This document shows positions 1-51,166 of a stretch of DNA of 51,166 bases, piece by piece; the first letter of the stretch is position 1; every line of letters starts with the position of its first letter. The translations under genes were made by a program, and so were the position numbers. A model generated the notes under the pieces. The model was not told the DNA's origin and did not search any database. It saw only the letters and a list, made by a program, of their open reading frames with translations. The DNA comes from an uncultured Gemmatimonadota bacterium (lineage in GTDB: Bacteria > SM23-81). The stretch is taken from the NCBI GenBank assembly GCA_964584035.1, contig CAZOYL010000003.1, positions 1 to 51,166 of the forward strand, given 5' to 3'.

Positions 1-481
1 CGCTGTAGATGGCCTTCAGATTGACGCCGGCCAGGACGTCCCGGGCCACCTCCGCGCCAAAGGAGCCGCTGACGGCCACCTCGTAGCTGTGATACAGGCT
101 GAGGATTTCCGGTCCGAACTCGCTGGTATAAGGAAGATCCCCATAGGAGAAGTAAATGATGTGTCCCCCCACCGTGCCCACGCCCTCGAGGTGGTGCGAC
201 CAGCAGGCAAAATCGTAATACATATCGGTGGTGAACTCAGGGAACCACTTGGAATGCATCAAAGCCACCTCAGTGCCCCGCTGCTGCGCCAGTCCGGCCG
301 GGTTCCAATAGGAGGCGGTGGCATCGTCGGCCACGGCCACAAAAGTCTCACCCATACCGCTGGGCCTGGCTCCGGGGGCGATCATCAGAAACAGCACCCC
401 AGCCTGGCTGATGGCCAGCGCCGCGGTCGCCTGAAGGAGACCGGCCAGAATGATGCCGCCGAACAACAGGACCCTTCGCAT
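1..481 (-). CDS. PorV/PorQ-family T9SS outer-membrane protein, N-terminal 160 codons (runs off the window edge)
   Basis: Absent from the ORF track because it is open at the window edge. My reverse-strand translation from ATG 481..479 gives MRRVLLFGGIILAGLLQATAALAISQAGVLFLMIAPGARPSGMGETFVAVADDATASYWNPAGL... It is colinear with the complete neighbour 552..1517 and, by eye, roughly two-thirds identical. Confidence 0.75.
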   Translation of the reverse strand, partial: MRRVLLFGGIILAGLLQATAALAISQAGVLFLMIAPGARPSGMGETFVAVADDATASYWNPAGLAQQRGTEVALMHSKWFPEFTTDMYYDFACWSHHLEGVGTVGGHIIYFSYGDLPYTSEFGPEILSLYHSYEVAVSGSFGAEVARDVLAGVNLKAIYS

Positions 482-551
482 GGCACTTCCCCCTGTGTTG
501 CAGACGTTACGATCCGGTGATCCGCGAACCGAAGTAAGGCGGCCGGTTCAC

Positions 552-1517
552 CTAGAACTTGGCCGTCAGCGAAAACCGCATGGTATCGGCCAGGGGATGC
601 CCCTCTTTTTCGGGGATGTAACCGAAGTCAAAACGATATTTGCTGTACTGCAGACCGGCTCCGAAGGTGGGCGTTTTAATTTCGCCGTAGTCATCATAAA
701 TATAACCCGCCCGGAGCGCCAGAATGTTGCTGTACCAGTATTCCAGACCGGCATTGCCGCGGAACTCCTCCTCGACCAGGCTGGCGTTGCATTCACCGGT
801 CATCATGACGTTGTTGAACTCGCTCCGGATCAGCTGATAGGCCACCCCCAGCTTCAAGTTCCTGGGCAGCGGGCTGGACTGTTCGGCATCGATGTACATG
901 ATGTTCGGTCCCAGATTCTGGACCGTGGCTCCCAAGGTCACCCGGGGATGGAGCCCCTTATAGAGCAAACCCAGATCGACGGCGTAGCTCATGGCCTTGC
1001 CGTCGCCCTTCTCCACATTCTGCCCGGGCCCCAGGTTGCTGTAAATACCCTTCATGTTGACGCCCACGCACGCGTTCTTGGCCACATCGGTACCGTAGGA
1101 GAGGGCTCCGGCGATCTCATAGCTCTCGAAGAGATATTGTACTTCCGGGCCGAACTCGGTGGTATAGGGGATCTTTCCATAGGTGAGATAGATGATGTGC
1201 CCGCCCAGGCCGCCCCATCCTTCCACATAGTGGGAATAACTTATAAATTCGTAATACATATCATCGGCGAACTGAGGAAACCACTTGCTGTGCATCAGGG
1301 TGAGTTCTTTACCGCGCAGGAAACCCAGCCCGGCGGGGTTCCAGTATGAGGCAGTGGCATCGTCGGCCACGGCCACAAAGGACTCCCCCATCCCGCTGGC
1401 TCTGGCTCCGGGGGCGATCATCAGGAAGAGAACCCCCGCCCGGCTTACCGCCAGGCTGGGCGAAGCGGTCGCCAGAACAAGAAGGATGACCAGGCCGAGA
1501 GGCGCATACTTCTTCAT
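552..1517 (-). CDS. porV: PorV/PorQ-family type IX secretion outer-membrane beta-barrel protein
   Basis: 321 aa with a signal peptide (…ATASPSLA). Carries the motif GARASGMGESFVAVADDATASYWNPAGL typical of the PorV/PorQ family and ends in an aromatic residue (…LTAKF). RBS GGAGGATAGG lies upstream. Sits directly downstream of a C25 peptidase, the porU-porV arrangement known from Porphyromonas gingivalis. Confidence 0.7.
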   Translation of the reverse strand: MKKYAPLGLVILLVLATASPSLAVSRAGVLFLMIAPGARASGMGESFVAVADDATASYWNPAGLGFLRGKELTLMHSKWFPQFADDMYYEFISYSHYVEGWGGLGGHIIYLTYGKIPYTTEFGPEVQYLFESYEIAGALSYGTDVAKNACVGVNMKGIYSNLGPGQNVEKGDGKAMSYAVDLGLLYKGLHPRVTLGATVQNLGPNIMYIDAEQSSPLPRNLKLGVAYQLIRSEFNNVMMTGECNASLVEEEFRGNAGLEYWYSNILALRAGYIYDDYGEIKTPTFGAGLQYSKYRFDFGYIPEKEGHPLADTMRFSLTAKF

Positions 1518-1621
1518 TTTCCTATCCTCCGGTGAAGAGTGAATGACCTGCGATCTATTTCATTAATATTTTCATAGTCTTACAAAGAGTATCAGGATAC
1601 AGGATCATCCCGATAAGCGGA

Positions 1622-4600
1622 TCAGCGCATGACCACCACCTTTCCATAGGCCTCGGTCTGCTGACTTTCAGCCCGCGCGATGATCTTGTAGAGATAGACG
1701 CCGTTGGCAATCTGATCGCCGTCCTCATCATCCCCTCTCCAGGGACGGCTGAGGTTATATCCACCGGGTCTCTCCCCCTCCCGCAGCGTGCGGATGAGTC
1801 GTCCGGCCACGGTGTAAATCTTAATGGTCACTTCCGCCGGACGGCTGATCTCGTAAGTGAATTCGGTAGGCTCCGAGCGGGGATCGAAGGGATTGGGACA
1901 GTTGAGGACATTTCGCAGTACCAGCTGGTTTCCCTCCGAAATCTCGAGGTCCAGCAAGCTGGTGGAAAAATTATTGAAATTATCCCAGGCCTTTAAGACC
2001 ACCTGATGAGGACCCGGCAAGAGTTCCGACAGAGTATATTCCAGACGGCCGGTTCGATAGCTGCCGGAATCATATTGGAACCGGTCGGTCAGATTGATCT
2101 GCTGTTGCCCGTCATCGACCAGCAGAACGATCCAGTGTCCCACCTCTCCGGTGATATTGATGCCGTTCTCATCCTCCAGCTGCGCCTCAATGCCAGGATT
2201 GGCGGAAGTGAAATCTCCGGATCCGAACGACTGTCCGGCGATGGTCAGAGTAATAACGGGCCCCGTCGTATCGGCCACGGCTGTGGCCGTGCCGCCGACG
2301 GACAGGGAGTCCCGGTAGGCCAGGCCGTCGCGTACTCCATCGCTGCCATAGGCGCTGATATGCGCTTGATGCCCGCCGTAACTGATGTCTTTGGGCACCA
2401 CGAAGGTGGCTTCAAAACGTCCCCGGTTTACGGGACAGCTGCCCCGAAAGATGGAGGTCCCGGGGAGCAGGTAATTGACCGTGGCCCCGGCCTCGGTGGT
2501 GTAAGACGTCGGCCTGGCCGAGTCGAACACCTGGAGAAAGACCGATCCTGAGAAAGAGGAATCCGGCTGTCCCCCGGACAGCAGTTCTCCCTCCAGGCTA
2601 AAATGATCCAGCGCTCTGAGCGAATCGCTGGAAAGATTCATCAGACGTCCCTCCAGACGTGGACGGCCCAGTTTCATGCATGGATCCCCGAACAGAGCGT
2701 ACTTTTGATCATTGCTATAGGAGGTGGGCCGGTTCATTTTAGCCCCGAACAGCGCCTGCCCCAGGGTGAGCTCTTCCTCGCCGAGAGCCAGGCGAAGGGT
2801 CTCCTTGTTCAGCTCGGCGTTGGGTGTGGCGAAACAGGAACGTGTCGCCCCGATAGTGGCCACGGCGCCCCGATCTCTGGCCCGGAGAAATTCCTCCGAC
2901 ATGGACTCGTTAAGCGTGTGGTCGAAGCGCCCCACGTCGCAGGAGGCCGAGTAGACCAGCGGCAGCCGGCGCCCATTGGACAGCCGGGGGATATCATTGG
3001 AGCCCCGAAAAGCATCCTCATGGGCCCAGACATCGAAATTTCCGTGCCCGATCCAATTGATCCACAGCATACCCTGGTTGAAACCATCGATAACGGCCTG
3101 CTGGGCCTGTGGTTTCTTAAGCGACCAGTCCATCGGGTATTCCATCAGGTAGACCTTGTGTTGATCGTAGGATGGGGGTATATAGTGGAGCGCCAGATCC
3201 TCGCTGTCACGGGTGTGAAACAGTTCGTTACCCTCGCCGCTGGCGGCCGTCTCATCATCGGATACGATCATCACCCGGTTGCGCCATGGTCCCAGGAGAG
3301 GATCCTGGACATAATCGAGGATCTTTCCGACCATGATATCGGCCTCCGCCGCCGAACGGACGGGCAGGCGCCCGATCATCAGATCGGCCGCATAATCGCC
3401 GTCCAGGCGCACGAACCAGTCTTCGGTGCAGAGATCGCCGTTTTCAAAAGGCGGCACCCAGTTGCTCCCGCCGGCGCCCGAATTATTCTTATAATCGAAG
3501 TTCCCATCACCAAATAGCAAAACGTATGCCGGGATCGGCCCGGCACCTGAATTATACAAGTACCAGAGATAATCGCGGATGGCGGTGGGATCGATCAGCC
3601 CCCAGGAGAACTGATCGTAGACATCCTCGATATCGGCGATCACCACCGTCAAACCCTCGTCCCGATGCAGCTGGGCCAGCGGCTCCAGGCTTTCCCGAAA
3701 AACCTCCGGCGTGATCATGATACAATCGCCCTGCTGCGTCCGAAGATCTTCCGGGATGCGCCGTTCGATCGAAATCGGGCTCACCAGGACGTTTTCACCA
3801 GCCGCATAATAGGATCTGGTTTGACCATCGTCGACGATGTCCTGAAAACGGAGGGTGATCTCGTCGCCCGCGATCACATTCTCGCCTCCGACGATCTCCG
3901 CCGGATTCCAGGGATCGGTGATGTCCAGCAATCGCACAGCCGGCTGAGTAAATCCCTCCAGGTCGAACTGTATGGTCCCGGAGGCCTGAGGGCTGTTGAA
4001 AGCCAAGCGGTTCTCCCAGGTCCGATACCCCCGCCAGTATTCGATCTCGAACCAATCGAACAGGATGTGATCCCATTCCGATTCGGCCCGAGGCAATGTG
4101 ATCTTGAGGACATTATCTCCTTCCCGCAGACCGGCGATCTGCTCCTCGGCAGTAATGACCAGGGCGCCATACCAGAAGCGCTCGATGGCCGGATCGGCGC
4201 TTTCGTTGAGATAGATATAAACATGGTGCGGGATGGAGGAAGGGACCGTCGCCCGCGGTGGATAATAGATGCCCTTGACCCGCAACTTCAGTTGACATTC
4301 CTGACTCTCGATATCGTGCAACGTGAAGCGATGTTCCTCGGTCTCGGCGTAATGACCCGCCATGCCATCCCAATACCAGGTCAGGCCGGAATAATCGGAG
4401 TTGAGAAAATCTTCTTCCAGGTGTGCCAAAGTGCGAAATTGCCGGGCCGGAATATAGGACGCCGATTGCGGAGCTCCCGAACGGCTGGTCCATCTGAGAC
4501 CGGCACCACCGCCGTAGGTCAGCCAGTAAACGTTGAGATCCGTAAAGGGATTGGTGTATTCGGCAATGCCCGCCTGAGACATCTCCTCCCATCCGTCCAG

Positions 4601-5632
4601 ATCTGTGGCATAGAAGAAAATTTCATCTTCCGCGTCGAAAAAACCATCATCGCCATCAGAGACCCGGATGGGTATCTGCTCCATGATCGGAGGATCGCCC
4701 ACCTGGCGCGGCAGCACTTTCCGGCCCATGTGATAGATCTTGATAGTCGCCGGAGTCACCTGCGACAGTTCGAGGCCGGCCTGACTCATCTGCTCGCCGG
4801 TCAGACGGCAGATCCCGGCCTGGCGAAGCGCAATGCGAAACCAGTCGTCCGAGGTGGCGAAGGGATCATCCTGTTTCGTAAATGACTTGGCCTGTGGAGG
4901 CGTCCGACGCCAGCGGCGTGATTGTTCCGCATTCACCAGGGCAGCGCGATAGATCGGCTCAAAGGGATCATTTCGAGGCGGCGATGGCTGCGCCTCATCG
5001 CTGGCCGTAAAAGAGACGGCGATGACGACGCGATGATGAACGCGAAGCGTGCCACTGACCGGATTCCACTGCGCCGGCAAGATTTCCAGCGGCAGAACCC
5101 TCTGATGCCGGAGGAAAACCGCCCCTTCGGACCGGCAAATGTTCCCCGGAAAGAGGGCATCTTTTTCGTATATGTCCGGATCGGGCCGGTAGATTTCCCG
5201 ATACAGAGACGATTCGTCCGCCCCCTCGCGAACGAGCTGCGGACCGGGTGCCAGCCGGATGCTTTCCTGATCCGAGTATTCGTCCTCCAGCAGGGAGAAG
5301 GTCACCGGGCCCTCCGGAGGCAATCCGATGCTGACCGCCTTGACCGGCAGCAGGGGCGCCCCCTCCTGGATATTGCTGCCACATCCGGGAATCGTGATAC
5401 GCTGGTAGCCCGGCTCTCCCTTCACCGCCGGCACGGGCGAGATGGACACCTCGGTAGTCTGAAACTCGATGACCAGGCCGCCCGGGGTTGATTCGAGCAA
5501 CCGCACGGTGATCGCTGAGGCCGCTCCCGGCGGCACTGCCAGCAGCACTACAACAGCCGCCAGCAGCGAGATGCCGAATCCGGAATGGCTTCGTGCCGTC
5601 CGAATAAGAAAAAAGCCGAGTGACAGGGACAT
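1622..5632 (-). CDS. porU: Peptidase C25 (gingipain-like) with C-terminal T9SS sorting domain; probable T9SS sortase PorU
   Basis: Catalytic-type motifs WINWIGHGNFDVW (His) and VYSASCDVGRFD (Cys). The C-terminus …NGVYLYKIIARAESQQTEAYGKVVVMR looks like a T9SS CTD / FlgD-Ig-like domain. Adjacent to porV. I place the start at ATG 5632 (MSLSLGFFLIRT… signal peptide, RBS AAGGGGG 6 nt upstream) rather than at the track ORF start 5815. Confidence 0.7.
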   Translation of the reverse strand: MSLSLGFFLIRTARSHSGFGISLLAAVVVLLAVPPGAASAITVRLLESTPGGLVIEFQTTEVSISPVPAVKGEPGYQRITIPGCGSNIQEGAPLLPVKAVSIGLPPEGPVTFSLLEDEYSDQESIRLAPGPQLVREGADESSLYREIYRPDPDIYEKDALFPGNICRSEGAVFLRHQRVLPLEILPAQWNPVSGTLRVHHRVVIAVSFTASDEAQPSPPRNDPFEPIYRAALVNAEQSRRWRRTPPQAKSFTKQDDPFATSDDWFRIALRQAGICRLTGEQMSQAGLELSQVTPATIKIYHMGRKVLPRQVGDPPIMEQIPIRVSDGDDGFFDAEDEIFFYATDLDGWEEMSQAGIAEYTNPFTDLNVYWLTYGGGAGLRWTSRSGAPQSASYIPARQFRTLAHLEEDFLNSDYSGLTWYWDGMAGHYAETEEHRFTLHDIESQECQLKLRVKGIYYPPRATVPSSIPHHVYIYLNESADPAIERFWYGALVITAEEQIAGLREGDNVLKITLPRAESEWDHILFDWFEIEYWRGYRTWENRLAFNSPQASGTIQFDLEGFTQPAVRLLDITDPWNPAEIVGGENVIAGDEITLRFQDIVDDGQTRSYYAAGENVLVSPISIERRIPEDLRTQQGDCIMITPEVFRESLEPLAQLHRDEGLTVVIADIEDVYDQFSWGLIDPTAIRDYLWYLYNSGAGPIPAYVLLFGDGNFDYKNNSGAGGSNWVPPFENGDLCTEDWFVRLDGDYAADLMIGRLPVRSAAEADIMVGKILDYVQDPLLGPWRNRVMIVSDDETAASGEGNELFHTRDSEDLALHYIPPSYDQHKVYLMEYPMDWSLKKPQAQQAVIDGFNQGMLWINWIGHGNFDVWAHEDAFRGSNDIPRLSNGRRLPLVYSASCDVGRFDHTLNESMSEEFLRARDRGAVATIGATRSCFATPNAELNKETLRLALGEEELTLGQALFGAKMNRPTSYSNDQKYALFGDPCMKLGRPRLEGRLMNLSSDSLRALDHFSLEGELLSGGQPDSSFSGSVFLQVFDSARPTSYTTEAGATVNYLLPGTSIFRGSCPVNRGRFEATFVVPKDISYGGHQAHISAYGSDGVRDGLAYRDSLSVGGTATAVADTTGPVITLTIAGQSFGSGDFTSANPGIEAQLEDENGINITGEVGHWIVLLVDDGQQQINLTDRFQYDSGSYRTGRLEYTLSELLPGPHQVVLKAWDNFNNFSTSLLDLEISEGNQLVLRNVLNCPNPFDPRSEPTEFTYEISRPAEVTIKIYTVAGRLIRTLREGERPGGYNLSRPWRGDDEDGDQIANGVYLYKIIARAESQQTEAYGKVVVMR

Positions 5633-5889
5633 CCATACCCCCTTTGCCAACCCGGCAAGATGATCGATCGAGATGTTGATTGGATTGCTCGCTAAAGGGA
5701 CTCTTGTGTTTTCCAGGATGATATCTACTGGATATCGGCGATCTACGGGGAATATCCATTGCCCCGATACAACACTACCCGACCTGACAGTCCGCAACCG
5801 GGACGAAGCCCGCAAGAACCCTTTAGCAAATGAATGCCTCTATAAACCCCCTTCTGAAGAGACGCAATCACGACCTCTCTTGTTTTTAG

Positions 5890-5918
5890 AAAATAGCGAT
5901 TCCGGATTCGCTTGTCAA
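5890..5918 (-). promoter_or_regulatory. Candidate sigma-70-type promoter TTGACA-17-TATTTT whose spacer is an imperfect palindrome
   Basis: The minus strand reads TTGACAagcgaatccggaatcgcTATTTT. The spacer AGCGAaTCCGGAaTCGCT is an 18-bp inverted repeat with 2 mismatches. It lies about 250 nt upstream of the porU start, so the implied leader is long. Confidence 0.3.
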
Positions 5919-6043
5919 GGATTTTTCAATTCTCCCATGTCCCTTTAGCTTGTGCGTTTCCCCCGGTCTGAGGAACGATCACAATGAATCAGCGAGGCCT
6001 TGACCGGACCGGTTTTCTATCCTTCCGGCGGCGGCTGTTGATC

Positions 6044-6469
6044 TCAGTTCTTTTCCGACTGCTGCTTCTTTTCCCCCGAGCCGTCTTCCTCTGATGGTTT
6101 TTCCGGCTTCTGTTCTCCCCCCTCCGGCGATGCTTGTTCTGCCTGACCGTCTTGTTCCTGTTGTTCCTGCGAGCCTTTCTTTTCCACTTCCCCGGTCAGT
6201 TTCATCTCATCCACGTAGTTCATGCGGAGCTCAAAAAGGCTTTTTTCTAAAGTTTTCCGCTCCCGATCGGTGAGATTTCCGCCGGTCTTCGTCTCCAGCA
6301 TGGCCAGCATATCGATCGAGTGCTTGGCCTGCTCCATGTTTTTTTCGATCTTGCCGGTCATCGGATTGGTGATCTTGCCCATTTGCTGCATGGCGGCGGC
6401 CTGAAAGGTATACACCAGCTGGATAAAGTACGCTTCGTTCAACTCTTCCTGCGAGTATGGCTCAGCCAT
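6044..6469 (-). CDS. DUF1844 domain protein with acidic, low-complexity C-terminal tail
   Basis: FIQLVYTFQAAAMQQMGKITNPMTGKIEKNMEQAKHSIDMLAMLETKTGGNLTDRE matches my recollection of the DUF1844 core. Start placed at ATG 6469 (MAEPYSQ…) behind RBS AAGGAGGAGG, not at 6502. Confidence 0.6.
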   Translation of the reverse strand: MAEPYSQEELNEAYFIQLVYTFQAAAMQQMGKITNPMTGKIEKNMEQAKHSIDMLAMLETKTGGNLTDRERKTLEKSLFELRMNYVDEMKLTGEVEKKGSQEQQEQDGQAEQASPEGGEQKPEKPSEEDGSGEKKQQSEKN

Positions 6470-6498
6470 GGTATCCTCCTCCTTTTCAGAGTATTCTT

Positions 6499-7593
6499 TC
6501 AATATCGAGCTACTGCCGGAGCGCCTTTTGACTCCATGCCCAGATAACGACGCAAATATCTATTATCGTTGACAAACAGCCGGAAGGACAGCCGCGGCAG
6601 TCCATAGAACAGGCCGGAAAACAGCCGCGATTTCGCGAAGAAGTCACCCATCTCCCGGTCGATAGACCGTTGATAGGATAACAGATCGGCCCTTTGTCCG
6701 GACAGGTACTGATGCACGGCGATGGCGGCCAGATGAGCCGACTTCATGGCATAATAGATGCCCTCGGCCGTCATGGGATGCACCAGACCGCCGGCCTCGC
6801 CGGCCAGCAGCACCGGTCCCCTGACCAGAAGCTGTCTTCGTCCATAGATGCTGATGGGAAGGGAGGAGATGGCCATATCCTCATGTCGGCGCGAGAATTG
6901 TCTCAACAAACTGCAAAAGGCCCTCTTCATCAGCGGCACTCGCCCTTGCGGGGAGGCCATTCCCATTCCCACCGCCAGGCGGTCACGCCCGGGGAAGATC
7001 CAGGCATATCCATGCGCCACCCAGCCGAACCCGATCCAGACCCGTCCTCGAAATCGCCGTCGCAAGGCATCATCCAGGGGCAAATGGGTTTGCAGGGTGG
7101 CGATCATGCGGCGGCGGGATCGAAATCCTGCCAGCCGTCTGACCGATCCGGTGACCCCGTCGGCGCCCACCAGGACGCGCCCGCGGTATACTCCCGCATC
7201 GGTTCGCACAGTGACCCGATCGCGCCTCAAGGTGAGGCACCGAACCGCCTCCCCCTCCCGGATCAGACATCCACCTTCCCCGGCTCGCCGGAGAAGAAGC
7301 GCATCGAAGCGATCGCGCCGGACCGTATACATCAGCGGCTGGTTCGACCTGAGAACGAACCTCGGGCCGGCTCGCAGGGAGAATTCCAAGTTCCTGATGC
7401 GATCCTCGACCACCTGGCTCTCTTCCAGGTCTATAAATCTCAAGACCTTTCGCGGCAGTCCGCCGGCACACAATTTGTCCCGCGGAAAGATCTCTTTCTC
7501 CAGGATGAGGACCGAATACCCCTTCCGGGCCAGCTCGAAGCCGGCAGTGCAGCCGGCCGGCCCGGCTCCGGCCACGATGATGTCAAAGGCCAT
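6499..7593 (-). CDS. FAD-dependent oxidoreductase, geranylgeranyl reductase family
   Basis: N-terminal dinucleotide fold MAFDIIVAGAGPAGCTAGFELARKGYSVLILEKE followed by FPRDKLCAGGL, characteristic of GGR / ChlP-like reductases. Start at ATG 7593 (RBS GGGGAGA). Confidence 0.65.
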   Translation of the reverse strand: MAFDIIVAGAGPAGCTAGFELARKGYSVLILEKEIFPRDKLCAGGLPRKVLRFIDLEESQVVEDRIRNLEFSLRAGPRFVLRSNQPLMYTVRRDRFDALLLRRAGEGGCLIREGEAVRCLTLRRDRVTVRTDAGVYRGRVLVGADGVTGSVRRLAGFRSRRRMIATLQTHLPLDDALRRRFRGRVWIGFGWVAHGYAWIFPGRDRLAVGMGMASPQGRVPLMKRAFCSLLRQFSRRHEDMAISSLPISIYGRRQLLVRGPVLLAGEAGGLVHPMTAEGIYYAMKSAHLAAIAVHQYLSGQRADLLSYQRSIDREMGDFFAKSRLFSGLFYGLPRLSFRLFVNDNRYLRRYLGMESKGAPAVARY

Positions 7594-7634
7594 GCCTGTC
7601 TCCCCGCATCCGAGCCCCAACCGCCGGCCGGTCC

Positions 7635-8249
7635 TCATGGAATCGGCTGTCGTGCGCTGGTTACCTCGAAGATATATTGATCCATGATGGCCCGGGCCAG
7701 TTCCAAGAGATCCACTTTTTTCCCGCTGCGTGTCCGCGCTGGTGAGGTCTCAACATCTCCCGGCTCCCGCAGGCCCAGATAGATCAGACCCCCTGTCGCC
7801 GTCATCCGGATGATGGAAACGGACAGGTGCTCGGATCCTCTGCACAGATCCGGCCCCCATCGCTGAACAATATTGGTTTGGGCGACGTCTTTATGGACAA
7901 TATCCTTACGGGCAATATCTTTATCAGCCCTATCTTCTCGGCCTGGATCACCCGGCAAACGGTGATTCAATTTGTCCTTGGCCACATCGAGAAGCAGCCG
8001 CTGCTGCAGCCGGAGCTTTTCGATATCCCGGTGAACATGGCGAACCACCAGATGCAGCAGCCGGCGCTCCTGAAACAGCTGACTGCCCCGAAAAGGGGTC
8101 AGCAGATCCGCGGCGGGCCGAAATGGCCCGATGAAAGCGATGATGGCCTCCACCCCTTTTCCAAACCGATGGTCCGTCCATTCCGGCTGCAGTTGAGAAC
8201 CGTCGAAAATGGACGGCTCGGACATCAGATGTTTTCCCAATCGTCTCAT
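7635..8249 (-). CDS. Hypothetical protein with an internal pentapeptide-repeat insert
   Basis: 204-aa ORF with RBS GGAGAG 4 nt upstream of the ATG, packed tightly between recG and the reductase gene. I cannot place it in a family with confidence. Confidence 0.5.
   Translation of the reverse strand: MRRLGKHLMSEPSIFDGSQLQPEWTDHRFGKGVEAIIAFIGPFRPAADLLTPFRGSQLFQERRLLHLVVRHVHRDIEKLRLQQRLLLDVAKDKLNHRLPGDPGREDRADKDIARKDIVHKDVAQTNIVQRWGPDLCRGSEHLSVSIIRMTATGGLIYLGLREPGDVETSPARTRSGKKVDLLELARAIMDQYIFEVTSARQPIP
7884..7943. repeat. Four degenerate tandem 15-nt units inside the hypothetical CDS
   Basis: The plus strand reads gacgtctttatggac / aatatccttacgggc / aatatctttatcagc / cctatcttctcggcc. These encode the 5-aa periodic segment …REDRA DKDIA RKDIV HKDVA…. 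Confidence 0.6.
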
Positions 8250-8295
8250 CGTTCTCTCCGGTCGGTGCCCAAAGATAACCTCTCACGGCCCTCCA

Positions 8296-10425
8296 TTATC
8301 CTACTTCGGCAAGCTCCATGCGGTATCCATAGCTGGTCTGCAAGATGTTTTTGAGATGTTCGTACTGGGGATCGTTCAGCTGCGGATCCCTCTCGACGAT
8401 GTCGAAGGCCTCCCGGCGAGCCTGGCGCAGCAGATCGACGTCATCCACCAGATCGGCCACCTTCAGCTCCGGCAGACCATGCTGTCGGGTACCGAAGATC
8501 TCGCCGGGACCCCGCATGCGCAGATCGACCTCGGCAATCTCAAAACCGTCGTTCGTCCGGCAAAGCGTCTGCAAACGGAGTTTGGCCTCTTCGGACAAAG
8601 GATAACTGGCCATGAGCAGGCAGTATGATTGCTCCTGGCCACGTCCCACCCGTCCCCGCAGCTGATGCAGCTGAGCCAACCCGTATCGTTCGGCGTGCTC
8701 CACCAGCATGACGGTGGCATTGGATACATCCACGCCGACCTCCACCACGGTGGTACAGACCAACAGATCGGTCCGTCCCCCGGCAAAGGCCTTCATCCTT
8801 TTTTCCTTTTCGCGGCTGGAAAGCCGGCCATGCAACAAATCCACGGTACGATGCGGATACACCTTTTCCCGAAGCTTTCGGGCCATGTCCTCGGCGGCCT
8901 TGAGGTCGAGCTTTTCCGACTGCTCCACCAGGGGACAGACGACATAGATTTGCCGGCCCCTTTCCATTTGCTCATCCAGGAACCGGTACACCCGGTCCCG
9001 GTGACGATCGTCATGCCTCTCCGTCCGGATGGGCCTTCTTCCGGGAGGCATCTCATCCAAAATGGAAACATCCAGGTCCCCGTAGATGGTCATCGACAGG
9101 CTTCGTGGAATGGGCGTGGCCGTCATGACCAAAACATCGGGATGCAGTCCTTTATCGCGAAGAGCCGCTCGCTGGATGACGCCGAAGCGATGCTGTTCAT
9201 CGATCACCGCCAGTCCCAAACGGTCAAAGGAGACGCTTTCCTGAATGAGGGCGTGGGTGCCGACGACGATCTGGGCCCGACCGCTCTCGATGGCCGTCAG
9301 AGCTTTCTCCCGGATCGATTTGCGCATCCCGCCGAGAAGCAGAGCCGGTTCGACGCCGAGCTTATCCAACAGGGCTTTCAGGGTGAGGAAATGCTGCTCG
9401 GCCAGGATCTCGGTCGGGGCCATCAGAGCGGCCTGGTAACCATTTTGAACGGCGATGAGCATGGTGATTAAAGCCACCACCGTCTTTCCGGAACCCACGT
9501 CGCCCTGCAACAGCCGGTTCATCTGCTCCTTGCGCTTCATATCGGCCCGGATTTCGTGGAGCACCCTTTTCTGGGCCGAGGTCAGCTCAAAAGAGAGCTC
9601 ATCGAGCAACTGCCGGATCAGGCCGTTGGCCCTGGGAAAAACGATGCCATCGGTCCCCTCCAGGCGGTGATTTTTACGAAGAGCCAGGGATAACTCCAGG
9701 AAAAAAAGCTCGTCGAAGGCCAGGCGGCGGCGAGCTTCCCGGGCCCTGTTTATGGTTTCGGGAAAGTGGATATTCTGAAGAGCGCTCTCCCGGCTGAGCA
9801 GCTGATTCGATGATCGCACCGATGAGGGCAGTACTTCCGGGATGGAGGCAGCCACATGGTTGAGAGCGAACTTGATGATCCGGCGCAGACCCCGGCTGTC
9901 CAAATGGATCTTCTTCAGCTCGGCCGTGGAGGGATACAGCGGCACCACCCGGCCGGTGTGGATGAGTTCATCATCTTCTCCGGAGAGAATCTCAAACTCC
10001 GGGTGTGTCATCTGCTTACCTTGATACAGGGTGACCGTCCCGCTGACCACGACGGTATCGCCCAAGTGGAAACGCTGGGGCAGATATTCCAGGCCGTGAA
10101 ACCAGGTGCAGTGGAGATGGCCGGACCGATCGGAGAGAATAACCGTGAAGCGCCGTCTGCGACCCCTCTGAAATCCGGCTGTTTCCACCCGGCCGACCAC
10201 CGTAGCGCTTTGCTGCGGTTTCAACTGGGATATGGGCGTGACCGTACTGCGGTCCAGATACCGGCGAGGGATATAATTGAGAAGATCTTCTACCGATTCC
10301 ACACCCACAGCTTTTAACAGATCCGCCCGCCTCGGCCCGACTCCCTTAAGATATTGTACCGGTGTATCCAACCGCAGATGTTTTTCCCTCGATCGGCTGC
10401 CGGCTCCGGTGGAAGGCTTTTTCAA
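8296..10425 (-). CDS. recG: ATP-dependent DNA helicase RecG
   Basis: 709 aa. N-terminal wedge region ([21 protein letters not shown]), helicase motif [16 protein letters not shown], and RGRVGRG near the C-terminus. TTG start at 10425 with GGGGGA upstream. Confidence 0.9.
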
Positions 10426-10631
10426 CAGGTATCCCCCGTGAGAGCTTCGGTTTGGAAGTCATTCTAATGTTACGCTTTTTTGGTCCGGTGGTCAAGTTTT
10501 TTCCCGGAGGCCGGGGAAAATTTATCTTGCTTTCCTATCCGGCTTTTCGTATGTTTTCTGGTTGTTATATCGAACTATTCAGTTGTACAAGACTTATACT
10601 CAGATTGCTTTGGAACAGAGGGGGAAACTTC

Positions 10632-10829
10632 ATGGCCAGGCGATGCGATATCTGCGGCAAGGGGCCCATTACCGGCAGCAATGTCAGCCACGCGCATAAT
10701 ATATCTAACAGACGGTGGATGCCTAACTTACAACGAATCCGGGTCGTCATCGATGGCAAACCGAAAAAGATGGACGTGTGCACCACCTGCCTGCGTTCCG
10801 GCCGGGTAGAACGGTATGTGAAGGGCTGA
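10632..10829 (+). CDS. rpmB: 50S ribosomal protein L28 (zinc-ribbon C+ form)
   Basis: 65 aa: [34 protein letters not shown]… with CxxC…CxxC. RBS GAGGGGG upstream. The track ORF starting at 10362 is an unsupported N-terminal extension. Confidence 0.9.
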
Positions 10830-10852
10830 CGCGCACAGGAAATGAACTCTTA

Positions 10853-10884
10853 GAAAAAAGGGATGCGACCGCATCCCTTTTTTC
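10853..10884. terminator. Bidirectional rho-independent terminator between convergent rpmB and the radical SAM gene
   Basis: aaaaaaGGGATGCgaccGCATCCCtttttt: a 7-bp GC-rich stem and 4-nt loop, with an A-tract on one side and a T-tract on the other. Confidence 0.8.
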
Positions 10885-12575
10885 TATGGCATCTTTCCCG
10901 ACGGCTCTTGAGCGGCCCGGCGGGCCTGCTGAAACTCGGCCCAGAGATGCTGCCGGGAAATTCCCTGATCGATAACATCCCAGGGGAAGATCTCCTCCCG
11001 GGTTCGCTCCCGGTGAATATAGAAAGCCTGATCGATGAAGGCTCCCTGATCGCGAACGCGCCGCCAGGCCCTGGCCCAGGTCATTCCTTGCCGAACATGA
11101 TGCCACAGGACCATCCCGACCCGGCGGTCGCCCATGGCCAGAACGCCCTGCCAGACCGACTGCCGGGGGCTTTCGCCCGTGAAACTGATCCCTTTGAGGG
11201 ATCGCAATTCACCGGCCAGGTACTGCAGCTTCCTGCGTAAAAGCGACTCTCTGTTCATCGACGCCCACTGGAATGGAGTCGACGCCTTGGGCACAAAGGG
11301 ACTGGCGCTGACCGTCACGCCCCGAAATCGCGAATCCCGCCGGACCTTCTTCACAAAAGCGACGATGGCCCTGAGATCCTCCTGCCGTTCCCAGGGCAAT
11401 CCCACCAGAAAATAGAGCTTCAGCCGGGCGATGCCCGCCGCGGATGCCAGCCGGGCAACTCGCAACACATCCTCGGAGCTGACCGACTTATCGATCACCC
11501 GGCGCAGGCGATCGGTCCCCACTTCCGGAGCCACCGTCAGCGTTCTCAGACCCAACCCGGCCAGCCGCTCGATCAGCTCCGGGCTGAGCCGGTCGGCCCG
11601 CAGAGACGAAAGGCCCAGCTCGATCCCTTCGGCCGACATCTGCCGGCAGATATCTGCCAGACCGGGCAGATCGGCCACCGCCGAACCCACCAGACCCAGA
11701 CGGCCGGACAGCTCCGCAACCGTCCGGATCTGATCCCTGAGAGCGGCAGTAGAACGGTGCCGCAGGGGATGATAGATCTGCCCTATGGCACAGAAGCGGC
11801 AGCGATATCCGCAACCCCGCTGCACCTCCAGCAGTGTCATGTTCTTGAGATGACTCAGGGGAGTGACGATCGAGGAAACGGTGGGGACTGTATTCAGATC
11901 CGATATCCGCTGCCGTACGATCCGGCGAGGGGCTGGCGGCTGGGATGTGACGGCCCGTATGGGACCACCGGGAAGATATTCGACCTGGTAATATCGGGGT
12001 GCATAAATACCTGGAATGTGGACGCTTTGCTCGATAATGCCGGAGCGCGAGGCGGTCTCCATGAAGAGACTCATCAGCCGGGGCAGGACGTGCTCGGACT
12101 CGCCGACCACAAAGAGGTCGATGAAGGGGGCCATGGGCTCGGGATTCAGAAACGCACAGGGCCCCCCCATGATGACGACGGGATCCTTTTCCTTTCTCTC
12201 GGCAGCCAGCAGAGGAATGCCGGCCAGATCCAGCATCCGGAGCACGTTCACGTAATCCAGCTCAAACGGCACCGAGAATGCCACCACGGAGAAACGGTCC
12301 AACGGCCGGCCGGACTCCAGGGTGGCGGATCCTCCCGTCTCCCAGAGAAAGGTCCGCTCGCACCTCACTCCTTCCAGGCCGTTGAGCAGAGCATAGACGG
12401 CCTGAAAACCCAAATTTGACATCCCCACCGCATACCGGTTGGGAAATCCCAGGGCCACCTCCACCCGGGCCGGACCTGCTGAAACGGATCGATATCGCTC
12501 ATGCCGCAGGTACCGGTCCCGCTCCGCCTGCCAGTCCTTTCTGGAATTTCCCCGGGAAGCTCTGGCGGGTCGCAA
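10884..12575 (-). CDS. Radical SAM protein, TIGR03960-like (B12-binding-like N-domain plus rSAM core)
   Basis: ALGFPNRYAVGMSNLGFQAVY N-terminal signature and the CxxxCxxC-type cluster motif VQRGCGYRCRFCAIGQIY. TTG start lies 5 nt after the ftsZ stop. Confidence 0.7.
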   Translation of the reverse strand: MRPARASRGNSRKDWQAERDRYLRHERYRSVSAGPARVEVALGFPNRYAVGMSNLGFQAVYALLNGLEGVRCERTFLWETGGSATLESGRPLDRFSVVAFSVPFELDYVNVLRMLDLAGIPLLAAERKEKDPVVIMGGPCAFLNPEPMAPFIDLFVVGESEHVLPRLMSLFMETASRSGIIEQSVHIPGIYAPRYYQVEYLPGGPIRAVTSQPPAPRRIVRQRISDLNTVPTVSSIVTPLSHLKNMTLLEVQRGCGYRCRFCAIGQIYHPLRHRSTAALRDQIRTVAELSGRLGLVGSAVADLPGLADICRQMSAEGIELGLSSLRADRLSPELIERLAGLGLRTLTVAPEVGTDRLRRVIDKSVSSEDVLRVARLASAAGIARLKLYFLVGLPWERQEDLRAIVAFVKKVRRDSRFRGVTVSASPFVPKASTPFQWASMNRESLLRRKLQYLAGELRSLKGISFTGESPRQSVWQGVLAMGDRRVGMVLWHHVRQGMTWARAWRRVRDQGAFIDQAFYIHRERTREEIFPWDVIDQGISRQHLWAEFQQARRAAQEPSGKMP

Positions 12576-12580
12576 ATGGT

Positions 12581-13720
12581 CTATTTCCTGAGAAACGTGG
12601 GAATGGATAAATCGTTGGGATCGACGCTCAGCGCTCCCGACGTATCCTCAACCGCCGCTCTCTGTTCCCGCCGCAGAAAGGCCGGGCGTTCCAGCCGGGA
12701 TAATTTGGGATTCAAGAAATCCACCACCCGGGCTTCCGGCTGTTTGGGGCTGGGACGAAGCTTGTTGTTCAGCCCGGTGGCAATGACCGTGACCCGGATT
12801 TCATCCTCGTTGCGCTCATCGATGACGGCCCCGAAGATAACATTGGCATCCTGACCGGCGGCCTCGTAAATCACCGAAACGGCTTCGTTGACCTCATAGA
12901 GCGACAGATCCTTGCCTCCGGTGATGTTAACCAGCAATCCCTGGGCTCCGGTAATAGAAATCTCTTCCAGCAGCGGGCTGGAAATAGCCGTCTGAGCGGC
13001 TTCCCGGGCGCGAGCCTCACCGCTGGCTGCGCCGGTGCCCATCAGGGCGTCACCCATCTCGGACATGATCGTCTTGACATCGGCAAAATCCAGATTGATC
13101 AGTCCGGGAATGATGACCAGGTCGGAAATACCCCGGGTGGCATGCAACAGGACCTCATCGGCCATACGGAAGGCATCCAGCAGCGGAGTGGTCTTTTCGA
13201 CGATGTCCAGCAGCCGCTGGTTGGGGATGACGATCAGCGTATCCACTCGATCCTTGAGCGCACGAAGGCCTTCTTCAGCCTGGTTCATGCGCTTACGACC
13301 CTCAAACTCGAAAGGTTTGGTGACCACGGCCACGGTCAGAGCGCCCTGTTCCTTGGCGATCTCGGCGATCACGGGAGAGGCGCCCGTGCCGGTGCCCCCA
13401 CCCATCCCGGCGGTAATGAAGACCATATCCGCTCCGGTCAGGGCGGCCACCATGAGCTCCCGATCCTCCTCGATGGCCCGTCGACCGATCTCAGGATTGG
13501 CGCCGGCGCCCAAACCCTGAGTGATGCCGCTGCCGATCTGGACCTTCTGCTGAGCCAGGCTTCTCTCCAGTGTCTGCGCATCGGTATTGGTGGCCACGAA
13601 TTCCACGCCGACCAGGTTCGCCGAGATCATACGATCGATGGCATTGCCACCGGCTCCCCCGACGCCCACGACCTTCATGATCGCGCCGCGGCCGAACTCC
13701 TTGTCCAATTCGAAGGTCAT
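12581..13720 (-). CDS. ftsZ: Cell division GTPase FtsZ
   Basis: GVGGAGGNA and GGGTGTGA tubulin signature motifs, and C-terminal peptide [10 protein letters not shown]. Start at ATG 13720 behind AAGGAGGGAG; the track extension to 13831 is rejected. Confidence 0.95.
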
Positions 13721-13809
13721 TACTCCCTCCTTTGGGAAAAAAGAAAAGTGGATTGGTTGGTACTTCAGAAGACTTCGCTGTACTATTTTCCCCTGTGCCG
13801 ACAGACCTT

Positions 13810-15045
13810 TCAGAAGAATTCTCCGAACCATTTTTTCATTCGATCAAATATCCGCTCGAACATGTTGGCCTCGGTCAGGCGGCCCAGACCATTCTCTCCC
13901 GAATTCTGCAGAGCGTATATAATCAGACCGATGCCGGTGGCATGTTTGGGGCTCTGCGCCAAATCGACCAGACCCCCGAAACCCGCCGGAACCCCCAGCT
14001 TGACCGGCATATCGAAGATCTGCTCGGCCAGCTCGATAACCCCTGGCAGCAGGGACGCGCCGCCGGTCAAAACCACACCCGCTGCCATCAGGTCGGCATA
14101 GTCGGTCCGCCGGATCTCTCTGAGAGCCAGGCTGAGCAGCTCCTCCATGCGAGGCTGAATAATGGACGCCAGCAGCGCCCGCGGCACCTGCCGCTCCTGC
14201 CGGCCGCCGATCCCGGGAACGGCGATGAACTCATCATCCTGCGTCAGTGAAACCAGCGCGGATCCCTGTTCCAGCTTGATCTTCTCCGCCTGAGCCAGAG
14301 AGGTTCTCATCCCGATGGCAATATCGCTGGTGACATTATTCCCACCCAGGCCGATCACCGCCGTGTGACGTATGCTGCCCTCATAAAACACCGCGATATC
14401 GGTGGTTCCCCCTCCAATGTCGAGTAGCGCCACGCCCAGCTCTTTCTCCTCCGGAGAGAGCACCGCATAGCTGGAGGCCAGCGGCTCCAGGACCAGGTCT
14501 TGAACGTTCAGACCGCTCTTCTGGATGCTCTTATAGAGATTCTGGGCCGATGTGACGGCACCGGTCACGATGTGTACCTCGGCCTCCAGACGGACGCCGG
14601 CCATGCCGACGGGATCCTTGATGCCCGACTGATCATCCACGATATATTCCTGGGGCAGGACGTGAATGATTTCCCGGTCCATAGGAATGGACACCGCCTT
14701 GGCGGCATCGACCACCCGGCCGATATCGCTTTTCCCGATCTCGTGATTGGCGCCGGAGACGGCGATGACCCCGCGGCTATTAATGCTGCGGATATGATCT
14801 CCGGCAATGCCCGCCAATACCGAATGCACCTCCATTCCGGCCATGAGTTCCGCCTCGTCGACCGCTTTGGAAATGGACTGGACCGTTTTTTCCAAATTGA
14901 CGACGACGCCGCGACGCAATCCTTCCGACGGACTGGTGCCCACGCCGACCACCTTGGGGCCCCCGTTCCCGTCGATCTCCGCAATGATGGCACCGATCTT
15001 GGTCGTTCCGATATCCAGACCTACCACGATAGTACTGTTTGCCAT
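13810..15045 (-). CDS. ftsA: Cell division protein FtsA
   Basis: Actin-like ATPase motifs [10 protein letters not shown] and [10 protein letters not shown]-terminal amphipathic helix …[15 protein letters not shown] 15045 preferred; GTG 15054 is possible. Confidence 0.93.
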
Positions 15046-15060
15046 GCCGCTCACTTCCTT

Positions 15061-15870
15061 TCAGTGCCAGCCTTTTCCGGCTGATCGACAGATCAGCTGA
15101 TCCTTGAATCGTAAATCCATCGTACTCACGACCGCATCCAGAGCCGCCAGATCGCGAAGAGCGATCCACAGCCTTTGAATCTGCGTGCGAAGATCTCCAC
15201 CGCCGAGCCGAACCTCGGTCCCGTTCGGCGCCAGATAGAGGCAGGGTGACTCGGGCTGGCTCAAGTTGATCTCAGAAACAGCATCCCAGAGAGTCGAGGC
15301 TTCCTGCCCGATGGCCCGTCTGATCTCCAAACCCTTTTGAATACAAAGATGATGAGCGCCGTCCCCCGGACCCACCGGAGGGTTGACGCCCGTCAGCACG
15401 GGAATGTCCAGGGGCAGAGAGGCTCCATCGATGGGCATGACCATACCCATCTCATCCAGGGCCAGAAGCCTCTCTCCCTCGATGAGCATGACCGGCTCCC
15501 GTTCTTTGATGGTCACCGCGATGGTTGATGGAAGACGGCGGCTAATGGTCACCTTCCGAATTCGGGGATCTCTCTCCATAGCATTCTCGATGGCTTTCAG
15601 ATCGACGGTGAAGATGTTGACGCCCTTCTCAACGCGTATCAACTCCCGCGCTTTTTGATCGGAAAGGCGGCAGACGCCGCCGATGTCGATGGCATCCAGT
15701 TCGAACAGCGAGGCATGCCTCGTCCAGACCGTCAGTGCAGCCGTCCCGGTGCCCAGCACCACGGATGAGATGGCGATCAGCAAAACGATCCGGGCCCTCC
15801 TGAGGATCGTGCGCGGCCGGCGGCCCCATGTGCGGCAGGGTTTCCCTGCATACCGTTTTCCGATCTTCAC
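15061..15870 (-). CDS. ftsQ: Cell division protein FtsQ/DivIB (POTRA domain)
   Basis: Basic N-terminus, a single TM helix (IVLLIAISSVVLGTGTAAL), and a POTRA-like segment IDIGGVCRLSDQKAREL. Position is between murB and ftsA. GTG start with GGGGGAGGA upstream. Confidence 0.8.
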   Translation of the reverse strand: MKIGKRYAGKPCRTWGRRPRTILRRARIVLLIAISSVVLGTGTAALTVWTRHASLFELDAIDIGGVCRLSDQKARELIRVEKGVNIFTVDLKAIENAMERDPRIRKVTISRRLPSTIAVTIKEREPVMLIEGERLLALDEMGMVMPIDGASLPLDIPVLTGVNPPVGPGDGAHHLCIQKGLEIRRAIGQEASTLWDAVSEINLSQPESPCLYLAPNGTEVRLGGGDLRTQIQRLWIALRDLAALDAVVSTMDLRFKDQLICRSAGKGWH

Positions 15871-15875
15871 GGCCG

Positions 15876-16814
15876 TCAGTCCTCCCCCACGCAGATGATT
15901 TCCATCTCCAGCTCAATCCCGGAATGTTCTTTCACCCTGCGGCGAACCTGCTCGATCAGCTCTCTGACCGCCGCCGCCGAGGCGTTCCCGAGATTGACGA
16001 TAAAATTGGCGTGCTGCGGTGAAACCTGGGCTCCATCAACCTTCATGCCTTTGCAGCCGGCCATTTCGATCAGCCGGCCGGCCGGTGCCGAGGAAGGATT
16101 TTTGAAAACACTGCCGGCGCTCTTCTGGTCGGTGGGTTGATGCCGGCGGCGGCGGCGATAATCCGCCATTTTCTCTCGAATCACCTCGGCCCGCTCCGGC
16201 TTCAGGTTCAAACAGGTCTCCACGATGATCATGCCGGCCGGAAGGCCCGAATGCCGATAGCCGAACTCAAGGGCGCTGCGCTCCAGGATCACCTCCTGTC
16301 CGGAGAGGAGATAGCCCCGCACGGCTGACACCAGATCGCCCACTGCCCGACCCCAGGCCCCGGCATTGACCCGAACGGCACCACCTACCGATCCGGGGAT
16401 ACCTGCCAGAAACTCCAAACCTCCCAGCTCCTGGGCCAGGCCGAAATCCAGCAGTTCGGATACGGTCACCCCGGCTCCGGAGGTGATCTCTTCGGCGGAG
16501 CGATTCAGGTGGCGGCAGGCCCCGCGGAGATCCACCACCACGCCGCGAACACCGCCGTCGCCGACCAACAGATTGGTGCCCCGTCCGATGATCAGCAGGG
16601 GCAGCCCGTGCACCCGGGTCAATTGCAGGACATCGACCAGTTCCGCTTCCGTATCGGGGCGGATGAAGAAATCGGCCGTCCCCCCGATGCCGAAAGAGGT
16701 ATGGCGGCTGAGCGGCTCGCCTTCCAGAACCGGCCCCTGGATGGCCCGGCGGATACTGTCCACGAAGCCCATCCTGATCTCCTCGCGGGCGCGCATGCTG
16801 TCCCCAAAATTCAC
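15876..16814 (-). CDS. murB: UDP-N-acetylenolpyruvoylglucosamine reductase
   Basis: LSRHTSFGIGGTADFF, GRGTNLLV and AGSVFKNP motifs, plus dcw context. Confidence 0.9.
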   Translation of the reverse strand: MNFGDSMRAREEIRMGFVDSIRRAIQGPVLEGEPLSRHTSFGIGGTADFFIRPDTEAELVDVLQLTRVHGLPLLIIGRGTNLLVGDGGVRGVVVDLRGACRHLNRSAEEITSGAGVTVSELLDFGLAQELGGLEFLAGIPGSVGGAVRVNAGAWGRAVGDLVSAVRGYLLSGQEVILERSALEFGYRHSGLPAGMIIVETCLNLKPERAEVIREKMADYRRRRRHQPTDQKSAGSVFKNPSSAPAGRLIEMAGCKGMKVDGAQVSPQHANFIVNLGNASAAAVRELIEQVRRRVKEHSGIELEMEIICVGED

Positions 16815-16821
16815 CTTGACC

Positions 16822-18213
16822 TCATTTCCGCTTCTGCAGCAGGGTCAGCAAATGCTCGCCGATGCGATAGACATCTCCGGCTCCCAGGGTGATGACCAGG
16901 TCACCGGGCTGCACCTGGGCGGCCAGAAAGGTGGTCACCTTGCTCTTGTCCTCGATATAGATCACTTTGCCGTGTCCATGTTCGCGGGCCGCCCGGGCAA
17001 CCAGTTCCCCGCTGACGCCCGCGATGGGCTGCTCCCGGGCCGGATACACATCGGTGACCACCAGCACATCGCTGTGAAAGAATGATTTTCCGAAATCGTC
17101 GCAGAAATCCCGGGTCCGGCTGTAGAGATGCGGCTGAAAGACGGCGATGGTCCGGCGGCCGAAGCCCTCTTTGGCGGCCAGCAGGGTGGCCTGGATCTCG
17201 GTCGGGTGATGGGCATAATCATCCACCACCATCACTCCGGCTTCCTCGCCCTTGACCTCAAAACGGCGGTACACCCCGCTAAAGGACTCCAGCGAATCTT
17301 TTATCGTCGAAAAATCGATGCCCAGCTCCAAACCCACGGCCAGGGCCGCCATGCTGTTTTTAACGTTATGAACGCCGGGAACCCTCATGGTCACCCGGCC
17401 CATGGCCTGCCCCGCCACAACAACGTTGTAGGAACTGTTCAGCCCCTGGAACTCAAGATCCGTAGCCCTGATCTGGGCCTGCGGTGAAAGACCGTAGGTG
17501 ATCAGACGGCCCTCGATATGGGGAATGATGCTCTGCAGGCTGTCCTCATCCAGACAGACGATCACGGCACCGAAAAAGGGTACTTTGTTGACATATTCGA
17601 TAAAGGCGCCCTTGATATCATCCAGATTGGTGTAACAGTCCAGATGCTCCGCTTCCAGTGTGGTGACCACCGCGATGGTGGGAAGCAGGCGCAGGAAGGA
17701 GCGATCGAACTCATCCGCTTCCGCCACCAGATATCGTCCCTGGCCCAGCTTGGCACTGGTGCGCAGGCTTCTCACTTTGCCCCCCACGATGACGGTGGGA
17801 TCCAGGCCGCCGCGGTCCAGCACCAGACCGGTCATGGAAGTGGTCGTCGTCTTCCCATGGGTGCCGGCGATCCCGATGCCGTACTTCATGCGCATCAGCT
17901 CGCCGAGCATCTCAGCTCTGCGGATCACCGGTATCTTGCGCCGCCGGGCTTCCATGACCTCCGGATTATCGGATTTGACCGCCGAGGATATGACCACCAC
18001 ATCGGCATCCCCCACCTGAGCGGCCCGGTGGCCCTCCGAAATCAAAGCACCGAGTTTCTCCAGATGTTCGGTCACCTCGCTGAGCTGCAAATCGGAACCG
18101 GAGATCTGAAAATTGAGATTCAGCAGCACCTCGGCGATACCGCTCATGCCGATGCCGCCGATGCCCACGAAATGCAGTTTTCGAACCTTTCCAAACAGGT
18201 TTCCCATGATCAT
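16822..18213 (-). CDS. murC: UDP-N-acetylmuramate--L-alanine ligase
   Basis: HFVGIGGIGMSGIAEVL and GTHGKTTTTSM Mur-ligase motifs. ATGA overlap with the murG stop. Confidence 0.93.
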   Translation of the reverse strand: MIMGNLFGKVRKLHFVGIGGIGMSGIAEVLLNLNFQISGSDLQLSEVTEHLEKLGALISEGHRAAQVGDADVVVISSAVKSDNPEVMEARRRKIPVIRRAEMLGELMRMKYGIGIAGTHGKTTTTSMTGLVLDRGGLDPTVIVGGKVRSLRTSAKLGQGRYLVAEADEFDRSFLRLLPTIAVVTTLEAEHLDCYTNLDDIKGAFIEYVNKVPFFGAVIVCLDEDSLQSIIPHIEGRLITYGLSPQAQIRATDLEFQGLNSSYNVVVAGQAMGRVTMRVPGVHNVKNSMAALAVGLELGIDFSTIKDSLESFSGVYRRFEVKGEEAGVMVVDDYAHHPTEIQATLLAAKEGFGRRTIAVFQPHLYSRTRDFCDDFGKSFFHSDVLVVTDVYPAREQPIAGVSGELVARAAREHGHGKVIYIEDKSKVTTFLAAQVQPGDLVITLGAGDVYRIGEHLLTLLQKRK

Positions 18214-19310
18214 CTCCGCCGCTTTTCGGCCAGCCGGCGAATGGCCCGGGTTACGGTGGCCGCCGCCTGGGGGCGGCCGAATCGCTTACTTCTGCGGGCC
18301 ATGGCCTGTCTTTTCGATTCGTCCTGCAGCATATCGAGCAGAACACTCATCAGCCGCCCCTCTTTCAGCTCCCCGTTGAGAACCATCTCCGCGGCACCGG
18401 CCTTCACCATCGCCAGGGCATTGAGGCGCTGGTGATCGGCCGTGGCGAAGGGAAACGGCACGAAGATGGCCGGCAGTCCGCAGGCGGCCACCTCGGCCAC
18501 CGTGGTGGCTCCGGCCCGGCAGACCACCACATCGGCGGCCGCATAGGCCAGGCTCATATCCTGGATGAAATCGGCTATCACGGTCCGATAGCCCTTGCCG
18601 CCGCACCTCCGGCGCATCTCCTCCAGGTCTCCGGAGCCGGTCTGCCAGAGGACCTGAACCTGACGATCCGCCAAGCGGTCAAATCCTTCAGCCACAGCCA
18701 GATTGATGCTGTGGGCCCCCTGGCTGCCCCCTGTGATCAGGACGGTATGATGATCCGGATCGAGGGACAGATCCCGGCAGGCCCGGGAGCGCTCGATCTG
18801 ACCTATGCTTCCCCGTAACGGGTTCCCGCTGAGCCGGAGATGATCCCGGCGGCGAAAATGGCGTCTGGACCGTGTGAAGCTGAGATGCACCTCATCGACT
18901 CGATGGCTCAAGATCCTGGTGGTCATCCCGGGCAGACTGTTTTGCTCCTGAATCAGGGTGGGCAACCCCATTAGAGCGGACCACATCAGGGCCGGTCCGC
19001 TGACATACCCTCCGGTCCCGACCACCACGTGGGGACGAAACCGGCGTATGATGAGATAGGATTGCAACAGGCCCCGGAGAAGAAAAAAGGGAAACTGAAA
19101 AGTCTTCCGGTTCAGCCGGCGGCTCCAGCCGCGCAAGCTGACCGAAGTGAATTTATAACCCTCACGGGTGACCACCCCTTTTTCCAGCCCGTGATCGCTC
19201 CCGACAAAGAGGATCTCCACCCCGGGAACCTGGCGGCAAAGCTCCTCGGCTACGGCCAGCGCCGGAAACAGATGCCCCCCGGTCCCGCCCCCGGCCATCA
19301 GGACGCGCAT
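18210..19310 (-). CDS. murG: Undecaprenyldiphospho-muramoylpentapeptide beta-N-acetylglucosaminyltransferase
   Basis: MAGGGTGGHLFPALAVAEEL N-terminus and GT28 architecture, plus dcw context. Confidence 0.92.
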   Translation of the reverse strand: MRVLMAGGGTGGHLFPALAVAEELCRQVPGVEILFVGSDHGLEKGVVTREGYKFTSVSLRGWSRRLNRKTFQFPFFLLRGLLQSYLIIRRFRPHVVVGTGGYVSGPALMWSALMGLPTLIQEQNSLPGMTTRILSHRVDEVHLSFTRSRRHFRRRDHLRLSGNPLRGSIGQIERSRACRDLSLDPDHHTVLITGGSQGAHSINLAVAEGFDRLADRQVQVLWQTGSGDLEEMRRRCGGKGYRTVIADFIQDMSLAYAAADVVVCRAGATTVAEVAACGLPAIFVPFPFATADHQRLNALAMVKAGAAEMVLNGELKEGRLMSVLLDMLQDESKRQAMARRSKRFGRPQAAATVTRAIRRLAEKRRR

Positions 19311-20452
19311 GACGCCCTCCTTTTGGCCCAGGGAGGTTTTTTCCTGGAGCTTCCCCTGGAGATGTTGATCAACACGCCCATACCAATCAGGTTCATCAGC
19401 AGAGAGGAGCCGCCGTAGCTGATAAACGGCAAGGGCAGACCGGTGGTCGGACAGAGGCTGGCCACCACCGCAACATTCACGGCCATGTTGAGAAAGATCG
19501 AGGCCGTGATGCCGACGCCGAGAAGAAATCCGAAGCGATCGCCCGCCTGCCGAGCGGCCCTGAGACCTCTCCAGGCCAGCAGCAAAAACAGGCTGAGAAT
19601 AATCAGAACACCGATAAAACCGAGCTCTTCACCGAGAATCGAGAAGACGAAATCGGTATGCGGCTCCGGCAGAAACAGCATTTTCTGGCGGCTGTTGCCC
19701 AGCCCCACGCCGAAGATGCCTCCACTGCCCAGACTGATCAGCGACTGCCGGAGTTGGTAGCTGGCACCGCCGGGGTCCCAGGTGGGATCGAGGAAGGTCA
19801 ACACCCGCTTCATCCGGTACGGCGCCGACATGACAAAAGCCGTGGCTCCCAACAGACCCGTCGTTCCCAGGGCCAGCAAATGGATCCAGCGGACTCCGGC
19901 GGCGAGAAACATGGTTATGGCCAGCAGTCCGATGACGATGGCCGTTCCCAGGTCCGGCTCCAGAACGATGAGCAGCAGGCTCAGACCGATGACGAACACG
20001 CTGGGCAGTAATCCCATCTTAAAATCGTCGATCAGCTTTTCCTTGCGGGTCAGTTGCCGGGCCAGATAGAAAACCATCACCAGCTTGATTAACTCCGAAG
20101 GTTGAAACCGCATTACGGGTAGAGAGATATGCCTGGAAACCTCAGAGGTCGGTTCCTGCCCGTGCAATCCGATTCGCGGCAACAGGACCAGGCCCAGGAG
20201 CACCAGGGAGAAGAACATGCCCAATCCGGCCAGACTCTCCCAGCGGTGGTAATCGATTCGCATCATCACCATAAGAGCCAACAGCCCCAGCAATGCCCGG
20301 AGCAGGTGCCGTTTGAGAAAAAAGCTGCTGGCATGGTAGCGCTCCTGCGCCACAGTGACGCTCGAGCTATAGACCATCACGACGCCCACGGCCACCAGCA
20401 GAAGCGTCAGCACCAGCAGCAGACGGTCGGGTCTGGCAACCGGCCCATTCAC
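19298..20452 (-). CDS. ftsW: SEDS-family cell division protein FtsW
   Basis: Polytopic membrane protein with FQPSELIKL and SYGGSSLL motifs. Located between murD and murG. Confidence 0.88.
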   Translation of the reverse strand: MNGPVARPDRLLLVLTLLLVAVGVVMVYSSSVTVAQERYHASSFFLKRHLLRALLGLLALMVMMRIDYHRWESLAGLGMFFSLVLLGLVLLPRIGLHGQEPTSEVSRHISLPVMRFQPSELIKLVMVFYLARQLTRKEKLIDDFKMGLLPSVFVIGLSLLLIVLEPDLGTAIVIGLLAITMFLAAGVRWIHLLALGTTGLLGATAFVMSAPYRMKRVLTFLDPTWDPGGASYQLRQSLISLGSGGIFGVGLGNSRQKMLFLPEPHTDFVFSILGEELGFIGVLIILSLFLLLAWRGLRAARQAGDRFGFLLGVGITASIFLNMAVNVAVVASLCPTTGLPLPFISYGGSSLLMNLIGMGVLINISRGSSRKKPPWAKRRASCAS

Positions 20453-21843
20453 GAAGCCCCCCGATCATGAGAAGAAATGGCTTTCTTGGCGGATGTGAGA
20501 CGATTGACGATCTCTTTAAAGGTGTTTCCGCGATCCTCAAAATCCCGGAACATGTCGAAACTGGCGCAGGCCGGCGACAGCAGAACGGTATCCCCCGGGC
20601 GTGCTTTTTCCTGTGCCAGCGAAACGGCTCCCGGGAGATCCTCGACCAGCATCGTTTCGGTCAATCCTCCCCAGGCGCTGCGGATTTTCTCCCGGGCTTC
20701 ACCAAGGAGAAGAAGCCAGCGCACCCGTTCCCGGATCAGCTTGTTAAGCCCGCTGAAATCAGTGTCCTTGTCCCGCCCCCCGGCGATGAGCACAATCTTC
20801 CCTGGAAAGGATAACAGGGCCTGCTCCACGGCCTCTACGTTGGTCGCCTTGGAATCGTTCACCCAACTGATCCCGTCCAGAACTCGAACCAGCTCCAAAC
20901 GGTGTTCCAGCCCTTTGAATGATTTCAGTTCCTGAGCGCAAACCGGCAGATCGACCTTCATGGCCTGCGCGGCGGCCACGGCGGCCAGAGCGTTCGATAA
21001 ATTATGGGGCCCGGGCAGGGCGACCTGATCGGCCGGCATCACCGTCTGGCCGACACCGACGAAATTTGAGACGATGTCTCCGGCACTTATGAAAAGACCG
21101 TCCTCGACCGGTCCGCGAATGCTGTATGGAATAACGCTCCCCCCGATCCGATTCTCCAGCGCGGCCGTCCTGGGATCGTCATGGTTGAGAACGGCCGTGT
21201 CGGTCTCCGTCTGGTTCATCAACAGTCGCGCCTTGGAACGGGCATAGGCTTCCATCGTCCCGTGGCGGTCGAGATGATCGGGGGTGATATTCAGAATCAC
21301 CCCGACACGAGGATGGAAGGTTTCGACGAATTCCAGCTGAAAACTGCTCACCTCAACCACCAGAACTCCCTCCGGCGGAACACTTTGGACGCCGGCGGAG
21401 AGGGGAAAACCAATATTGCCGGCCACCCGGCAGGGTCTGCCGGCCCGATGGAAGATACGGCCCAGAAGCGTGGTGGTCGTGGTCTTGCCGTTCGATCCGG
21501 TGACGGCCACCATGGGAGCCTGTGCCCACCAGGAGGCCACTTCCAGTTCGCTATAAACGGGGACCCCGGATCTCTGGGCCTGTTCCAGAATGGGCACATC
21601 GCCGGGTATCCCGGGACTGATCACCACGAAATCGACCTCTCCCAATGCGCCGGAATCATGCCCGCCGGTCTCCACCTCCACACCGAGCCGGCGCAGCTCC
21701 TGGACCCCTGGGCCCAGATCCTTTTCGGACTTCCGATCGCTGCCCCGAACGTCGGCTCCCTCCCGCCTCAGCAGCCGGGCCACCGCCAGGCCGCTGCGGG
21801 CCAGACCAAGAACCAGAGCTTTTTGACCGCTGACCGAACGCAT
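20449..21843 (-). CDS. murD: UDP-N-acetylmuramoylalanine--D-glutamate ligase
   Basis: LVLGLARSGLAVARLL N-terminus and GSNGKTTTTTL P-loop, plus dcw context. Confidence 0.92.
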   Translation of the reverse strand: MRSVSGQKALVLGLARSGLAVARLLRREGADVRGSDRKSEKDLGPGVQELRRLGVEVETGGHDSGALGEVDFVVISPGIPGDVPILEQAQRSGVPVYSELEVASWWAQAPMVAVTGSNGKTTTTTLLGRIFHRAGRPCRVAGNIGFPLSAGVQSVPPEGVLVVEVSSFQLEFVETFHPRVGVILNITPDHLDRHGTMEAYARSKARLLMNQTETDTAVLNHDDPRTAALENRIGGSVIPYSIRGPVEDGLFISAGDIVSNFVGVGQTVMPADQVALPGPHNLSNALAAVAAAQAMKVDLPVCAQELKSFKGLEHRLELVRVLDGISWVNDSKATNVEAVEQALLSFPGKIVLIAGGRDKDTDFSGLNKLIRERVRWLLLLGEAREKIRSAWGGLTETMLVEDLPGAVSLAQEKARPGDTVLLSPACASFDMFRDFEDRGNTFKEIVNRLTSAKKAISSHDRGAS

Positions 21844-21851
21844 GACGGGTC

Positions 21852-22940
21852 CTATCGAATCTTAAACGTGCTCAGGCTCAACAAAGCCAGCATGGCCGAG
21901 ACGATCCAAAACCGCACCACTACCATGGACTCCGGCCATCCTTTTAATTCAAAATGATGGTGCAGGGGCGCCATCAGGAAAACCCTCTTCCCCTTCCGAA
22001 GCTTGTAGGAAGTGATCTGAATGATCACCGAGAGGGCTTCGGCTGCGAAGACACCGCCGACGATACACAGCTGAATCTCCTTCTTTAAAAGAATGGCGGC
22101 GGCGGCCAGAGCCCCTCCCATGGCCAGAGATCCGGTGTCTCCCATGAACACTTTGGCGGGATGGGCATTGAACCACAGAAATCCCAGCGCCGCCCCGACC
22201 ACGGCGGCCAGGAATACCGTCAGCTCGCCGCTCCCGGGGAGATACATGATATTCAGGTAACCGCTGAAATCCGATCTCCCCGATACGTAGCTCATGCCGG
22301 CGAAGGCAAAGGCGCACGTGGCCACGATGCCGATCGCCAGGCCATCGAGCCCATCGGTGAGGTTGATGGCATTGCTGGCTCCGGTGGTGACCAGGACCAC
22401 GAAGGGAATGTAGAATATTCCGAAGTCGATCACCCAATTTTTGAAGAAAGGGATACCGGTCTGGGCATGAAATTGGCTCGATAACGGCCAGAAATAAAGG
22501 ATCGCTCCCAATATCAGGCCGAAGGTCACCTGGCCGGCCAGTTTCCATCTGGCCACAAGACCCTTGGGCAGGTGACGAACCGCTTTGAGATAATCATCGA
22601 TGAATCCGATAGTCCCCATCCAGATGGTCGAACAGAGGATCAACAGAATGTAACGGTTGCTCAGATCGGCCCACAGCAGGGTGGGCAGCACCACGGCCAG
22701 CAGAAGAATGATGCCTCCCATGGTGGGAGTACCTTCCTTGGCCAGATGACTTTGAGGTCCGTCCCGACGGATCTTTTCCCGTATCTGCCGCCGGCGCAGA
22801 TAAGCGATGATGCGAGGCCCAATGAGAAAACTGATCAGCAGGGCGGTCAGGGTCGCGGAGGCAGCCCGGAAGGTGATGTATCGAAACAGATTGAAACCCG
22901 AGATGGATTCACGAAGAGGCTCCAGCAGGTGATACAGCAT
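21852..22940 (-). CDS. mraY: Phospho-N-acetylmuramoyl-pentapeptide transferase
   Basis: KxGTPTMGG, NLTDGLDGLA and PLHHHFE motifs. Confidence 0.95.
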   Translation of the reverse strand: MLYHLLEPLRESISGFNLFRYITFRAASATLTALLISFLIGPRIIAYLRRRQIREKIRRDGPQSHLAKEGTPTMGGIILLLAVVLPTLLWADLSNRYILLILCSTIWMGTIGFIDDYLKAVRHLPKGLVARWKLAGQVTFGLILGAILYFWPLSSQFHAQTGIPFFKNWVIDFGIFYIPFVVLVTTGASNAINLTDGLDGLAIGIVATCAFAFAGMSYVSGRSDFSGYLNIMYLPGSGELTVFLAAVVGAALGFLWFNAHPAKVFMGDTGSLAMGGALAAAAILLKKEIQLCIVGGVFAAEALSVIIQITSYKLRKGKRVFLMAPLHHHFELKGWPESMVVVRFWIVSAMLALLSLSTFKIR

Positions 22941-22955
22941 GGCTCGCGATCCTTT

Positions 22956-24422
22956 TCAACCGGTGGTCAGAAGGGGCAGAATCTCCTCCATGTGGACGGC
23001 TCGCGATGCCTTCAGGAGAACAACATCGCCGTCACGAAGCATCTCTTTCAGAACCAGGGCGGCATCCCCGGCCGTGGCACAGTGCCTGCTGTGCCGGGCA
23101 GAATATCTTCTCGACAGGGCTTCCCGGCGGATCTCGGCGGCTAATTCGCCGACGGTGATAAGCTCATCCGGGGCAAGAGCGGCCACCAGACGGCCGATTT
23201 CCCGGTGGGCGGCGATCTCCTCGCTGCCCAGCTCACACATGTCCCCCAGAACGGCGATCCGGCGGCCGGCGGCCGGCGCACCGGCCAGCACCTCCAGGGC
23301 CGCCCGCATGGAAGGCGGATTGGCATTATAGGCATCGTTGAAGACCGTGATGGATCCGATCTCCAACCGCTCCATGCGCATCGGGCTGGGGAGAAAGTTC
23401 GCCAGGGCGGCGCGGAGATCATCCGCTCCGACACCCAATTCCCTGCCCGCAGCGATGGCCGCCAGTGCATTGAACACGTTATGGCGTCCCCAGGTGGGAA
23501 TCTGAAAAACTCCCAGCCCCGGGACAGTGAATGCGGTGCCCTCTGTGCCCAGAAGACGCACATCCTCAGCCCGGCAGGCGGCTTCCGGGCTCATTCCGAA
23601 GGTCACCGTCCTGTTCGGCGGAATGATGGTCTGGGACCGCAACCGCTCATCGTCGGCATTGAGAAAGGCCAGGCCGTCGTCCGGCAGCATCTCGAGCAGT
23701 TCGAACTTGGCTTTGGCGATCGACTCCAGGTCGTTCATCTGTAACAGATGGGCGGGTCCGATATTGGTGATGAGTCCGTGCTGCGGCCGGCTGATGAAGG
23801 CTAATCGACGGATCTCTCCGGGCCCGCTCATGCCCATTTCCACGACCGCCAGGCGATGCTTCGGCCTCAACCGCAGCAGCGTCAGGGGCACTCCGATCTG
23901 ATTGTTGAAATTTCCTTCCGTCTTCAGTGTGGCGTCCCGTCTGGAGAGAATGGCCGCCAGCATATCCTTGGTGGTGGTCTTCCCATTGGTACCGGTCACG
24001 CCAATGAGCACAGGGGCCAATCGGCGGCGATGTTCGGCGGCCACATCCTGAAGGGCCGATAGAGGATCGGCCACCACGATGAAGGCAGTATCTTTGCTTA
24101 TTTGATCGCGACGCTCGTTTTTTTGACCCTCATGAACCCATCGCTCTGAAACGACGGCAGCCGAAGCGCCTCCAGCCAGAGCCCGATCGACGAAATCGTG
24201 GCCGTCAAAATTCTGCCCCTGCAAAGCGAAATAGACCTCACCCGGCTGCAGCGTCCGCGAGTCGATGGAGATGCCACGGATCGGTTGCCGGCTCGATTCC
24301 ACGATGGCGCTCGCCAGCAGCAGTCGTCCGCCGGTGGCCTTGAGAATGCCCTCGAGAGATAGGAACTTGGAATTCACAGGAACCTCTTGTTGAGCGATCT
24401 TTTCCACAAGACAGATGTTCAA
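22956..24422 (-). CDS. murF: UDP-N-acetylmuramoyl-tripeptide--D-alanyl-D-alanine ligase
   Basis: GVTGTNGKTTTKDM P-loop and Mur-ligase C-terminal domain. Overlaps the murE stop by 4 nt. Confidence 0.9.
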   Translation of the reverse strand: MNICLVEKIAQQEVPVNSKFLSLEGILKATGGRLLLASAIVESSRQPIRGISIDSRTLQPGEVYFALQGQNFDGHDFVDRALAGGASAAVVSERWVHEGQKNERRDQISKDTAFIVVADPLSALQDVAAEHRRRLAPVLIGVTGTNGKTTTKDMLAAILSRRDATLKTEGNFNNQIGVPLTLLRLRPKHRLAVVEMGMSGPGEIRRLAFISRPQHGLITNIGPAHLLQMNDLESIAKAKFELLEMLPDDGLAFLNADDERLRSQTIIPPNRTVTFGMSPEAACRAEDVRLLGTEGTAFTVPGLGVFQIPTWGRHNVFNALAAIAAGRELGVGADDLRAALANFLPSPMRMERLEIGSITVFNDAYNANPPSMRAALEVLAGAPAAGRRIAVLGDMCELGSEEIAAHREIGRLVAALAPDELITVGELAAEIRREALSRRYSARHSRHCATAGDAALVLKEMLRDGDVVLLKASRAVHMEEILPLLTTG

Positions 24423-25876
24423 TGTTCGACCCGCTCCAGCTCTTCCAGTACGACCGCCCGATCCTGGAACGGTCTCCGTTCTGAATCCACGATCTGATAG
24501 CGCTCGTGTCCCCGACCTGCCACCACCAGAACCTCGCCTGGCCTGATCAGCTCGAGTCCGCGGCGGATGGCATCGCGGCGATCGGGCAGCACCTCGTAGG
24601 TGGTCCCCGGCAGGATACCCCGCTGTACCTCTCGGAGAATGGCCAGTGGATCTTCCGACCTGGGATTATCGGTGGTCAATAACACCACATCGGCCAGCTG
24701 CGAGGCGACATCGGCCATCTCCGGCCGTTTTCCCCGATCCCGGTCACCGCCGCAGCCGAAGACCAACAACACTCGTTGAGGCGACATCTCCTGGACGGCC
24801 GACAGCAGTCGCTGGAGAGCTTGAGGCGTATGGGCGTAATCGACGATGACGGTGAAACCCTGCCGGGCCGGAATGGTCTCGAAACGCCCATCGACCCCGC
24901 CGACCGCTTCCAGGCCCCGGCGAATGGCCGCCGGCTCCAGCTCGAGAGCGATTCCCGCCCCGACAGCCGCCAGGACATTGAAGACGTTGTAGCGCCCCGG
25001 CAGGTGTACATGCATCCGTAACAGGCCGGAAGGCGTTTGGACCTCAATATCGGTGCCCTTCATGGTCAGCCGGGCGCTTTTCAGGGACACATCGGCTTCC
25101 CCCTGCGCCGAAAAGGTGATCACGGGAACGGCCGTTCGGCCCCTAAAAAAGGAGGCGGAGGGATCGTCCAGGTTGATGACGGCTCTCGCCCTGGGGCCAT
25201 GCAGCCGCTCAAAGAGCAGCGCTTTCGCATCGCGGTAATGCTCGAAATCCCCATGGAAGTCCAGATGATCCCGGGACAGGTTGGTGAATATGGCCAGCTC
25301 GAAAGGAATATCGAACACGCGGTCCATCGCCAGGGCATGAGAGGAGACCTCCATGACGGCGAAGGTATCGCCCTGGGAGACCATGCCGGCCAGGGCCTGG
25401 TGCAGTTCCAATGATTCAGGAGTAGTGTACGATGAGGGCCGGTCGTTCCGGCCGATGCGGGTCACCACCGTCCCGATGAGACCCGTCCCGTAACCGGCCT
25501 CATGGAGGAGGGCATGGACCAGATAGGCCGTGGTCGTCTTGCCATCGGTCCCGGTAATGCCCACCAGCCTCAGTTTTCGGGCCGGATGATCGAACCAGCG
25601 GGCCGAAAGCAGCGCCAGGGCTTTCCGGGAATCGTTTACCTGGATGGTGGTGACCGACCCGTGTATCTCCTCCCGGTCCACGACCACGGCTGCCGCTCCC
25701 CCGGCAATGGCCTCGGGGATATACTGATGACCATCGCTCTGCAGCCCCCGAATGGCAACGAACAGGTCCCCGGAGTTGAGCCTTCGAGAGTCGTAGGCAA
25801 TAGCGGTGATCTCTCCATCCACGGGGCCGTATATTTTTTTCTCCGGCAGCGAGCTCAGCAGATCGGTCAAATTCAT
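24419..25876 (-). CDS. murE: UDP-N-acetylmuramoyl-L-alanyl-D-glutamate--2,6-diaminopimelate ligase
   Basis: GITGTDGKTTTAYL P-loop and a DNPRSEDP motif of the DNPR type associated with meso-DAP-adding MurE enzymes. Confidence 0.88.
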   Translation of the reverse strand: MNLTDLLSSLPEKKIYGPVDGEITAIAYDSRRLNSGDLFVAIRGLQSDGHQYIPEAIAGGAAAVVVDREEIHGSVTTIQVNDSRKALALLSARWFDHPARKLRLVGITGTDGKTTTAYLVHALLHEAGYGTGLIGTVVTRIGRNDRPSSYTTPESLELHQALAGMVSQGDTFAVMEVSSHALAMDRVFDIPFELAIFTNLSRDHLDFHGDFEHYRDAKALLFERLHGPRARAVINLDDPSASFFRGRTAVPVITFSAQGEADVSLKSARLTMKGTDIEVQTPSGLLRMHVHLPGRYNVFNVLAAVGAGIALELEPAAIRRGLEAVGGVDGRFETIPARQGFTVIVDYAHTPQALQRLLSAVQEMSPQRVLLVFGCGGDRDRGKRPEMADVASQLADVVLLTTDNPRSEDPLAILREVQRGILPGTTYEVLPDRRDAIRRGLELIRPGEVLVVAGRGHERYQIVDSERRPFQDRAVVLEELERVEH

Positions 25877-25880
25877 CGCT

Positions 25881-28022
25881 TCACTGGTCCCTTGAGTTTC
25901 TTGCGGCCACGATCACGGCCGCATCATGTCCGCCGGCAGGCTGGCAGGTCAGCTGGCAGACAGCATCCTGCTCCAGCCGGGCACCGGGCCGCGGCGTCTG
26001 TTCGACAACCAATCCGCTGCCGGTCACGGTCACCGGCAAACCCCGCCGCTGCAGCTCCCTGATAGCCTCCCTCATGGTCAGTCCCAACAACGGGGGTATC
26101 TGCGCATCCGTATCGCCGGCGACCGGGGCCGGACACAGTGTCACCAGAACGGTTTTACCGCATTCCATCAGTGTGCCGGCCGGGGGCAGTTGGTGGCAAA
26201 TACGTTGACCATTCCCCTCGGTCTGAGCCCGAAGCCCTCTGTTGGTCAGTAATCCGATGGCTCGATCGGCGTCCAGACCGTCCAGGTTCGGCACCACCAC
26301 CATCGGTATGGATTCATCCTGTCTGGTGGTCTCCTGGCACAGATCCATGCAGGGGCCTTTGGGCATATGGAGTATGTGTTCCATGATCCTGCGGAAAACC
26401 GGGGCGGCGGCCTTCCCGCCGGAATGAGGACTCTTGGGCTCATCCAGCATCACCAGACCTACCAGTTTGGGATGCTCCGCCGGAAATAAACCGCAGAAGG
26501 AGGCCACGAACCGGGAGGTCGAAAATCCGCGGCCATCTTCCTTTAACTTATAGGCCGTACCTGTCTTTCCGGCCACCTGAAAGCCTTCGATCTGGGCCAT
26601 CTGCCCTGTGCCGCTTTCCACCACTCGGGTCAGAAAAGACCGCAGAATGGCGGCCGTCTCCTCCGAGATGAGGCGTCGAATCGGCGTGCGGTCATACTGC
26701 TTGACCACGTTGCCCCGCCGGTCGAGGACGAAACGGACCATCTGCGGTTTCATCAGCATGCCGCCGTTGGCCACCGCCGCATAGGCGCTGATCAACTGCA
26801 GGGGTGTAACGGCCACTTCATGACCGATGGACATGGAGGCCAGGGACATCTTCGACCAGGTTCGCGGGGAAGCCAGCAGACCATTGACCTCCCCGGGCAG
26901 ATCCACGCCGGTGAGATTGCCAAGTCCGAAGGCCCGGGCATATTGATAAAAGGTCTTTTCTCCCAGCTCTTGAGCCAATTTAATGGTGCCGATATTACTG
27001 GATTTCTCGATGACCTGCTGAAAGGTCAGCCAGCCGTTTTCCTCGACATCATGGATCATCTTGTGGCACACCTTCATCTGCCCGCCCTCACAATAGACCA
27101 GGTCTTCCGGTTGTTTCAAGTGCTCCTCAAGGACGGCTGCGGCGGTGACGATCTTAAGGGTCGAGCCGGGTTCAAACATGTCGGTGATCGCCCGGTTCCG
27201 ACGCCAATGAACCGGAACACCTCCGGGATCATTGAGATCGTACCGGGGCTCATTGGCCATAGCCAGTATCTCTCCGGTGCCGGGGTCCATCAGGATCACG
27301 CAACCGGCTCGAGCGCCGGTATCGGATAGCCCTCTGGCCAGCTCCTGTTCGGCAATAGCCTGATATCCGGCATGCAGGGAGAGGACCAGTCCGAGACCGT
27401 CGGACGGCTCCTGGCGGGGATATTCCAGCAAAGGAATGCTGCGTCCGCAGGCGTCCACCTGTACGACCATCCAACCATCCAGGCCGGAGAGAACATCGTC
27501 ATAGTGAAGCTCAACACCCTCCAAACCTGTGTTGTCAATATTGGTAAAACCCAGAACCTGGCAAGCCAGGGCGCGTCCCGGATAATATCTCTGGATCTCA
27601 TCCTGATCGTAGACGCCCGATAGGTTCCACGAATCCACCAGCTGGCACTCCACCGGACTCAGCTTGCGGGCCAACCAGACAAAAGAAGGATGTTTGGAGA
27701 GACTTTTCCGGATGTGGCCGCTGGAACAATTGAGCAATTGGCCAAACAGAGTGGATAGGCGCTGAATATCCTTCACCTCAGAGGGGACGACATAGTAGGA
27801 CTTGACCGGGAGATTAAAGACCAGCTTGACACCGTCCCGATCATAGATATCGCCCCGCTGAGCGAACAGAGGACGCGTCCGCTGATGTTGATTCAGCCCG
27901 CACTGGCGGTATTCCTGATTATGAAGGACCTGAATGGAAAACAGCTTGGTGACCAGAAAAATCCACAAACCAAGCCCGAACACGATGATGAGAACGATTC
28001 GCCGGCTTCCTCTGGAGCCCAC
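25881..28022 (-). CDS. ftsI: Class B penicillin-binding protein FtsI with two C-terminal PASTA domains
   Basis: N-terminal TM helix, PBP dimerisation region, transpeptidase motifs STLK, SSN and KTGT. Two PASTA-like repeats follow (VPNLDGLDADRAIGLL…GTLMECGKTVLVTL and IPPLLGLTMREAIREL…PRPGARLEQDAVCQLT). GTG start behind AGAGGTGA. Confidence 0.88.
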   Translation of the reverse strand: MGSRGSRRIVLIIVFGLGLWIFLVTKLFSIQVLHNQEYRQCGLNQHQRTRPLFAQRGDIYDRDGVKLVFNLPVKSYYVVPSEVKDIQRLSTLFGQLLNCSSGHIRKSLSKHPSFVWLARKLSPVECQLVDSWNLSGVYDQDEIQRYYPGRALACQVLGFTNIDNTGLEGVELHYDDVLSGLDGWMVVQVDACGRSIPLLEYPRQEPSDGLGLVLSLHAGYQAIAEQELARGLSDTGARAGCVILMDPGTGEILAMANEPRYDLNDPGGVPVHWRRNRAITDMFEPGSTLKIVTAAAVLEEHLKQPEDLVYCEGGQMKVCHKMIHDVEENGWLTFQQVIEKSSNIGTIKLAQELGEKTFYQYARAFGLGNLTGVDLPGEVNGLLASPRTWSKMSLASMSIGHEVAVTPLQLISAYAAVANGGMLMKPQMVRFVLDRRGNVVKQYDRTPIRRLISEETAAILRSFLTRVVESGTGQMAQIEGFQVAGKTGTAYKLKEDGRGFSTSRFVASFCGLFPAEHPKLVGLVMLDEPKSPHSGGKAAAPVFRRIMEHILHMPKGPCMDLCQETTRQDESIPMVVVPNLDGLDADRAIGLLTNRGLRAQTEGNGQRICHQLPPAGTLMECGKTVLVTLCPAPVAGDTDAQIPPLLGLTMREAIRELQRRGLPVTVTGSGLVVEQTPRPGARLEQDAVCQLTCQPAGGHDAAVIVAARNSRDQ

Positions 28023-28069
28023 TGATCATCACCTCTTTCGTCGGCCGTCGACCCTCCCTGCGGGGGCCT

Positions 28070-28408
28070 TCAGTGATGGCGTCTCTGGACGATTCTTACG
28101 ATGTTTTCGGGACGGGGATACACAAATCCAAAACTCTTCGCAGCCGTCTCCAACTGCTGGATCCCGGAAAGATCTCTCAGATCCACCCGAAGATACTCGT
28201 TGCCGGTTCGCAGCTTCTCGACCTCATTTTCCATTGAGGCGATCCTCACCTGCTGCCGTACCACCGAGACCCGGATCCACACGTGACTCAGCGTGCCGGC
28301 AATGGAGAGAAGAAAGAGTAAAAAAAGCAACGCGGGGGAAAACCGTCGAGTGCGTCGTCGGCTCCGGGTGGCGCCTCGCAGATATCGATGTCTCTTCGTT
28401 GCCGTCAT
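28070..28408 (-). CDS. ftsL: Cell division protein FtsL-like (small bitopic coiled-coil protein)
   Basis: 112 aa with a basic N-terminus, a single TM helix (ALLFLLFLLSIAGTL) and a coiled-coil segment. ATGA overlap with the rsmH stop. Canonical position between rsmH and ftsI. Confidence 0.75.
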   Translation of the reverse strand: MTATKRHRYLRGATRSRRRTRRFSPALLFLLFLLSIAGTLSHVWIRVSVVRQQVRIASMENEVEKLRTGNEYLRVDLRDLSGIQQLETAAKSFGFVYPRPENIVRIVQRRHH

Positions 28409-29406
28409 CAGCGATCAACTCCGGGAGTTCTCCGGGGAAGTTTTCGGGCGGCCCGCAGACGGGCGCTTCGTGCTCTCGGATTCTGAGCTACCTCCCGGGC
28501 AGAGGGTCTGACAGCTTTTCTTGTCAGGATCTGGATGACCGGCCGTGCCCCGCAGACACATTGCGGAAGATCTTTGGGACACCGGCAGACGCCGGAGAAA
28601 CGACCGAAGACCTCTTTGACGATTCGGTCTTCCAGGGACTGATAACAGAGCACCACCAGCCGCCCCTCGGTTTTTAGAAGTTCGACGGCCGCTTCCAGGC
28701 CTTGTCGCAGTTCCTCCAACTCCTCATTGATCTCGATCCGAAGGGCCTGAAAAACTCGGGCCAGCGATTTAACGGCCAGGTGCCGGGGAATGGCCGATCG
28801 GATGATATCGGCCAGTCGAGCGGTGCTTTCGATCGGGCCTTTTGCCCGCTCCCTGACGATGACACCGGCGATCCGCCGCCACCGTCGCTCCTGACCGTAT
28901 TCACGAATGAGTCCGCCCAACTTTTCCTGATCATACTCATTGACGATGTCACCGGCCGTTCTACCGTTCGAAGTGTCCATGCGCATGTCCAGGGGGCCAT
29001 CATGCAGATAACTGAATCCGCGGCGGGCATCATCGATCTGAAAGGAGGCCATGCCCAGGTCGAAGAGAACGCCCGAGACCTGACTGATATCTTTGGAAAA
29101 CAATATTTCCTTTAACTGGGAGAAGGGAGAATGAACCACGCTCACCCGGGGATCCCGGCTTATCGGGAGCCGGCGAAAATGGTCGACGGCCCGTTTATCG
29201 CGGTCGACACCGATCAATTGGCCCCGCCCGCCGAGGGTCTGAAGCAGCCGGCCGGCGTGCCCGCCTGCCCCGAAGGTAGCATCGACATAGATGCCTGAGA
29301 GGTCGGTCAGCAGATACTTCACCGTTTCCTCGGCCATGACGGGGCAATGAATGAGATCCGATTGTTTCTGTTGAAAGGAAGGGGTCTCGCAATGGGCGGC
29401 CATCAT
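28408..29406 (-). CDS. rsmH: 16S rRNA (cytosine1402-N4)-methyltransferase
   Basis: HCPVMAEETVKYL, DATFGAGGHA, and GMASFQIDDARRGFSY motifs. Confidence 0.93.
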   Translation of the reverse strand: MMAAHCETPSFQQKQSDLIHCPVMAEETVKYLLTDLSGIYVDATFGAGGHAGRLLQTLGGRGQLIGVDRDKRAVDHFRRLPISRDPRVSVVHSPFSQLKEILFSKDISQVSGVLFDLGMASFQIDDARRGFSYLHDGPLDMRMDTSNGRTAGDIVNEYDQEKLGGLIREYGQERRWRRIAGVIVRERAKGPIESTARLADIIRSAIPRHLAVKSLARVFQALRIEINEELEELRQGLEAAVELLKTEGRLVVLCYQSLEDRIVKEVFGRFSGVCRCPKDLPQCVCGARPVIQILTRKAVRPSAREVAQNPRARSARLRAARKLPRRTPGVDR

Positions 29407-29476
29407 CCTGCGCTGCTCCGGAAGTGGGAATCCGGTTCATCGTTGTGCTCAAAAGGCGGGAAAGGGCTGAGTGGAA

Positions 29477-29935
29477 CTATTCTTTCTGATCGATCCTGGG
29501 GCGAAAGATCTGTTCCGCCACCTCCTCGTAACTGGGTCCCTTTTCCATGAATTCCTGGTACGCCTGTGGTCTCCAGATCTCGATATGGTCGAAGGCACCG
29601 ATGATGATCACATTCTTCTCTATATCCAGAGTACTTAACAGATTTCTAGGCAGAGCAATACGTCCCTGTGCATCCACCTTGGAGTCGGAGGCGTTGGCAC
29701 CGACGATGCGGATATAGCGCCGCTCTTCGGGAAGATCGTTGGACAGCTGGCGAAGCTTCTTTTCGATGAGCGACCATTGCTCGGGAGGATAGATATAGAT
29801 ACAGCGGTCAAGCCCGAGGGTGATGACGTATCGCTCGTCCGATTCCGCTCCGGCGGCCTTGCGGAACCTGGCCGGAACGTTGATCCTGCCCTTCTCGTCG
29901 ATCACGTACTCGAAGCGCCCGTAAAAGAAAGCCAT
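29477..29935 (-). CDS. mraZ: Transcriptional regulator MraZ
   Basis: FYGRFEYVIDEKGRINVPARFRK together with a second SpoVT/AbrB-like half (DAQGRIALPRNLL). Start at ATG 29935 (RBS GAGGGTG). The track extension to 29968 would overlap the operator boxes. Confidence 0.9.
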   Translation of the reverse strand: MAFFYGRFEYVIDEKGRINVPARFRKAAGAESDERYVITLGLDRCIYIYPPEQWSLIEKKLRQLSNDLPEERRYIRIVGANASDSKVDAQGRIALPRNLLSTLDIEKNVIIIGAFDHIEIWRPQAYQEFMEKGPSYEEVAEQIFRPRIDQKE

Positions 29936-29962
29936 GGGAACACCCTCAACAGTGAATCTTTT

Positions 29963-29988
29963 ACCCATTTCTACCCACTTTCACCCAC
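29963..29988 (-). promoter_or_regulatory. MraZ operator: three direct (G/A)TGGGT boxes at exact 10-bp phasing
   Basis: The minus strand reads GTGGGTgaaaGTGGGTagaaATGGGTaaaa. On the plus strand, acccac/acccac/acccat start at 29983, 29973 and 29963. The boxes lie immediately downstream of the -10 element. Confidence 0.7.
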
Positions 29989-29991
29989 CGC

Positions 29992-30020
29992 ATAGTATAA
30001 AAAAAATGCCCCCATGTCAA
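29992..30020 (-). promoter_or_regulatory. dcw (Pmra-like) sigma-70 promoter TTGACA-17-TACTAT
   Basis: The minus strand reads TTGACAtgggggcattttttttaTACTAT, in an AT-rich gap 57 nt upstream of the mraZ ATG. Confidence 0.65.
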
Positions 30021-30090
30021 GGAAAATATTCCATCTTGACCATTTTTTTTACGGTCGAGTAAATATTTGGTATTAATTAAATTACGGGGG

Positions 30091-30984
30091 TCAGAAACAT
30101 GACTGTGGAGAGATCGGGGATGCCGGCAGGCGAAGAAGGAAACTCATCAGCAAACGAGGCGGAAGGGAGATATACAGTCCGCACCCAAGCACGATCGAAC
30201 TGAGCTCATCTAAAAGGCCGCGGCGGTATTTTCGGAAATAGCGAATGCAGTCCCTATGGGAGGTGATGATCATCCTGTGCTGGGCACGGCGAACGTGTGA
30301 ACCGGCGTCGTGGAACACGCGAGCTCCGGCGAAGAAAATGATATCCCACCCTGAGGACGATAGCCGGCGGCAGAGATCGACATCGTTGAAGAACATCTCG
30401 AACCTCTCGTCCAGCAACCCGACCTCCTCGAGAGCCGGGCGTCGGAGCAACAGGCAGGCACCCATGGGTTGATCGACCGATCGAGTCCGCCGATGATCGA
30501 AAGGACCCATTCTCCAGGCTCCGAACACGGGACTTCCCGGAAACAGCCGGCTCAATCCGATGAATTCCCAGAGCATCATACGGTAGTTTGGAAATTGACG
30601 GCAGGACGGCTGTATTCTCTTATCCGGATACAGCAGCTGAGGTCCCAGCGCGCCCGTCCGGGGATGCTCATCCATGTACCGGAGCATCTTCAGCAGCGAT
30701 CCGGGCTGCAGGACCGTATCGGGATTGAGCAGCAGCACGTATTGTCCGCTGGATTTCTCGATGCCAATATTACAGGCTCGAGTATAGCCCAGATTGTGCC
30801 GGTTAACGACCAGCTGTGCCCACGAGAAATGCCGCCGGATCATCTCCGCCGTTCCGTCGGTCGATCCGTTGTCGACCACGATGGCCTCGATCATCAGGTC
30901 ACCCTGTTCGCGCCGGATCGACTCCAGGCAGTCGGAGATATAGCGAGTGCTATTCCAGGTCACGATGACGACGGATACATCCAT
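30091..30984 (-). CDS. Glycosyltransferase family 2
   Basis: VSVVIVTWNSTRYISDCLESI…VVDNGSTDGT GT-A N-terminus and a later DVD motif. Confidence 0.8.
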   Translation of the reverse strand: MDVSVVIVTWNSTRYISDCLESIRREQGDLMIEAIVVDNGSTDGTAEMIRRHFSWAQLVVNRHNLGYTRACNIGIEKSSGQYVLLLNPDTVLQPGSLLKMLRYMDEHPRTGALGPQLLYPDKRIQPSCRQFPNYRMMLWEFIGLSRLFPGSPVFGAWRMGPFDHRRTRSVDQPMGACLLLRRPALEEVGLLDERFEMFFNDVDLCRRLSSSGWDIIFFAGARVFHDAGSHVRRAQHRMIITSHRDCIRYFRKYRRGLLDELSSIVLGCGLYISLPPRLLMSFLLRLPASPISPQSCF

Positions 30985-30994
30985 AGAATACCTC

Positions 30995-31987
30995 TCAGGA
31001 CGGCGAGCTGCGGCGCCATTTGCCGGACTCAGCGGTCCTCTCGTCCTGCTCTCGGCAATACCACTGGTAACCCTTCATGATGGAAAAAAAGATAAGATAA
31101 TCGAACAGCAGGGAGGGTGCGGGAAAACGATTGAGAGCCCGAGCAACACCCCTGGCCACTACTCCCCATGGTGACCGCAAAAAGAATCGGAGAAGCTGCG
31201 GCCGGAGGGGAAACCTGCCTTTCCCCTGGCGATAGCCCGCCACTTGAACGCTGTGAAGTTTAAACAGCTCCCCGAGCTGTGGATGAGTTCGGAGAATGAT
31301 AGGCAGAGAATCGTGACCGAAGATCTCCATGGCCCGGCAGAGACCTGAAAGATCGCGGTAATCGAACCGGTGGGCCAGAGCACCCGGGGCAAAAACGAAT
31401 CTGGCGCCGTTTTGCGACAAACGGTATCCCAGCTCCAGATCCTCACCGCCGAACGAACGGAACCGCTCATCGAAAAGCCCGGTTTGAAGCAGAAATTCCC
31501 GTTCCATGGAGACATTGCCGGCGCTGAAATATCGAAAAGGTATCGGCGCGCCGGGCCGGAGTTTCTGAATACCCCGAGAATCCAAGTAGCGGATCAGGGC
31601 CGTGGGCGGAACCTGGGGGGCGCGGCGAATATTCCCCAGAACAACCCTTCTGTGGCCATCGCGATGATGCTTCAGATGCTCCCGCAGGAGATCCGGCACG
31701 GCTCGCATGTCATCGTCAAGAAAAACCACGATCCGGCCACGAGCTTGTTTCACGCCCGAATTTCGCGCCGCCGAACGACCCCGGTTATGGGGGTGTTGCA
31801 GGCAATGAAATTGGAAGGCGTACCCTCGCTGCTGAAAGAATTGACCGGTGCCATCCGGTGAGCCATCGTCCACCAGAATCACCTCGAAGGCGTCTCTGGA
31901 ATAGTCCAGGGCCTCCAGCGCTTTCAGCGTGCCCACCAGCCGATCCCGCCGGTTAAAAGCCGGTATGACAATACTCACATCCACCAT
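30995..31987 (-). CDS. Glycosyltransferase family 2
   Basis: VSIVIPAFNRRDRLVGTLKAL…VDDGSPDGT and FLDDDM motifs. Start at ATG 31987 rather than the track's 32044. Confidence 0.8.
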   Translation of the reverse strand: MVDVSIVIPAFNRRDRLVGTLKALEALDYSRDAFEVILVDDGSPDGTGQFFQQRGYAFQFHCLQHPHNRGRSAARNSGVKQARGRIVVFLDDDMRAVPDLLREHLKHHRDGHRRVVLGNIRRAPQVPPTALIRYLDSRGIQKLRPGAPIPFRYFSAGNVSMEREFLLQTGLFDERFRSFGGEDLELGYRLSQNGARFVFAPGALAHRFDYRDLSGLCRAMEIFGHDSLPIILRTHPQLGELFKLHSVQVAGYRQGKGRFPLRPQLLRFFLRSPWGVVARGVARALNRFPAPSLLFDYLIFFSIMKGYQWYCREQDERTAESGKWRRSSPS

Positions 31988-32028
31988 GTTCCCCGATGGT
32001 CTCAGGTCTGCCCCGGACTCACTCCCCG

Positions 32029-33120
32029 TTAGCCCTCGAGCCAATCCATCTGGGCATAATACCGATACAGTTGATCCATGACGGCGCCGATATCATGGTG
32101 CCGTTTGACCCACTCGCGCCCCTGTCGGGCTTTCTGCCGGCGCAGCCGGTCATCCCCGATGAGCCGGATGAGCTGTTCCTTGAGATGTTCGCGGTCAACC
32201 TGGATAAAGGGATGATCGGGCAGAAAGGCCTCATACTCGGCCACCATATTGGTGCAGGTGGGAATGCCCATCGACAGCGATTCCAGAGAGTTCATGCCAT
32301 AGCCCCAACCACCCAGGTTGGCGATCTGATCGATGAAGATATCACAGCGGGACTTGAGCCGCAGGGCCTGTTGGTGGGATTTGTTCTCGATGAGGATAAG
32401 ACGAACATCATGATCTCTCTCCAGTTCGCGGCAGATCCTGATGATATCGTCCGATCCCTTAAAATATCGATTGGTGGGCGCATGTCCGATGTATCGAACT
32501 CGCTTCCGTGGTTCCCTGAAACTGAACCGGGATAGGTCGATGGGCAAGAAGAGGTATTTCATTCGCGGATGCCGGTTGAGAAGATCCAGCTCACAGGTGA
32601 GATTGAGATCGCTGAGGTGGTCGATTTCCGGAATGACACCTCGCTGCCGGATATCGGTGCCGTGATATCCGCAGACGATCCTCTTTCCCCGGGCTTTGAG
32701 AAGCTTGATGATCCGGGCATCACGAAAGAAACCCAGGCCGCTCTCGAGGTGGTAGATGTCATAATCCAGAAGTCCGTATCTGGCGATGGCCCGGTTTATG
32801 AAAGGCGACCAGAGCGCATCGCGCATCGTAAAGAACCATCGTTCGGCTCGATTAGCCGGCTCCCAGCGGGGCGGATAACCGTGGCGGACGGCATACTCTC
32901 CCCGTGGTCCGTGGGAGCGATAGGCCGCATGGCGAGCGGACATCAGGTACGAGCGAGAACCGACCAGGGGCAGATGCAGGCAGATATCCTCCCGATAGCG
33001 GCTCCGGGACCGGAACAGGGTGACCAGCCGGCATTGATGACCCCGCTCGCGGTGGGCCTGGACGAACAGTCCCAGCGCGCCCGTATAATGTTCCGGGGCC
33101 AGATAGAGGATTTTCAGCAT
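32029..33120 (-). CDS. Putative glycosyltransferase (GT-B fold, divergent GT1/GT4-like)
   Basis: The C-terminal half has the GT-B-like pattern …GYGMNSLESLSMGIPTCTN…. Sits within a glycosyltransferase cluster. The N-terminal half is divergent. Confidence 0.5.
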   Translation of the reverse strand: MLKILYLAPEHYTGALGLFVQAHRERGHQCRLVTLFRSRSRYREDICLHLPLVGSRSYLMSARHAAYRSHGPRGEYAVRHGYPPRWEPANRAERWFFTMRDALWSPFINRAIARYGLLDYDIYHLESGLGFFRDARIIKLLKARGKRIVCGYHGTDIRQRGVIPEIDHLSDLNLTCELDLLNRHPRMKYLFLPIDLSRFSFREPRKRVRYIGHAPTNRYFKGSDDIIRICRELERDHDVRLILIENKSHQQALRLKSRCDIFIDQIANLGGWGYGMNSLESLSMGIPTCTNMVAEYEAFLPDHPFIQVDREHLKEQLIRLIGDDRLRRQKARQGREWVKRHHDIGAVMDQLYRYYAQMDWLEG

Positions 33121-34268
33121 GGCTTTCCGATCAGGCCTGAGTAAACGTCGAACAGGCGTTTTTCCATTCGATTCCAGTTGTAGGTATCTCTGACGGCCTT
33201 CACTCCGCGACGCCCCATTTCAGCTGCTTCTTCGGGATGCATCAACAGATAGGTGATGGCCTCGGCGAGCGATACGGCGTCAGACGGTTCGACCAGAATT
33301 CCGCAGCCGGTCCGGCGGATAATATCTTCAATAGCGGGAAGCCGGCTCCCGATCACCGGCAAACCGCTGGACATATATTCGAACAGCTTAATGGGCAAGC
33401 TGTGATGGAAAACAGCGAGTGATGGCAATACCACCAGGCCCGCTTCGGCCAGCTCCAGATAGGCCGGCACAGCCGGATGCGGAACCGGATCCAGCAACTC
33501 CACACAGGTTTGAGCATCTTCCCGCTCGATCATCTGGATGAGCTGTTGCCGATAACCGGCTCCGAAAATCGGTCCCAACAGCAGCAGCTTGAGATTCTGA
33601 ACCTGACTAGCTGCTCGACTCACAGCCCGGATCATCGTGGCGAGTTCACGAGCCCGTCCAAGCTGGCCGTGATAGAGAACGACCCGGTCGTTTTGATATC
33701 TGCGCGCCAGCTCCGTCGGCGCCCGACAGCTTTTAGAAAACAGCTCCGGACGGGGATAATTATAGATGGCGACGACCTTATCGCGGCCCTTTCCATACCT
33801 GCTCAGGAGAAGATCACTGGTCACCAGAACGGCATCTGATAACAGAACCAGCCATCTCTCCGCCAACAGAAAGAGCCGGGCTCCAACGCTTTTCAGGAAA
33901 CCGTAGCTGCCGGCAAAATCGGTCAGCATCTCCGCAAGATGTTCGTGAACATCATAAACGATGCGGATCCGCCGTCTTCTCTTCAACAGCAGCGCCAGCG
34001 GCAGCAGTTGTGGTTCGTGGAGATGATAACACCGGGCCCTTTCCACTCGAGCCGCCCGCCACAATCGCCACAGAGTTGAGAATATCGAACGGCCGGCCGG
34101 AACGGTCACGATCTTGATCCCGTCGACCAGCTCCTCCCCCCCAGACCCGACGGCCAACACCGTCACTCGTTCGTAGACCTTTCTGAGGGAAACGGCCTGT
34201 TTGTAAAAAATACGGTCATCCTGAGCATCATGGCCCAGGGTCACATGGCAGATCTGGCGCTTGGACAT
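33114..34268 (-). CDS. Glycosyltransferase family 4 (GT-B)
   Basis: …LPIKLFEYMSSGLPVIGSRLPAIEDIIRRTGCGILVEP… is the typical GT4 EX7E region. Start at ATG 34268, 2 nt after the flippase stop; the extension to 34409 is rejected. Confidence 0.78.
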   Translation of the reverse strand: MSKRQICHVTLGHDAQDDRIFYKQAVSLRKVYERVTVLAVGSGGEELVDGIKIVTVPAGRSIFSTLWRLWRAARVERARCYHLHEPQLLPLALLLKRRRRIRIVYDVHEHLAEMLTDFAGSYGFLKSVGARLFLLAERWLVLLSDAVLVTSDLLLSRYGKGRDKVVAIYNYPRPELFSKSCRAPTELARRYQNDRVVLYHGQLGRARELATMIRAVSRAASQVQNLKLLLLGPIFGAGYRQQLIQMIEREDAQTCVELLDPVPHPAVPAYLELAEAGLVVLPSLAVFHHSLPIKLFEYMSSGLPVIGSRLPAIEDIIRRTGCGILVEPSDAVSLAEAITYLLMHPEEAAEMGRRGVKAVRDTYNWNRMEKRLFDVYSGLIGKPC

Positions 34269-34270
34269 CT

Positions 34271-35746
34271 CTACGGCCGCGATGGAAGATGGAGAAGATG
34301 AAGGAGACGGTTCTTTTCCCCCGCCGTGAAAAAATTGGTGACAAGGAGACCAAGAGGATAACAGACCAACAGCAGCAAAACACGCAGAAAAAATGGCTCT
34401 CCGAACCACTGCCGGAGGAGAAAGATGAGGACGGACACAAACACCAGCTTGGCTAATCGGCTATATTGATAATGAACCGGATAGATACGCTGCACGATGG
34501 TAAACAGCGATAGGGCCATGACGAGATATCCGGCGAAGGTGGCCCAGGCGGCACCCATGATCCCCCAGCGGGGAATAAGAATGAGATTGCCTATAATATT
34601 GACCACCGCCCCAAGACCGGTGAACAGAGGAACGTATCGGGTTTTCTTCTTCAGGTAGATTCCGGGCAGGAAAATCATGTAGGCCCCCATCATCACATAG
34701 GCCAGCAGGATAATGGGAACGATGCGGGTGCCTGACCAGAAGTCGGGTCCGAAGACGGTCAAGCCGCCCAATTGTACGCGGACCAGATCGTCCACAAAGA
34801 AGGACACGGCCAGCAATAAAAATCCGCCGGACAGAACGAAATAGGTCAGTACGGCGGCGAAGCTCCTTCTTGCCCGCTCCTCATCTCGTCCCAGTTTCAA
34901 AAAAAAGGGCTGCCAGGCAAACTTAAAGGCCATCACCACCAGAAGCATGAATAAGCCCAGTTTATATCCGGCGTTATATACGCCAACGACTTCCAGACCC
35001 TTCATCCCCCGAAGCATGTAGCGATCGATCAACTCCATGGTCATGGAGGCCAGACCGGAGGGAATGAATGGTAATCCGAATTTCAGCAGGTCTCCGGCCA
35101 TCCCGGGGAAAAATCTCAGGGTCATTTTTTTCCACAGAACCGGCAGCAGGATGAGCCAGCTGAAACCCGAGGCGATCAGATTGCTCAGGAAAACACCGGA
35201 AATACCCATCCGCAGATGAGCCACCAGATAAATATTCAGCCCGAGATTGAGAAGTACATTCACGAACCGATAGGCCACGAACCCTTTCGATCTCTCTTCC
35301 AGACGAAGGAGTAAATAGGGGGTTGTCGACAAGGTGTCAAAGAACAGAATACCGATAGCCATTCTCAACACCCCGGCCATCTGCGGCCGGCCGAGGATCA
35401 AACCGGATAGAGGAGCAGCGAAAAGGAAAAGCACGAAAACAAAAACCACGGAAGTGCACGTGGTCATCAACAGGGTGGTCGAGAGAACCTTTTTCCTGCT
35501 TTCATTTTCCTCTTCCAGGGCATAGAAGCGCAGAAAAGCGCTGTCCAGGCCGTAGAGAAAAAGAATGTTCACGAAGGCAATGAACGTATAGAGGAGAGCG
35601 ACCAGTCCGTAATCGGCGGTGGTCAGATAATTAGTGTAGAGCGGCAGGAGAAAGAAACCGATGCCGCGGCTTAATATGTGACCGAGCCCATAGATGCTCG
35701 AATGCTTGGTCAGTTTTTTCAAGTCTTCAAAGAGACTCATGGTCAT
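34271..35746 (-). CDS. Oligosaccharide/polysaccharide flippase (Wzx-like, MOP superfamily)
   Basis: 491 aa with about 12-14 predicted TM helices and an N-terminus typical of the polysaccharide biosynthesis protein family. Glycan-cluster context. Confidence 0.75.
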   Translation of the reverse strand: MTMSLFEDLKKLTKHSSIYGLGHILSRGIGFFLLPLYTNYLTTADYGLVALLYTFIAFVNILFLYGLDSAFLRFYALEEENESRKKVLSTTLLMTTCTSVVFVFVLFLFAAPLSGLILGRPQMAGVLRMAIGILFFDTLSTTPYLLLRLEERSKGFVAYRFVNVLLNLGLNIYLVAHLRMGISGVFLSNLIASGFSWLILLPVLWKKMTLRFFPGMAGDLLKFGLPFIPSGLASMTMELIDRYMLRGMKGLEVVGVYNAGYKLGLFMLLVVMAFKFAWQPFFLKLGRDEERARRSFAAVLTYFVLSGGFLLLAVSFFVDDLVRVQLGGLTVFGPDFWSGTRIVPIILLAYVMMGAYMIFLPGIYLKKKTRYVPLFTGLGAVVNIIGNLILIPRWGIMGAAWATFAGYLVMALSLFTIVQRIYPVHYQYSRLAKLVFVSVLIFLLRQWFGEPFFLRVLLLLVCYPLGLLVTNFFTAGEKNRLLHLLHLPSRP

Positions 35747-36729
35747 CTCGAAACGGACAGATCGAGGACGTAGGTGTCACGGAATAGGCCTCGGGCGCCA
35801 AAGGTTTCCTTAAATTTGCCCAGGCCCCAATTGGGTTCCATGTTCAGCGTAAAGGTCCCGAAATCAAGATATCGAAAATCTCTTCCACGTCCCCAATCCA
35901 TAATATGATAGAAGAGCAAGTTCACCGGGCGGAACTTCTGAAATTGGTCCCGGTGACTGATATAGAATGCCAGTATCACCTGAGGATTGCAGATAAACAG
36001 CACCACGCCGGCCAGCTGCTGTCTGTCTCGATAAGCACAGAAAAGACGTATCTCATCCGGAAATAGTTTTTTCAAATGGAGCAGCTCCTCCAGCGTATGC
36101 GTGGGGGCGACATCGTGCCGCATGCGAAGGTTCTTGCGCAAGATTTCATAAAAACCGGCAAAATCATCCGATTCTCTGATGGTAACGCCCAATTTCATCG
36201 CCTTCCGGGCAGCCGTTCTGGCCTCGCTTTTAAAGGAGGCGAAAACATCTTCATCTTTTCCCGGCAGGTGAACCACGCTGGTCAGCTCTCTCTTGATATA
36301 TTGGAATCCATTCCTGATCAGGCTGAAGTCGATCGCATTGCTCAGGGAGGCACTATAAAATATGGGCGGCGGCGTCAGCACCGCCCGATTGAATCCCTGG
36401 TCTTTGAGATACCCCACCAGGGTCTCCACCAACAGATGGCAATCCCGTATGCCCAGGCGCGGCCGCACGACGAAACCTCCATAGGAGGCGCCGGCATGCG
36501 AAATCAGCATTCGGTCTCCGTTCTGTTCACGGATGACGGCCGGGAGAACGGCCAGCATGCGATTTTTCTTTCGGAAGATGAGATGATGGGATCGGAAACG
36601 ATCCGGAGGGTGGTAGGATAGAAAGCGTTGACGGTGGAAAATAGTGCCGTTTTCGGCGGTGTGAATGAACTTCTCCCATCGAGAGCGATCATTCGGCTGG
36701 TAGACATCGACATCAACGCACATCGGCAT
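35743..36729 (-). CDS. FemAB-like / GNAT-fold acyl(aminoacyl)transferase
   Basis: 328 aa. Overall layout (…FHRQRFLSYH…, …FKSEARTAARKAMKLGV…, …AFYISHRDQFQKFRPVNLLFYHIMDW…) resembles FemAB / CelD-like Acetyltransf_6 proteins found in glycan clusters. Confidence 0.55.
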   Translation of the reverse strand: MPMCVDVDVYQPNDRSRWEKFIHTAENGTIFHRQRFLSYHPPDRFRSHHLIFRKKNRMLAVLPAVIREQNGDRMLISHAGASYGGFVVRPRLGIRDCHLLVETLVGYLKDQGFNRAVLTPPPIFYSASLSNAIDFSLIRNGFQYIKRELTSVVHLPGKDEDVFASFKSEARTAARKAMKLGVTIRESDDFAGFYEILRKNLRMRHDVAPTHTLEELLHLKKLFPDEIRLFCAYRDRQQLAGVVLFICNPQVILAFYISHRDQFQKFRPVNLLFYHIMDWGRGRDFRYLDFGTFTLNMEPNWGLGKFKETFGARGLFRDTYVLDLSVSR

Positions 36730-36738
36730 CTCCCCCGA

Positions 36739-39072
36739 TTATCGGATCACAGCGATCTTGCCCGCTCGACTCAATCCAACCTGGTTGGTCGCCAGGAACA
36801 GATAGATGCCGCTGGACACACAGGCACCGGCTTCATTCTTCCCATCCCAATGGATCTGGTTGAGGTTATTACGGAGCATGTGAAGCTCTCGGACAAGCTC
36901 TCCGGCCAGCGTGTAGATGGTGACCGTAGAACCGTCGGCCAAACCGGCGATGGTCAGCGGATTCTGGCACTCATCCGGGAAAAAGGGATTCGGATACACA
37001 GAGATCGATTTCATATTGATCACCGGTGGAATGATCCCGGACTCATAACGGTTTAATCCTCTATCCGTAGCAATCCAGATCACCCCGGTTTCGGCATCGA
37101 CGGCAATATCCTGAATCCTGTCCGATACCAGATCACTGTTCCCGGTGGTGAAATGCGTCCACTGGTCCGCCCCGACATCGTAAAAGCTGAGCCCGTCATC
37201 GGTTCCCACCCAGATGTTATCACGAGCGTCGGACGCAACAACATTGACCGACTCGTTGAGCAGACCGCTAACCGTCGAAAAATAGAACCTCTCATATTGC
37301 ATGACGCCAGCGGAAGTCCCGATCCAGACGATGTCATTTCCATCCACGCAGATCGAGGTGACGTTATCGTTATCGATCATCCGGCTGGGATCGGCGCTGG
37401 TTTCACTGTAAGTCGTCCAGGCGAACTCCGGATCGTCGTCTTCCTTATTGAAAGGGGTGCCGGCATCGTCGAACCGCGACATCCCCTCCTGAGTGGTGCC
37501 CACCCACTTGATTCCTTCTTGGTCGATGGCCAGGGACTGAACCTCGGTATAGGCTAATCCGTCCCGAATGGAATAGGCCATCCATTCTGTACAGGTGGAG
37601 TCGCAAACCACCAGACCGGACTCCACCCCGAGGTAATTGAGAAACCAGATGTTTCCCTGGAGATCCTGCTTCAAGCCGGTCACGACGACATACAACGGGT
37701 TTTGCAGAATTCCCCTGAGAGCACTATTATCCTGGTTAAAATATGTCCAGGCATCATCCTCTTTTATCAACGTACCCTGATCATCGAGAACGCTCACCCC
37801 TCTACCCCAGGAACCGAACCACAGGCGGCCATCATCATCCGGCAGTAAACCCAGCAACCGGCTTCCCGTCCGCAAACCGTCGGAATCGTCAAAAACGGTC
37901 CACTCCCCCTGTGCCAGCCGGCAGGCCTTGGCAATATAATCGGGATCGACCGGAGCCAGGGTCGTGACCCAGACGTTCTTCTGATGGTCGACGACCACTC
38001 GCTCAATATTATTCTCATTGGGGCCATCGCCAGCATAACGGATCGTCTCTTCCCCCTGAATGGTCAGAACGCCATTATCCTCCGTACCGAGCCACAGCCA
38101 CCCCTGGTTGTCGACATCAAGAGAGGTGATGGCCTCACCACCCAGATCCTGAATCCATGAGTCTCGATAGACATACAGGCCTCGTGAGGTTCCGGCCCAG
38201 ATGGCATCCTCGTAGAATATCAGATCAAATATTTTCGTATTGGCTGGCATGCCTTCCATTTGAGAAATCCAAGTGCCCTCGTGAAAGATGCTGACGCCCC
38301 GCCCAGTGCCGGCCCAGATGGTCGTATCGACCAGAACCAGGCAGTCGACCTCATTATCCAGCAGCCCATTCCGAGTCGTGTAATTGGTCCAACTGGCTGA
38401 ATCCTGAAGATTGGGCACGTACTCAGGGTGTTGATACCGGGCTCTGGCGATGCCGTCCTCAGTGGCCACCCAGATCTCGTCGTCCCGATCGAGGAAATCG
38501 CGCACATTTCTGACCGGTACGCGACGCTCCGAAAGGTAATTCTCCTTCCAGAAATACTCCCCCTGTGTCTCGTTCCATGCGAAGAGACTGATGCCTTCCT
38601 CGGTTCCCACCCAGATACGATCCTCCGTGGCCAGAACAGCACCGCTGACCTTTCCAGCGATACCATCGAATTCAGTATAGGTATTCCAGAGTTCATCTGC
38701 CGGATGGTAGGTGGACACGCCTCCACCATTCGTGCCGAACCAGAGTTTCCCGACACGGTCCACGCTCAGCGAGAGAACATCGATGCATCCCAGCCCGTCC
38801 ACATTGGTGTATTTGTCCGTCGTCCCAGCGGCCGTTTGAATTCTCAGAACTCCTCCAGAAGTCGCACACCAGAGGTCATTGTTAACGATCTCGATCTGCC
38901 GGATGAAATTGGTATTGGTGTAAGTCATCCAATCACCCACTTCAGCCTGACCCGAGGCAGCAGCCGTCATCTGGAGAAGGATCAGAATGTAAAACCACCA
39001 GGGTCTCGATGGCCGAACATCCTGGTGATGGCGACGAATACGGTCCAGGTTCAATTTCATAGCGCGCATCAT
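36739..39072 (-). CDS. Secreted double beta-propeller protein (two-component-regulator-propeller repeats) with T9SS C-terminal sorting domain
   Basis: Signal peptide, then about 13 repeats of the (I/L)W(V/F/A)GTxxG(L/V)xx(Y/F) type. C-terminus …ISVYPNPF…SGIYLFLATNQVGLSRAGKIAVIR resembles a T9SS CTD. Confidence 0.75.
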   Translation of the reverse strand: MMRAMKLNLDRIRRHHQDVRPSRPWWFYILILLQMTAAASGQAEVGDWMTYTNTNFIRQIEIVNNDLWCATSGGVLRIQTAAGTTDKYTNVDGLGCIDVLSLSVDRVGKLWFGTNGGGVSTYHPADELWNTYTEFDGIAGKVSGAVLATEDRIWVGTEEGISLFAWNETQGEYFWKENYLSERRVPVRNVRDFLDRDDEIWVATEDGIARARYQHPEYVPNLQDSASWTNYTTRNGLLDNEVDCLVLVDTTIWAGTGRGVSIFHEGTWISQMEGMPANTKIFDLIFYEDAIWAGTSRGLYVYRDSWIQDLGGEAITSLDVDNQGWLWLGTEDNGVLTIQGEETIRYAGDGPNENNIERVVVDHQKNVWVTTLAPVDPDYIAKACRLAQGEWTVFDDSDGLRTGSRLLGLLPDDDGRLWFGSWGRGVSVLDDQGTLIKEDDAWTYFNQDNSALRGILQNPLYVVVTGLKQDLQGNIWFLNYLGVESGLVVCDSTCTEWMAYSIRDGLAYTEVQSLAIDQEGIKWVGTTQEGMSRFDDAGTPFNKEDDDPEFAWTTYSETSADPSRMIDNDNVTSICVDGNDIVWIGTSAGVMQYERFYFSTVSGLLNESVNVVASDARDNIWVGTDDGLSFYDVGADQWTHFTTGNSDLVSDRIQDIAVDAETGVIWIATDRGLNRYESGIIPPVINMKSISVYPNPFFPDECQNPLTIAGLADGSTVTIYTLAGELVRELHMLRNNLNQIHWDGKNEAGACVSSGIYLFLATNQVGLSRAGKIAVIR

Positions 39073-39076
39073 ACCT

Positions 39077-40582
39077 TCACGATCGATGGGGTCTTCTTCT
39101 CAGAGCGGCTGCCGCCAGCATCAATCCGGCGATCACACAGCAGAGCGGGCCGGCCCATTCTCCGTGCCGCTGATAGAAGGTCGACTCTGACCACAGGGGC
39201 AGTTCCGCCAGAACCGCTTCTTCTTTGAAGATAGGAGTCTGATGGCTTGACCGGCCGAAAGGATCGATGATCATGGAAACACCGGTATTGGCACAGCGGG
39301 CGATACTCACCCGGTTCTCGATCGCCCGGAAGATGGCGATCCCGGCGTGTTGAAAGGGCGCCGGCGTTCGGCCAAACCAGCCGTCATTGGTGATGACGAC
39401 TAAAAAATCAGCGCCTCGCTCCTGAAATCCTCTGGCCAGTTGCGGAAAGATAGACTCAAAGCAGATCAGCACACCAAAATCCGCTTTGGGATGCTGAAAA
39501 ATGGTCCAATCCTGTCCGGGAGTAAAATCGGCCTCGCCCATGTTGATCTTCCGAAGGAGAGGAATTTTTTCATCGTAGGGTATCTTCTCGCTGAATGGAA
39601 CCAGCTGCATCTTGGAATAACGCTGTATTTCCCGACATTCGGGTGTAATAAAGAAGGCCGAGTTGAAATACTGATACTCATCTCTTTCTTCAATATAGGA
39701 ATAATCGGGCGATCCGGTCAACAGGTACAGGCCGGTCTCATCGACGAGATCCCTCACTTTGATGAAATGCTTTCTTTGCCGGACCAGATAACAGGGGGTG
39801 GCCGTTTCCGGCCAGATGACGAGGTCGGGGTGATACGGTGCCACCTGACGTGTCATCCGAAGCAGCACATCAAAATTATGATCGATGAATCTGGAGTCCC
39901 ACTTAAGATCGGGATCCATATTCGGCTGAATCAGGGCCACTTTTAGATCGCCGGTCAGTTCTTCCGCCGGGATGATGCTTTTCCCATGAATATAAGGAAT
40001 CAAGATCATCGGTACGATCAAGAGAAGAAGGAACCATCTGCGCGGCAGACTCCGGAGAGACCAGAAGATCAGCACATTGATCGATACCAGCCAGAAAGAG
40101 ATACCGTAAGGTCCTGCCAGGCTGGCCCATTGAATCAGGGGAAGATATTCGGTCTGTGAATAGCATAGAGATGTCCATGGAAAACCCAACTGACCCAGAG
40201 AACGGATATACTCCTGCGCCGTCCAGAAAAAAGGAAAAGCCCAGATGGCCGAAGGACCCAGGCGCCGGACCGCAAATCCGTAGATCGCCGTGAAGATGCC
40301 CAGAAAAAATGATAACAACCCGATAGTGGCCAGAGAGCCCGGTAGAGTCGCCCAGGCCACCCAGAAGAAGGTGCCGGAGTATAGGACCAGCCCCATGATC
40401 AATCCCAGGCCCAAAAAGGGTTCCGATCTATTATCCACCAGGGCGAACAAAAGGGGCACCAGGCAGACGAAACCCAGAAACCCCAGATGATAGATCGGAA
40501 ATGACAGGGCCATGAGCAGGCCGGCAAACGCACAGAGACCCAGGGTGCGTTTGCGGAGAAACTTGAAGCTCCTAAGCGCCAT
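39077..40582 (-). CDS. lnt: Apolipoprotein N-acyltransferase
   Basis: N-terminal polytopic membrane domain plus a CN-hydrolase domain (…VIWPETA…, …LICFESIFP…). Confidence 0.85.
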   Translation of the reverse strand: MALRSFKFLRKRTLGLCAFAGLLMALSFPIYHLGFLGFVCLVPLLFALVDNRSEPFLGLGLIMGLVLYSGTFFWVAWATLPGSLATIGLLSFFLGIFTAIYGFAVRRLGPSAIWAFPFFWTAQEYIRSLGQLGFPWTSLCYSQTEYLPLIQWASLAGPYGISFWLVSINVLIFWSLRSLPRRWFLLLLIVPMILIPYIHGKSIIPAEELTGDLKVALIQPNMDPDLKWDSRFIDHNFDVLLRMTRQVAPYHPDLVIWPETATPCYLVRQRKHFIKVRDLVDETGLYLLTGSPDYSYIEERDEYQYFNSAFFITPECREIQRYSKMQLVPFSEKIPYDEKIPLLRKINMGEADFTPGQDWTIFQHPKADFGVLICFESIFPQLARGFQERGADFLVVITNDGWFGRTPAPFQHAGIAIFRAIENRVSIARCANTGVSMIIDPFGRSSHQTPIFKEEAVLAELPLWSESTFYQRHGEWAGPLCCVIAGLMLAAAALRRRPHRS

Positions 40583-41777
40583 ATTTGGTCAGCCTGAGGG
40601 CGTTTGCTAATAGAAGCCCCATGAGGTGCATGGTCGGAAAACGTCCCAGACATCCTCGGGCGCATTCAGACTCTCCGAAGGCCGAGGCCGCATCGGGCCG
40701 GCTATATCGAGAGTACAGGAGCAGTGGGACGGCATGCCAGCTATGGGAATGAAGGACGGCCGGGGTGGAATGATCCCCGGTGACAGCCAGGACATCCGGC
40801 TGCAGAGAGGTTAATCTGGGCAACAGCCGGTCGGTCTCCTCAATGACCGAGACCTTGCGGGCGAAATCTCCATCCTCTCCGGAACTGTCAGTCTGTTTCA
40901 CGTGCACGAAAAAGTAGTCATAGTCGTGGTAATGCCGTTCCAGTATATCGAATTCCTCGGCCAGAGATCCGGGTGCGCCGAGGGCATCCATGCCGGCCAG
41001 TCGAGCGACCCCCTTGTACATGGGATAGGCGGCGATGGCGGCTGCTGTGATCCCGTAGAGTTCCTGGAAAGACGGTAAAGGTTCGTAACGATCGAATCCG
41101 CGCGTCAGGATCATGTTGGCAGGGTGTTCCCCGGCCAGTCGTTCTTTGGCCAGATCCAGAAATTTCCTGACGATCTTGGCTGTCGGTTCAGCTGCGGGAC
41201 TCAACGCTACGACATCTTTAGGTGGTACACCCAACTGTTGCGGATCCGTATCGGCCAGCTCGCCGGATAGGTCCGGCCCCCGGAGTACGAGCATGGCCCG
41301 ATGTTCCTTCACAGTTCGCAGAAAGATCTCCACGCCGGGAATTTGGATGTCTTCCAGAAAGTGAATCAGCCGGGTATTTTCCTCATTGGAGATACGTCCG
41401 GCCCGGCGATCGGTCACGCGGCCCCGATCATCGACGGTCGCGAAGTTGATCCGGGCCGCCACATCGCTGGGCTGCAGTTGGAAATCGATGCCCAGAGCAG
41501 CCAGCACTCCGCGTCCCACTCGATATTTCAGAGGATCATAGCCGAACAGAGCCAAATGTGCCGGCCCGCTGCCCGGGGTGACGCCCAGAAGAATCGGATC
41601 TATCAATCCGCAGGAAGATGCTTGCGCGAGCCTATCCAGATGAGGCGTTCTGGCCGTTTCCAGCTCGGTTTTACCGTTCCGCTGCTGCGGGAGCCCGCCT
41701 AAACCATCCATCACCAGGAGAACGATCTTTGTCTCAGCCGGAATGACCAGATCTTTCAACAGGTGTAAAATATCCAC
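40572..41777 (-). CDS. apgM: Cofactor-independent phosphoglycerate mutase, archaeal-type (ApgM family)
   Basis: VLLVMDGLGGLP metalloenzyme N-terminus and GDHSTP motif near the C-terminus. GTG start behind GGGGGAG. The related proposed-homoserine-kinase subfamily cannot be excluded by eye. Confidence 0.7.
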   Translation of the reverse strand: MDILHLLKDLVIPAETKIVLLVMDGLGGLPQQRNGKTELETARTPHLDRLAQASSCGLIDPILLGVTPGSGPAHLALFGYDPLKYRVGRGVLAALGIDFQLQPSDVAARINFATVDDRGRVTDRRAGRISNEENTRLIHFLEDIQIPGVEIFLRTVKEHRAMLVLRGPDLSGELADTDPQQLGVPPKDVVALSPAAEPTAKIVRKFLDLAKERLAGEHPANMILTRGFDRYEPLPSFQELYGITAAAIAAYPMYKGVARLAGMDALGAPGSLAEEFDILERHYHDYDYFFVHVKQTDSSGEDGDFARKVSVIEETDRLLPRLTSLQPDVLAVTGDHSTPAVLHSHSWHAVPLLLYSRYSRPDAASAFGESECARGCLGRFPTMHLMGLLLANALRLTKYGA

Positions 41778-41823
41778 ACGACTCCCCCTAAACCCTTGTA
41801 TTATTTACAGGAAAGTATACCCA

Positions 41824-41852
41824 AAAAAGGGAGTCATGGCAACCAGAAAATA
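41824..41852 (-). promoter_or_regulatory. Candidate sigma-70 promoter TTGCCA-17-TATACT for the apgM-lnt unit
   Basis: The minus strand reads TTGCCAtgactcccttttttgggTATACT, about 45 nt upstream of the apgM GTG and just downstream of a terminator. Confidence 0.55.
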
Positions 41853-41871
41853 TCGCCTGATGAAAAAACCA

Positions 41872-41900
41872 CCCGATATACCGGGTGGTTTATCTCACCG
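41872..41900 (-). terminator. Rho-independent terminator
   Basis: The minus strand reads AACCACCCGgtatatCGGGTGGTT followed by TTTT(TT)CA: a 7-9 bp GC-rich stem and a 6-nt loop. Confidence 0.7.
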
Positions 41901-41952
41901 TTCTGTGGTTTGCGGGGAGGCATCCCAAACCCAGAAGGTAGGCTTTAAAAAA

Positions 41953-42031
41953 GGGGGAGTTTGGTGGAGCCCGAGCGGAGCATTATGGAAGGAGTGCTCC
42001 ACCAAACCGATGGCGTGTCAGATACTCCCCC
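41953..42031 (-). other. Long compound stem-loop immediately 3' of ssb (terminator-like or structured RNA)
   Basis: The outer stem GGGGGAGT/ACTCCCCC encloses an inner 11-bp stem TTTGGTGGAGC/GCTCCACCAAA. A6 flanks one side and T5-6 the other. Confidence 0.45.
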
Positions 42032-42053
42032 TTTTTCAAGGTCTCTCCTCCGT

Positions 42054-42449
42054 CTATCCCTCCTCTTCGACGGTCTCGAGTTCACTCTCTTTGTCGGAAA
42101 TTCCCGATCTATCAAGAAATTGGATTCTGGCCGCTTGAACCTCTACCACATGGTGAGTCTGTCCTTCCTGACTTTCCCAGGAGCGGCTTCGTAAACGTCC
42201 CTCCACCAGGAGGGGACTTCCTTTATGGAGAAACTCGCCGCAGAGGTCGGCCCAGCGACGCCAGGCCACTACGGTTACAAAGGTCTCCTCTTGTTGCCAG
42301 TCTCCGTTGCTGTCTCGATACGGAAGGTTGACGGCTATTCGAGCATTACAGACCGACAGACCGTCCTTAATCTGTTTCACCTCGGGGTCCCGGGTCATTC
42401 GACCGATGAGGATTACATGGTTGAGATGAGGCAGTCTGAGCTTGGCCAT
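42054..42449 (-). CDS. ssb: Single-stranded DNA-binding protein (OB fold) with a short atypical C-terminal tail
   Basis: LNHVILIGRMTRDPEVKQ…FVTVVAWRRWADLCGEFLHKGSPLLVEGRLRSRSWE OB-fold core. Start at ATG 42449 behind AAAGGAGAT. The tail ends …ELETVEEEG with no Gly/Pro-rich linker and no D-D-(I/L)-P-F tip. Confidence 0.85.
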   Translation of the reverse strand: MAKLRLPHLNHVILIGRMTRDPEVKQIKDGLSVCNARIAVNLPYRDSNGDWQQEETFVTVVAWRRWADLCGEFLHKGSPLLVEGRLRSRSWESQEGQTHHVVEVQAARIQFLDRSGISDKESELETVEEEG

Positions 42450-42520
42450 TGGATCTCCTTTCCCGGTTATAGAATAAAAAAGGCTTGTTGTCATTGAACT
42501 CACAATCTATCTCTGAAGGA

Positions 42521-42536
42521 GGCAAGGACCATGCCA
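42521..42536 (-). promoter_or_regulatory. Candidate sigma-54 promoter (-24 TGGCAT / -12 TTGCC) upstream of ssb
   Basis: The minus strand reads TGGCATggtccTTGCC with canonical GG-to-GC spacing. It has the same -24 and -12 hexamers/pentamers as the site at 48550..48566 and lies about 70 nt upstream of the ssb ATG. Confidence 0.5.
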
Positions 42537-42542
42537 GAGCGA

Positions 42543-42577
42543 ATAAAGCCATTCACGGAAACCGTAAATGGCTTTAT
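42543..42577. repeat. 35-bp near-perfect palindrome abutting the ssb sigma-54 promoter
   Basis: atAAAGCCATTcACGGaaaCCGTaAATGGCTTTat: 16-bp arms with one mismatch around a 3-nt centre. Confidence 0.6.
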
Positions 42578-42750
42578 AACAACGTATTATTTCTCTAAAC
42601 CGGGTGTTTCCGAAAACAGCTTTAAAGAAAAATCATCGGATATTATGAGTACTTAATACACAATTATTCGATCGTCCTCCGAAATATAACGCCAGTGCAT
42701 GGTGGCGAGGACGCTATCGTTCCGGATATTTGGGTATTAAATACTCAATA

Positions 42751-44163
42751 TCATCCTCTTTTCTTGCCTTGTCTGACTCGTCTATCGAGTCCATATCGCA
42801 GTATTTTCTTATCCAGACCTTTACGACTTAATCCCAAGGCAGTAGCTGTTCTGCTCTTGTTCCAGTTGTTTGCTTTCAACGCCTCCAAGATGAGATCCCG
42901 CTCAAGCCCAGCCACTTTCGATTTTAGCGGGCTGCTCTCTTCAAGGCTGCTATATCGCTGTATATGATCTGCGTCATGAATCTCTCGGGAAACATACTCG
43001 ATGGTAATATTCGAGCCGCTACCCACGAAGGTGACCATCTTTTTAATCTCATTCTCCAACTGGCGGACATTCCCGGGCCAAGAGTAATTGACCAATAAAC
43101 TCATGACATCTTCCTCAATTCTACCTACCTGTTTGCCGACCTTGCTGCTGTAGGATTGGAGAAAATGATCGGCCAGTAGAGGAATATCTTCATTCCTCTC
43201 CCGCAGTGGGGGCAGTTTTATATGGATGACGTTCAATCTATAGTACAGATCATCGCGGAAACGCCCCCTCTTGACCTCCTCCTTCAGATCTTTATTGGTC
43301 GCCGAGATGACTCTCACATCTACCTTGCGATATCGAATCTCACCGACCCGTTTAATCTCTCCCTCCTGAAGAACTCTCAGCAACTTGGCCTGGGTGCTGG
43401 CATTGATATTACAGATCTCATCGAGAAAAATCGTTCCGCCATTTGCCGCCTCGAACAAACCGGTTTTGTCGCGGGTGGCACCCGTGAAAGCGCCCTTCTG
43501 ATGTCCGAAGAGCTCACTTTCAATGAGATTTTCAGGAAGCGCGCCGCAATCGACGGCAACAAATTTCTGGTCCTTTTTCCATCCATTGAAGTGAATCGCT
43601 CTGGCCACCAGCTCCTTCCCAGTTCCACTTTCCCCCTCCAGAAGCACTGGAGCCGGGCTTGCCAGTACATCTTTAATTATGCGGTAGACTTCCTGCATTT
43701 TATCACTTCTACCGATAATCTTATCGAAGCAGTATTGATTTTCAACCTGTCTTTGCAAATAAACATTTTTCTGCTGCAGGAGTTTTCTTTCAAGGGCACG
43801 ATTGACAGCAATCAGTATTTCATCGATGCTGATGGGTTTGACAAGATAATCATAAGCCCCTTCACGAATGGCTTCGATAGCCGTCTCCAAAGATTCATAG
43901 GCGGTCATCATGATCACGGCGATATCCTTATTCACCTCTTTGATCTGCCGCAGCACCTCAATGCCGTTCTTACCTGGAAGACGTATATCAAGCATGATGA
44001 CATGGTAATATTCCGGATCCTTGGCGACTCTATCAACGGCCTTTAGACCATCAGCCAGGAGATCAACCTGAAAACCTTGTTCACTGAGAACTTTCTTCAG
44101 AAGTTGACGCATATTGACTTCATCATCAACAACCAAAAGATGTCTGTCGCCTTCCTCAGTCAT
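42751..44163 (-). CDS. Sigma-54-dependent response regulator (NtrC family: REC + AAA+ + Fis-type HTH)
   Basis: REC domain (LLVVDDE…MLDIRLPG), GESGTGKE Walker [22 protein letters not shown] Walker [11 protein letters not shown], and C-terminal HTH …[26 protein letters not shown] 44163 overlaps the kinase stop by 8 nt. Confidence 0.9.
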
Positions 44164-45637
44164 CACTGGCAGCCACTCCTTTCCTGCTTTCGACAAAGGG
44201 GAGCAAGACCGTTATTGTCGTCCCATTGCCGATCTGGCTTTCGACTTCAATCCGGCCGCCATGCTCCTCGATAATCCGATGGCTTATGTAAAGACCCAAC
44301 CCTCTTCCACCACTTTCAGCCCTGGTCGTAAAAAAGGGCATGAATAATTGTTGGAGATGTTCCCTGGAAATACCACAACCGGTATCATCAAATCGCACGG
44401 CGATATATCGTTTCCCGCTTTCCCCAACCCATATGCGGGATAGGAAATTTCGATCTCTTCCGGAAGGGTCCCGAATCATCAAGGTCGATATCTTAAGGTG
44501 TCCTCCTTGAGGCATTGCTTGAAAAGCATTCAAAATGATATTCACGAAAACTTGTTCTAACTGTTTCAGATCTCCCATAATTTTTTGATCTTCATTATTT
44601 TCCTCGAGGACAACGTCCACATTTTTCGATCTGCTTTCATATTTAAGCAATGATATAGCATTCTTAATAATTTTTTGAAGATAGAGAATTTCAATCTGCG
44701 CTCTCGGTTTGGAAAAATCTAGGTATTCTCTGATGGTCGATTTGCATCGTCCTGCCTCTTTGTTGATGATCTCAACACCTTCCCGCATGGGATCATCTTT
44801 GGGGACCTTTCTCAACAGATAATCGCTGTAGCCCAAGATGACGCTCATAGGATTATCGATCTCGTGAGAAATACCTGCGGCCATCTGACCCACCGCAGCA
44901 AGTCTTTCAGAGCGTATCAACTGGTCCTGCATCTTTTTAAGATCCATATACTGGCCGTAGGCTTTTCTGATAAGCAAAACCGGGAGGAGAAGGAGAAGAA
45001 TGGCCCATTTACCCAAGGCAAAATTAACCATCACCATCAGATAACCGATGGCCGACAGGACCACCAGATAAGGAATGGTCCAGGAATGATTCTTCAACCA
45101 AATTGCTTTTGGAGAAATACCTTCGCTGAGGCCAATGGCAATACTAAGAAGACCGCTGTTTAAAAGAAAATAGACCGCAACCGTGAGGATAAAAACGAGG
45201 ATAAATTGGGGAGCTTCTATGAAATTGATCGTATCGGCCAGGCTGTGAAAAATCCACGAGGATACGCCCATGGTCAGCATGAATAGGGCGATATTGAAAA
45301 GAATTTTATACAGCGGAGCGCGACGGAGCACTAGCGATGAAGACAATGCACCAAGCACTCCGTATAACATAGCAATTGAAGGGCCAAAGAGCATTAATAT
45401 TGGAATGTCAACAGCCGTACCTATGGATAGGCAACCACGTAATGGTAATTGTATAACGAAAGCTTCAGAGATAATTACAGCAACTGCCCAAAAAATAATT
45501 TCTTTTGCATTAATACAGAGATATGTCGGTATGTTGAAAGAAAAGAAAAAGAAACCCGAAAATATAGCAGTCAATAGCCATATAAGAAATAGAAATGCTC
45601 GGCATTCTTTTGATAGATTTCCAAATTGCATTGGCAT
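44156..45637 (-). CDS. Sensor histidine kinase with polytopic N-terminal membrane domain
   Basis: About 230 aa of TM helices, then the HisKA H-box AAGISHEIDNPM and an HATPase_c domain (…NAFQAM…, DTGCGI, GGRGLGL). Confidence 0.88.
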   Translation of the reverse strand: MPMQFGNLSKECRAFLFLIWLLTAIFSGFFFFSFNIPTYLCINAKEIIFWAVAVIISEAFVIQLPLRGCLSIGTAVDIPILMLFGPSIAMLYGVLGALSSSLVLRRAPLYKILFNIALFMLTMGVSSWIFHSLADTINFIEAPQFILVFILTVAVYFLLNSGLLSIAIGLSEGISPKAIWLKNHSWTIPYLVVLSAIGYLMVMVNFALGKWAILLLLLPVLLIRKAYGQYMDLKKMQDQLIRSERLAAVGQMAAGISHEIDNPMSVILGYSDYLLRKVPKDDPMREGVEIINKEAGRCKSTIREYLDFSKPRAQIEILYLQKIIKNAISLLKYESRSKNVDVVLEENNEDQKIMGDLKQLEQVFVNIILNAFQAMPQGGHLKISTLMIRDPSGRDRNFLSRIWVGESGKRYIAVRFDDTGCGISREHLQQLFMPFFTTRAESGGRGLGLYISHRIIEEHGGRIEVESQIGNGTTITVLLPFVESRKGVAASDD

Positions 45638-45667
45638 TTCTTAATTATAGATTAGTACTGAGTCGAA

Positions 45668-46990
45668 TCATGCCTTATTATTAACTTTATGCTCTTCGAC
45701 TGATACTTCACCATTATTAATTAATTCAATGAATACTTTAACTATTTCTGGATCAAATTGTTTTCCTAATCCCTTATGCAATTCTTGGATAGCTACTTCA
45801 ATAGGTAACGCAGGCCTATATGGTCTATCCGAAGTCATTGCATCAAATGCATCAACTACTCCAAGTATTCTCGCTCCGACAGGAATCTCCTCTCCCTTAA
45901 TTCCATCGGGATAACCCAAACCATCATACCTCTCATGGTGATGACTGACATATCCTTCTGCTTTCTTCAGAAATTTTAATTTTCCGGCGATTTCGGCACC
46001 CATGTTGGGATGCTTTTGCATCTCGCGATATTCGCGATCGTTCAATCGACTTCTTTTCCGCAGAATGCTTCTATCAATACCTATTTTCCCGATATCGTGG
46101 AGGCGGCCCGCAAACTCAATCGATTCGATTTCCCGCTCACTCAATCCCATGGCTCGTGCGACCTTTTTTGCATATTCCGTCACCCTGTCCGAATGACCGC
46201 GCGTGTAGGGATCGCTGGCATCCAGGGCAGAAGCCAGGGCGGCTATGGAATCGAAATAGGCATCACGTAATTCCATGTACAACTTATATACATATCTTGC
46301 TAAAGCCAAAGGTGCAAAAATTGAAAATATCGCTAACCAACCATATCTGGTAAACAAAAGAGCTACAACTAAACCAAGAGGTGCTAAAATTAAATCATGG
46401 CTTACAGTCCATTTGAAATCGACATACCACACTCTAAGCGGTGAAATTTTCTCAGTCAATCCAATTATTGAACAAGTTAATGCATTGTTAACGAAAAAAT
46501 AAGTTGGGACACACGCTATGAACGGTAATATTATTTTAATATATGGAATATTTGCTGGTGAAATAGTCCTTAGAATAACGCCACCTAATAGTACATATAC
46601 AACAGCTGCAGAGCCGGCAGTAATAACATATTGACTAGAATTAAAAAGCAATTTGTAAAATGGTACTCTTCTAGCCAACCCTGAACTTACTAGCGCTTCT
46701 AAAAGACCAAACCATATTGCTAATTGAGGGCCATATAGAATAATAATAGCAAAGTCTAATGCTGCAGTTACAGTGACAAAAGCTCCTCCCCTTGGGGTAT
46801 TAATTACAAATTTCTCTGCAGCGACAACTAAGACAGCCCAAAGAAATATCTCCCACCATTTTCCTGGCCATTGCTTCTCTATCAATGGCTCAGAAAGATA
46901 AAAAAGCATAACAATTGCAACTGCTGAAACAACAGTTATAAATATCCACGAAGATATTGGTAGTGGTGATTTACGAAAAGATAATATCAT
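45668..46990 (-). CDS. HD-GYP domain c-di-GMP phosphodiesterase with polytopic N-terminal membrane domain
   Basis: HD-GYP motifs RGHSDRV, LHDIGK, HHERYDGLGYPDG and DAFDAMTSDRPYR. The N-terminal roughly 230 aa are membrane-embedded and homologous to the kinase N-terminus. Confidence 0.88.
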   Translation of the reverse strand: MILSFRKSPLPISSWIFITVVSAVAIVMLFYLSEPLIEKQWPGKWWEIFLWAVLVVAAEKFVINTPRGGAFVTVTAALDFAIIILYGPQLAIWFGLLEALVSSGLARRVPFYKLLFNSSQYVITAGSAAVVYVLLGGVILRTISPANIPYIKIILPFIACVPTYFFVNNALTCSIIGLTEKISPLRVWYVDFKWTVSHDLILAPLGLVVALLFTRYGWLAIFSIFAPLALARYVYKLYMELRDAYFDSIAALASALDASDPYTRGHSDRVTEYAKKVARAMGLSEREIESIEFAGRLHDIGKIGIDRSILRKRSRLNDREYREMQKHPNMGAEIAGKLKFLKKAEGYVSHHHERYDGLGYPDGIKGEEIPVGARILGVVDAFDAMTSDRPYRPALPIEVAIQELHKGLGKQFDPEIVKVFIELINNGEVSVEEHKVNNKA

Positions 46991-47061
46991 CTTTCTTTCG
47001 ATTCTGTATATTTAAGTATAAATGGATGTTATAAAAAAGACCGACATCTTTTACCATTTCA

Positions 47062-47130
47062 TTACCAGCCGCCCTTGGCAGCCAGACTCTCAACAACAGT
47101 CGCCAAGAAGACAATGATCGAAAACAACAT
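47062..47130 (-). CDS. Candidate 22-aa hydrophobic small protein
   Basis: Too short for the ORF track. ATG 47130 is preceded by GAAGGGGGG 9 nt upstream. Translation is MLFSIIVFLATVVESLAAKGGW*. It lies 71 nt upstream of the HD-GYP start. Confidence 0.35.
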   Translation of the reverse strand: MLFSIIVFLATVVESLAAKGGW

Positions 47131-47350
47131 CAGTACCAACCCCCCTTCTTTGTAAGCTTTGATTTGGTACAAGTCAAAGCTCGCTCCGCTCGGGTTGATA
47201 CCGCTTCGCTTCGGTAAAAGCAGATGCCGGTCTTTTTATGTCATATTTTCTTTTCTTGACTTGGAGACCGCGCCGACTGATCTTTCGCCAAGATCAGTTT
47301 TCCAATCAGGTCGGTCTCTCCTGAGTCAATAACCCTCCTCTGGAATCGGA

Positions 47351-47379
47351 AAAATAGGCCGTTAAGCCCTTTTTGTCAA
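47351..47379 (-). promoter_or_regulatory. Candidate sigma-70 promoter TTGACA-17-TATTTT for the small ORF / HD-GYP / kinase / regulator unit
   Basis: The minus strand reads TTGACAaaaagggcttaacggccTATTTT, followed by a roughly 210-nt hairpin-rich leader. Confidence 0.45.
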
Positions 47380-47482
47380 CACTTTTCTCAAATAACAGCT
47401 ATAACATTTTTAATAACAGTTTGTTAAGAGAGGCAAAATGTTGGCATTTTTGCCATGTCTCAGACACAATTTTGACTTTGGA

Positions 47483-48211
47483 CTAATTGAGATAGATATT
47501 CTCAACCAGGGTTCCCTTGGCCAGCATAACCCCCTGTTCGACAATATTACGTAATTCTCTCACGTTCCCAGGCCAATCATGCATGAGGAATTGGGTCCGT
47601 GCTTCCTGAGAAAAACCCCTTATCAATTTTCCATATTTCACTTTAAATTCTTGAAGGAAAAGATCCGCAAGTGGCAAGATCTCCTCTCTCCGCTCCCTCA
47701 GGGGTGGAATCTCGATATGAATAACATCCAAACGATAGGCCAACCTTTGTTGCAATTTTCCATTAGCTTCCAGATTCGTATCTGCCGCGTAGGCACATAT
47801 CAGCCTTGGCCTAGCGTTGCACTCTGAATTGCCTAAAAGGCTTAAAAAATGTTGCTCCTCTAATAACTCCAGAAGTTGCAACTGATGCTTCAGATCAACT
47901 TCCTCCAGGGATTTCAAAAATACGGTCATTGGAGCATCCACTGCATGTTCACAAACACTCTGCTGAAAAAGTTCCCTGATCTTAGGAAAATCCATCTCTG
48001 TATCGTGACAGTGATACACTCGAAAATTTCTCTCCTCCGGATCCCGTAAACGATGAATCTTTCGTGCCAAGTGTTCCTTACCAACTCCGTTCTCACCCAC
48101 GATAAGCACATTCGCGTTTACGGTGCTGGCTCGTTCAGCCAATCTGTAGATACCAACCATCCCCGATCTCGAACAGGCAACATTCAGAGCGATATTATAC
48201 ACTCTGCTCAA
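47483..48211 (-). CDS. Stand-alone degenerate sigma-54-activator-like AAA+ domain protein (no REC, GAFTGA, Walker B DE or HTH seen)
   Basis: GENGVGKE Walker A, PPLRERREEILPLADLFL and WPGNVRELRN are retained. Where the neighbour has GAFTGA…IFLDEI, this protein reads ELFQQSVCEHAVDAPMTVFLKSLEEV. It ends 21 aa after sensor II. The start is uncertain (TTG 48211 or GTG 48202). It could be a decaying gene remnant. Confidence 0.7.
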   Translation of the reverse strand: MSRVYNIALNVACSRSGMVGIYRLAERASTVNANVLIVGENGVGKEHLARKIHRLRDPEERNFRVYHCHDTEMDFPKIRELFQQSVCEHAVDAPMTVFLKSLEEVDLKHQLQLLELLEEQHFLSLLGNSECNARPRLICAYAADTNLEANGKLQQRLAYRLDVIHIEIPPLRERREEILPLADLFLQEFKVKYGKLIRGFSQEARTQFLMHDWPGNVRELRNIVEQGVMLAKGTLVENIYLN

Positions 48212-48241
48212 CTCCCATTTCAGCTATATGGAGCGACAAAC

Positions 48242-48493
48242 TCAGAGAAGCCCGCCAAGCACGATGATGGCCAGCTCGATATTGGATAACGTGAGAGCTG
48301 CCTGAGCGCCTGGTTGAGAATCCGCTGGCGCTCCAATGTGAACTTTTTGATCATTTGCACCAACAGGTTCCGGATCACCCATGGGACCGGCCCAAAGAAT
48401 CGAATTCCACAACAGGAAGAGAACGAGGCTCAACAGTAATACCGGCTTCAGATATTTCCCGCATCCGTTCTGTCCAGAAATCGCTTCCACCAT
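48242..48493 (-). CDS. Small (83 aa) predicted membrane protein
   Basis: Start at ATG 48493 behind AAAGGGGGTG. Hydrophobic segment PVLLLSLVLFLLWNSILWA and hydrophobic C-terminus IELAIIVLGGLL. It is the first gene behind a sigma-54 promoter. No family recognised. Confidence 0.5.
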   Translation of the reverse strand: MVEAISGQNGCGKYLKPVLLLSLVLFLLWNSILWAGPMGDPEPVGANDQKVHIGAPADSQPGAQAALTLSNIELAIIVLGGLL

Positions 48494-48549
48494 CTTGAGC
48501 ACCCCCTTTCGCGTTACAGGCTGAGTTTCCATCGGTGCTCATTAGTATT

Positions 48550-48566
48550 GGCAAATACTATGCCAA
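48550..48566 (-). promoter_or_regulatory. Sigma-54 promoter (-24 TTGGCAT / -12 TTGCC)
   Basis: The minus strand reads TTGGCATagtatTTGCC with canonical spacing. It follows a terminator directly and lies about 55 nt upstream of ATG 48493. Confidence 0.6.
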
Positions 48567-48571
48567 GGGAT

Positions 48572-48603
48572 AAAAAAACCGTTAGGTAAAACCTAACGGT
48601 TTG
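48572..48603 (-). terminator. Rho-independent terminator
   Basis: The minus strand reads CCGTTAGGTtttACCTAACGG followed by TTTTTTT: a 9-bp perfect stem and 3-nt loop. Confidence 0.75.
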
Positions 48604-48912
48604 ATAAATAAATAGTTATAATATTTAATGCTCTTCGTGCCGGTGAGCCTCAGAAAAAAAGTGGGGCATTTCACCACCGATATCTGCGAAATGACCCACC
48701 TATAAAAAACAGAATTCCTGTGATATCTCTTTAACTGTACAATACACAGTATATTAGATATTCGCTGCTTTTACCGACTCTAAACGCCAAGACATTCTCA
48801 AATCCAACATAATAGTTTATATTACAATAAGTTAGAAAGTCGCAGATTTTAAAATTCTGTCCAGTCTTTCCGCCTTGTGGTCCAATAGAACTGTGATATC
48901 AGATCGATCACC

Positions 48913-49524
48913 TCATGCCCGCCCGATCTCCTCCCAGTTATCCAAATCGATATCTTCTGTATCAGAAGGCTTGAGCCTCCCCAGTTTACGGTCCAGCCAC
49001 CACATCGGAAGATCAATATTGAAGTAGACTTCGATAATCTTTCCGGTGTGGGGATGAAGACACTCAAACACATCATATTGATGATCATCATGTTCTCGCA
49101 GGGATTGCATGATCGATTCAAGACTCAGCACTCTCAGGAGAGCAAATTCCTCCTGTGTGGAAATAACCACGAAAGCGTTTTCGAATTTCGTACCGTCCCC
49201 GGAACGCATGATGGAATCGAGAAGACCTGTGGCAAACTTCATATGAAACGCTTCTTTATTTTCCGCTTGAAGATTTTCATACACATCGACAGCCAGCATA
49301 TGAGCATGAATATCCAGATAACAGGCTTGAAGAAGACGTTTCAAGGCATTCAGGGCGGAAGAGAAGTTTTTTACATCCATCGCCTGACGGAGGATGCTGT
49401 GAGCCTCTGAGTCGAACCGAAAGGGATCATAATCCGGAGACTGCGCATAAGCCATACGCAAAACGGTATAATCGATCTTGTCCGGATCTCTTTTGGTGTT
49501 TTCTAATAGTTGCTGATAGGTCAT
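48913..49524 (-). CDS. Hypothetical cytoplasmic protein
   Basis: 203-aa ORF with no signal peptide. The segment IDYTVLRMAYAQSPDYDPF reminds me of DUF4919-type proteins, but this is unverified. Confidence 0.5.
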   Translation of the reverse strand: MTYQQLLENTKRDPDKIDYTVLRMAYAQSPDYDPFRFDSEAHSILRQAMDVKNFSSALNALKRLLQACYLDIHAHMLAVDVYENLQAENKEAFHMKFATGLLDSIMRSGDGTKFENAFVVISTQEEFALLRVLSLESIMQSLREHDDHQYDVFECLHPHTGKIIEVYFNIDLPMWWLDRKLGRLKPSDTEDIDLDNWEEIGRA

Positions 49525-49571
49525 AATGAGTACTTCATTTCATAGAGTATCCCTGATCGTAATATTTTAGA

Positions 49572-50189
49572 CTATTCTTCATCCCGTGCTTTGTTCCTCT
49601 CATCTTGAATCTGTTGAACACGATGATGGCATTTCCGGATCAGATGACTCCATTCCTTGGGCTCCTGTTTCCAAAATCCACCACCCCAGCTCGAAGCATG
49701 AAGATACCATTCATCCGAAATCGCGAAATATCGGCAGAAGACATAGTGGACGATCACTTGATCATCATCTGCCGGAAAAACATCATCTCCAGCCGTTGAG
49801 AATATGGCCGCCTCAACGCGCAAACCATCAACCTCAGGCGCTAATCTGATAATCTCTTTAGCGGTCTTTTCCCACCGGTAGATCATCACCTCGTCGGCAG
49901 CCAAGCCTGTTTCTTCCCGATACTTTTCTGACAACCAATCGATGAAATCGGCCTGTGTTGGCATCCGATCCGAGCAGGTCGTCACCATAAAGATCAACAA
50001 ACATAAGAAGATGCCAATCCACGGGTGTAGTCGTGTCGAATCGATCTTCTGACAATGATCCGGTCCATCCCCACAGGTATCCACTGGGGACATGACATTC
50101 TGTATGCCACTTGCCGATGTGCTTTCAGCCGTCACTTTCATAGTATCACAAACGTTTTCTCTTGTCAAGAAATATGTTACTTTCATCAA
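49572..50189 (-). CDS. Hypothetical protein with one N-terminal hydrophobic segment (possible signal anchor or lipoprotein)
   Basis: 205-aa ORF. WIGIFLCLLIFMVTTCSD could be a signal peptide with a weak lipobox. The start codon is ambiguous (50189, 50141 or 50093). No family recognised. Confidence 0.45.
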   Translation of the reverse strand: MMKVTYFLTRENVCDTMKVTAESTSASGIQNVMSPVDTCGDGPDHCQKIDSTRLHPWIGIFLCLLIFMVTTCSDRMPTQADFIDWLSEKYREETGLAADEVMIYRWEKTAKEIIRLAPEVDGLRVEAAIFSTAGDDVFPADDDQVIVHYVFCRYFAISDEWYLHASSWGGGFWKQEPKEWSHLIRKCHHRVQQIQDERNKARDEE

Positions 50190-50228
50190 GAATTTCTATC
50201 TCATGTACGCTGGATACTGATACCAATA

Positions 50229-50244
50229 CACAATATACGTGCCA
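50229..50244 (-). promoter_or_regulatory. Weaker candidate sigma-54 promoter (TGGCACG-N4-TTGT)
   Basis: The minus strand reads TGGCACGtataTTGTG. The -24 element is perfect and the spacing correct, but the -12 is GT instead of GC. It lies about 40 nt upstream of the first ATG of ORF 49572..50189. Confidence 0.3.
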
Positions 50245-50298
50245 ATGCCATGAATAACCGCGCGGTCTCTGCTCTTGTCAGCTTCTCAACTATCAGGA

Positions 50299-50976
50299 TC
50301 ATCTCACCCTGGTCAGATAATCTGCGGCCTGTTTAATATGCTGACTGTTGGAAACCAGAAAGACGGTATCTCCTTCTTGAAGAATATTGGCTCCCCTTGG
50401 AATCTGGAAGGTCTCCTTGTCCTCATCATAGTTTCCGACGAAGACGCATTGCTCAGGAAAACCTTTGCTCTGGGCAATATCTTTTACCGACATACCGATA
50501 GCCCTTGCCTCTCTCGGGATCTTCACGGCATAGATATCAGCTTTGCCCCCGCCAAGCGTTACGATTTTACGAATCCTGGGCTGCTCAATCTCCATCATCA
50601 GCTCATTCACCAGCAGATCGGCCATCTTTATGATCGAAGTAACCCCTGCCAATTTATAAGCTTCTTCATATGGCGGATTTCTTAACCGAGCCAGCACCCG
50701 AGGAACGCCCAGACTTCTTGCCACCAGCGCAGAGGCGATGTTATCGGCGGGATTATGCATCAGACAGACCAATACATCGGCTCTCGCGGCGCCGGCTCGC
50801 TCCTGAACGTGAATATCAGTGGCGTCGCCATTGATCGTCAATGCTCCGGTTTCCGTATAGACGGTTTCGCACACTTCCGGATCTTTATCAACGGCCACAA
50901 CATCATGCTTATTTTCCACCAACATTTTAATGATCTCTTGGCCGATGATTCCTGCGCCGGCTATAATCACATACAT
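50299..50976 (-). CDS. trkA: Trk/Ktr potassium uptake system NAD-binding subunit (RCK N+C domains)
   Basis: MYVIIAGAGIIGQEI Rossmann N-terminus and a C-terminal TrkA-C-like segment (…ILQEGDTVFLV…). Confidence 0.85.
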   Translation of the reverse strand: MYVIIAGAGIIGQEIIKMLVENKHDVVAVDKDPEVCETVYTETGALTINGDATDIHVQERAGAARADVLVCLMHNPADNIASALVARSLGVPRVLARLRNPPYEEAYKLAGVTSIIKMADLLVNELMMEIEQPRIRKIVTLGGGKADIYAVKIPREARAIGMSVKDIAQSKGFPEQCVFVGNYDEDKETFQIPRGANILQEGDTVFLVSNSQHIKQAADYLTRVR

Positions 50977-51001
50977 GTCCCTTCGCTCCTTTTTGTCTTG
51001 A

Positions 51002-51166
51002 TCAACTTTTCCAGGCTTTTCTGCTAAATAATAGCAAAACCGGCAGGATCTCTAATCGCCCAGCCAGCATCCCAAATATGTAGACTATTTTAATACCGGG
51101 ATGGAGTGATCCCATCTCAGCAACGGGAATGTAGCAGGGACCGATGTTGCCCAATGCGCTGAACAT
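51002..51166 (-). CDS. trkH: TrkH/KtrB-family potassium transporter, C-terminal 54 codons (partial, runs off the window)
   Basis: My reverse-strand translation …FSALGNIGPCYIPVAEMGSLHPGIKIVYIFGMLAGRLEILPVLLLFSRKAWKS* matches the usual TrkH C-terminus (GRLEI…). It lies directly upstream of trkA. Confidence 0.7.
   Translation of the reverse strand: MFSALGNIGPCYIPVAEMGSLHPGIKIVYIFGMLAGRLEILPVLLLFSRKAWKS

Follow-up and report, generated by a model that had tools for sequence, protein, structure and literature searches.

Several activators of sigma-54-dependent transcription are truncated or atypical: FleT of R. sphaeroides is devoid of a DNA-binding domain, VpsR, TyrR and HupR do not carry the GAFTGA motif, and FleT-type partners act as positive co-activators. 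To our knowledge, FleT, HrpR/HrpS, PspF and VpsR/TyrR/HupR each miss one feature and no more. Type I toxin mRNAs combine a hydrophobic peptide with a long-range 5'-3' helix and a sequestered Shine-Dalgarno (SD) sequence. Fusions of the MASE9 domain to HD-GYP are known from T. maritima TM1467 and S. venezuelae HdgA (Galperin and Chou, bioRxiv 10.1101/2021.11.05.467447), and the MASE9 listing of the same study contains no combination of MASE9 with a histidine kinase (HK). Here we describe a locus, located in a stretch of DNA of 51,166 nt (the window), that brings together a two-component system (TCS), a c-di-GMP-degrading enzyme, a catalytically dead activator and a structured leader, and that we propose, with moderate confidence, to be a regulatory neighbourhood.

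Four transcription units, all on the minus strand, are predicted at this locus (Table 1). In the first, a sigma-70-type promoter would drive the lipoprotein-like gene and the DUF4919 gene. In the second, an enhancer-like dyad and a sigma-54 promoter would control the GPMGDPEP protein and a sigma-54-activator-like AAA+ protein, the pseudo-activator. The third would run from a sigma-70-type promoter through a 355-nt leader, which includes a 205-nt structured element, into the HD-GYP, HK and NtrC genes, and the fourth would consist of ssb behind a second sigma-54-type promoter. A Pfam scan bore out the gene list given for this stretch by the initial annotation.

Table 1. Features of the locus, with coordinates in the window
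Feature	Coordinates	Strand	Remarks
ssb, 131-aa SSB OB-fold protein	42054..42449	-	Pfam SSB 5.4e-31; passes TIGR00621 cut-off
Candidate sigma-54-type promoter upstream of ssb, TGGCAT-N5-TTGC	42521..42536	-	strict motif match
Terminator hairpin closing HD-GYP/HK/NtrC operon	42545..42575	-	8 nt upstream of ssb promoter
NtrC-family response regulator, 470 aa	42751..44163	-	REC, AAA+ with GAFTGA, HTH_8 (Pfam)
Histidine kinase, MASE9-like multi-pass membrane N-terminus	44156..45637	-	HisKA, HATPase_c
Predicted HD-GYP phosphodiesterase, MASE9-like membrane N-terminus	45668..46990	-	HD_5 7e-42
Structured leader element, 205 nt	47033..47237	-	nearly invariant (alignments and fold)
22-codon ORF in leader	47062..47130	-	frame kept in 12 loci
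Sigma-70-type promoter of leader/HD-GYP/HK/NtrC unit, TTGACA-17-TATTTT	47351..47379	-	conserved
Pseudo-activator, stand-alone sigma-54-activator-type AAA+, 239 aa	47483..48202	-	Sigma54_activat, AAA_lid_14
83-aa exported or membrane protein	48242..48493	-	signal-peptide-like N-terminus, then invariant GPMGDPEP
Candidate sigma-54 promoter of small-protein/pseudo-activator operon, TGGCAT-N5-TTGC	48550..48565	-	window and 12 related loci, same place
Terminator hairpin, 12 bp, with T-run	48576..48602	-	10 nt upstream of -24 element of 48550 promoter
Enhancer-like dyad GTGGGKCATTTCRC-N11-GYGAAATGMCCCAC	48662..48698	.	~100-150 bp upstream of 48550 promoter
DUF4919 protein	48913..49524	-	Pfam 1.6e-16
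Lipoprotein-like conserved protein	49572..50141	-	orthologs in 10 loci, 47-79% identity
Sigma-70-type promoter of lipoprotein-like/DUF4919 unit, TTGACA-17-TACTAT, extended -10	50140..50168	-	conserved
TrkA	50299..50976	-	Pfam; synteny; GC3 0.53, transition back towards background GC
TrkH 3' end	51002-51166		follows TrkA

The locus coincides with a trough in GC content that had been taken for an island of about 8 kb, with a chimeric assembly as the alternative. The composition break at ~42.5 kb is real, as sliding GC, GC3 and the tetranucleotide signature all deviate. GC in 1-kb windows is 0.50-0.63 over 1-42 kb versus 0.385-0.472 over 42.5-50.5 kb, and GC3 is 0.58-0.75 in 31 flanking genes versus 0.30-0.53 in the low-GC genes (NtrC 0.51, HK 0.44, HD-GYP 0.30, the lowest, TrkA 0.53, and 0.46, 0.51, 0.49 and 0.52 in the remaining four). 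The tetranucleotide z-score correlation of the low-GC stretch with the background is 0.52, compared to 0.65-0.79 for 14 equal-length background windows. The shift sits at synonymous sites, and GC1, GC2 and GC3 are all reduced in the low-GC genes. Its left edge at ~42.45 kb is sharp and falls between ssb and the NtrC stop codon; GC is 0.50-0.63 before this point and 0.33-0.50 from there to the window end. The right border placed at 50.3 kb is invisible, with GC at 0.45-0.54 up to the window end at 51,166. As to the claim that GC is lowest in the membrane-domain coding parts, the 300-nt minima of 0.33 (45.4-45.85 kb and 46.3-46.75 kb) overlap with these parts only partially. On its left the trough is flanked by ssb (GC3 0.58), whose product has no canonical acidic tail.

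The deviant GC, GC3 and tetranucleotide signature and the sharp left edge are features of a genomic island newly acquired from a low-GC donor. We consider such an origin very improbable, because integrase, transposase, tRNA gene and border repeats are all absent, in agreement with the initial annotation (Pfam scan of all ORFs, a tRNA gene search of the window that returned none, and a search for direct border repeats that returned only chance matches of 14-16 nt), and because the block lies between the same flanks, and within a shared trough, in all relatives from 89% MurC to ~60% HK identity. These flanks are the giant kinase-activator/TrkH/TrkA genes on one side and ssb/apgM/lnt on the other; synteny including both is seen in related loci L002/L003 (two samples), L093 and L094, the partial loci of relatives are all consistent with this gene order, and no patchy presence with contiguous flanks was found among these loci. 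A search for the gene set in other genomes, as had been suggested, thus recovered the block co-conserved and in the same order. Fusion of two organisms at ~42.5 kb in a chimeric metagenomic assembly would agree with the coincidence of an intergenic region with the composition break and with the many related contigs that stop within the low-GC part. We regard it as practically negligible, since both junctions, NtrC-to-ssb and TrkA-to-downstream, recur in assemblies made independently, by different pipelines and from different samples (JGI 3300034152, JGI 3300035158, ENA ERZ27275859 and JGI 3300028840). Both the mobile island and the chimera were therefore dismissed: genes, flanks and trough recur in independent assemblies of relatives, and mobility genes are absent.

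Instead, our best explanation, which taken as a whole we hold with about even confidence, sees in the stretch a regulatory neighbourhood that has been passed on vertically within a rare uncultured lineage of the FCB group, whose nearest named relatives are Candidatus Edwardsbacteria (~66% MurC identity). Low GC would have characterised this region for a long time, most strongly and most stably so in the HD-GYP gene, and would be no mark of recent transfer. Alternatively, an ancient transfer might have brought the block into the common ancestor of the clade, with amelioration still under way, so that the composition of the block would reflect history and not function. This reading, which bears on origin alone and does not conflict with the functional model, strikes us as possible but rather unlikely. 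It is consistent with the lowering of all three codon positions; with the unsaturated four-fold sites between the window and L003 (0.39-0.51 identical versus 0.25-0.28 expected), on account of which part of the shared trough could also be simple common ancestry; with the rise of GC4 in NtrC, HK and pseudo-activator, which in the window lineage followed the host background; and with the lack of any close relative beyond the clade for both the full-length HK family and that of the pseudo-activator (16 HK clusters besides the window's own protein, then a sharp score drop; ~26 pseudo-activator clusters, then a gap from 206 to 143 bits). On the other hand, GC4 of the HD-GYP gene is unchanged (0.34 vs 0.32), against shifts of 17-22 points in its neighbours, its GC3 is held at 0.27-0.32 in four lineages (flanks 0.54-0.68), which points to a gene-specific constraint, and a donor lineage is not identifiable. 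Protein identity between the window and L003 is at a similar level in the trough (58-88%) and in the flanks (80-82%). Low expression alone cannot explain the trough, since GC3 of the giant regulator is at background level.

The HD-GYP, HK and NtrC genes are tightly packed into one operon, as the initial annotation had it, with 30 nt between one pair of neighbours and an overlap of 8 nt in the other. Its terminator shows compensatory stem changes in L093 (AAAGCCAT/ATGGCTTT to AGGGCCAT/ATGGCCCT). The operon itself is predicted to be read not from a sigma-54 promoter but from a sigma-70-type one, whose core (AAAAGTSTTGACA) the window shares with 10 related loci. In NtrC the GAFTGA motif, Walker B and the phospho-acceptor Asp of the receiver are all readable; none of the NCBIfam equivalogs was reached (AtoC, 477 bits versus a cut-off of 714). 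The HD-GYP protein is a predicted c-di-GMP phosphodiesterase by its HD_5 match and complete motif set (LHDIGK, HHExxDGxGYP and HHHERYDGLGYPDG). The membrane domains of HK and HD-GYP score 23.4 and 19.7 bits, respectively, against MASE9 (PF20972; gathering cut-off 24.3). In a precomputed table, orthologous HD-GYPs of the P0011 contig and L094 have unmarked MASE9 matches (E <= 1e-5) and those of L003 and L093 weak ones. The two membrane domains are paralogous (35% identity, E=9e-34). A paralogous sensor domain in both proteins agrees with a single class of signal acting on the two outputs, as put forward in the initial annotation; the phosphorelay and circuit logic attached to it there keep the status of a model.

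Ahead of this operon lies the 205-nt leader element, which folds at -81 kcal/mol (z=-5.9). The element comprises P1, a long-range helix of 15 bp with a U-run at its end; P2, in which the SD and the start codon of the inner ORF are paired; and P3, a hairpin. In the alignment 96% of cells are paired, versus 38-54% when slid, and covariation support is slight because P1 and P2 are almost invariant. The U-run of P1 is itself base-paired, to an A-run, so that P1 may be a mere closing helix and not a terminator. Searches of Rfam 15 gave no match to the leader at gathering scores or E<=1, and at E<=10 the sole match was on the wrong strand. The inner ORF (MLFSIIVFLATVVESLAAKGGW) has 22 codons in 11 of the 12 loci and 21 in the other, keeps a C-terminal [KR]G[GS]W in all 12, and has 15, 7 and 18 variable columns at the three codon positions, a coding signature from which we predict that it is translated. 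The leader would couple operon expression to this translation. That the element is instead an autonomous type I toxin-like small gene, and does not control HD-GYP, would accord with its architecture, its hydrophobic 22-aa peptide and its extreme nucleotide conservation. However, its slot between pseudo-activator and HD-GYP is fixed in 12/12 loci, the HD-GYP start follows after just 43 nt that contain no conserved promoter, and on the opposite strand a single promoter-like site was seen (46957-46985), which L003 does not seem to share. We therefore judge a toxin improbable and retain the leader as the preferred reading.

Turning to the sigma-54 promoters, the strict motif TGGCAY-N5-TTGC occurs exactly twice in the window (0.26 expected), both times intergenic and correctly oriented; a loose motif with two mismatches is not enriched (28 matches versus 19.7 expected). 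On the basis of elements, spacing, placement and conservation, the sites at 42521 and 48550 are candidate sigma-54-type promoters. At ssb the -24 and -12 elements are kept in three lineages, with a spacer that varies in L003 and L093. A third site proposed earlier (50229..50244, minus strand, TGGCAC-N5-TTGT) has TTGT for TTGC and is not conserved in L001, L003 and L085, and a sigma-70-type promoter is found there; this one persists in L092, where the lipoprotein-like gene is missing. Two of the three promoters of the initial annotation thus stand. The terminator upstream of the 48550 promoter is kept in position in aligned relatives except L093. The dyad, a single copy in the window (0.01 expected), forms a conserved block in an alignment of 9 loci and is likewise seen in L092 and L094; of the loci with the 48550-type promoter, L093 alone has no recognisable copy, the dyad there being degenerate and displaced although the promoter persists. 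At ssb only tentative GTAC-core repeats were found as enhancer. The degenerate AAA+ gene therefore does lie behind a conserved sigma-54 promoter and an enhancer dyad, and the notion of one activator driving three promoters does not hold, since one promoter is false and the other two have no common enhancer motif. No rpoN is present in the window.

The circuit is not self-contained either. A giant Ser/Thr-kinase/AAA16/TPR/GAF/sigma-54-activator protein with a full activator domain and its own HTH_8 is a conserved neighbour outside the trough and is an equally good candidate activator as NtrC. It is quite possible, if short of an even chance, that the dyad is used by the giant activator and not by NtrC, and that the pseudo-activator modulates the former. 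The giant activator has the required domains, keeps its synteny with the small-protein/pseudo-activator pair at all loci, distant ones included, that reach that far, and gives a marginally better match to the pseudo-activator (E=7e-34 versus 2e-27 for NtrC). Against this, NtrC shows the same co-conservation on all contigs that reach its position, and with equally conserved HTHs no motif-to-HTH covariation favours either candidate.

The pseudo-activator extends from profile position 6 of the AAA+ domain to just after the lid, in a family of 218-277 aa. Its model (pLDDT 74) has TM scores of 0.60-0.67 to NtrC1, ZraR, PspF and VpsR. Family and NtrC1 alignments confirm a degenerate activator: Walker A is kept (GE[NS]GVGKE, nearly invariant), GAFTGA is absent from a region 10 residues shorter and unrelated in sequence, and the Walker B Asp-Glu is absent, LFLDEIGE of NtrC1 aligning with FLKSLEE, where K97 is invariant and S98 nearly invariant across the family. 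Also missing are REC, an HTH (HTH_8) and one Arg finger. The pseudo-activator had been regarded as a probable inactive paralog of NtrC itself; it is 32-33% identical to both neighbouring activators, which makes it an old, separately conserved family. The 83-aa GPMGDPEP protein, which has no Pfam or NCBIfam match, has a conserved ribosome-binding site and an ATG at 48493 (11 orthologs aligned), and the two genes are predicted to be co-transcribed from one sigma-54 promoter. In the unit upstream, the lipoprotein-like protein has a Cys after a hydrophobic segment and no Pfam or NCBIfam match, and its gene probably starts at ATG 50093 rather than 50141; the DUF4919 gene is found in close relatives only.

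A protein with these losses would probably still bind ATP and join AAA+ rings, with ATP hydrolysis, sigma-54 contact and DNA binding all lost, and might thus co-assemble with an active activator and damp it in negative feedback. By analogy, we infer a decoy that restrains an activator. This analogy runs counter to FleT-type positive co-activation. As an alternative that we deem fairly unlikely, the pseudo-activator could be a positive hetero-ring partner, like FleT/FleQ or HrpR/HrpS, or a nucleotide or c-di-GMP sensor acting on activators. The conserved Walker A together with the invariant Lys-Ser in place of Walker B suggests a retained ligand-dependent function, the c-di-GMP-binding activators VpsR and FleQ are among the structural neighbours, and the gene adjoins that for HD-GYP; however, without GAFTGA the protein cannot supply sigma-54 contacts. 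With the decoy as the preferred reading, we infer the following circuit logic. The MASE9-like domains of HK and of HD-GYP would both sense an intramembrane cue. HK would phosphorylate NtrC, which would bind the dyad and fire the sigma-54 promoter, the giant kinase-GAF activator being the alternative binder, and HD-GYP would lower c-di-GMP in parallel.

Compared to known systems, the TCS resembles NtrB/NtrC-type pairs (AtoS/AtoC, ZraS/ZraR) in its HisKA/HATPase kinase and REC-AAA+(GAFTGA)-HTH_8 regulator and in the dyad enhancer upstream of a -24/-12 promoter, whereas its sensor is a MASE9-like multi-pass domain and its operon has a sigma-70-type promoter and a long structured leader. With TM1467 and HdgA the HD-GYP protein shares an integral-membrane N-terminus, charged residues in the membrane core and direct fusion to a complete HD-GYP (bioRxiv 10.1101/2021.11.05.467447); it differs in a Pfam MASE9 score just under the cut-off and in a paralogous copy of the domain fused to the histidine kinase in the next gene. 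Like leader-peptide attenuators and type I toxin mRNAs (hok, ibs, tisB), the leader has a short ORF in a strongly structured RNA, a sequestered SD and a long-range closing helix beside a U-run; unlike them, it has no Rfam match and neither a regulatory-codon run nor an antisense partner was found, and it is fixed ahead of a signalling operon. The pseudo-activator shares the AAA+ activator fold, the loss of accessory domains and an expected action through mixed or regulated rings with FleT, HrpR/HrpS, PspF and VpsR/TyrR/HupR, but dispenses with REC, HTH, GAFTGA, the Walker B acidic pair and one Arg finger together, in a conserved family that is itself predicted to be sigma-54-driven. Finally, the proposed co-regulated restraint of an activator ring recalls the anti-activators PspA on PspF, HrpV on HrpS and FleN on FleQ, which have unrelated folds, whereas here the restraint would come from a dead copy of the activator domain itself.

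The break in base composition that the initial annotation had reported between roughly 42.5 and 50.3 kb was borne out by sliding-window GC, by GC3 and by the tetranucleotide signature. In 1-kb windows GC was 0.50-0.63 over 1-42 kb versus 0.385-0.472 over 42.5-50.5 kb, and 300-nt windows placed the left edge (0.51 at 42,250-42,549, then 0.41 at 42,400-42,699) in the intergenic gap between ssb and the NtrC stop codon, and the minima (0.33) at 45.4-45.85 kb and 46.3-46.75 kb. The proposed right border at 50.3 kb did not appear as an edge, GC being 0.45-0.54 through TrkA and the final 200 bases to the window end at 51,166. The shift is located at synonymous sites (GC3 of 0.58-0.75 in 31 flanking genes versus 0.51, 0.44, 0.30, 0.46, 0.51, 0.49, 0.52 and 0.53 from NtrC through TrkA in order), with GC1 and GC2 of the trough genes also lowered. 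Tetranucleotide z-scores of 42.5-50.3 kb correlated with the rest of the window at 0.52, compared to 0.65-0.79 for 14 equal-length background windows. A gradual fall in GC from about 0.60 to 0.53 over 27-42 kb runs ahead of the sharp drop. As annotated, no tRNA gene and no meaningful repeats lie at the borders of the low-GC stretch.

Neither of the explanations previously offered for this break, an island or a chimeric metagenomic assembly, agrees with the related loci, which we collected as contigs encoding relatives of the pseudo-activator (a short AAA+ protein described below) or of the kinase in independent JGI, ENA, NCBI and Logan assemblies. Where contigs are long enough, the gene order reads giant Pkinase/AAA_16/TPR/GAF/Sigma54_activat/HTH_8 protein, TrkH, TrkA, unknown protein, (DUF4919), small protein, short AAA+, HD-GYP, HK, NtrC, SSB, (HMG-CoA reductase), apgM, Lnt and Reg_prop protein. 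This order matches the window, both flanks included, and the GC trough lies at the same place in each relative examined, the relatives ranging from 89% MurC identity in one to only ~60% kinase identity in another. The search for the same gene set in other genomes, which the initial annotation had proposed, returned a co-conserved, syntenic set. An exact look-up of the window's TrkA and HD-GYP proteins gave no match, and the right flank was therefore read from relatives. The window comes from an uncultured lineage of the FCB group; among named taxa its MurC matches best (~66%) to Candidatus Edwardsbacteria, Kryptonia and Calditrichaeota. Type IX secretion (T9SS) genes for PorV and a C25 peptidase occupy 0.5-5.8 kb of the window, and after them come RecG, a radical SAM gene, FtsZ with the dcw cluster and a glycan-synthesis cluster. 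Of the 13 related contigs, nine (L001, L004, L085, L086, L087, L088, L089, L090 and L092) end inside or just after the leader/HD-GYP/HK stretch, where GC is lowest. Reduced coverage or microdiversity among strains may be the reason, and either would account for the rarity of complete assemblies of the locus. In one relative (L094, 13277-14227) the composition boundary itself is the insertion point of an IS1595-family transposase, which separates NtrC from the ssb-like gene.

What maintains the trough can be approached by comparing the window with L003, a related locus that keeps both flanks. Protein identities in the trough (58-88%) are comparable to those in the flanks (80-82%), so the trough proteins are under ordinary purifying selection. 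Low expression of regulatory genes cannot by itself account for the trough, since the giant regulator has background GC3. Four-fold sites are not saturated (0.39-0.51 identical versus 0.25-0.28 expected at saturation), so shared ancestry still contributes to the common trough. On the other hand, GC4 climbed by 17-22 points in NtrC, HK and the short AAA+ along with the higher background of the window lineage, whereas that of HD-GYP is unchanged (0.34 versus 0.32), and in four lineages with flanks at 0.54-0.68 the HD-GYP gene keeps a GC3 of 0.27-0.32. The static GC4 of HD-GYP beside its rising neighbours points to a gene-specific constraint on its AT-richness. A sharp compositional "island" can thus be a stretch of chromosome that is old, syntenic and kept by selection, which cautions against island-finding from GC alone.

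The trough holds the gene content listed by the initial annotation (HD-GYP, HK, NtrC, short AAA+, small protein and unknowns), and none of its genes reached an NCBIfam equivalog cut-off. The membrane N-termini of HK and HD-GYP score slightly under the Pfam threshold for MASE9, an intramembrane sensor domain in HD-GYP and GGDEF-EAL proteins (bioRxiv 10.1101/2021.11.05.467447), and are paralogous to each other (35% identity over 196 residues, E=9e-34). At the left edge, the ssb product is short and ends in ETVEEEG instead of the usual acidic DDDIPF-type tail. GTAC-core repeats upstream of ssb recur in L003 and in L093, another locus with both flanks. In L092 (8317-8600) the gene for the unknown, lipoprotein-like protein next to DUF4919 is missing, its sigma-70-type promoter being kept directly before DUF4919.

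Features of the low-GC stretch and its surroundings (window coordinates unless a locus is named)
Feature	Position	Strand	Description
PorV and C25 peptidase	552-5815		type IX secretion genes; peptidase 1,397 aa with propeptide (PorU-like)
ssb	42054-42449		131 aa
Sigma-54 promoter (candidate)	42,521-42,536		precedes ssb
Terminator hairpin	42545-42575		8 nt upstream of ssb promoter
GTAC-core repeats	~42,640; 42,730-42,750		upstream of ssb
NtrC-type regulator		-	REC, AAA+ with GAFTGA, HTH_8
Histidine kinase		-	HisKA/HATPase; multi-pass membrane N-terminus
HD-GYP protein		-	complete HD and HHExxDGxGYP motifs; multi-pass membrane N-terminus; predicted c-di-GMP hydrolysis
Leader core	47,033-47,237	-	205 nt
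Sigma-70-type element	47,351-47,379		TTGACA-17-TATTTT; precedes HD-GYP/HK/NtrC operon
Stand-alone AAA+ domain, activator-type	47483-48202	-	239 aa
Small hydrophobic protein	48242-48493	-	83 aa
Sigma-54 promoter (candidate)	48,550-48,565		same position in window and 12 related loci
Terminator hairpin and T-run	48,576-48,602		10 nt upstream of 48,550 promoter
Enhancer-like dyad	48,662-48,698		GTGGGKCATTTCRC-N11-GYGAAATGMCCCAC; ~100-150 bp upstream of 48,550 promoter
DUF4919 protein		-	
Unknown protein		-	190 aa
Sigma-70-type element	50,140-50,168		TTGACA-17-TACTAT
TrkA		-	
Giant regulator	L003 516-5600 and orthologs		just past window's right end; 1,690-1,740 aa

The pseudo-activator defines a discrete family: some 26 close relatives measure 218-277 aa and have 48-86% identity to it, and below them search scores drop sharply from 206 to 143 bits, where ordinary activators begin. 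It can be aligned across the entire AAA+ domain of NtrC1, ZraR, LuxO, FlrC, FleQ, VpsR and PspF, and its predicted model (pLDDT 74) superposes on known activators with TM of 0.60-0.67. Walker A (GE[NS]GVGKE) is retained. The GAFTGA loop region, however, is shorter by 10 residues and has an unrelated sequence, a conserved FLKSLEE (Lys invariant, Ser nearly so) stands where Walker B has LFLDEIGE, FRxDLYYRL has become LQQRLAYRL with loss of one Arg finger, and both receiver domain and HTH are missing. Identity to each of the neighbouring activators is 32-33%, excluding a recent copy of either, the adjacent NtrC included. A profile scan of genome contigs with generic Walker A and WPGNVREL patterns recovered ordinary activators only (29-38% identity), and among 80 unrelated activator loci from it a single one (L083) had an HD-GYP gene within 10 kb.

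The operon partner of the pseudo-activator is a small protein, predicted to be exported, in which a signal-peptide-like N-terminus precedes an invariant GPMGDPEP; its true start is the ATG at 48,493, placed by a conserved RBS. In distant lineages the hydrophobic and GPMGDPEP unit is duplicated. Neither this protein nor its orthologs matched a known family, and a PEP-CTERM/PrsK-PrsR system, prompted by the PEP motif and TIGR02915 matches, was rejected because scores are far under cut-offs and the motif is N-terminal. The giant regulator, which fuses Ser/Thr kinase, AAA_16, TPR, GAF, sigma-54 activator domain and HTH_8, is a conserved neighbour in every lineage whose contig extends to it.

Of three sigma-54 promoters proposed by the initial annotation, those at 48,550 and 42,521 are conserved, whereas the candidate at 50,229 is not and a conserved sigma-70-type element is found in its place; a second such conserved element serves as candidate promoter of the signalling operon. 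Under the strict motif TGGCAY-N5-TTGC the window has two copies versus 0.26 expected, both intergenic and correctly oriented. At ssb the spacer differs in L003 and L093 but the -24 and -12 elements are kept, and the hairpin preceding them carries compensatory stem changes. A sigma-54-type promoter would be unusual control for an SSB. Each conserved promoter follows a terminator hairpin and T-run at a fixed distance of 8-10 nt, and this composite arrangement is itself conserved. The dyad is a conserved block amid otherwise diverged sequence, degenerate and displaced in L093 only; being single-copy in the window, it cannot be an enhancer shared by all promoters.

Some 355 nt separate the sigma-70-type promoter of the signalling operon from the HD-GYP start, and the leader core within them is near-invariant in 11 lineages whose neighbouring proteins are only ~50-85% identical. 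Its computed fold (-81 kcal/mol, z=-5.9) comprises a long-range helix of 15 bp, in which an A-run and GACCGGCAUC pair with GAUGUCGGUC and a U-run, a 12-bp helix between an upstream segment and the Shine-Dalgarno/start-codon region of an inner ORF, and a hairpin. Variation in the 12-bp helix consists solely of one-sided, G-U-compatible changes, the hairpin has fully compensatory variants (TTTGA/TCAAA, TGGTA/TACCA, TTGGT/ACCAA), and 96% of alignment cells are paired versus 38-54% with partners slid. The inner ORF keeps its frame in 12 loci (22 codons, 21 in one locus), and encodes a C-terminal [KR]G[GS]W; 9-14 nt separate its stop codon from the 3' arm of the 15-bp helix, and its variable columns by codon position (15, 7, 18) give a coding signature. 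Rfam returned no match, ruling out a known RNA family. When 241 million metagenome records were scanned for exact matches, only three contigs contained the core; the locus belongs to a rare uncultured lineage. The leader is a candidate for a new cis-regulatory RNA in which a conserved micro-ORF is embedded.

Comparison of the loci shows four predicted transcription units, with their signals and their conservation. We hypothesize that both MASE9-like domains respond to one kind of intramembrane cue, that the kinase would activate NtrC and that NtrC would act through the dyad to switch on the sigma-54 promoter. The giant kinase-GAF activator could act at the dyad instead of NtrC, an alternative that we rate as a serious but lesser possibility; HTH-to-enhancer covariation was uninformative for choosing between the candidate activators. 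The pseudo-activator may bind ATP and join activator rings, where it would supply neither hydrolysis nor sigma-54 contact, so that output would be damped; HD-GYP would lower c-di-GMP in parallel, and translation of the 22-codon ORF may modulate read-through or translation of the operon. We give this model as a whole an even chance of being correct, its architecture being much firmer than its dynamics. The initial annotation's observation holds for the most part and its circuit idea in part, but its island and chimera framing, the self-containment and one of its promoters were wrong. A more elaborate three-part feedback circuit strikes us as improbable: one sigma-54 promoter would yield both a secreted GPMGDPEP peptide, to which the MASE9-like kinase and its HD-GYP phosphodiesterase partner would respond, and an activator-domain copy, catalytically dead and blind to sigma-54, by which the activator ring would be titrated, perhaps under the control of a nucleotide or of c-di-GMP; a new class of translated riboregulator would gate the signalling operon, and selection would hold the HD-GYP gene at extreme AT content.

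In the literature searched we found no description of this combination of components, of a conserved family lacking REC, HTH, GAFTGA and Walker B together, of a MASE9-like kinase paired with a MASE9-like HD-GYP, of the translated structured leader or of persistent gene-specific AT-richness. Every component of the locus nevertheless belongs to a known kind. The conserved stand-alone pseudo-activator family offers a natural test of whether dead subunits tune sigma-54 activator rings, the leader with its micro-ORF is a directly testable candidate cis-regulatory RNA, and the locus is the first clear case that we found in which one MASE9-like sensor domain would serve both a phosphorelay and c-di-GMP hydrolysis in parallel.

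Follow-up and report, generated by a model that had tools for sequence, protein, structure and literature searches.

The window analyzed here, a stretch of 51,166 nucleotides, contains a predicted sigma-54-dependent, bicistronic operon, the second gene of which encodes a degenerate AAA+ protein of the sigma-54 activator type that is reduced to its central domain and has lost both the GAFTGA loop and the acidic Walker B residues. At a little under even odds, we think that this protein is made under sigma-54 control and, without catalytic activity of its own, joins mixed rings with a full activator, in which it would probably act as a brake. The promoter, a palindrome, and a terminator lie ahead of both genes, and all features of the two-gene operon are on the minus strand, in the order terminator hairpin, sigma-54 box, peptide gene, AAA+ gene.

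The AAA+ gene extends over positions 47483..48202 of the minus strand and encodes 239 residues from a GTG start at 48202. The original prediction had described a protein of 242 aa that begins 30 nt past the stop of the small ORF, and this reading frame indeed exists (47483..48211, from an alternative TTG start at 48211), but as the orthologs all start with MY(N/S/G), we favor the GTG and thus the protein of 239 aa. The Pfam scan detected Sigma54_activat (PF00158, in two stretches, E 1.6e-19), AAA_lid_14 (E 6.9e-20), and Sigma54_activ_2, and the protein can be described as a clade-6 AAA+ core with a lid of the Sigma54_activat type. The Sigma54_activat match was split and weak, with 71 bits in comparison to 240 bits for the neighboring NtrC-type regulator. 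Neither Response_reg nor HTH_8, both of which are present in the neighboring regulator, was detected by Pfam in the AAA+ protein, which ends five residues past the lid match, and the scan thus bore out the predicted stand-alone domain without receiver or HTH. The best sequence matches in the PDB were to NtrC1 (E 3e-37), and the AlphaFold2 model (pLDDT 75.7) had its best fold matches with NtrC1, ZraR, LuxO, and PspF at a TM of about 0.68. Annotation pipelines name the family members "DNA-binding NtrC family response regulator" or "sigma-54-dependent Fis family transcriptional regulator", and both names are contradicted by the domain evidence. We infer that the AAA+ protein alone cannot activate transcription.

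The kept and lost motifs were examined in alignments with NtrC1 structures and with the neighboring NtrC-type protein, and in a census of 26 members of the AAA+ family. The alignments confirmed what had originally been recognized by eye: Walker A (GENGVGKE), the PPLRERREEI region, and WPGNVRELRN are kept, GAFTGA is lost by a deletion of 11 residues, and the Walker B sequence FLDE is changed to FLKS. Across the family, Walker A (GE[NS]GVGKE) was intact in 25/25 and PPLRER in 26/26 sequences, and the sensor II Arg (the R of WPGNVREL) was found in 24/25. The 11-residue L1/GAFTGA deletion is common to all 26 members, the Walker B exchange of D to K likewise occurs in 26/26, and that of E to S in 24/26. 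R, H, P, or Y take the position of the switch Asn, and E or V that of the sensor I Asn. The first Arg finger is mostly a Q, the second is an R in 17/26 members, and the finger helix contains an invariant Tyr.

As the functions of L1 and of the catalytic motifs are established, with L1/GAFTGA contacting sigma-54 and the −12 DNA, and with hydrolysis coupled to L1 by the switch Asn and by E108 of Walker B, it follows from the motif losses that this protein should neither hydrolyze ATP nor contact sigma-54 (PMC7175178), in keeping with the original prediction. The conservation of the P-loop and of sensor II suggests that nucleotide binding has been retained, and the invariant Lys at the position of the Walker B Asp suggests a specific new role of this residue. 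The presence of the second Arg finger in only 17/26 members would fit a brake, and it would equally fit a protein that is no longer in rings.

With several catalytic motifs gone and a Pfam match that is split and weak, the gene might be taken for a pseudogene or a functionless annotation artefact, and the original prediction had mentioned a decaying duplicate as the alternative. This is contradicted by the family itself, in which about 26 clusters, with identities falling to 47%, have an intact ORF of mostly 218–256 aa and all share the same lesions, including the invariant Lys; even the members at 47–52% identity keep the ORF intact. The dN/dS of the AAA+ gene was 0.17 in comparison to L089 and 0.12 in comparison to L001, with values of 0.04–0.12 for the neighboring genes, and the promoter, the ribosome-binding site, and the gene order are all kept across the family loci. 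Judged by these sequence comparisons, the AAA+ gene is under purifying selection, and we regard a pseudogene as extremely improbable. Orthologs of the truncated form and purifying selection, for which the original prediction had proposed to look, were thus both found.

The AAA+ family forms a single clade at the end of a long branch, with about 30–34% identity to both activators that are encoded in the cluster and considered below as candidate partners. Its distance to neighboring as well as to unrelated activators was 0.73–0.75, with about 0.5 among those activators themselves. As the family is equidistant from the neighboring activators, we rejected an origin by recent duplication, be it from the NtrC-type gene or from that of the giant activator. 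In a profile search of 1.84 billion representatives, only P0019 and fragments were above the background of ordinary and double-AAA activators, which indicates that the family is narrow. P0145 proved to be a chimeric fragment. When GTDB species genomes were scanned with generic patterns, ordinary activators swamped the scan and no true family member was obtained, which is not evidence of absence. The RecG protein encoded in the window shares 56–61% identity with proteins of Zixibacteria and Gemmatimonadota, so that the lineage can be placed among the uncultured relatives within the FCB group. In the literature, we found no description of a family of GAFTGA-less, HTH-less activator paralogs, nor was there one under PF14532.

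Regarding the promoter, the −24/−12 box TGGCATAGTATTTGCC was detected by the box scan at 48550..48565 (minus strand), 72 nt before the ATG of the peptide gene. It fits the GG at −24, the GC at −12, and the spacing TGGCAC-N5-TTGCW, and transcription would be expected to start near 48540. The box in the window alone is not significant, with 7 matches in comparison to 3.0 expected and 4/100 shuffles reaching 7 when one mismatch is allowed. Far stronger support for the originally predicted sigma-54 promoter comes from recurrence, as an exact TGGCAY-N5-TTGC box is found 61–81 nt upstream of the small-ORF orthologs in every related locus examined. These are about 14 distinct loci, and synonymous changes between their coding sequences have reached saturation. 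The layout with a promoter right after a terminator was also borne out: the terminator scan identified a 12-bp hairpin with a T run, resembling an intrinsic terminator, at 48572..48602 (minus strand), where it abuts the promoter. Hairpin and T run occur in 11/14 distinct loci, the changes among which are compensatory or compatible with G.U pairs, and this terminator would insulate the sigma-54 promoter from upstream transcription. Judged by eye, the left arm of the terminator hairpin in the window also matches the IHF consensus (TATCAAACCGTTA).

Further upstream, a conserved palindrome is formed by the inverted repeat GTGGGTCATTTC-N15-GAAATGCCCCAC (48661..48699, minus strand), a candidate enhancer (UAS) of the sigma-54 promoter. 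The palindrome occurs in the window and in L001, L003, L004, L006, L087, L089, and L090, and a near-match was found in L091. Its center is at a fixed distance of 115.5–118.5 bp from the GG at −24 in the seven loci measured, and the sequence between them is not conserved. For an activator-binding enhancer, the arms are unusually spaced, at 27 bp, and the palindrome may alternatively be an RNA hairpin. There is no rpoN gene in the window; the two full activators of the cluster imply that sigma-54 (rpoN) is present in the genome.

The first gene of the operon, an ORF at 48242..48493 (minus strand) preceded by the ribosome-binding site AAGGGGGTG, encodes a peptide of 83 aa. Its N-terminus resembles a signal peptide or an anchor, the remainder is acidic and proline-rich, and the motif A-G-P-x-G-D-P-E-P is invariant in the ortholog alignment. 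The peptide is thus predicted to be exported or membrane-anchored. Two hydrophobic segments had been described originally, and both are present in the window, but only the N-terminal one is conserved in the orthologs, whereas the C-terminal tail is not. The dN/dS of the peptide gene was 0.37–0.43, and no Pfam or NCBIfam family matched the 83/96-aa peptide. Peptide and AAA+ genes were always found together: at least 13 examined loci carry both, and in at least 11 of the 28 clusters of the peptide family, the longest contig is of the same length as that of a match of the dead AAA+ protein. The gaps between the two genes, which are 39–147 nt long in the family loci, contain no terminator.

The combination of a receiver-less activator AAA+ domain, a sigma-54 promoter, and small membrane proteins is shared with the PspF/PspA system, and the original prediction had seen a loose resemblance to psp-type modules. 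The searches spoke against this, as Pfam and NCBIfam detected no PspA, PspB, or PspC domain in either of the two proteins, and the PspF model TIGR02974 reached only 108 bits on the AAA+ protein, with a cut-off of 443. In the phage-shock system, PspF has GAFTGA, an HTH, and ATPase activity, and the inhibitor, PspA, does not belong to the AAA+ proteins.

The genes and elements around the operon are also conserved. In the intergenic region downstream of the AAA+ gene, and outside the region of the original finding, the promoter scan revealed a sigma-70-like promoter (TTGACA-17-TATTTT, 47351..47379, minus strand), the box of which, AGAAAAGTGTTGACAAAA, is conserved in eight loci. Between the AAA+ gene and the gene of an HD-GYP protein, alignments uncovered a structured RNA of about 200 nt that hardly varies (47033..47235, minus strand), inside which a 22-aa ORF (MLFSIIVFLATVVESLAAKGGW, 47062..47130, minus strand) is conserved via synonymous changes. 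The consensus fold of this RNA has a 16-bp closing stem followed by a U run, a 12-bp stem that sequesters the Shine-Dalgarno sequence of the ORF, and an apical hairpin that is supported by compensatory changes. Rfam gave no match in the window at gathering scores and only chance-level matches in the intergenic RNA. All metagenome matches of the RNA core motif (8/8) adjoin a member of the AAA+ family.

The Pfam scan assigned the next gene (45668..46990, minus strand) to a MASE9 HD-GYP phosphodiesterase, and wherever a locus extends far enough downstream, this gene comes after the AAA+ gene. It is followed by the genes of a MASE9 histidine kinase (44156..45637, minus strand; Pfam scan) and of the NtrC-type activator (42751..44196, minus strand; 42751..44163 in the original prediction), for which Pfam scan and alignment showed a canonical GAFTGA and which is a candidate partner of the dead AAA+ protein. 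This kinase/regulator pair is present downstream in most loci and absent from L092, where the module is kept. As L092 has the module without a nearby NtrC-type regulator, the partner need not be the NtrC-type protein, which the original prediction had proposed for modeling of hetero-hexamers. A giant Ser/Thr-kinase-STAND-TPR-GAF activator is encoded upstream and is the more constant neighbor. Its L1 motif, ELFGIEE[KR][IV]ATGV, is non-canonical and strictly conserved.

The strict pairing with the exported peptide, the HD-GYP gene, and the unique RNA suggests functions beyond a simple activator feedback. As this synteny is invariable even without the kinase/regulator pair, it could also point to a decoy or adaptor outside the activator rings, which would either titrate an anti-activator or act as a switch that binds a nucleotide (ATP or a second messenger) and is tied to the peptide, the HD-GYP enzyme, or the RNA. 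Relief from an inhibitor is known from HrpG, which relieves the HrpV inhibition of HrpS. The conservation of P-loop and sensor II and the nucleotide binding suggested by it would suit such a switch, and some activator-type AAA+ domains, for example that of FleQ, bind c-di-GMP. However, an anti-activator gene was not recognizable in the cluster, and the peptide has a short cytoplasmic N-terminus that lacks conservation. We also rejected a FleQ-type c-di-GMP receptor, as R144 is exchanged to S, N, or G or is absent, N186 is Q or K, E330 is L or V, and R334 is E, with only R185 kept, which is generally conserved in activators. We consider a role outside the rings unlikely.

In the mixed-ring reading that we prefer, the dead subunit would enter rings through its AAA+ core together with a full-length activator of the same cluster, with the giant Ser/Thr-kinase-STAND-TPR-GAF activator and the kinase-paired NtrC-type regulator as candidate partners, and it would alter the number of functional sigma-54-contact loops and ATP sites per ring. 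As the AAA+ gene would itself be switched on by sigma-54 and an activator, negative feedback with the dead protein as brake subunit would be the simplest circuit. A point against this reading is that the AAA+ family has diverged equally far from the two candidate partners, so that a compatible interface with either is not a given.

The idea of a poison subunit with negative feedback, as put forward in the original prediction, is plausible and has precedents. In the pairs HrpR/HrpS and RedR1/RedR2, the AAA+ cores of paralogous activators co-assemble, and RedR exemplifies the poison-subunit principle, as an inactive form of either RedR1 or RedR2 blocks the active partner via the central domains. 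The partners in these pairs are, however, complete and catalytically competent proteins with GAFTGA and HTH, and their inactivity is conditional and not hard-wired.

A further precedent is FleT from Cereibacter (Rhodobacter) sphaeroides, an AAA-only protein whose expression depends on FleQ and sigma-54 and which then forms hetero-oligomers with FleQ; it has been described as an enhancer-binding protein that lacks only the N-terminal and the DNA-binding domains (PMC11999139; PMC10084136). The protein studied here likewise consists of only the central AAA+ domain, without N-terminal domain or HTH, and its gene also follows a sigma-54 promoter. FleT cannot activate alone and acts through hetero-oligomers with the full-length activator. 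FleT keeps GAFTGA and the ATPase residues, whereas in the present family the GAFTGA loop is gone and the Walker B DE is exchanged to KS. A specific sequence relationship to FleT could not be detected, with the present family on its separate long branch, and in contrast to the flagellar genes of FleT, the context here consists of the exported peptide, the HD-GYP gene, and the giant kinase-fused activator.

FleT, which is sigma-54-induced and has only the AAA+ domain, shifts the promoter class that FleQ recognizes, and after this example the dead AAA+ protein could also be an obligate positive partner, i.e., a structural, non-catalytic member of hetero-rings that the giant activator needs for assembly or promoter specificity, resulting in feed-forward or positive feedback. 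The constant neighborhood of the giant activator, the own L1 of which is non-canonical yet strictly conserved, would agree with this, as would the retention of the P-loop, of sensor II, of the invariant Tyr in the finger helix, and, in 17/26 members, of the second Arg finger. But unlike FleT, the protein is also devoid of GAFTGA and of the catalytic residues, so that it would add neither a sigma-54 contact nor hydrolysis. Each copy would cost the ring one L1 loop and one active site, and mixed RedR complexes are inactive in just that way. A positive partner seems rather improbable to us.

Degenerate activator-type AAA+ domains are also found in transcription factors. VpsR has no functional GAFTGA, and its Walker B DE is exchanged to ND (PMC6158489). 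Like VpsR, also TyrR, PhhR, HupR, HsfA, NtrX, and the NtrC of Caulobacter share with the present family an activator-type AAA+ domain without functional GAFTGA, but these proteins keep the DNA-binding domain and usually a receiver, and they regulate sigma-70 promoters. As the present AAA+ protein has neither a DNA-binding nor an input domain, it is no classical transcription factor. The family thus joins two departures that have been known separately, the AAA-only form of FleT and the lack of GAFTGA in "atypical" activators such as VpsR and TyrR. Outside this group, the clamp-loader subunit delta' is a degenerate AAA+ paralog that is kept as a fixed, non-hydrolyzing member of a hetero-oligomer, but it belongs to a different AAA+ clade and process, and we know of no such non-catalytic subunit that has been described for sigma-54 activators.

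Sigma-54 activators are the textbook model of mechanical work by AAA+ rings, and mixed rings with defective subunits have until now been laboratory constructs, which served to count the working subunits needed. If the mixed-ring reading preferred here is true, a natural, conserved, hard-wired dead subunit behind a sigma-54 promoter would mean that bacteria regulate by the same mixed-ring trick, and it would be a ready-made probe of ring stoichiometry. Joining and tuning a full activator is the most likely mode of action of the dead protein, and a regulator of this type has not yet been described for sigma-54 activators. It is conceivable, though we have our doubts, that this is the first natural pseudo-ATPase protomer that co-assembles with the giant activator and sets ring stoichiometry and output, within an undescribed signaling cassette of the AGPxGDPEP peptide, the dead subunit, the RNA, and the HD-GYP protein.

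The box scan also detected a second sigma-54 box, TGGCATGGTCCTTGCC, at 42521..42536 (minus strand), upstream of an SSB-like gene (42054..42446). The palindrome of the first promoter is absent there, and different repeats (GAGTAyTT) lie upstream of this box, which is conserved in L001, L088, and L099.

In a Pfam scan, the degenerate sigma-54-activator-type protein of the module (dead AAA+) matched Sigma54_activat (E 1.6e-19, in two separate stretches), Sigma54_activ_2, and AAA_lid_14 and nothing else; a receiver domain and HTH_8 were absent, so that the AAA+ core and lid alone make up the protein, as the original prediction had it. The neighbouring NtrC-type regulator (481 aa, 42751..44196, minus strand), to which it is 32% identical, showed Response_reg, Sigma54_activat (E 1.8e-71), the lid, and HTH_8. 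The source annotations of dead AAA+ proteins as DNA-binding response regulators are contradicted by the domain data. Alignments to NtrC1 and the neighbouring regulator also bore out what had been read by eye: Walker A (GENGVGKE), PPLRERREEI, and WPGNVRELRN are kept, 11 residues spanning GAFTGA are deleted, and the Walker B FLDE has become FLKS. NtrC1 ATPase domains were the top solved-structure sequence matches (E ~3e-37), and an AF2 model with the family alignment as input (pLDDT 75.7, pTM 0.72) had NtrC1, ZraR, LuxO, PspF, and FlrC as top fold matches (TM ~0.68).

A search of 5.8 billion proteins yielded about 26 dead AAA+ clusters of 218-277 aa and 47-87% identity, with a clear gap between the full-length members (205-463 bits) and the best ordinary activator (143 bits). 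The family is narrow: when 1.84 billion representatives at 50% identity were searched with a profile, only one full-length representative and fragments exceeded the activator background. In a motif census of 26 members, Walker A was intact in 25/25, PPLRER and the Tyr adjoining the Arg fingers were each present in 26/26, and the sensor II Arg in 24/25. The 11-residue deletion at L1/GAFTGA was found in all 26, as was Lys in place of the Walker B Asp; the Walker B Glu is Ser in 24 of the 26, the switch Asn position holds R, H, P, or Y, the sensor I Thr-Asn reads [C/S][E/V], the first Arg finger is mostly Gln, and the second is Arg in 17/26. The dN/dS ratio (Nei-Gojobori) was 0.17 against the ortholog of the related locus L089 (87% identity, dS 0.39) and 0.12 against that of L001; the comparison genes trkA and DUF4919 nearby gave 0.04-0.12. 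In neighbour-joining, the family was monophyletic on a long branch, 0.73-0.75 from the NtrC-type regulators of the cluster, the giant activators (Ser/Thr-kinase-fused sigma-54 activators of related loci), and unrelated activators alike, which are about 0.5 from one another. This equidistance rules out a recent copy of the neighbouring regulator. Taken with the family conservation and dN/dS values, the distances indicate that dead AAA+ is an old paralog that diverged fast and was later stabilised. The decaying duplicate or pseudogene initially considered is at odds with some 26 clusters reaching down to 47% identity, the shared lesions, and dN/dS of 0.12-0.17, and we regard a relic as highly improbable. 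Anatomy and conservation of the protein are solid.

What we infer about function starts from the established roles of the motifs, in which the L1 loop contacts sigma-54 and the -12 DNA (PMC7175178). Dead AAA+ has no such contact loop, no Walker B pair, no partner for the glutamate switch, and no domain for DNA binding or input; its motifs therefore preclude a role as activator or classical transcription factor. Selection keeps the P-loop, sensor II, lid, and overall ring-forming fold, and the reading with the best support is that the protein would act via its AAA+ core upon a full activator. We tentatively propose that it modulates this activator by co-assembly, which we consider plausible, if somewhat short of probable. 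With every dead copy that enters, the ring would have one L1 loop and one catalytic site fewer, and since the gene is itself sigma-54-dependent, negative feedback on the activator would be the simplest reading; we are less confident of the negative sign than of co-assembly itself.

Two known systems are precedents for such action through the AAA+ core on a full activator. FleT is an AAA-only activator. Expression of its gene requires FleQ and sigma-54, and the product then hetero-oligomerises with FleQ and changes the promoter class used (PMC11999139; PMC10084136). In the RedR1/RedR2 pair, either protein, when inactive, blocks its active partner via the shared central domains. According to the cited papers, FleT is without the N-terminal and DNA-binding domains only, whereas dead AAA+ also lacks GAFTGA and Walker B. 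The known GAFTGA-less 'atypical' activators (VpsR, TyrR, PhhR, HupR, HsfA, NtrX, and Caulobacter NtrC) all retain DNA-binding domains and act at sigma-70 promoters, whereas dead AAA+ has no such domain. Our literature searches returned no account of a stand-alone, GAFTGA-less, Walker-B-dead activator paralog. The co-assembly idea is open to direct in vitro testing; the dead AAA+ lineage is uncultured and narrow.

The module lies entirely on the minus strand and begins, in transcription order, with a 39-nt inverted repeat, GTGGGTCATTTC-N15-GAAATGCCCCAC (48661..48699), followed by a 12-bp hairpin with a T run (48572..48602), the sigma-54-type box TGGCATAGTATTTGCC (48550..48565), and a small ORF of 83 aa with a strong ribosome-binding site (48242..48493). 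The AAA+ ORF ends at 47483 and starts 30-39 nt past the small ORF, at TTG 48211 (242 aa) or GTG 48202 (239 aa), of which the latter is likelier because every ortholog begins MY(N/S/G). Across loci, the gap between the two ORFs is 39-147 nt and contains no terminator, and co-transcription is likely. In the window alone, the box is not significant (7 matches against 3.0 expected with one mismatch allowed). Comparative evidence nevertheless shows the predicted sigma-54 promoter to be real. All of the related loci recovered, about 14 distinct ones, carry an exact TGGCAY-N5-TTGC box 61-81 nt in front of the small ORF, at a divergence at which synonymous sites of coding sequences are saturated. The adjoining hairpin and T run recur in 11/14 loci, with compensatory and G.U-type changes, and behave like a genuine terminator that would insulate the promoter. 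The palindrome was found in eight loci including the window, with a near-match in L091, and L092 has a diverged copy at the usual position and a second copy farther upstream. Its centre lies 115.5-118.5 bp from the -24 GG in 7/7 loci measured, with unconserved sequence between, as would suit a candidate enhancer that keeps its phase relative to the promoter. The arms are spaced 27 bp and the spacer is asymmetric yet conserved; the palindrome may instead be an RNA hairpin.

The product of the small ORF had been described as having two hydrophobic segments; both are present in the window, but the C-terminal tail is not universal among orthologs. In an alignment of seven orthologs, the peptide has a basic N-terminus and then a hydrophobic segment about 20 residues long; A-G-P-x-G-D-P-E-P is invariant, and the remainder is variable, acidic, and proline-rich. 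To the eye, the pattern resembles a Sec signal peptide that is cut behind the invariant Ala, or else a signal anchor. Pfam and NCBIfam scans matched no family to the peptide and found no Psp domain, which speaks against the supposed likeness to psp-type modules. The motif is doubled in the peptides of L004 and L006, suggesting that the motif, not the rest of the peptide, is the functional element. In one sub-lineage (L004:7569-7892, L006:7556-7873, L094, and L096), the two tandem units read [hydrophobic]-(I/T)GP(M/Q/I)GDPEPAPP(V/I). The peptide gene has a dN/dS of 0.37-0.43. A profile search gave 28 peptide clusters, at least 11 of which have a longest contig as long as that of a dead AAA+ match, and the two genes occur together in at least 13 of the loci examined. 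They therefore form a strict pair.

Wherever the contig extends far enough, a giant activator of 1690-1740 aa lies upstream of the module (L087:2529-7622, L089:518-5596, L003:1380-6524, and others); in the window it would fall beyond 51166. It combines Ser/Thr Pkinase, AAA_16 (STAND), TPR, GAF, Sigma54_activat, and HTH_8, with intact Walker A, Walker B, and Arg fingers. Its strictly conserved L1 motif, ELFGIEE[KR][IV]ATGV, is non-canonical, [KR][IV]ATGV replacing GAFTGA, and resembles the GVATGV variant reported for DVUA0100. It is the most constant full activator near the module, and dead AAA+ could be its obligate non-catalytic partner, which we consider rather unlikely.

Downstream, every locus with sequence has about 500 nt of conserved intergenic DNA and then a MASE9 HD-GYP gene. 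In most loci there follow a MASE9 histidine kinase, a regulator of NtrC type whose GAFTGA is canonical, and a second sigma-54 promoter that precedes an SSB-like gene. L092 lacks kinase, regulator, and SSB gene but not the core, so that the constant set comprises the candidate enhancer, the terminator, the sigma-54 promoter, the genes for the peptide and dead AAA+, an RNA, and the HD-GYP gene. The MASE9 N-terminal membrane domain is common to the HD-GYP phosphodiesterase (45668..46990, minus strand) and the kinase (44156..45637, minus strand), and in the translation of the HD-GYP gene the HD and HHExxDGxGYP motifs are preserved. We speculate that the exported peptide is a periplasmic modulator of MASE9. 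Dead AAA+ might also serve as a decoy or adaptor linked with signalling through the peptide, the RNA, and HD-GYP; the FleQ-type c-di-GMP site is not conserved in it, and we judge this role improbable as well.

Between the dead AAA+ and HD-GYP genes, the structured RNA of this core spans about 200 nt (47033..47235, minus strand). Its first ~65 nt hardly vary among loci with a protein identity of only about 50%. In the fold predicted for the RNA, a 16-bp stem with a U run closes the structure, an apical hairpin shows compensatory changes, and a 12-bp stem sequesters the Shine-Dalgarno of a 22-aa ORF (47062..47130, minus strand; product MLFSIIVFLATVVESLAAKGGW). The peptide is preserved via synonymous changes, and its ending AAKG[GS]W is conserved. 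A conserved promoter-like box, TTGACA-17-TATTTT (47351..47379, minus strand), is found about 130 nt upstream. Nothing in Rfam matched the RNA, and all eight metagenome matches to its core motif adjoin a dead AAA+ family gene. It could be a leader-peptide attenuator of the HD-GYP gene, a dual-function small RNA, or a type-I-toxin-like mRNA. The independent metagenome contigs of L003, L004, L005, L006, L089, and L096 stop inside or soon after the RNA or HD-GYP start; these may be assembly breaks where co-existing strains share a near-identical RNA.

The second sigma-54 box, TGGCATGGTCCTTGCC (42521..42536, minus strand), precedes the SSB-like OB-fold ORF (42054..42446, minus strand), whose product lacks the usual acidic ...DIPF tip at its C-terminus. 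The box is kept in L001, L088, and L099, with a hairpin and T run directly upstream. Farther upstream are GAGTAyTT..TAC repeats; because these differ from the palindrome at the first promoter, they suggest that a different activator serves the second. In L090, an IS1595-family transposase (16220-17170, minus strand) sits between the NtrC-type regulator and the usual SSB gene position. The window also encodes a 1397-aa gingipain-type Peptidase_C25 protein with propeptide (1622..5815, minus strand), whose C-terminus has a weak FlgD_ig-like match under the Pfam cut-off, and a cell-division and cell-wall (mur/PBP) gene cluster, from which the window is chromosomal. Its RecG shares 56-61% identity with proteins of Zixibacteria and Gemmatimonadota, which points to a lineage akin to both.
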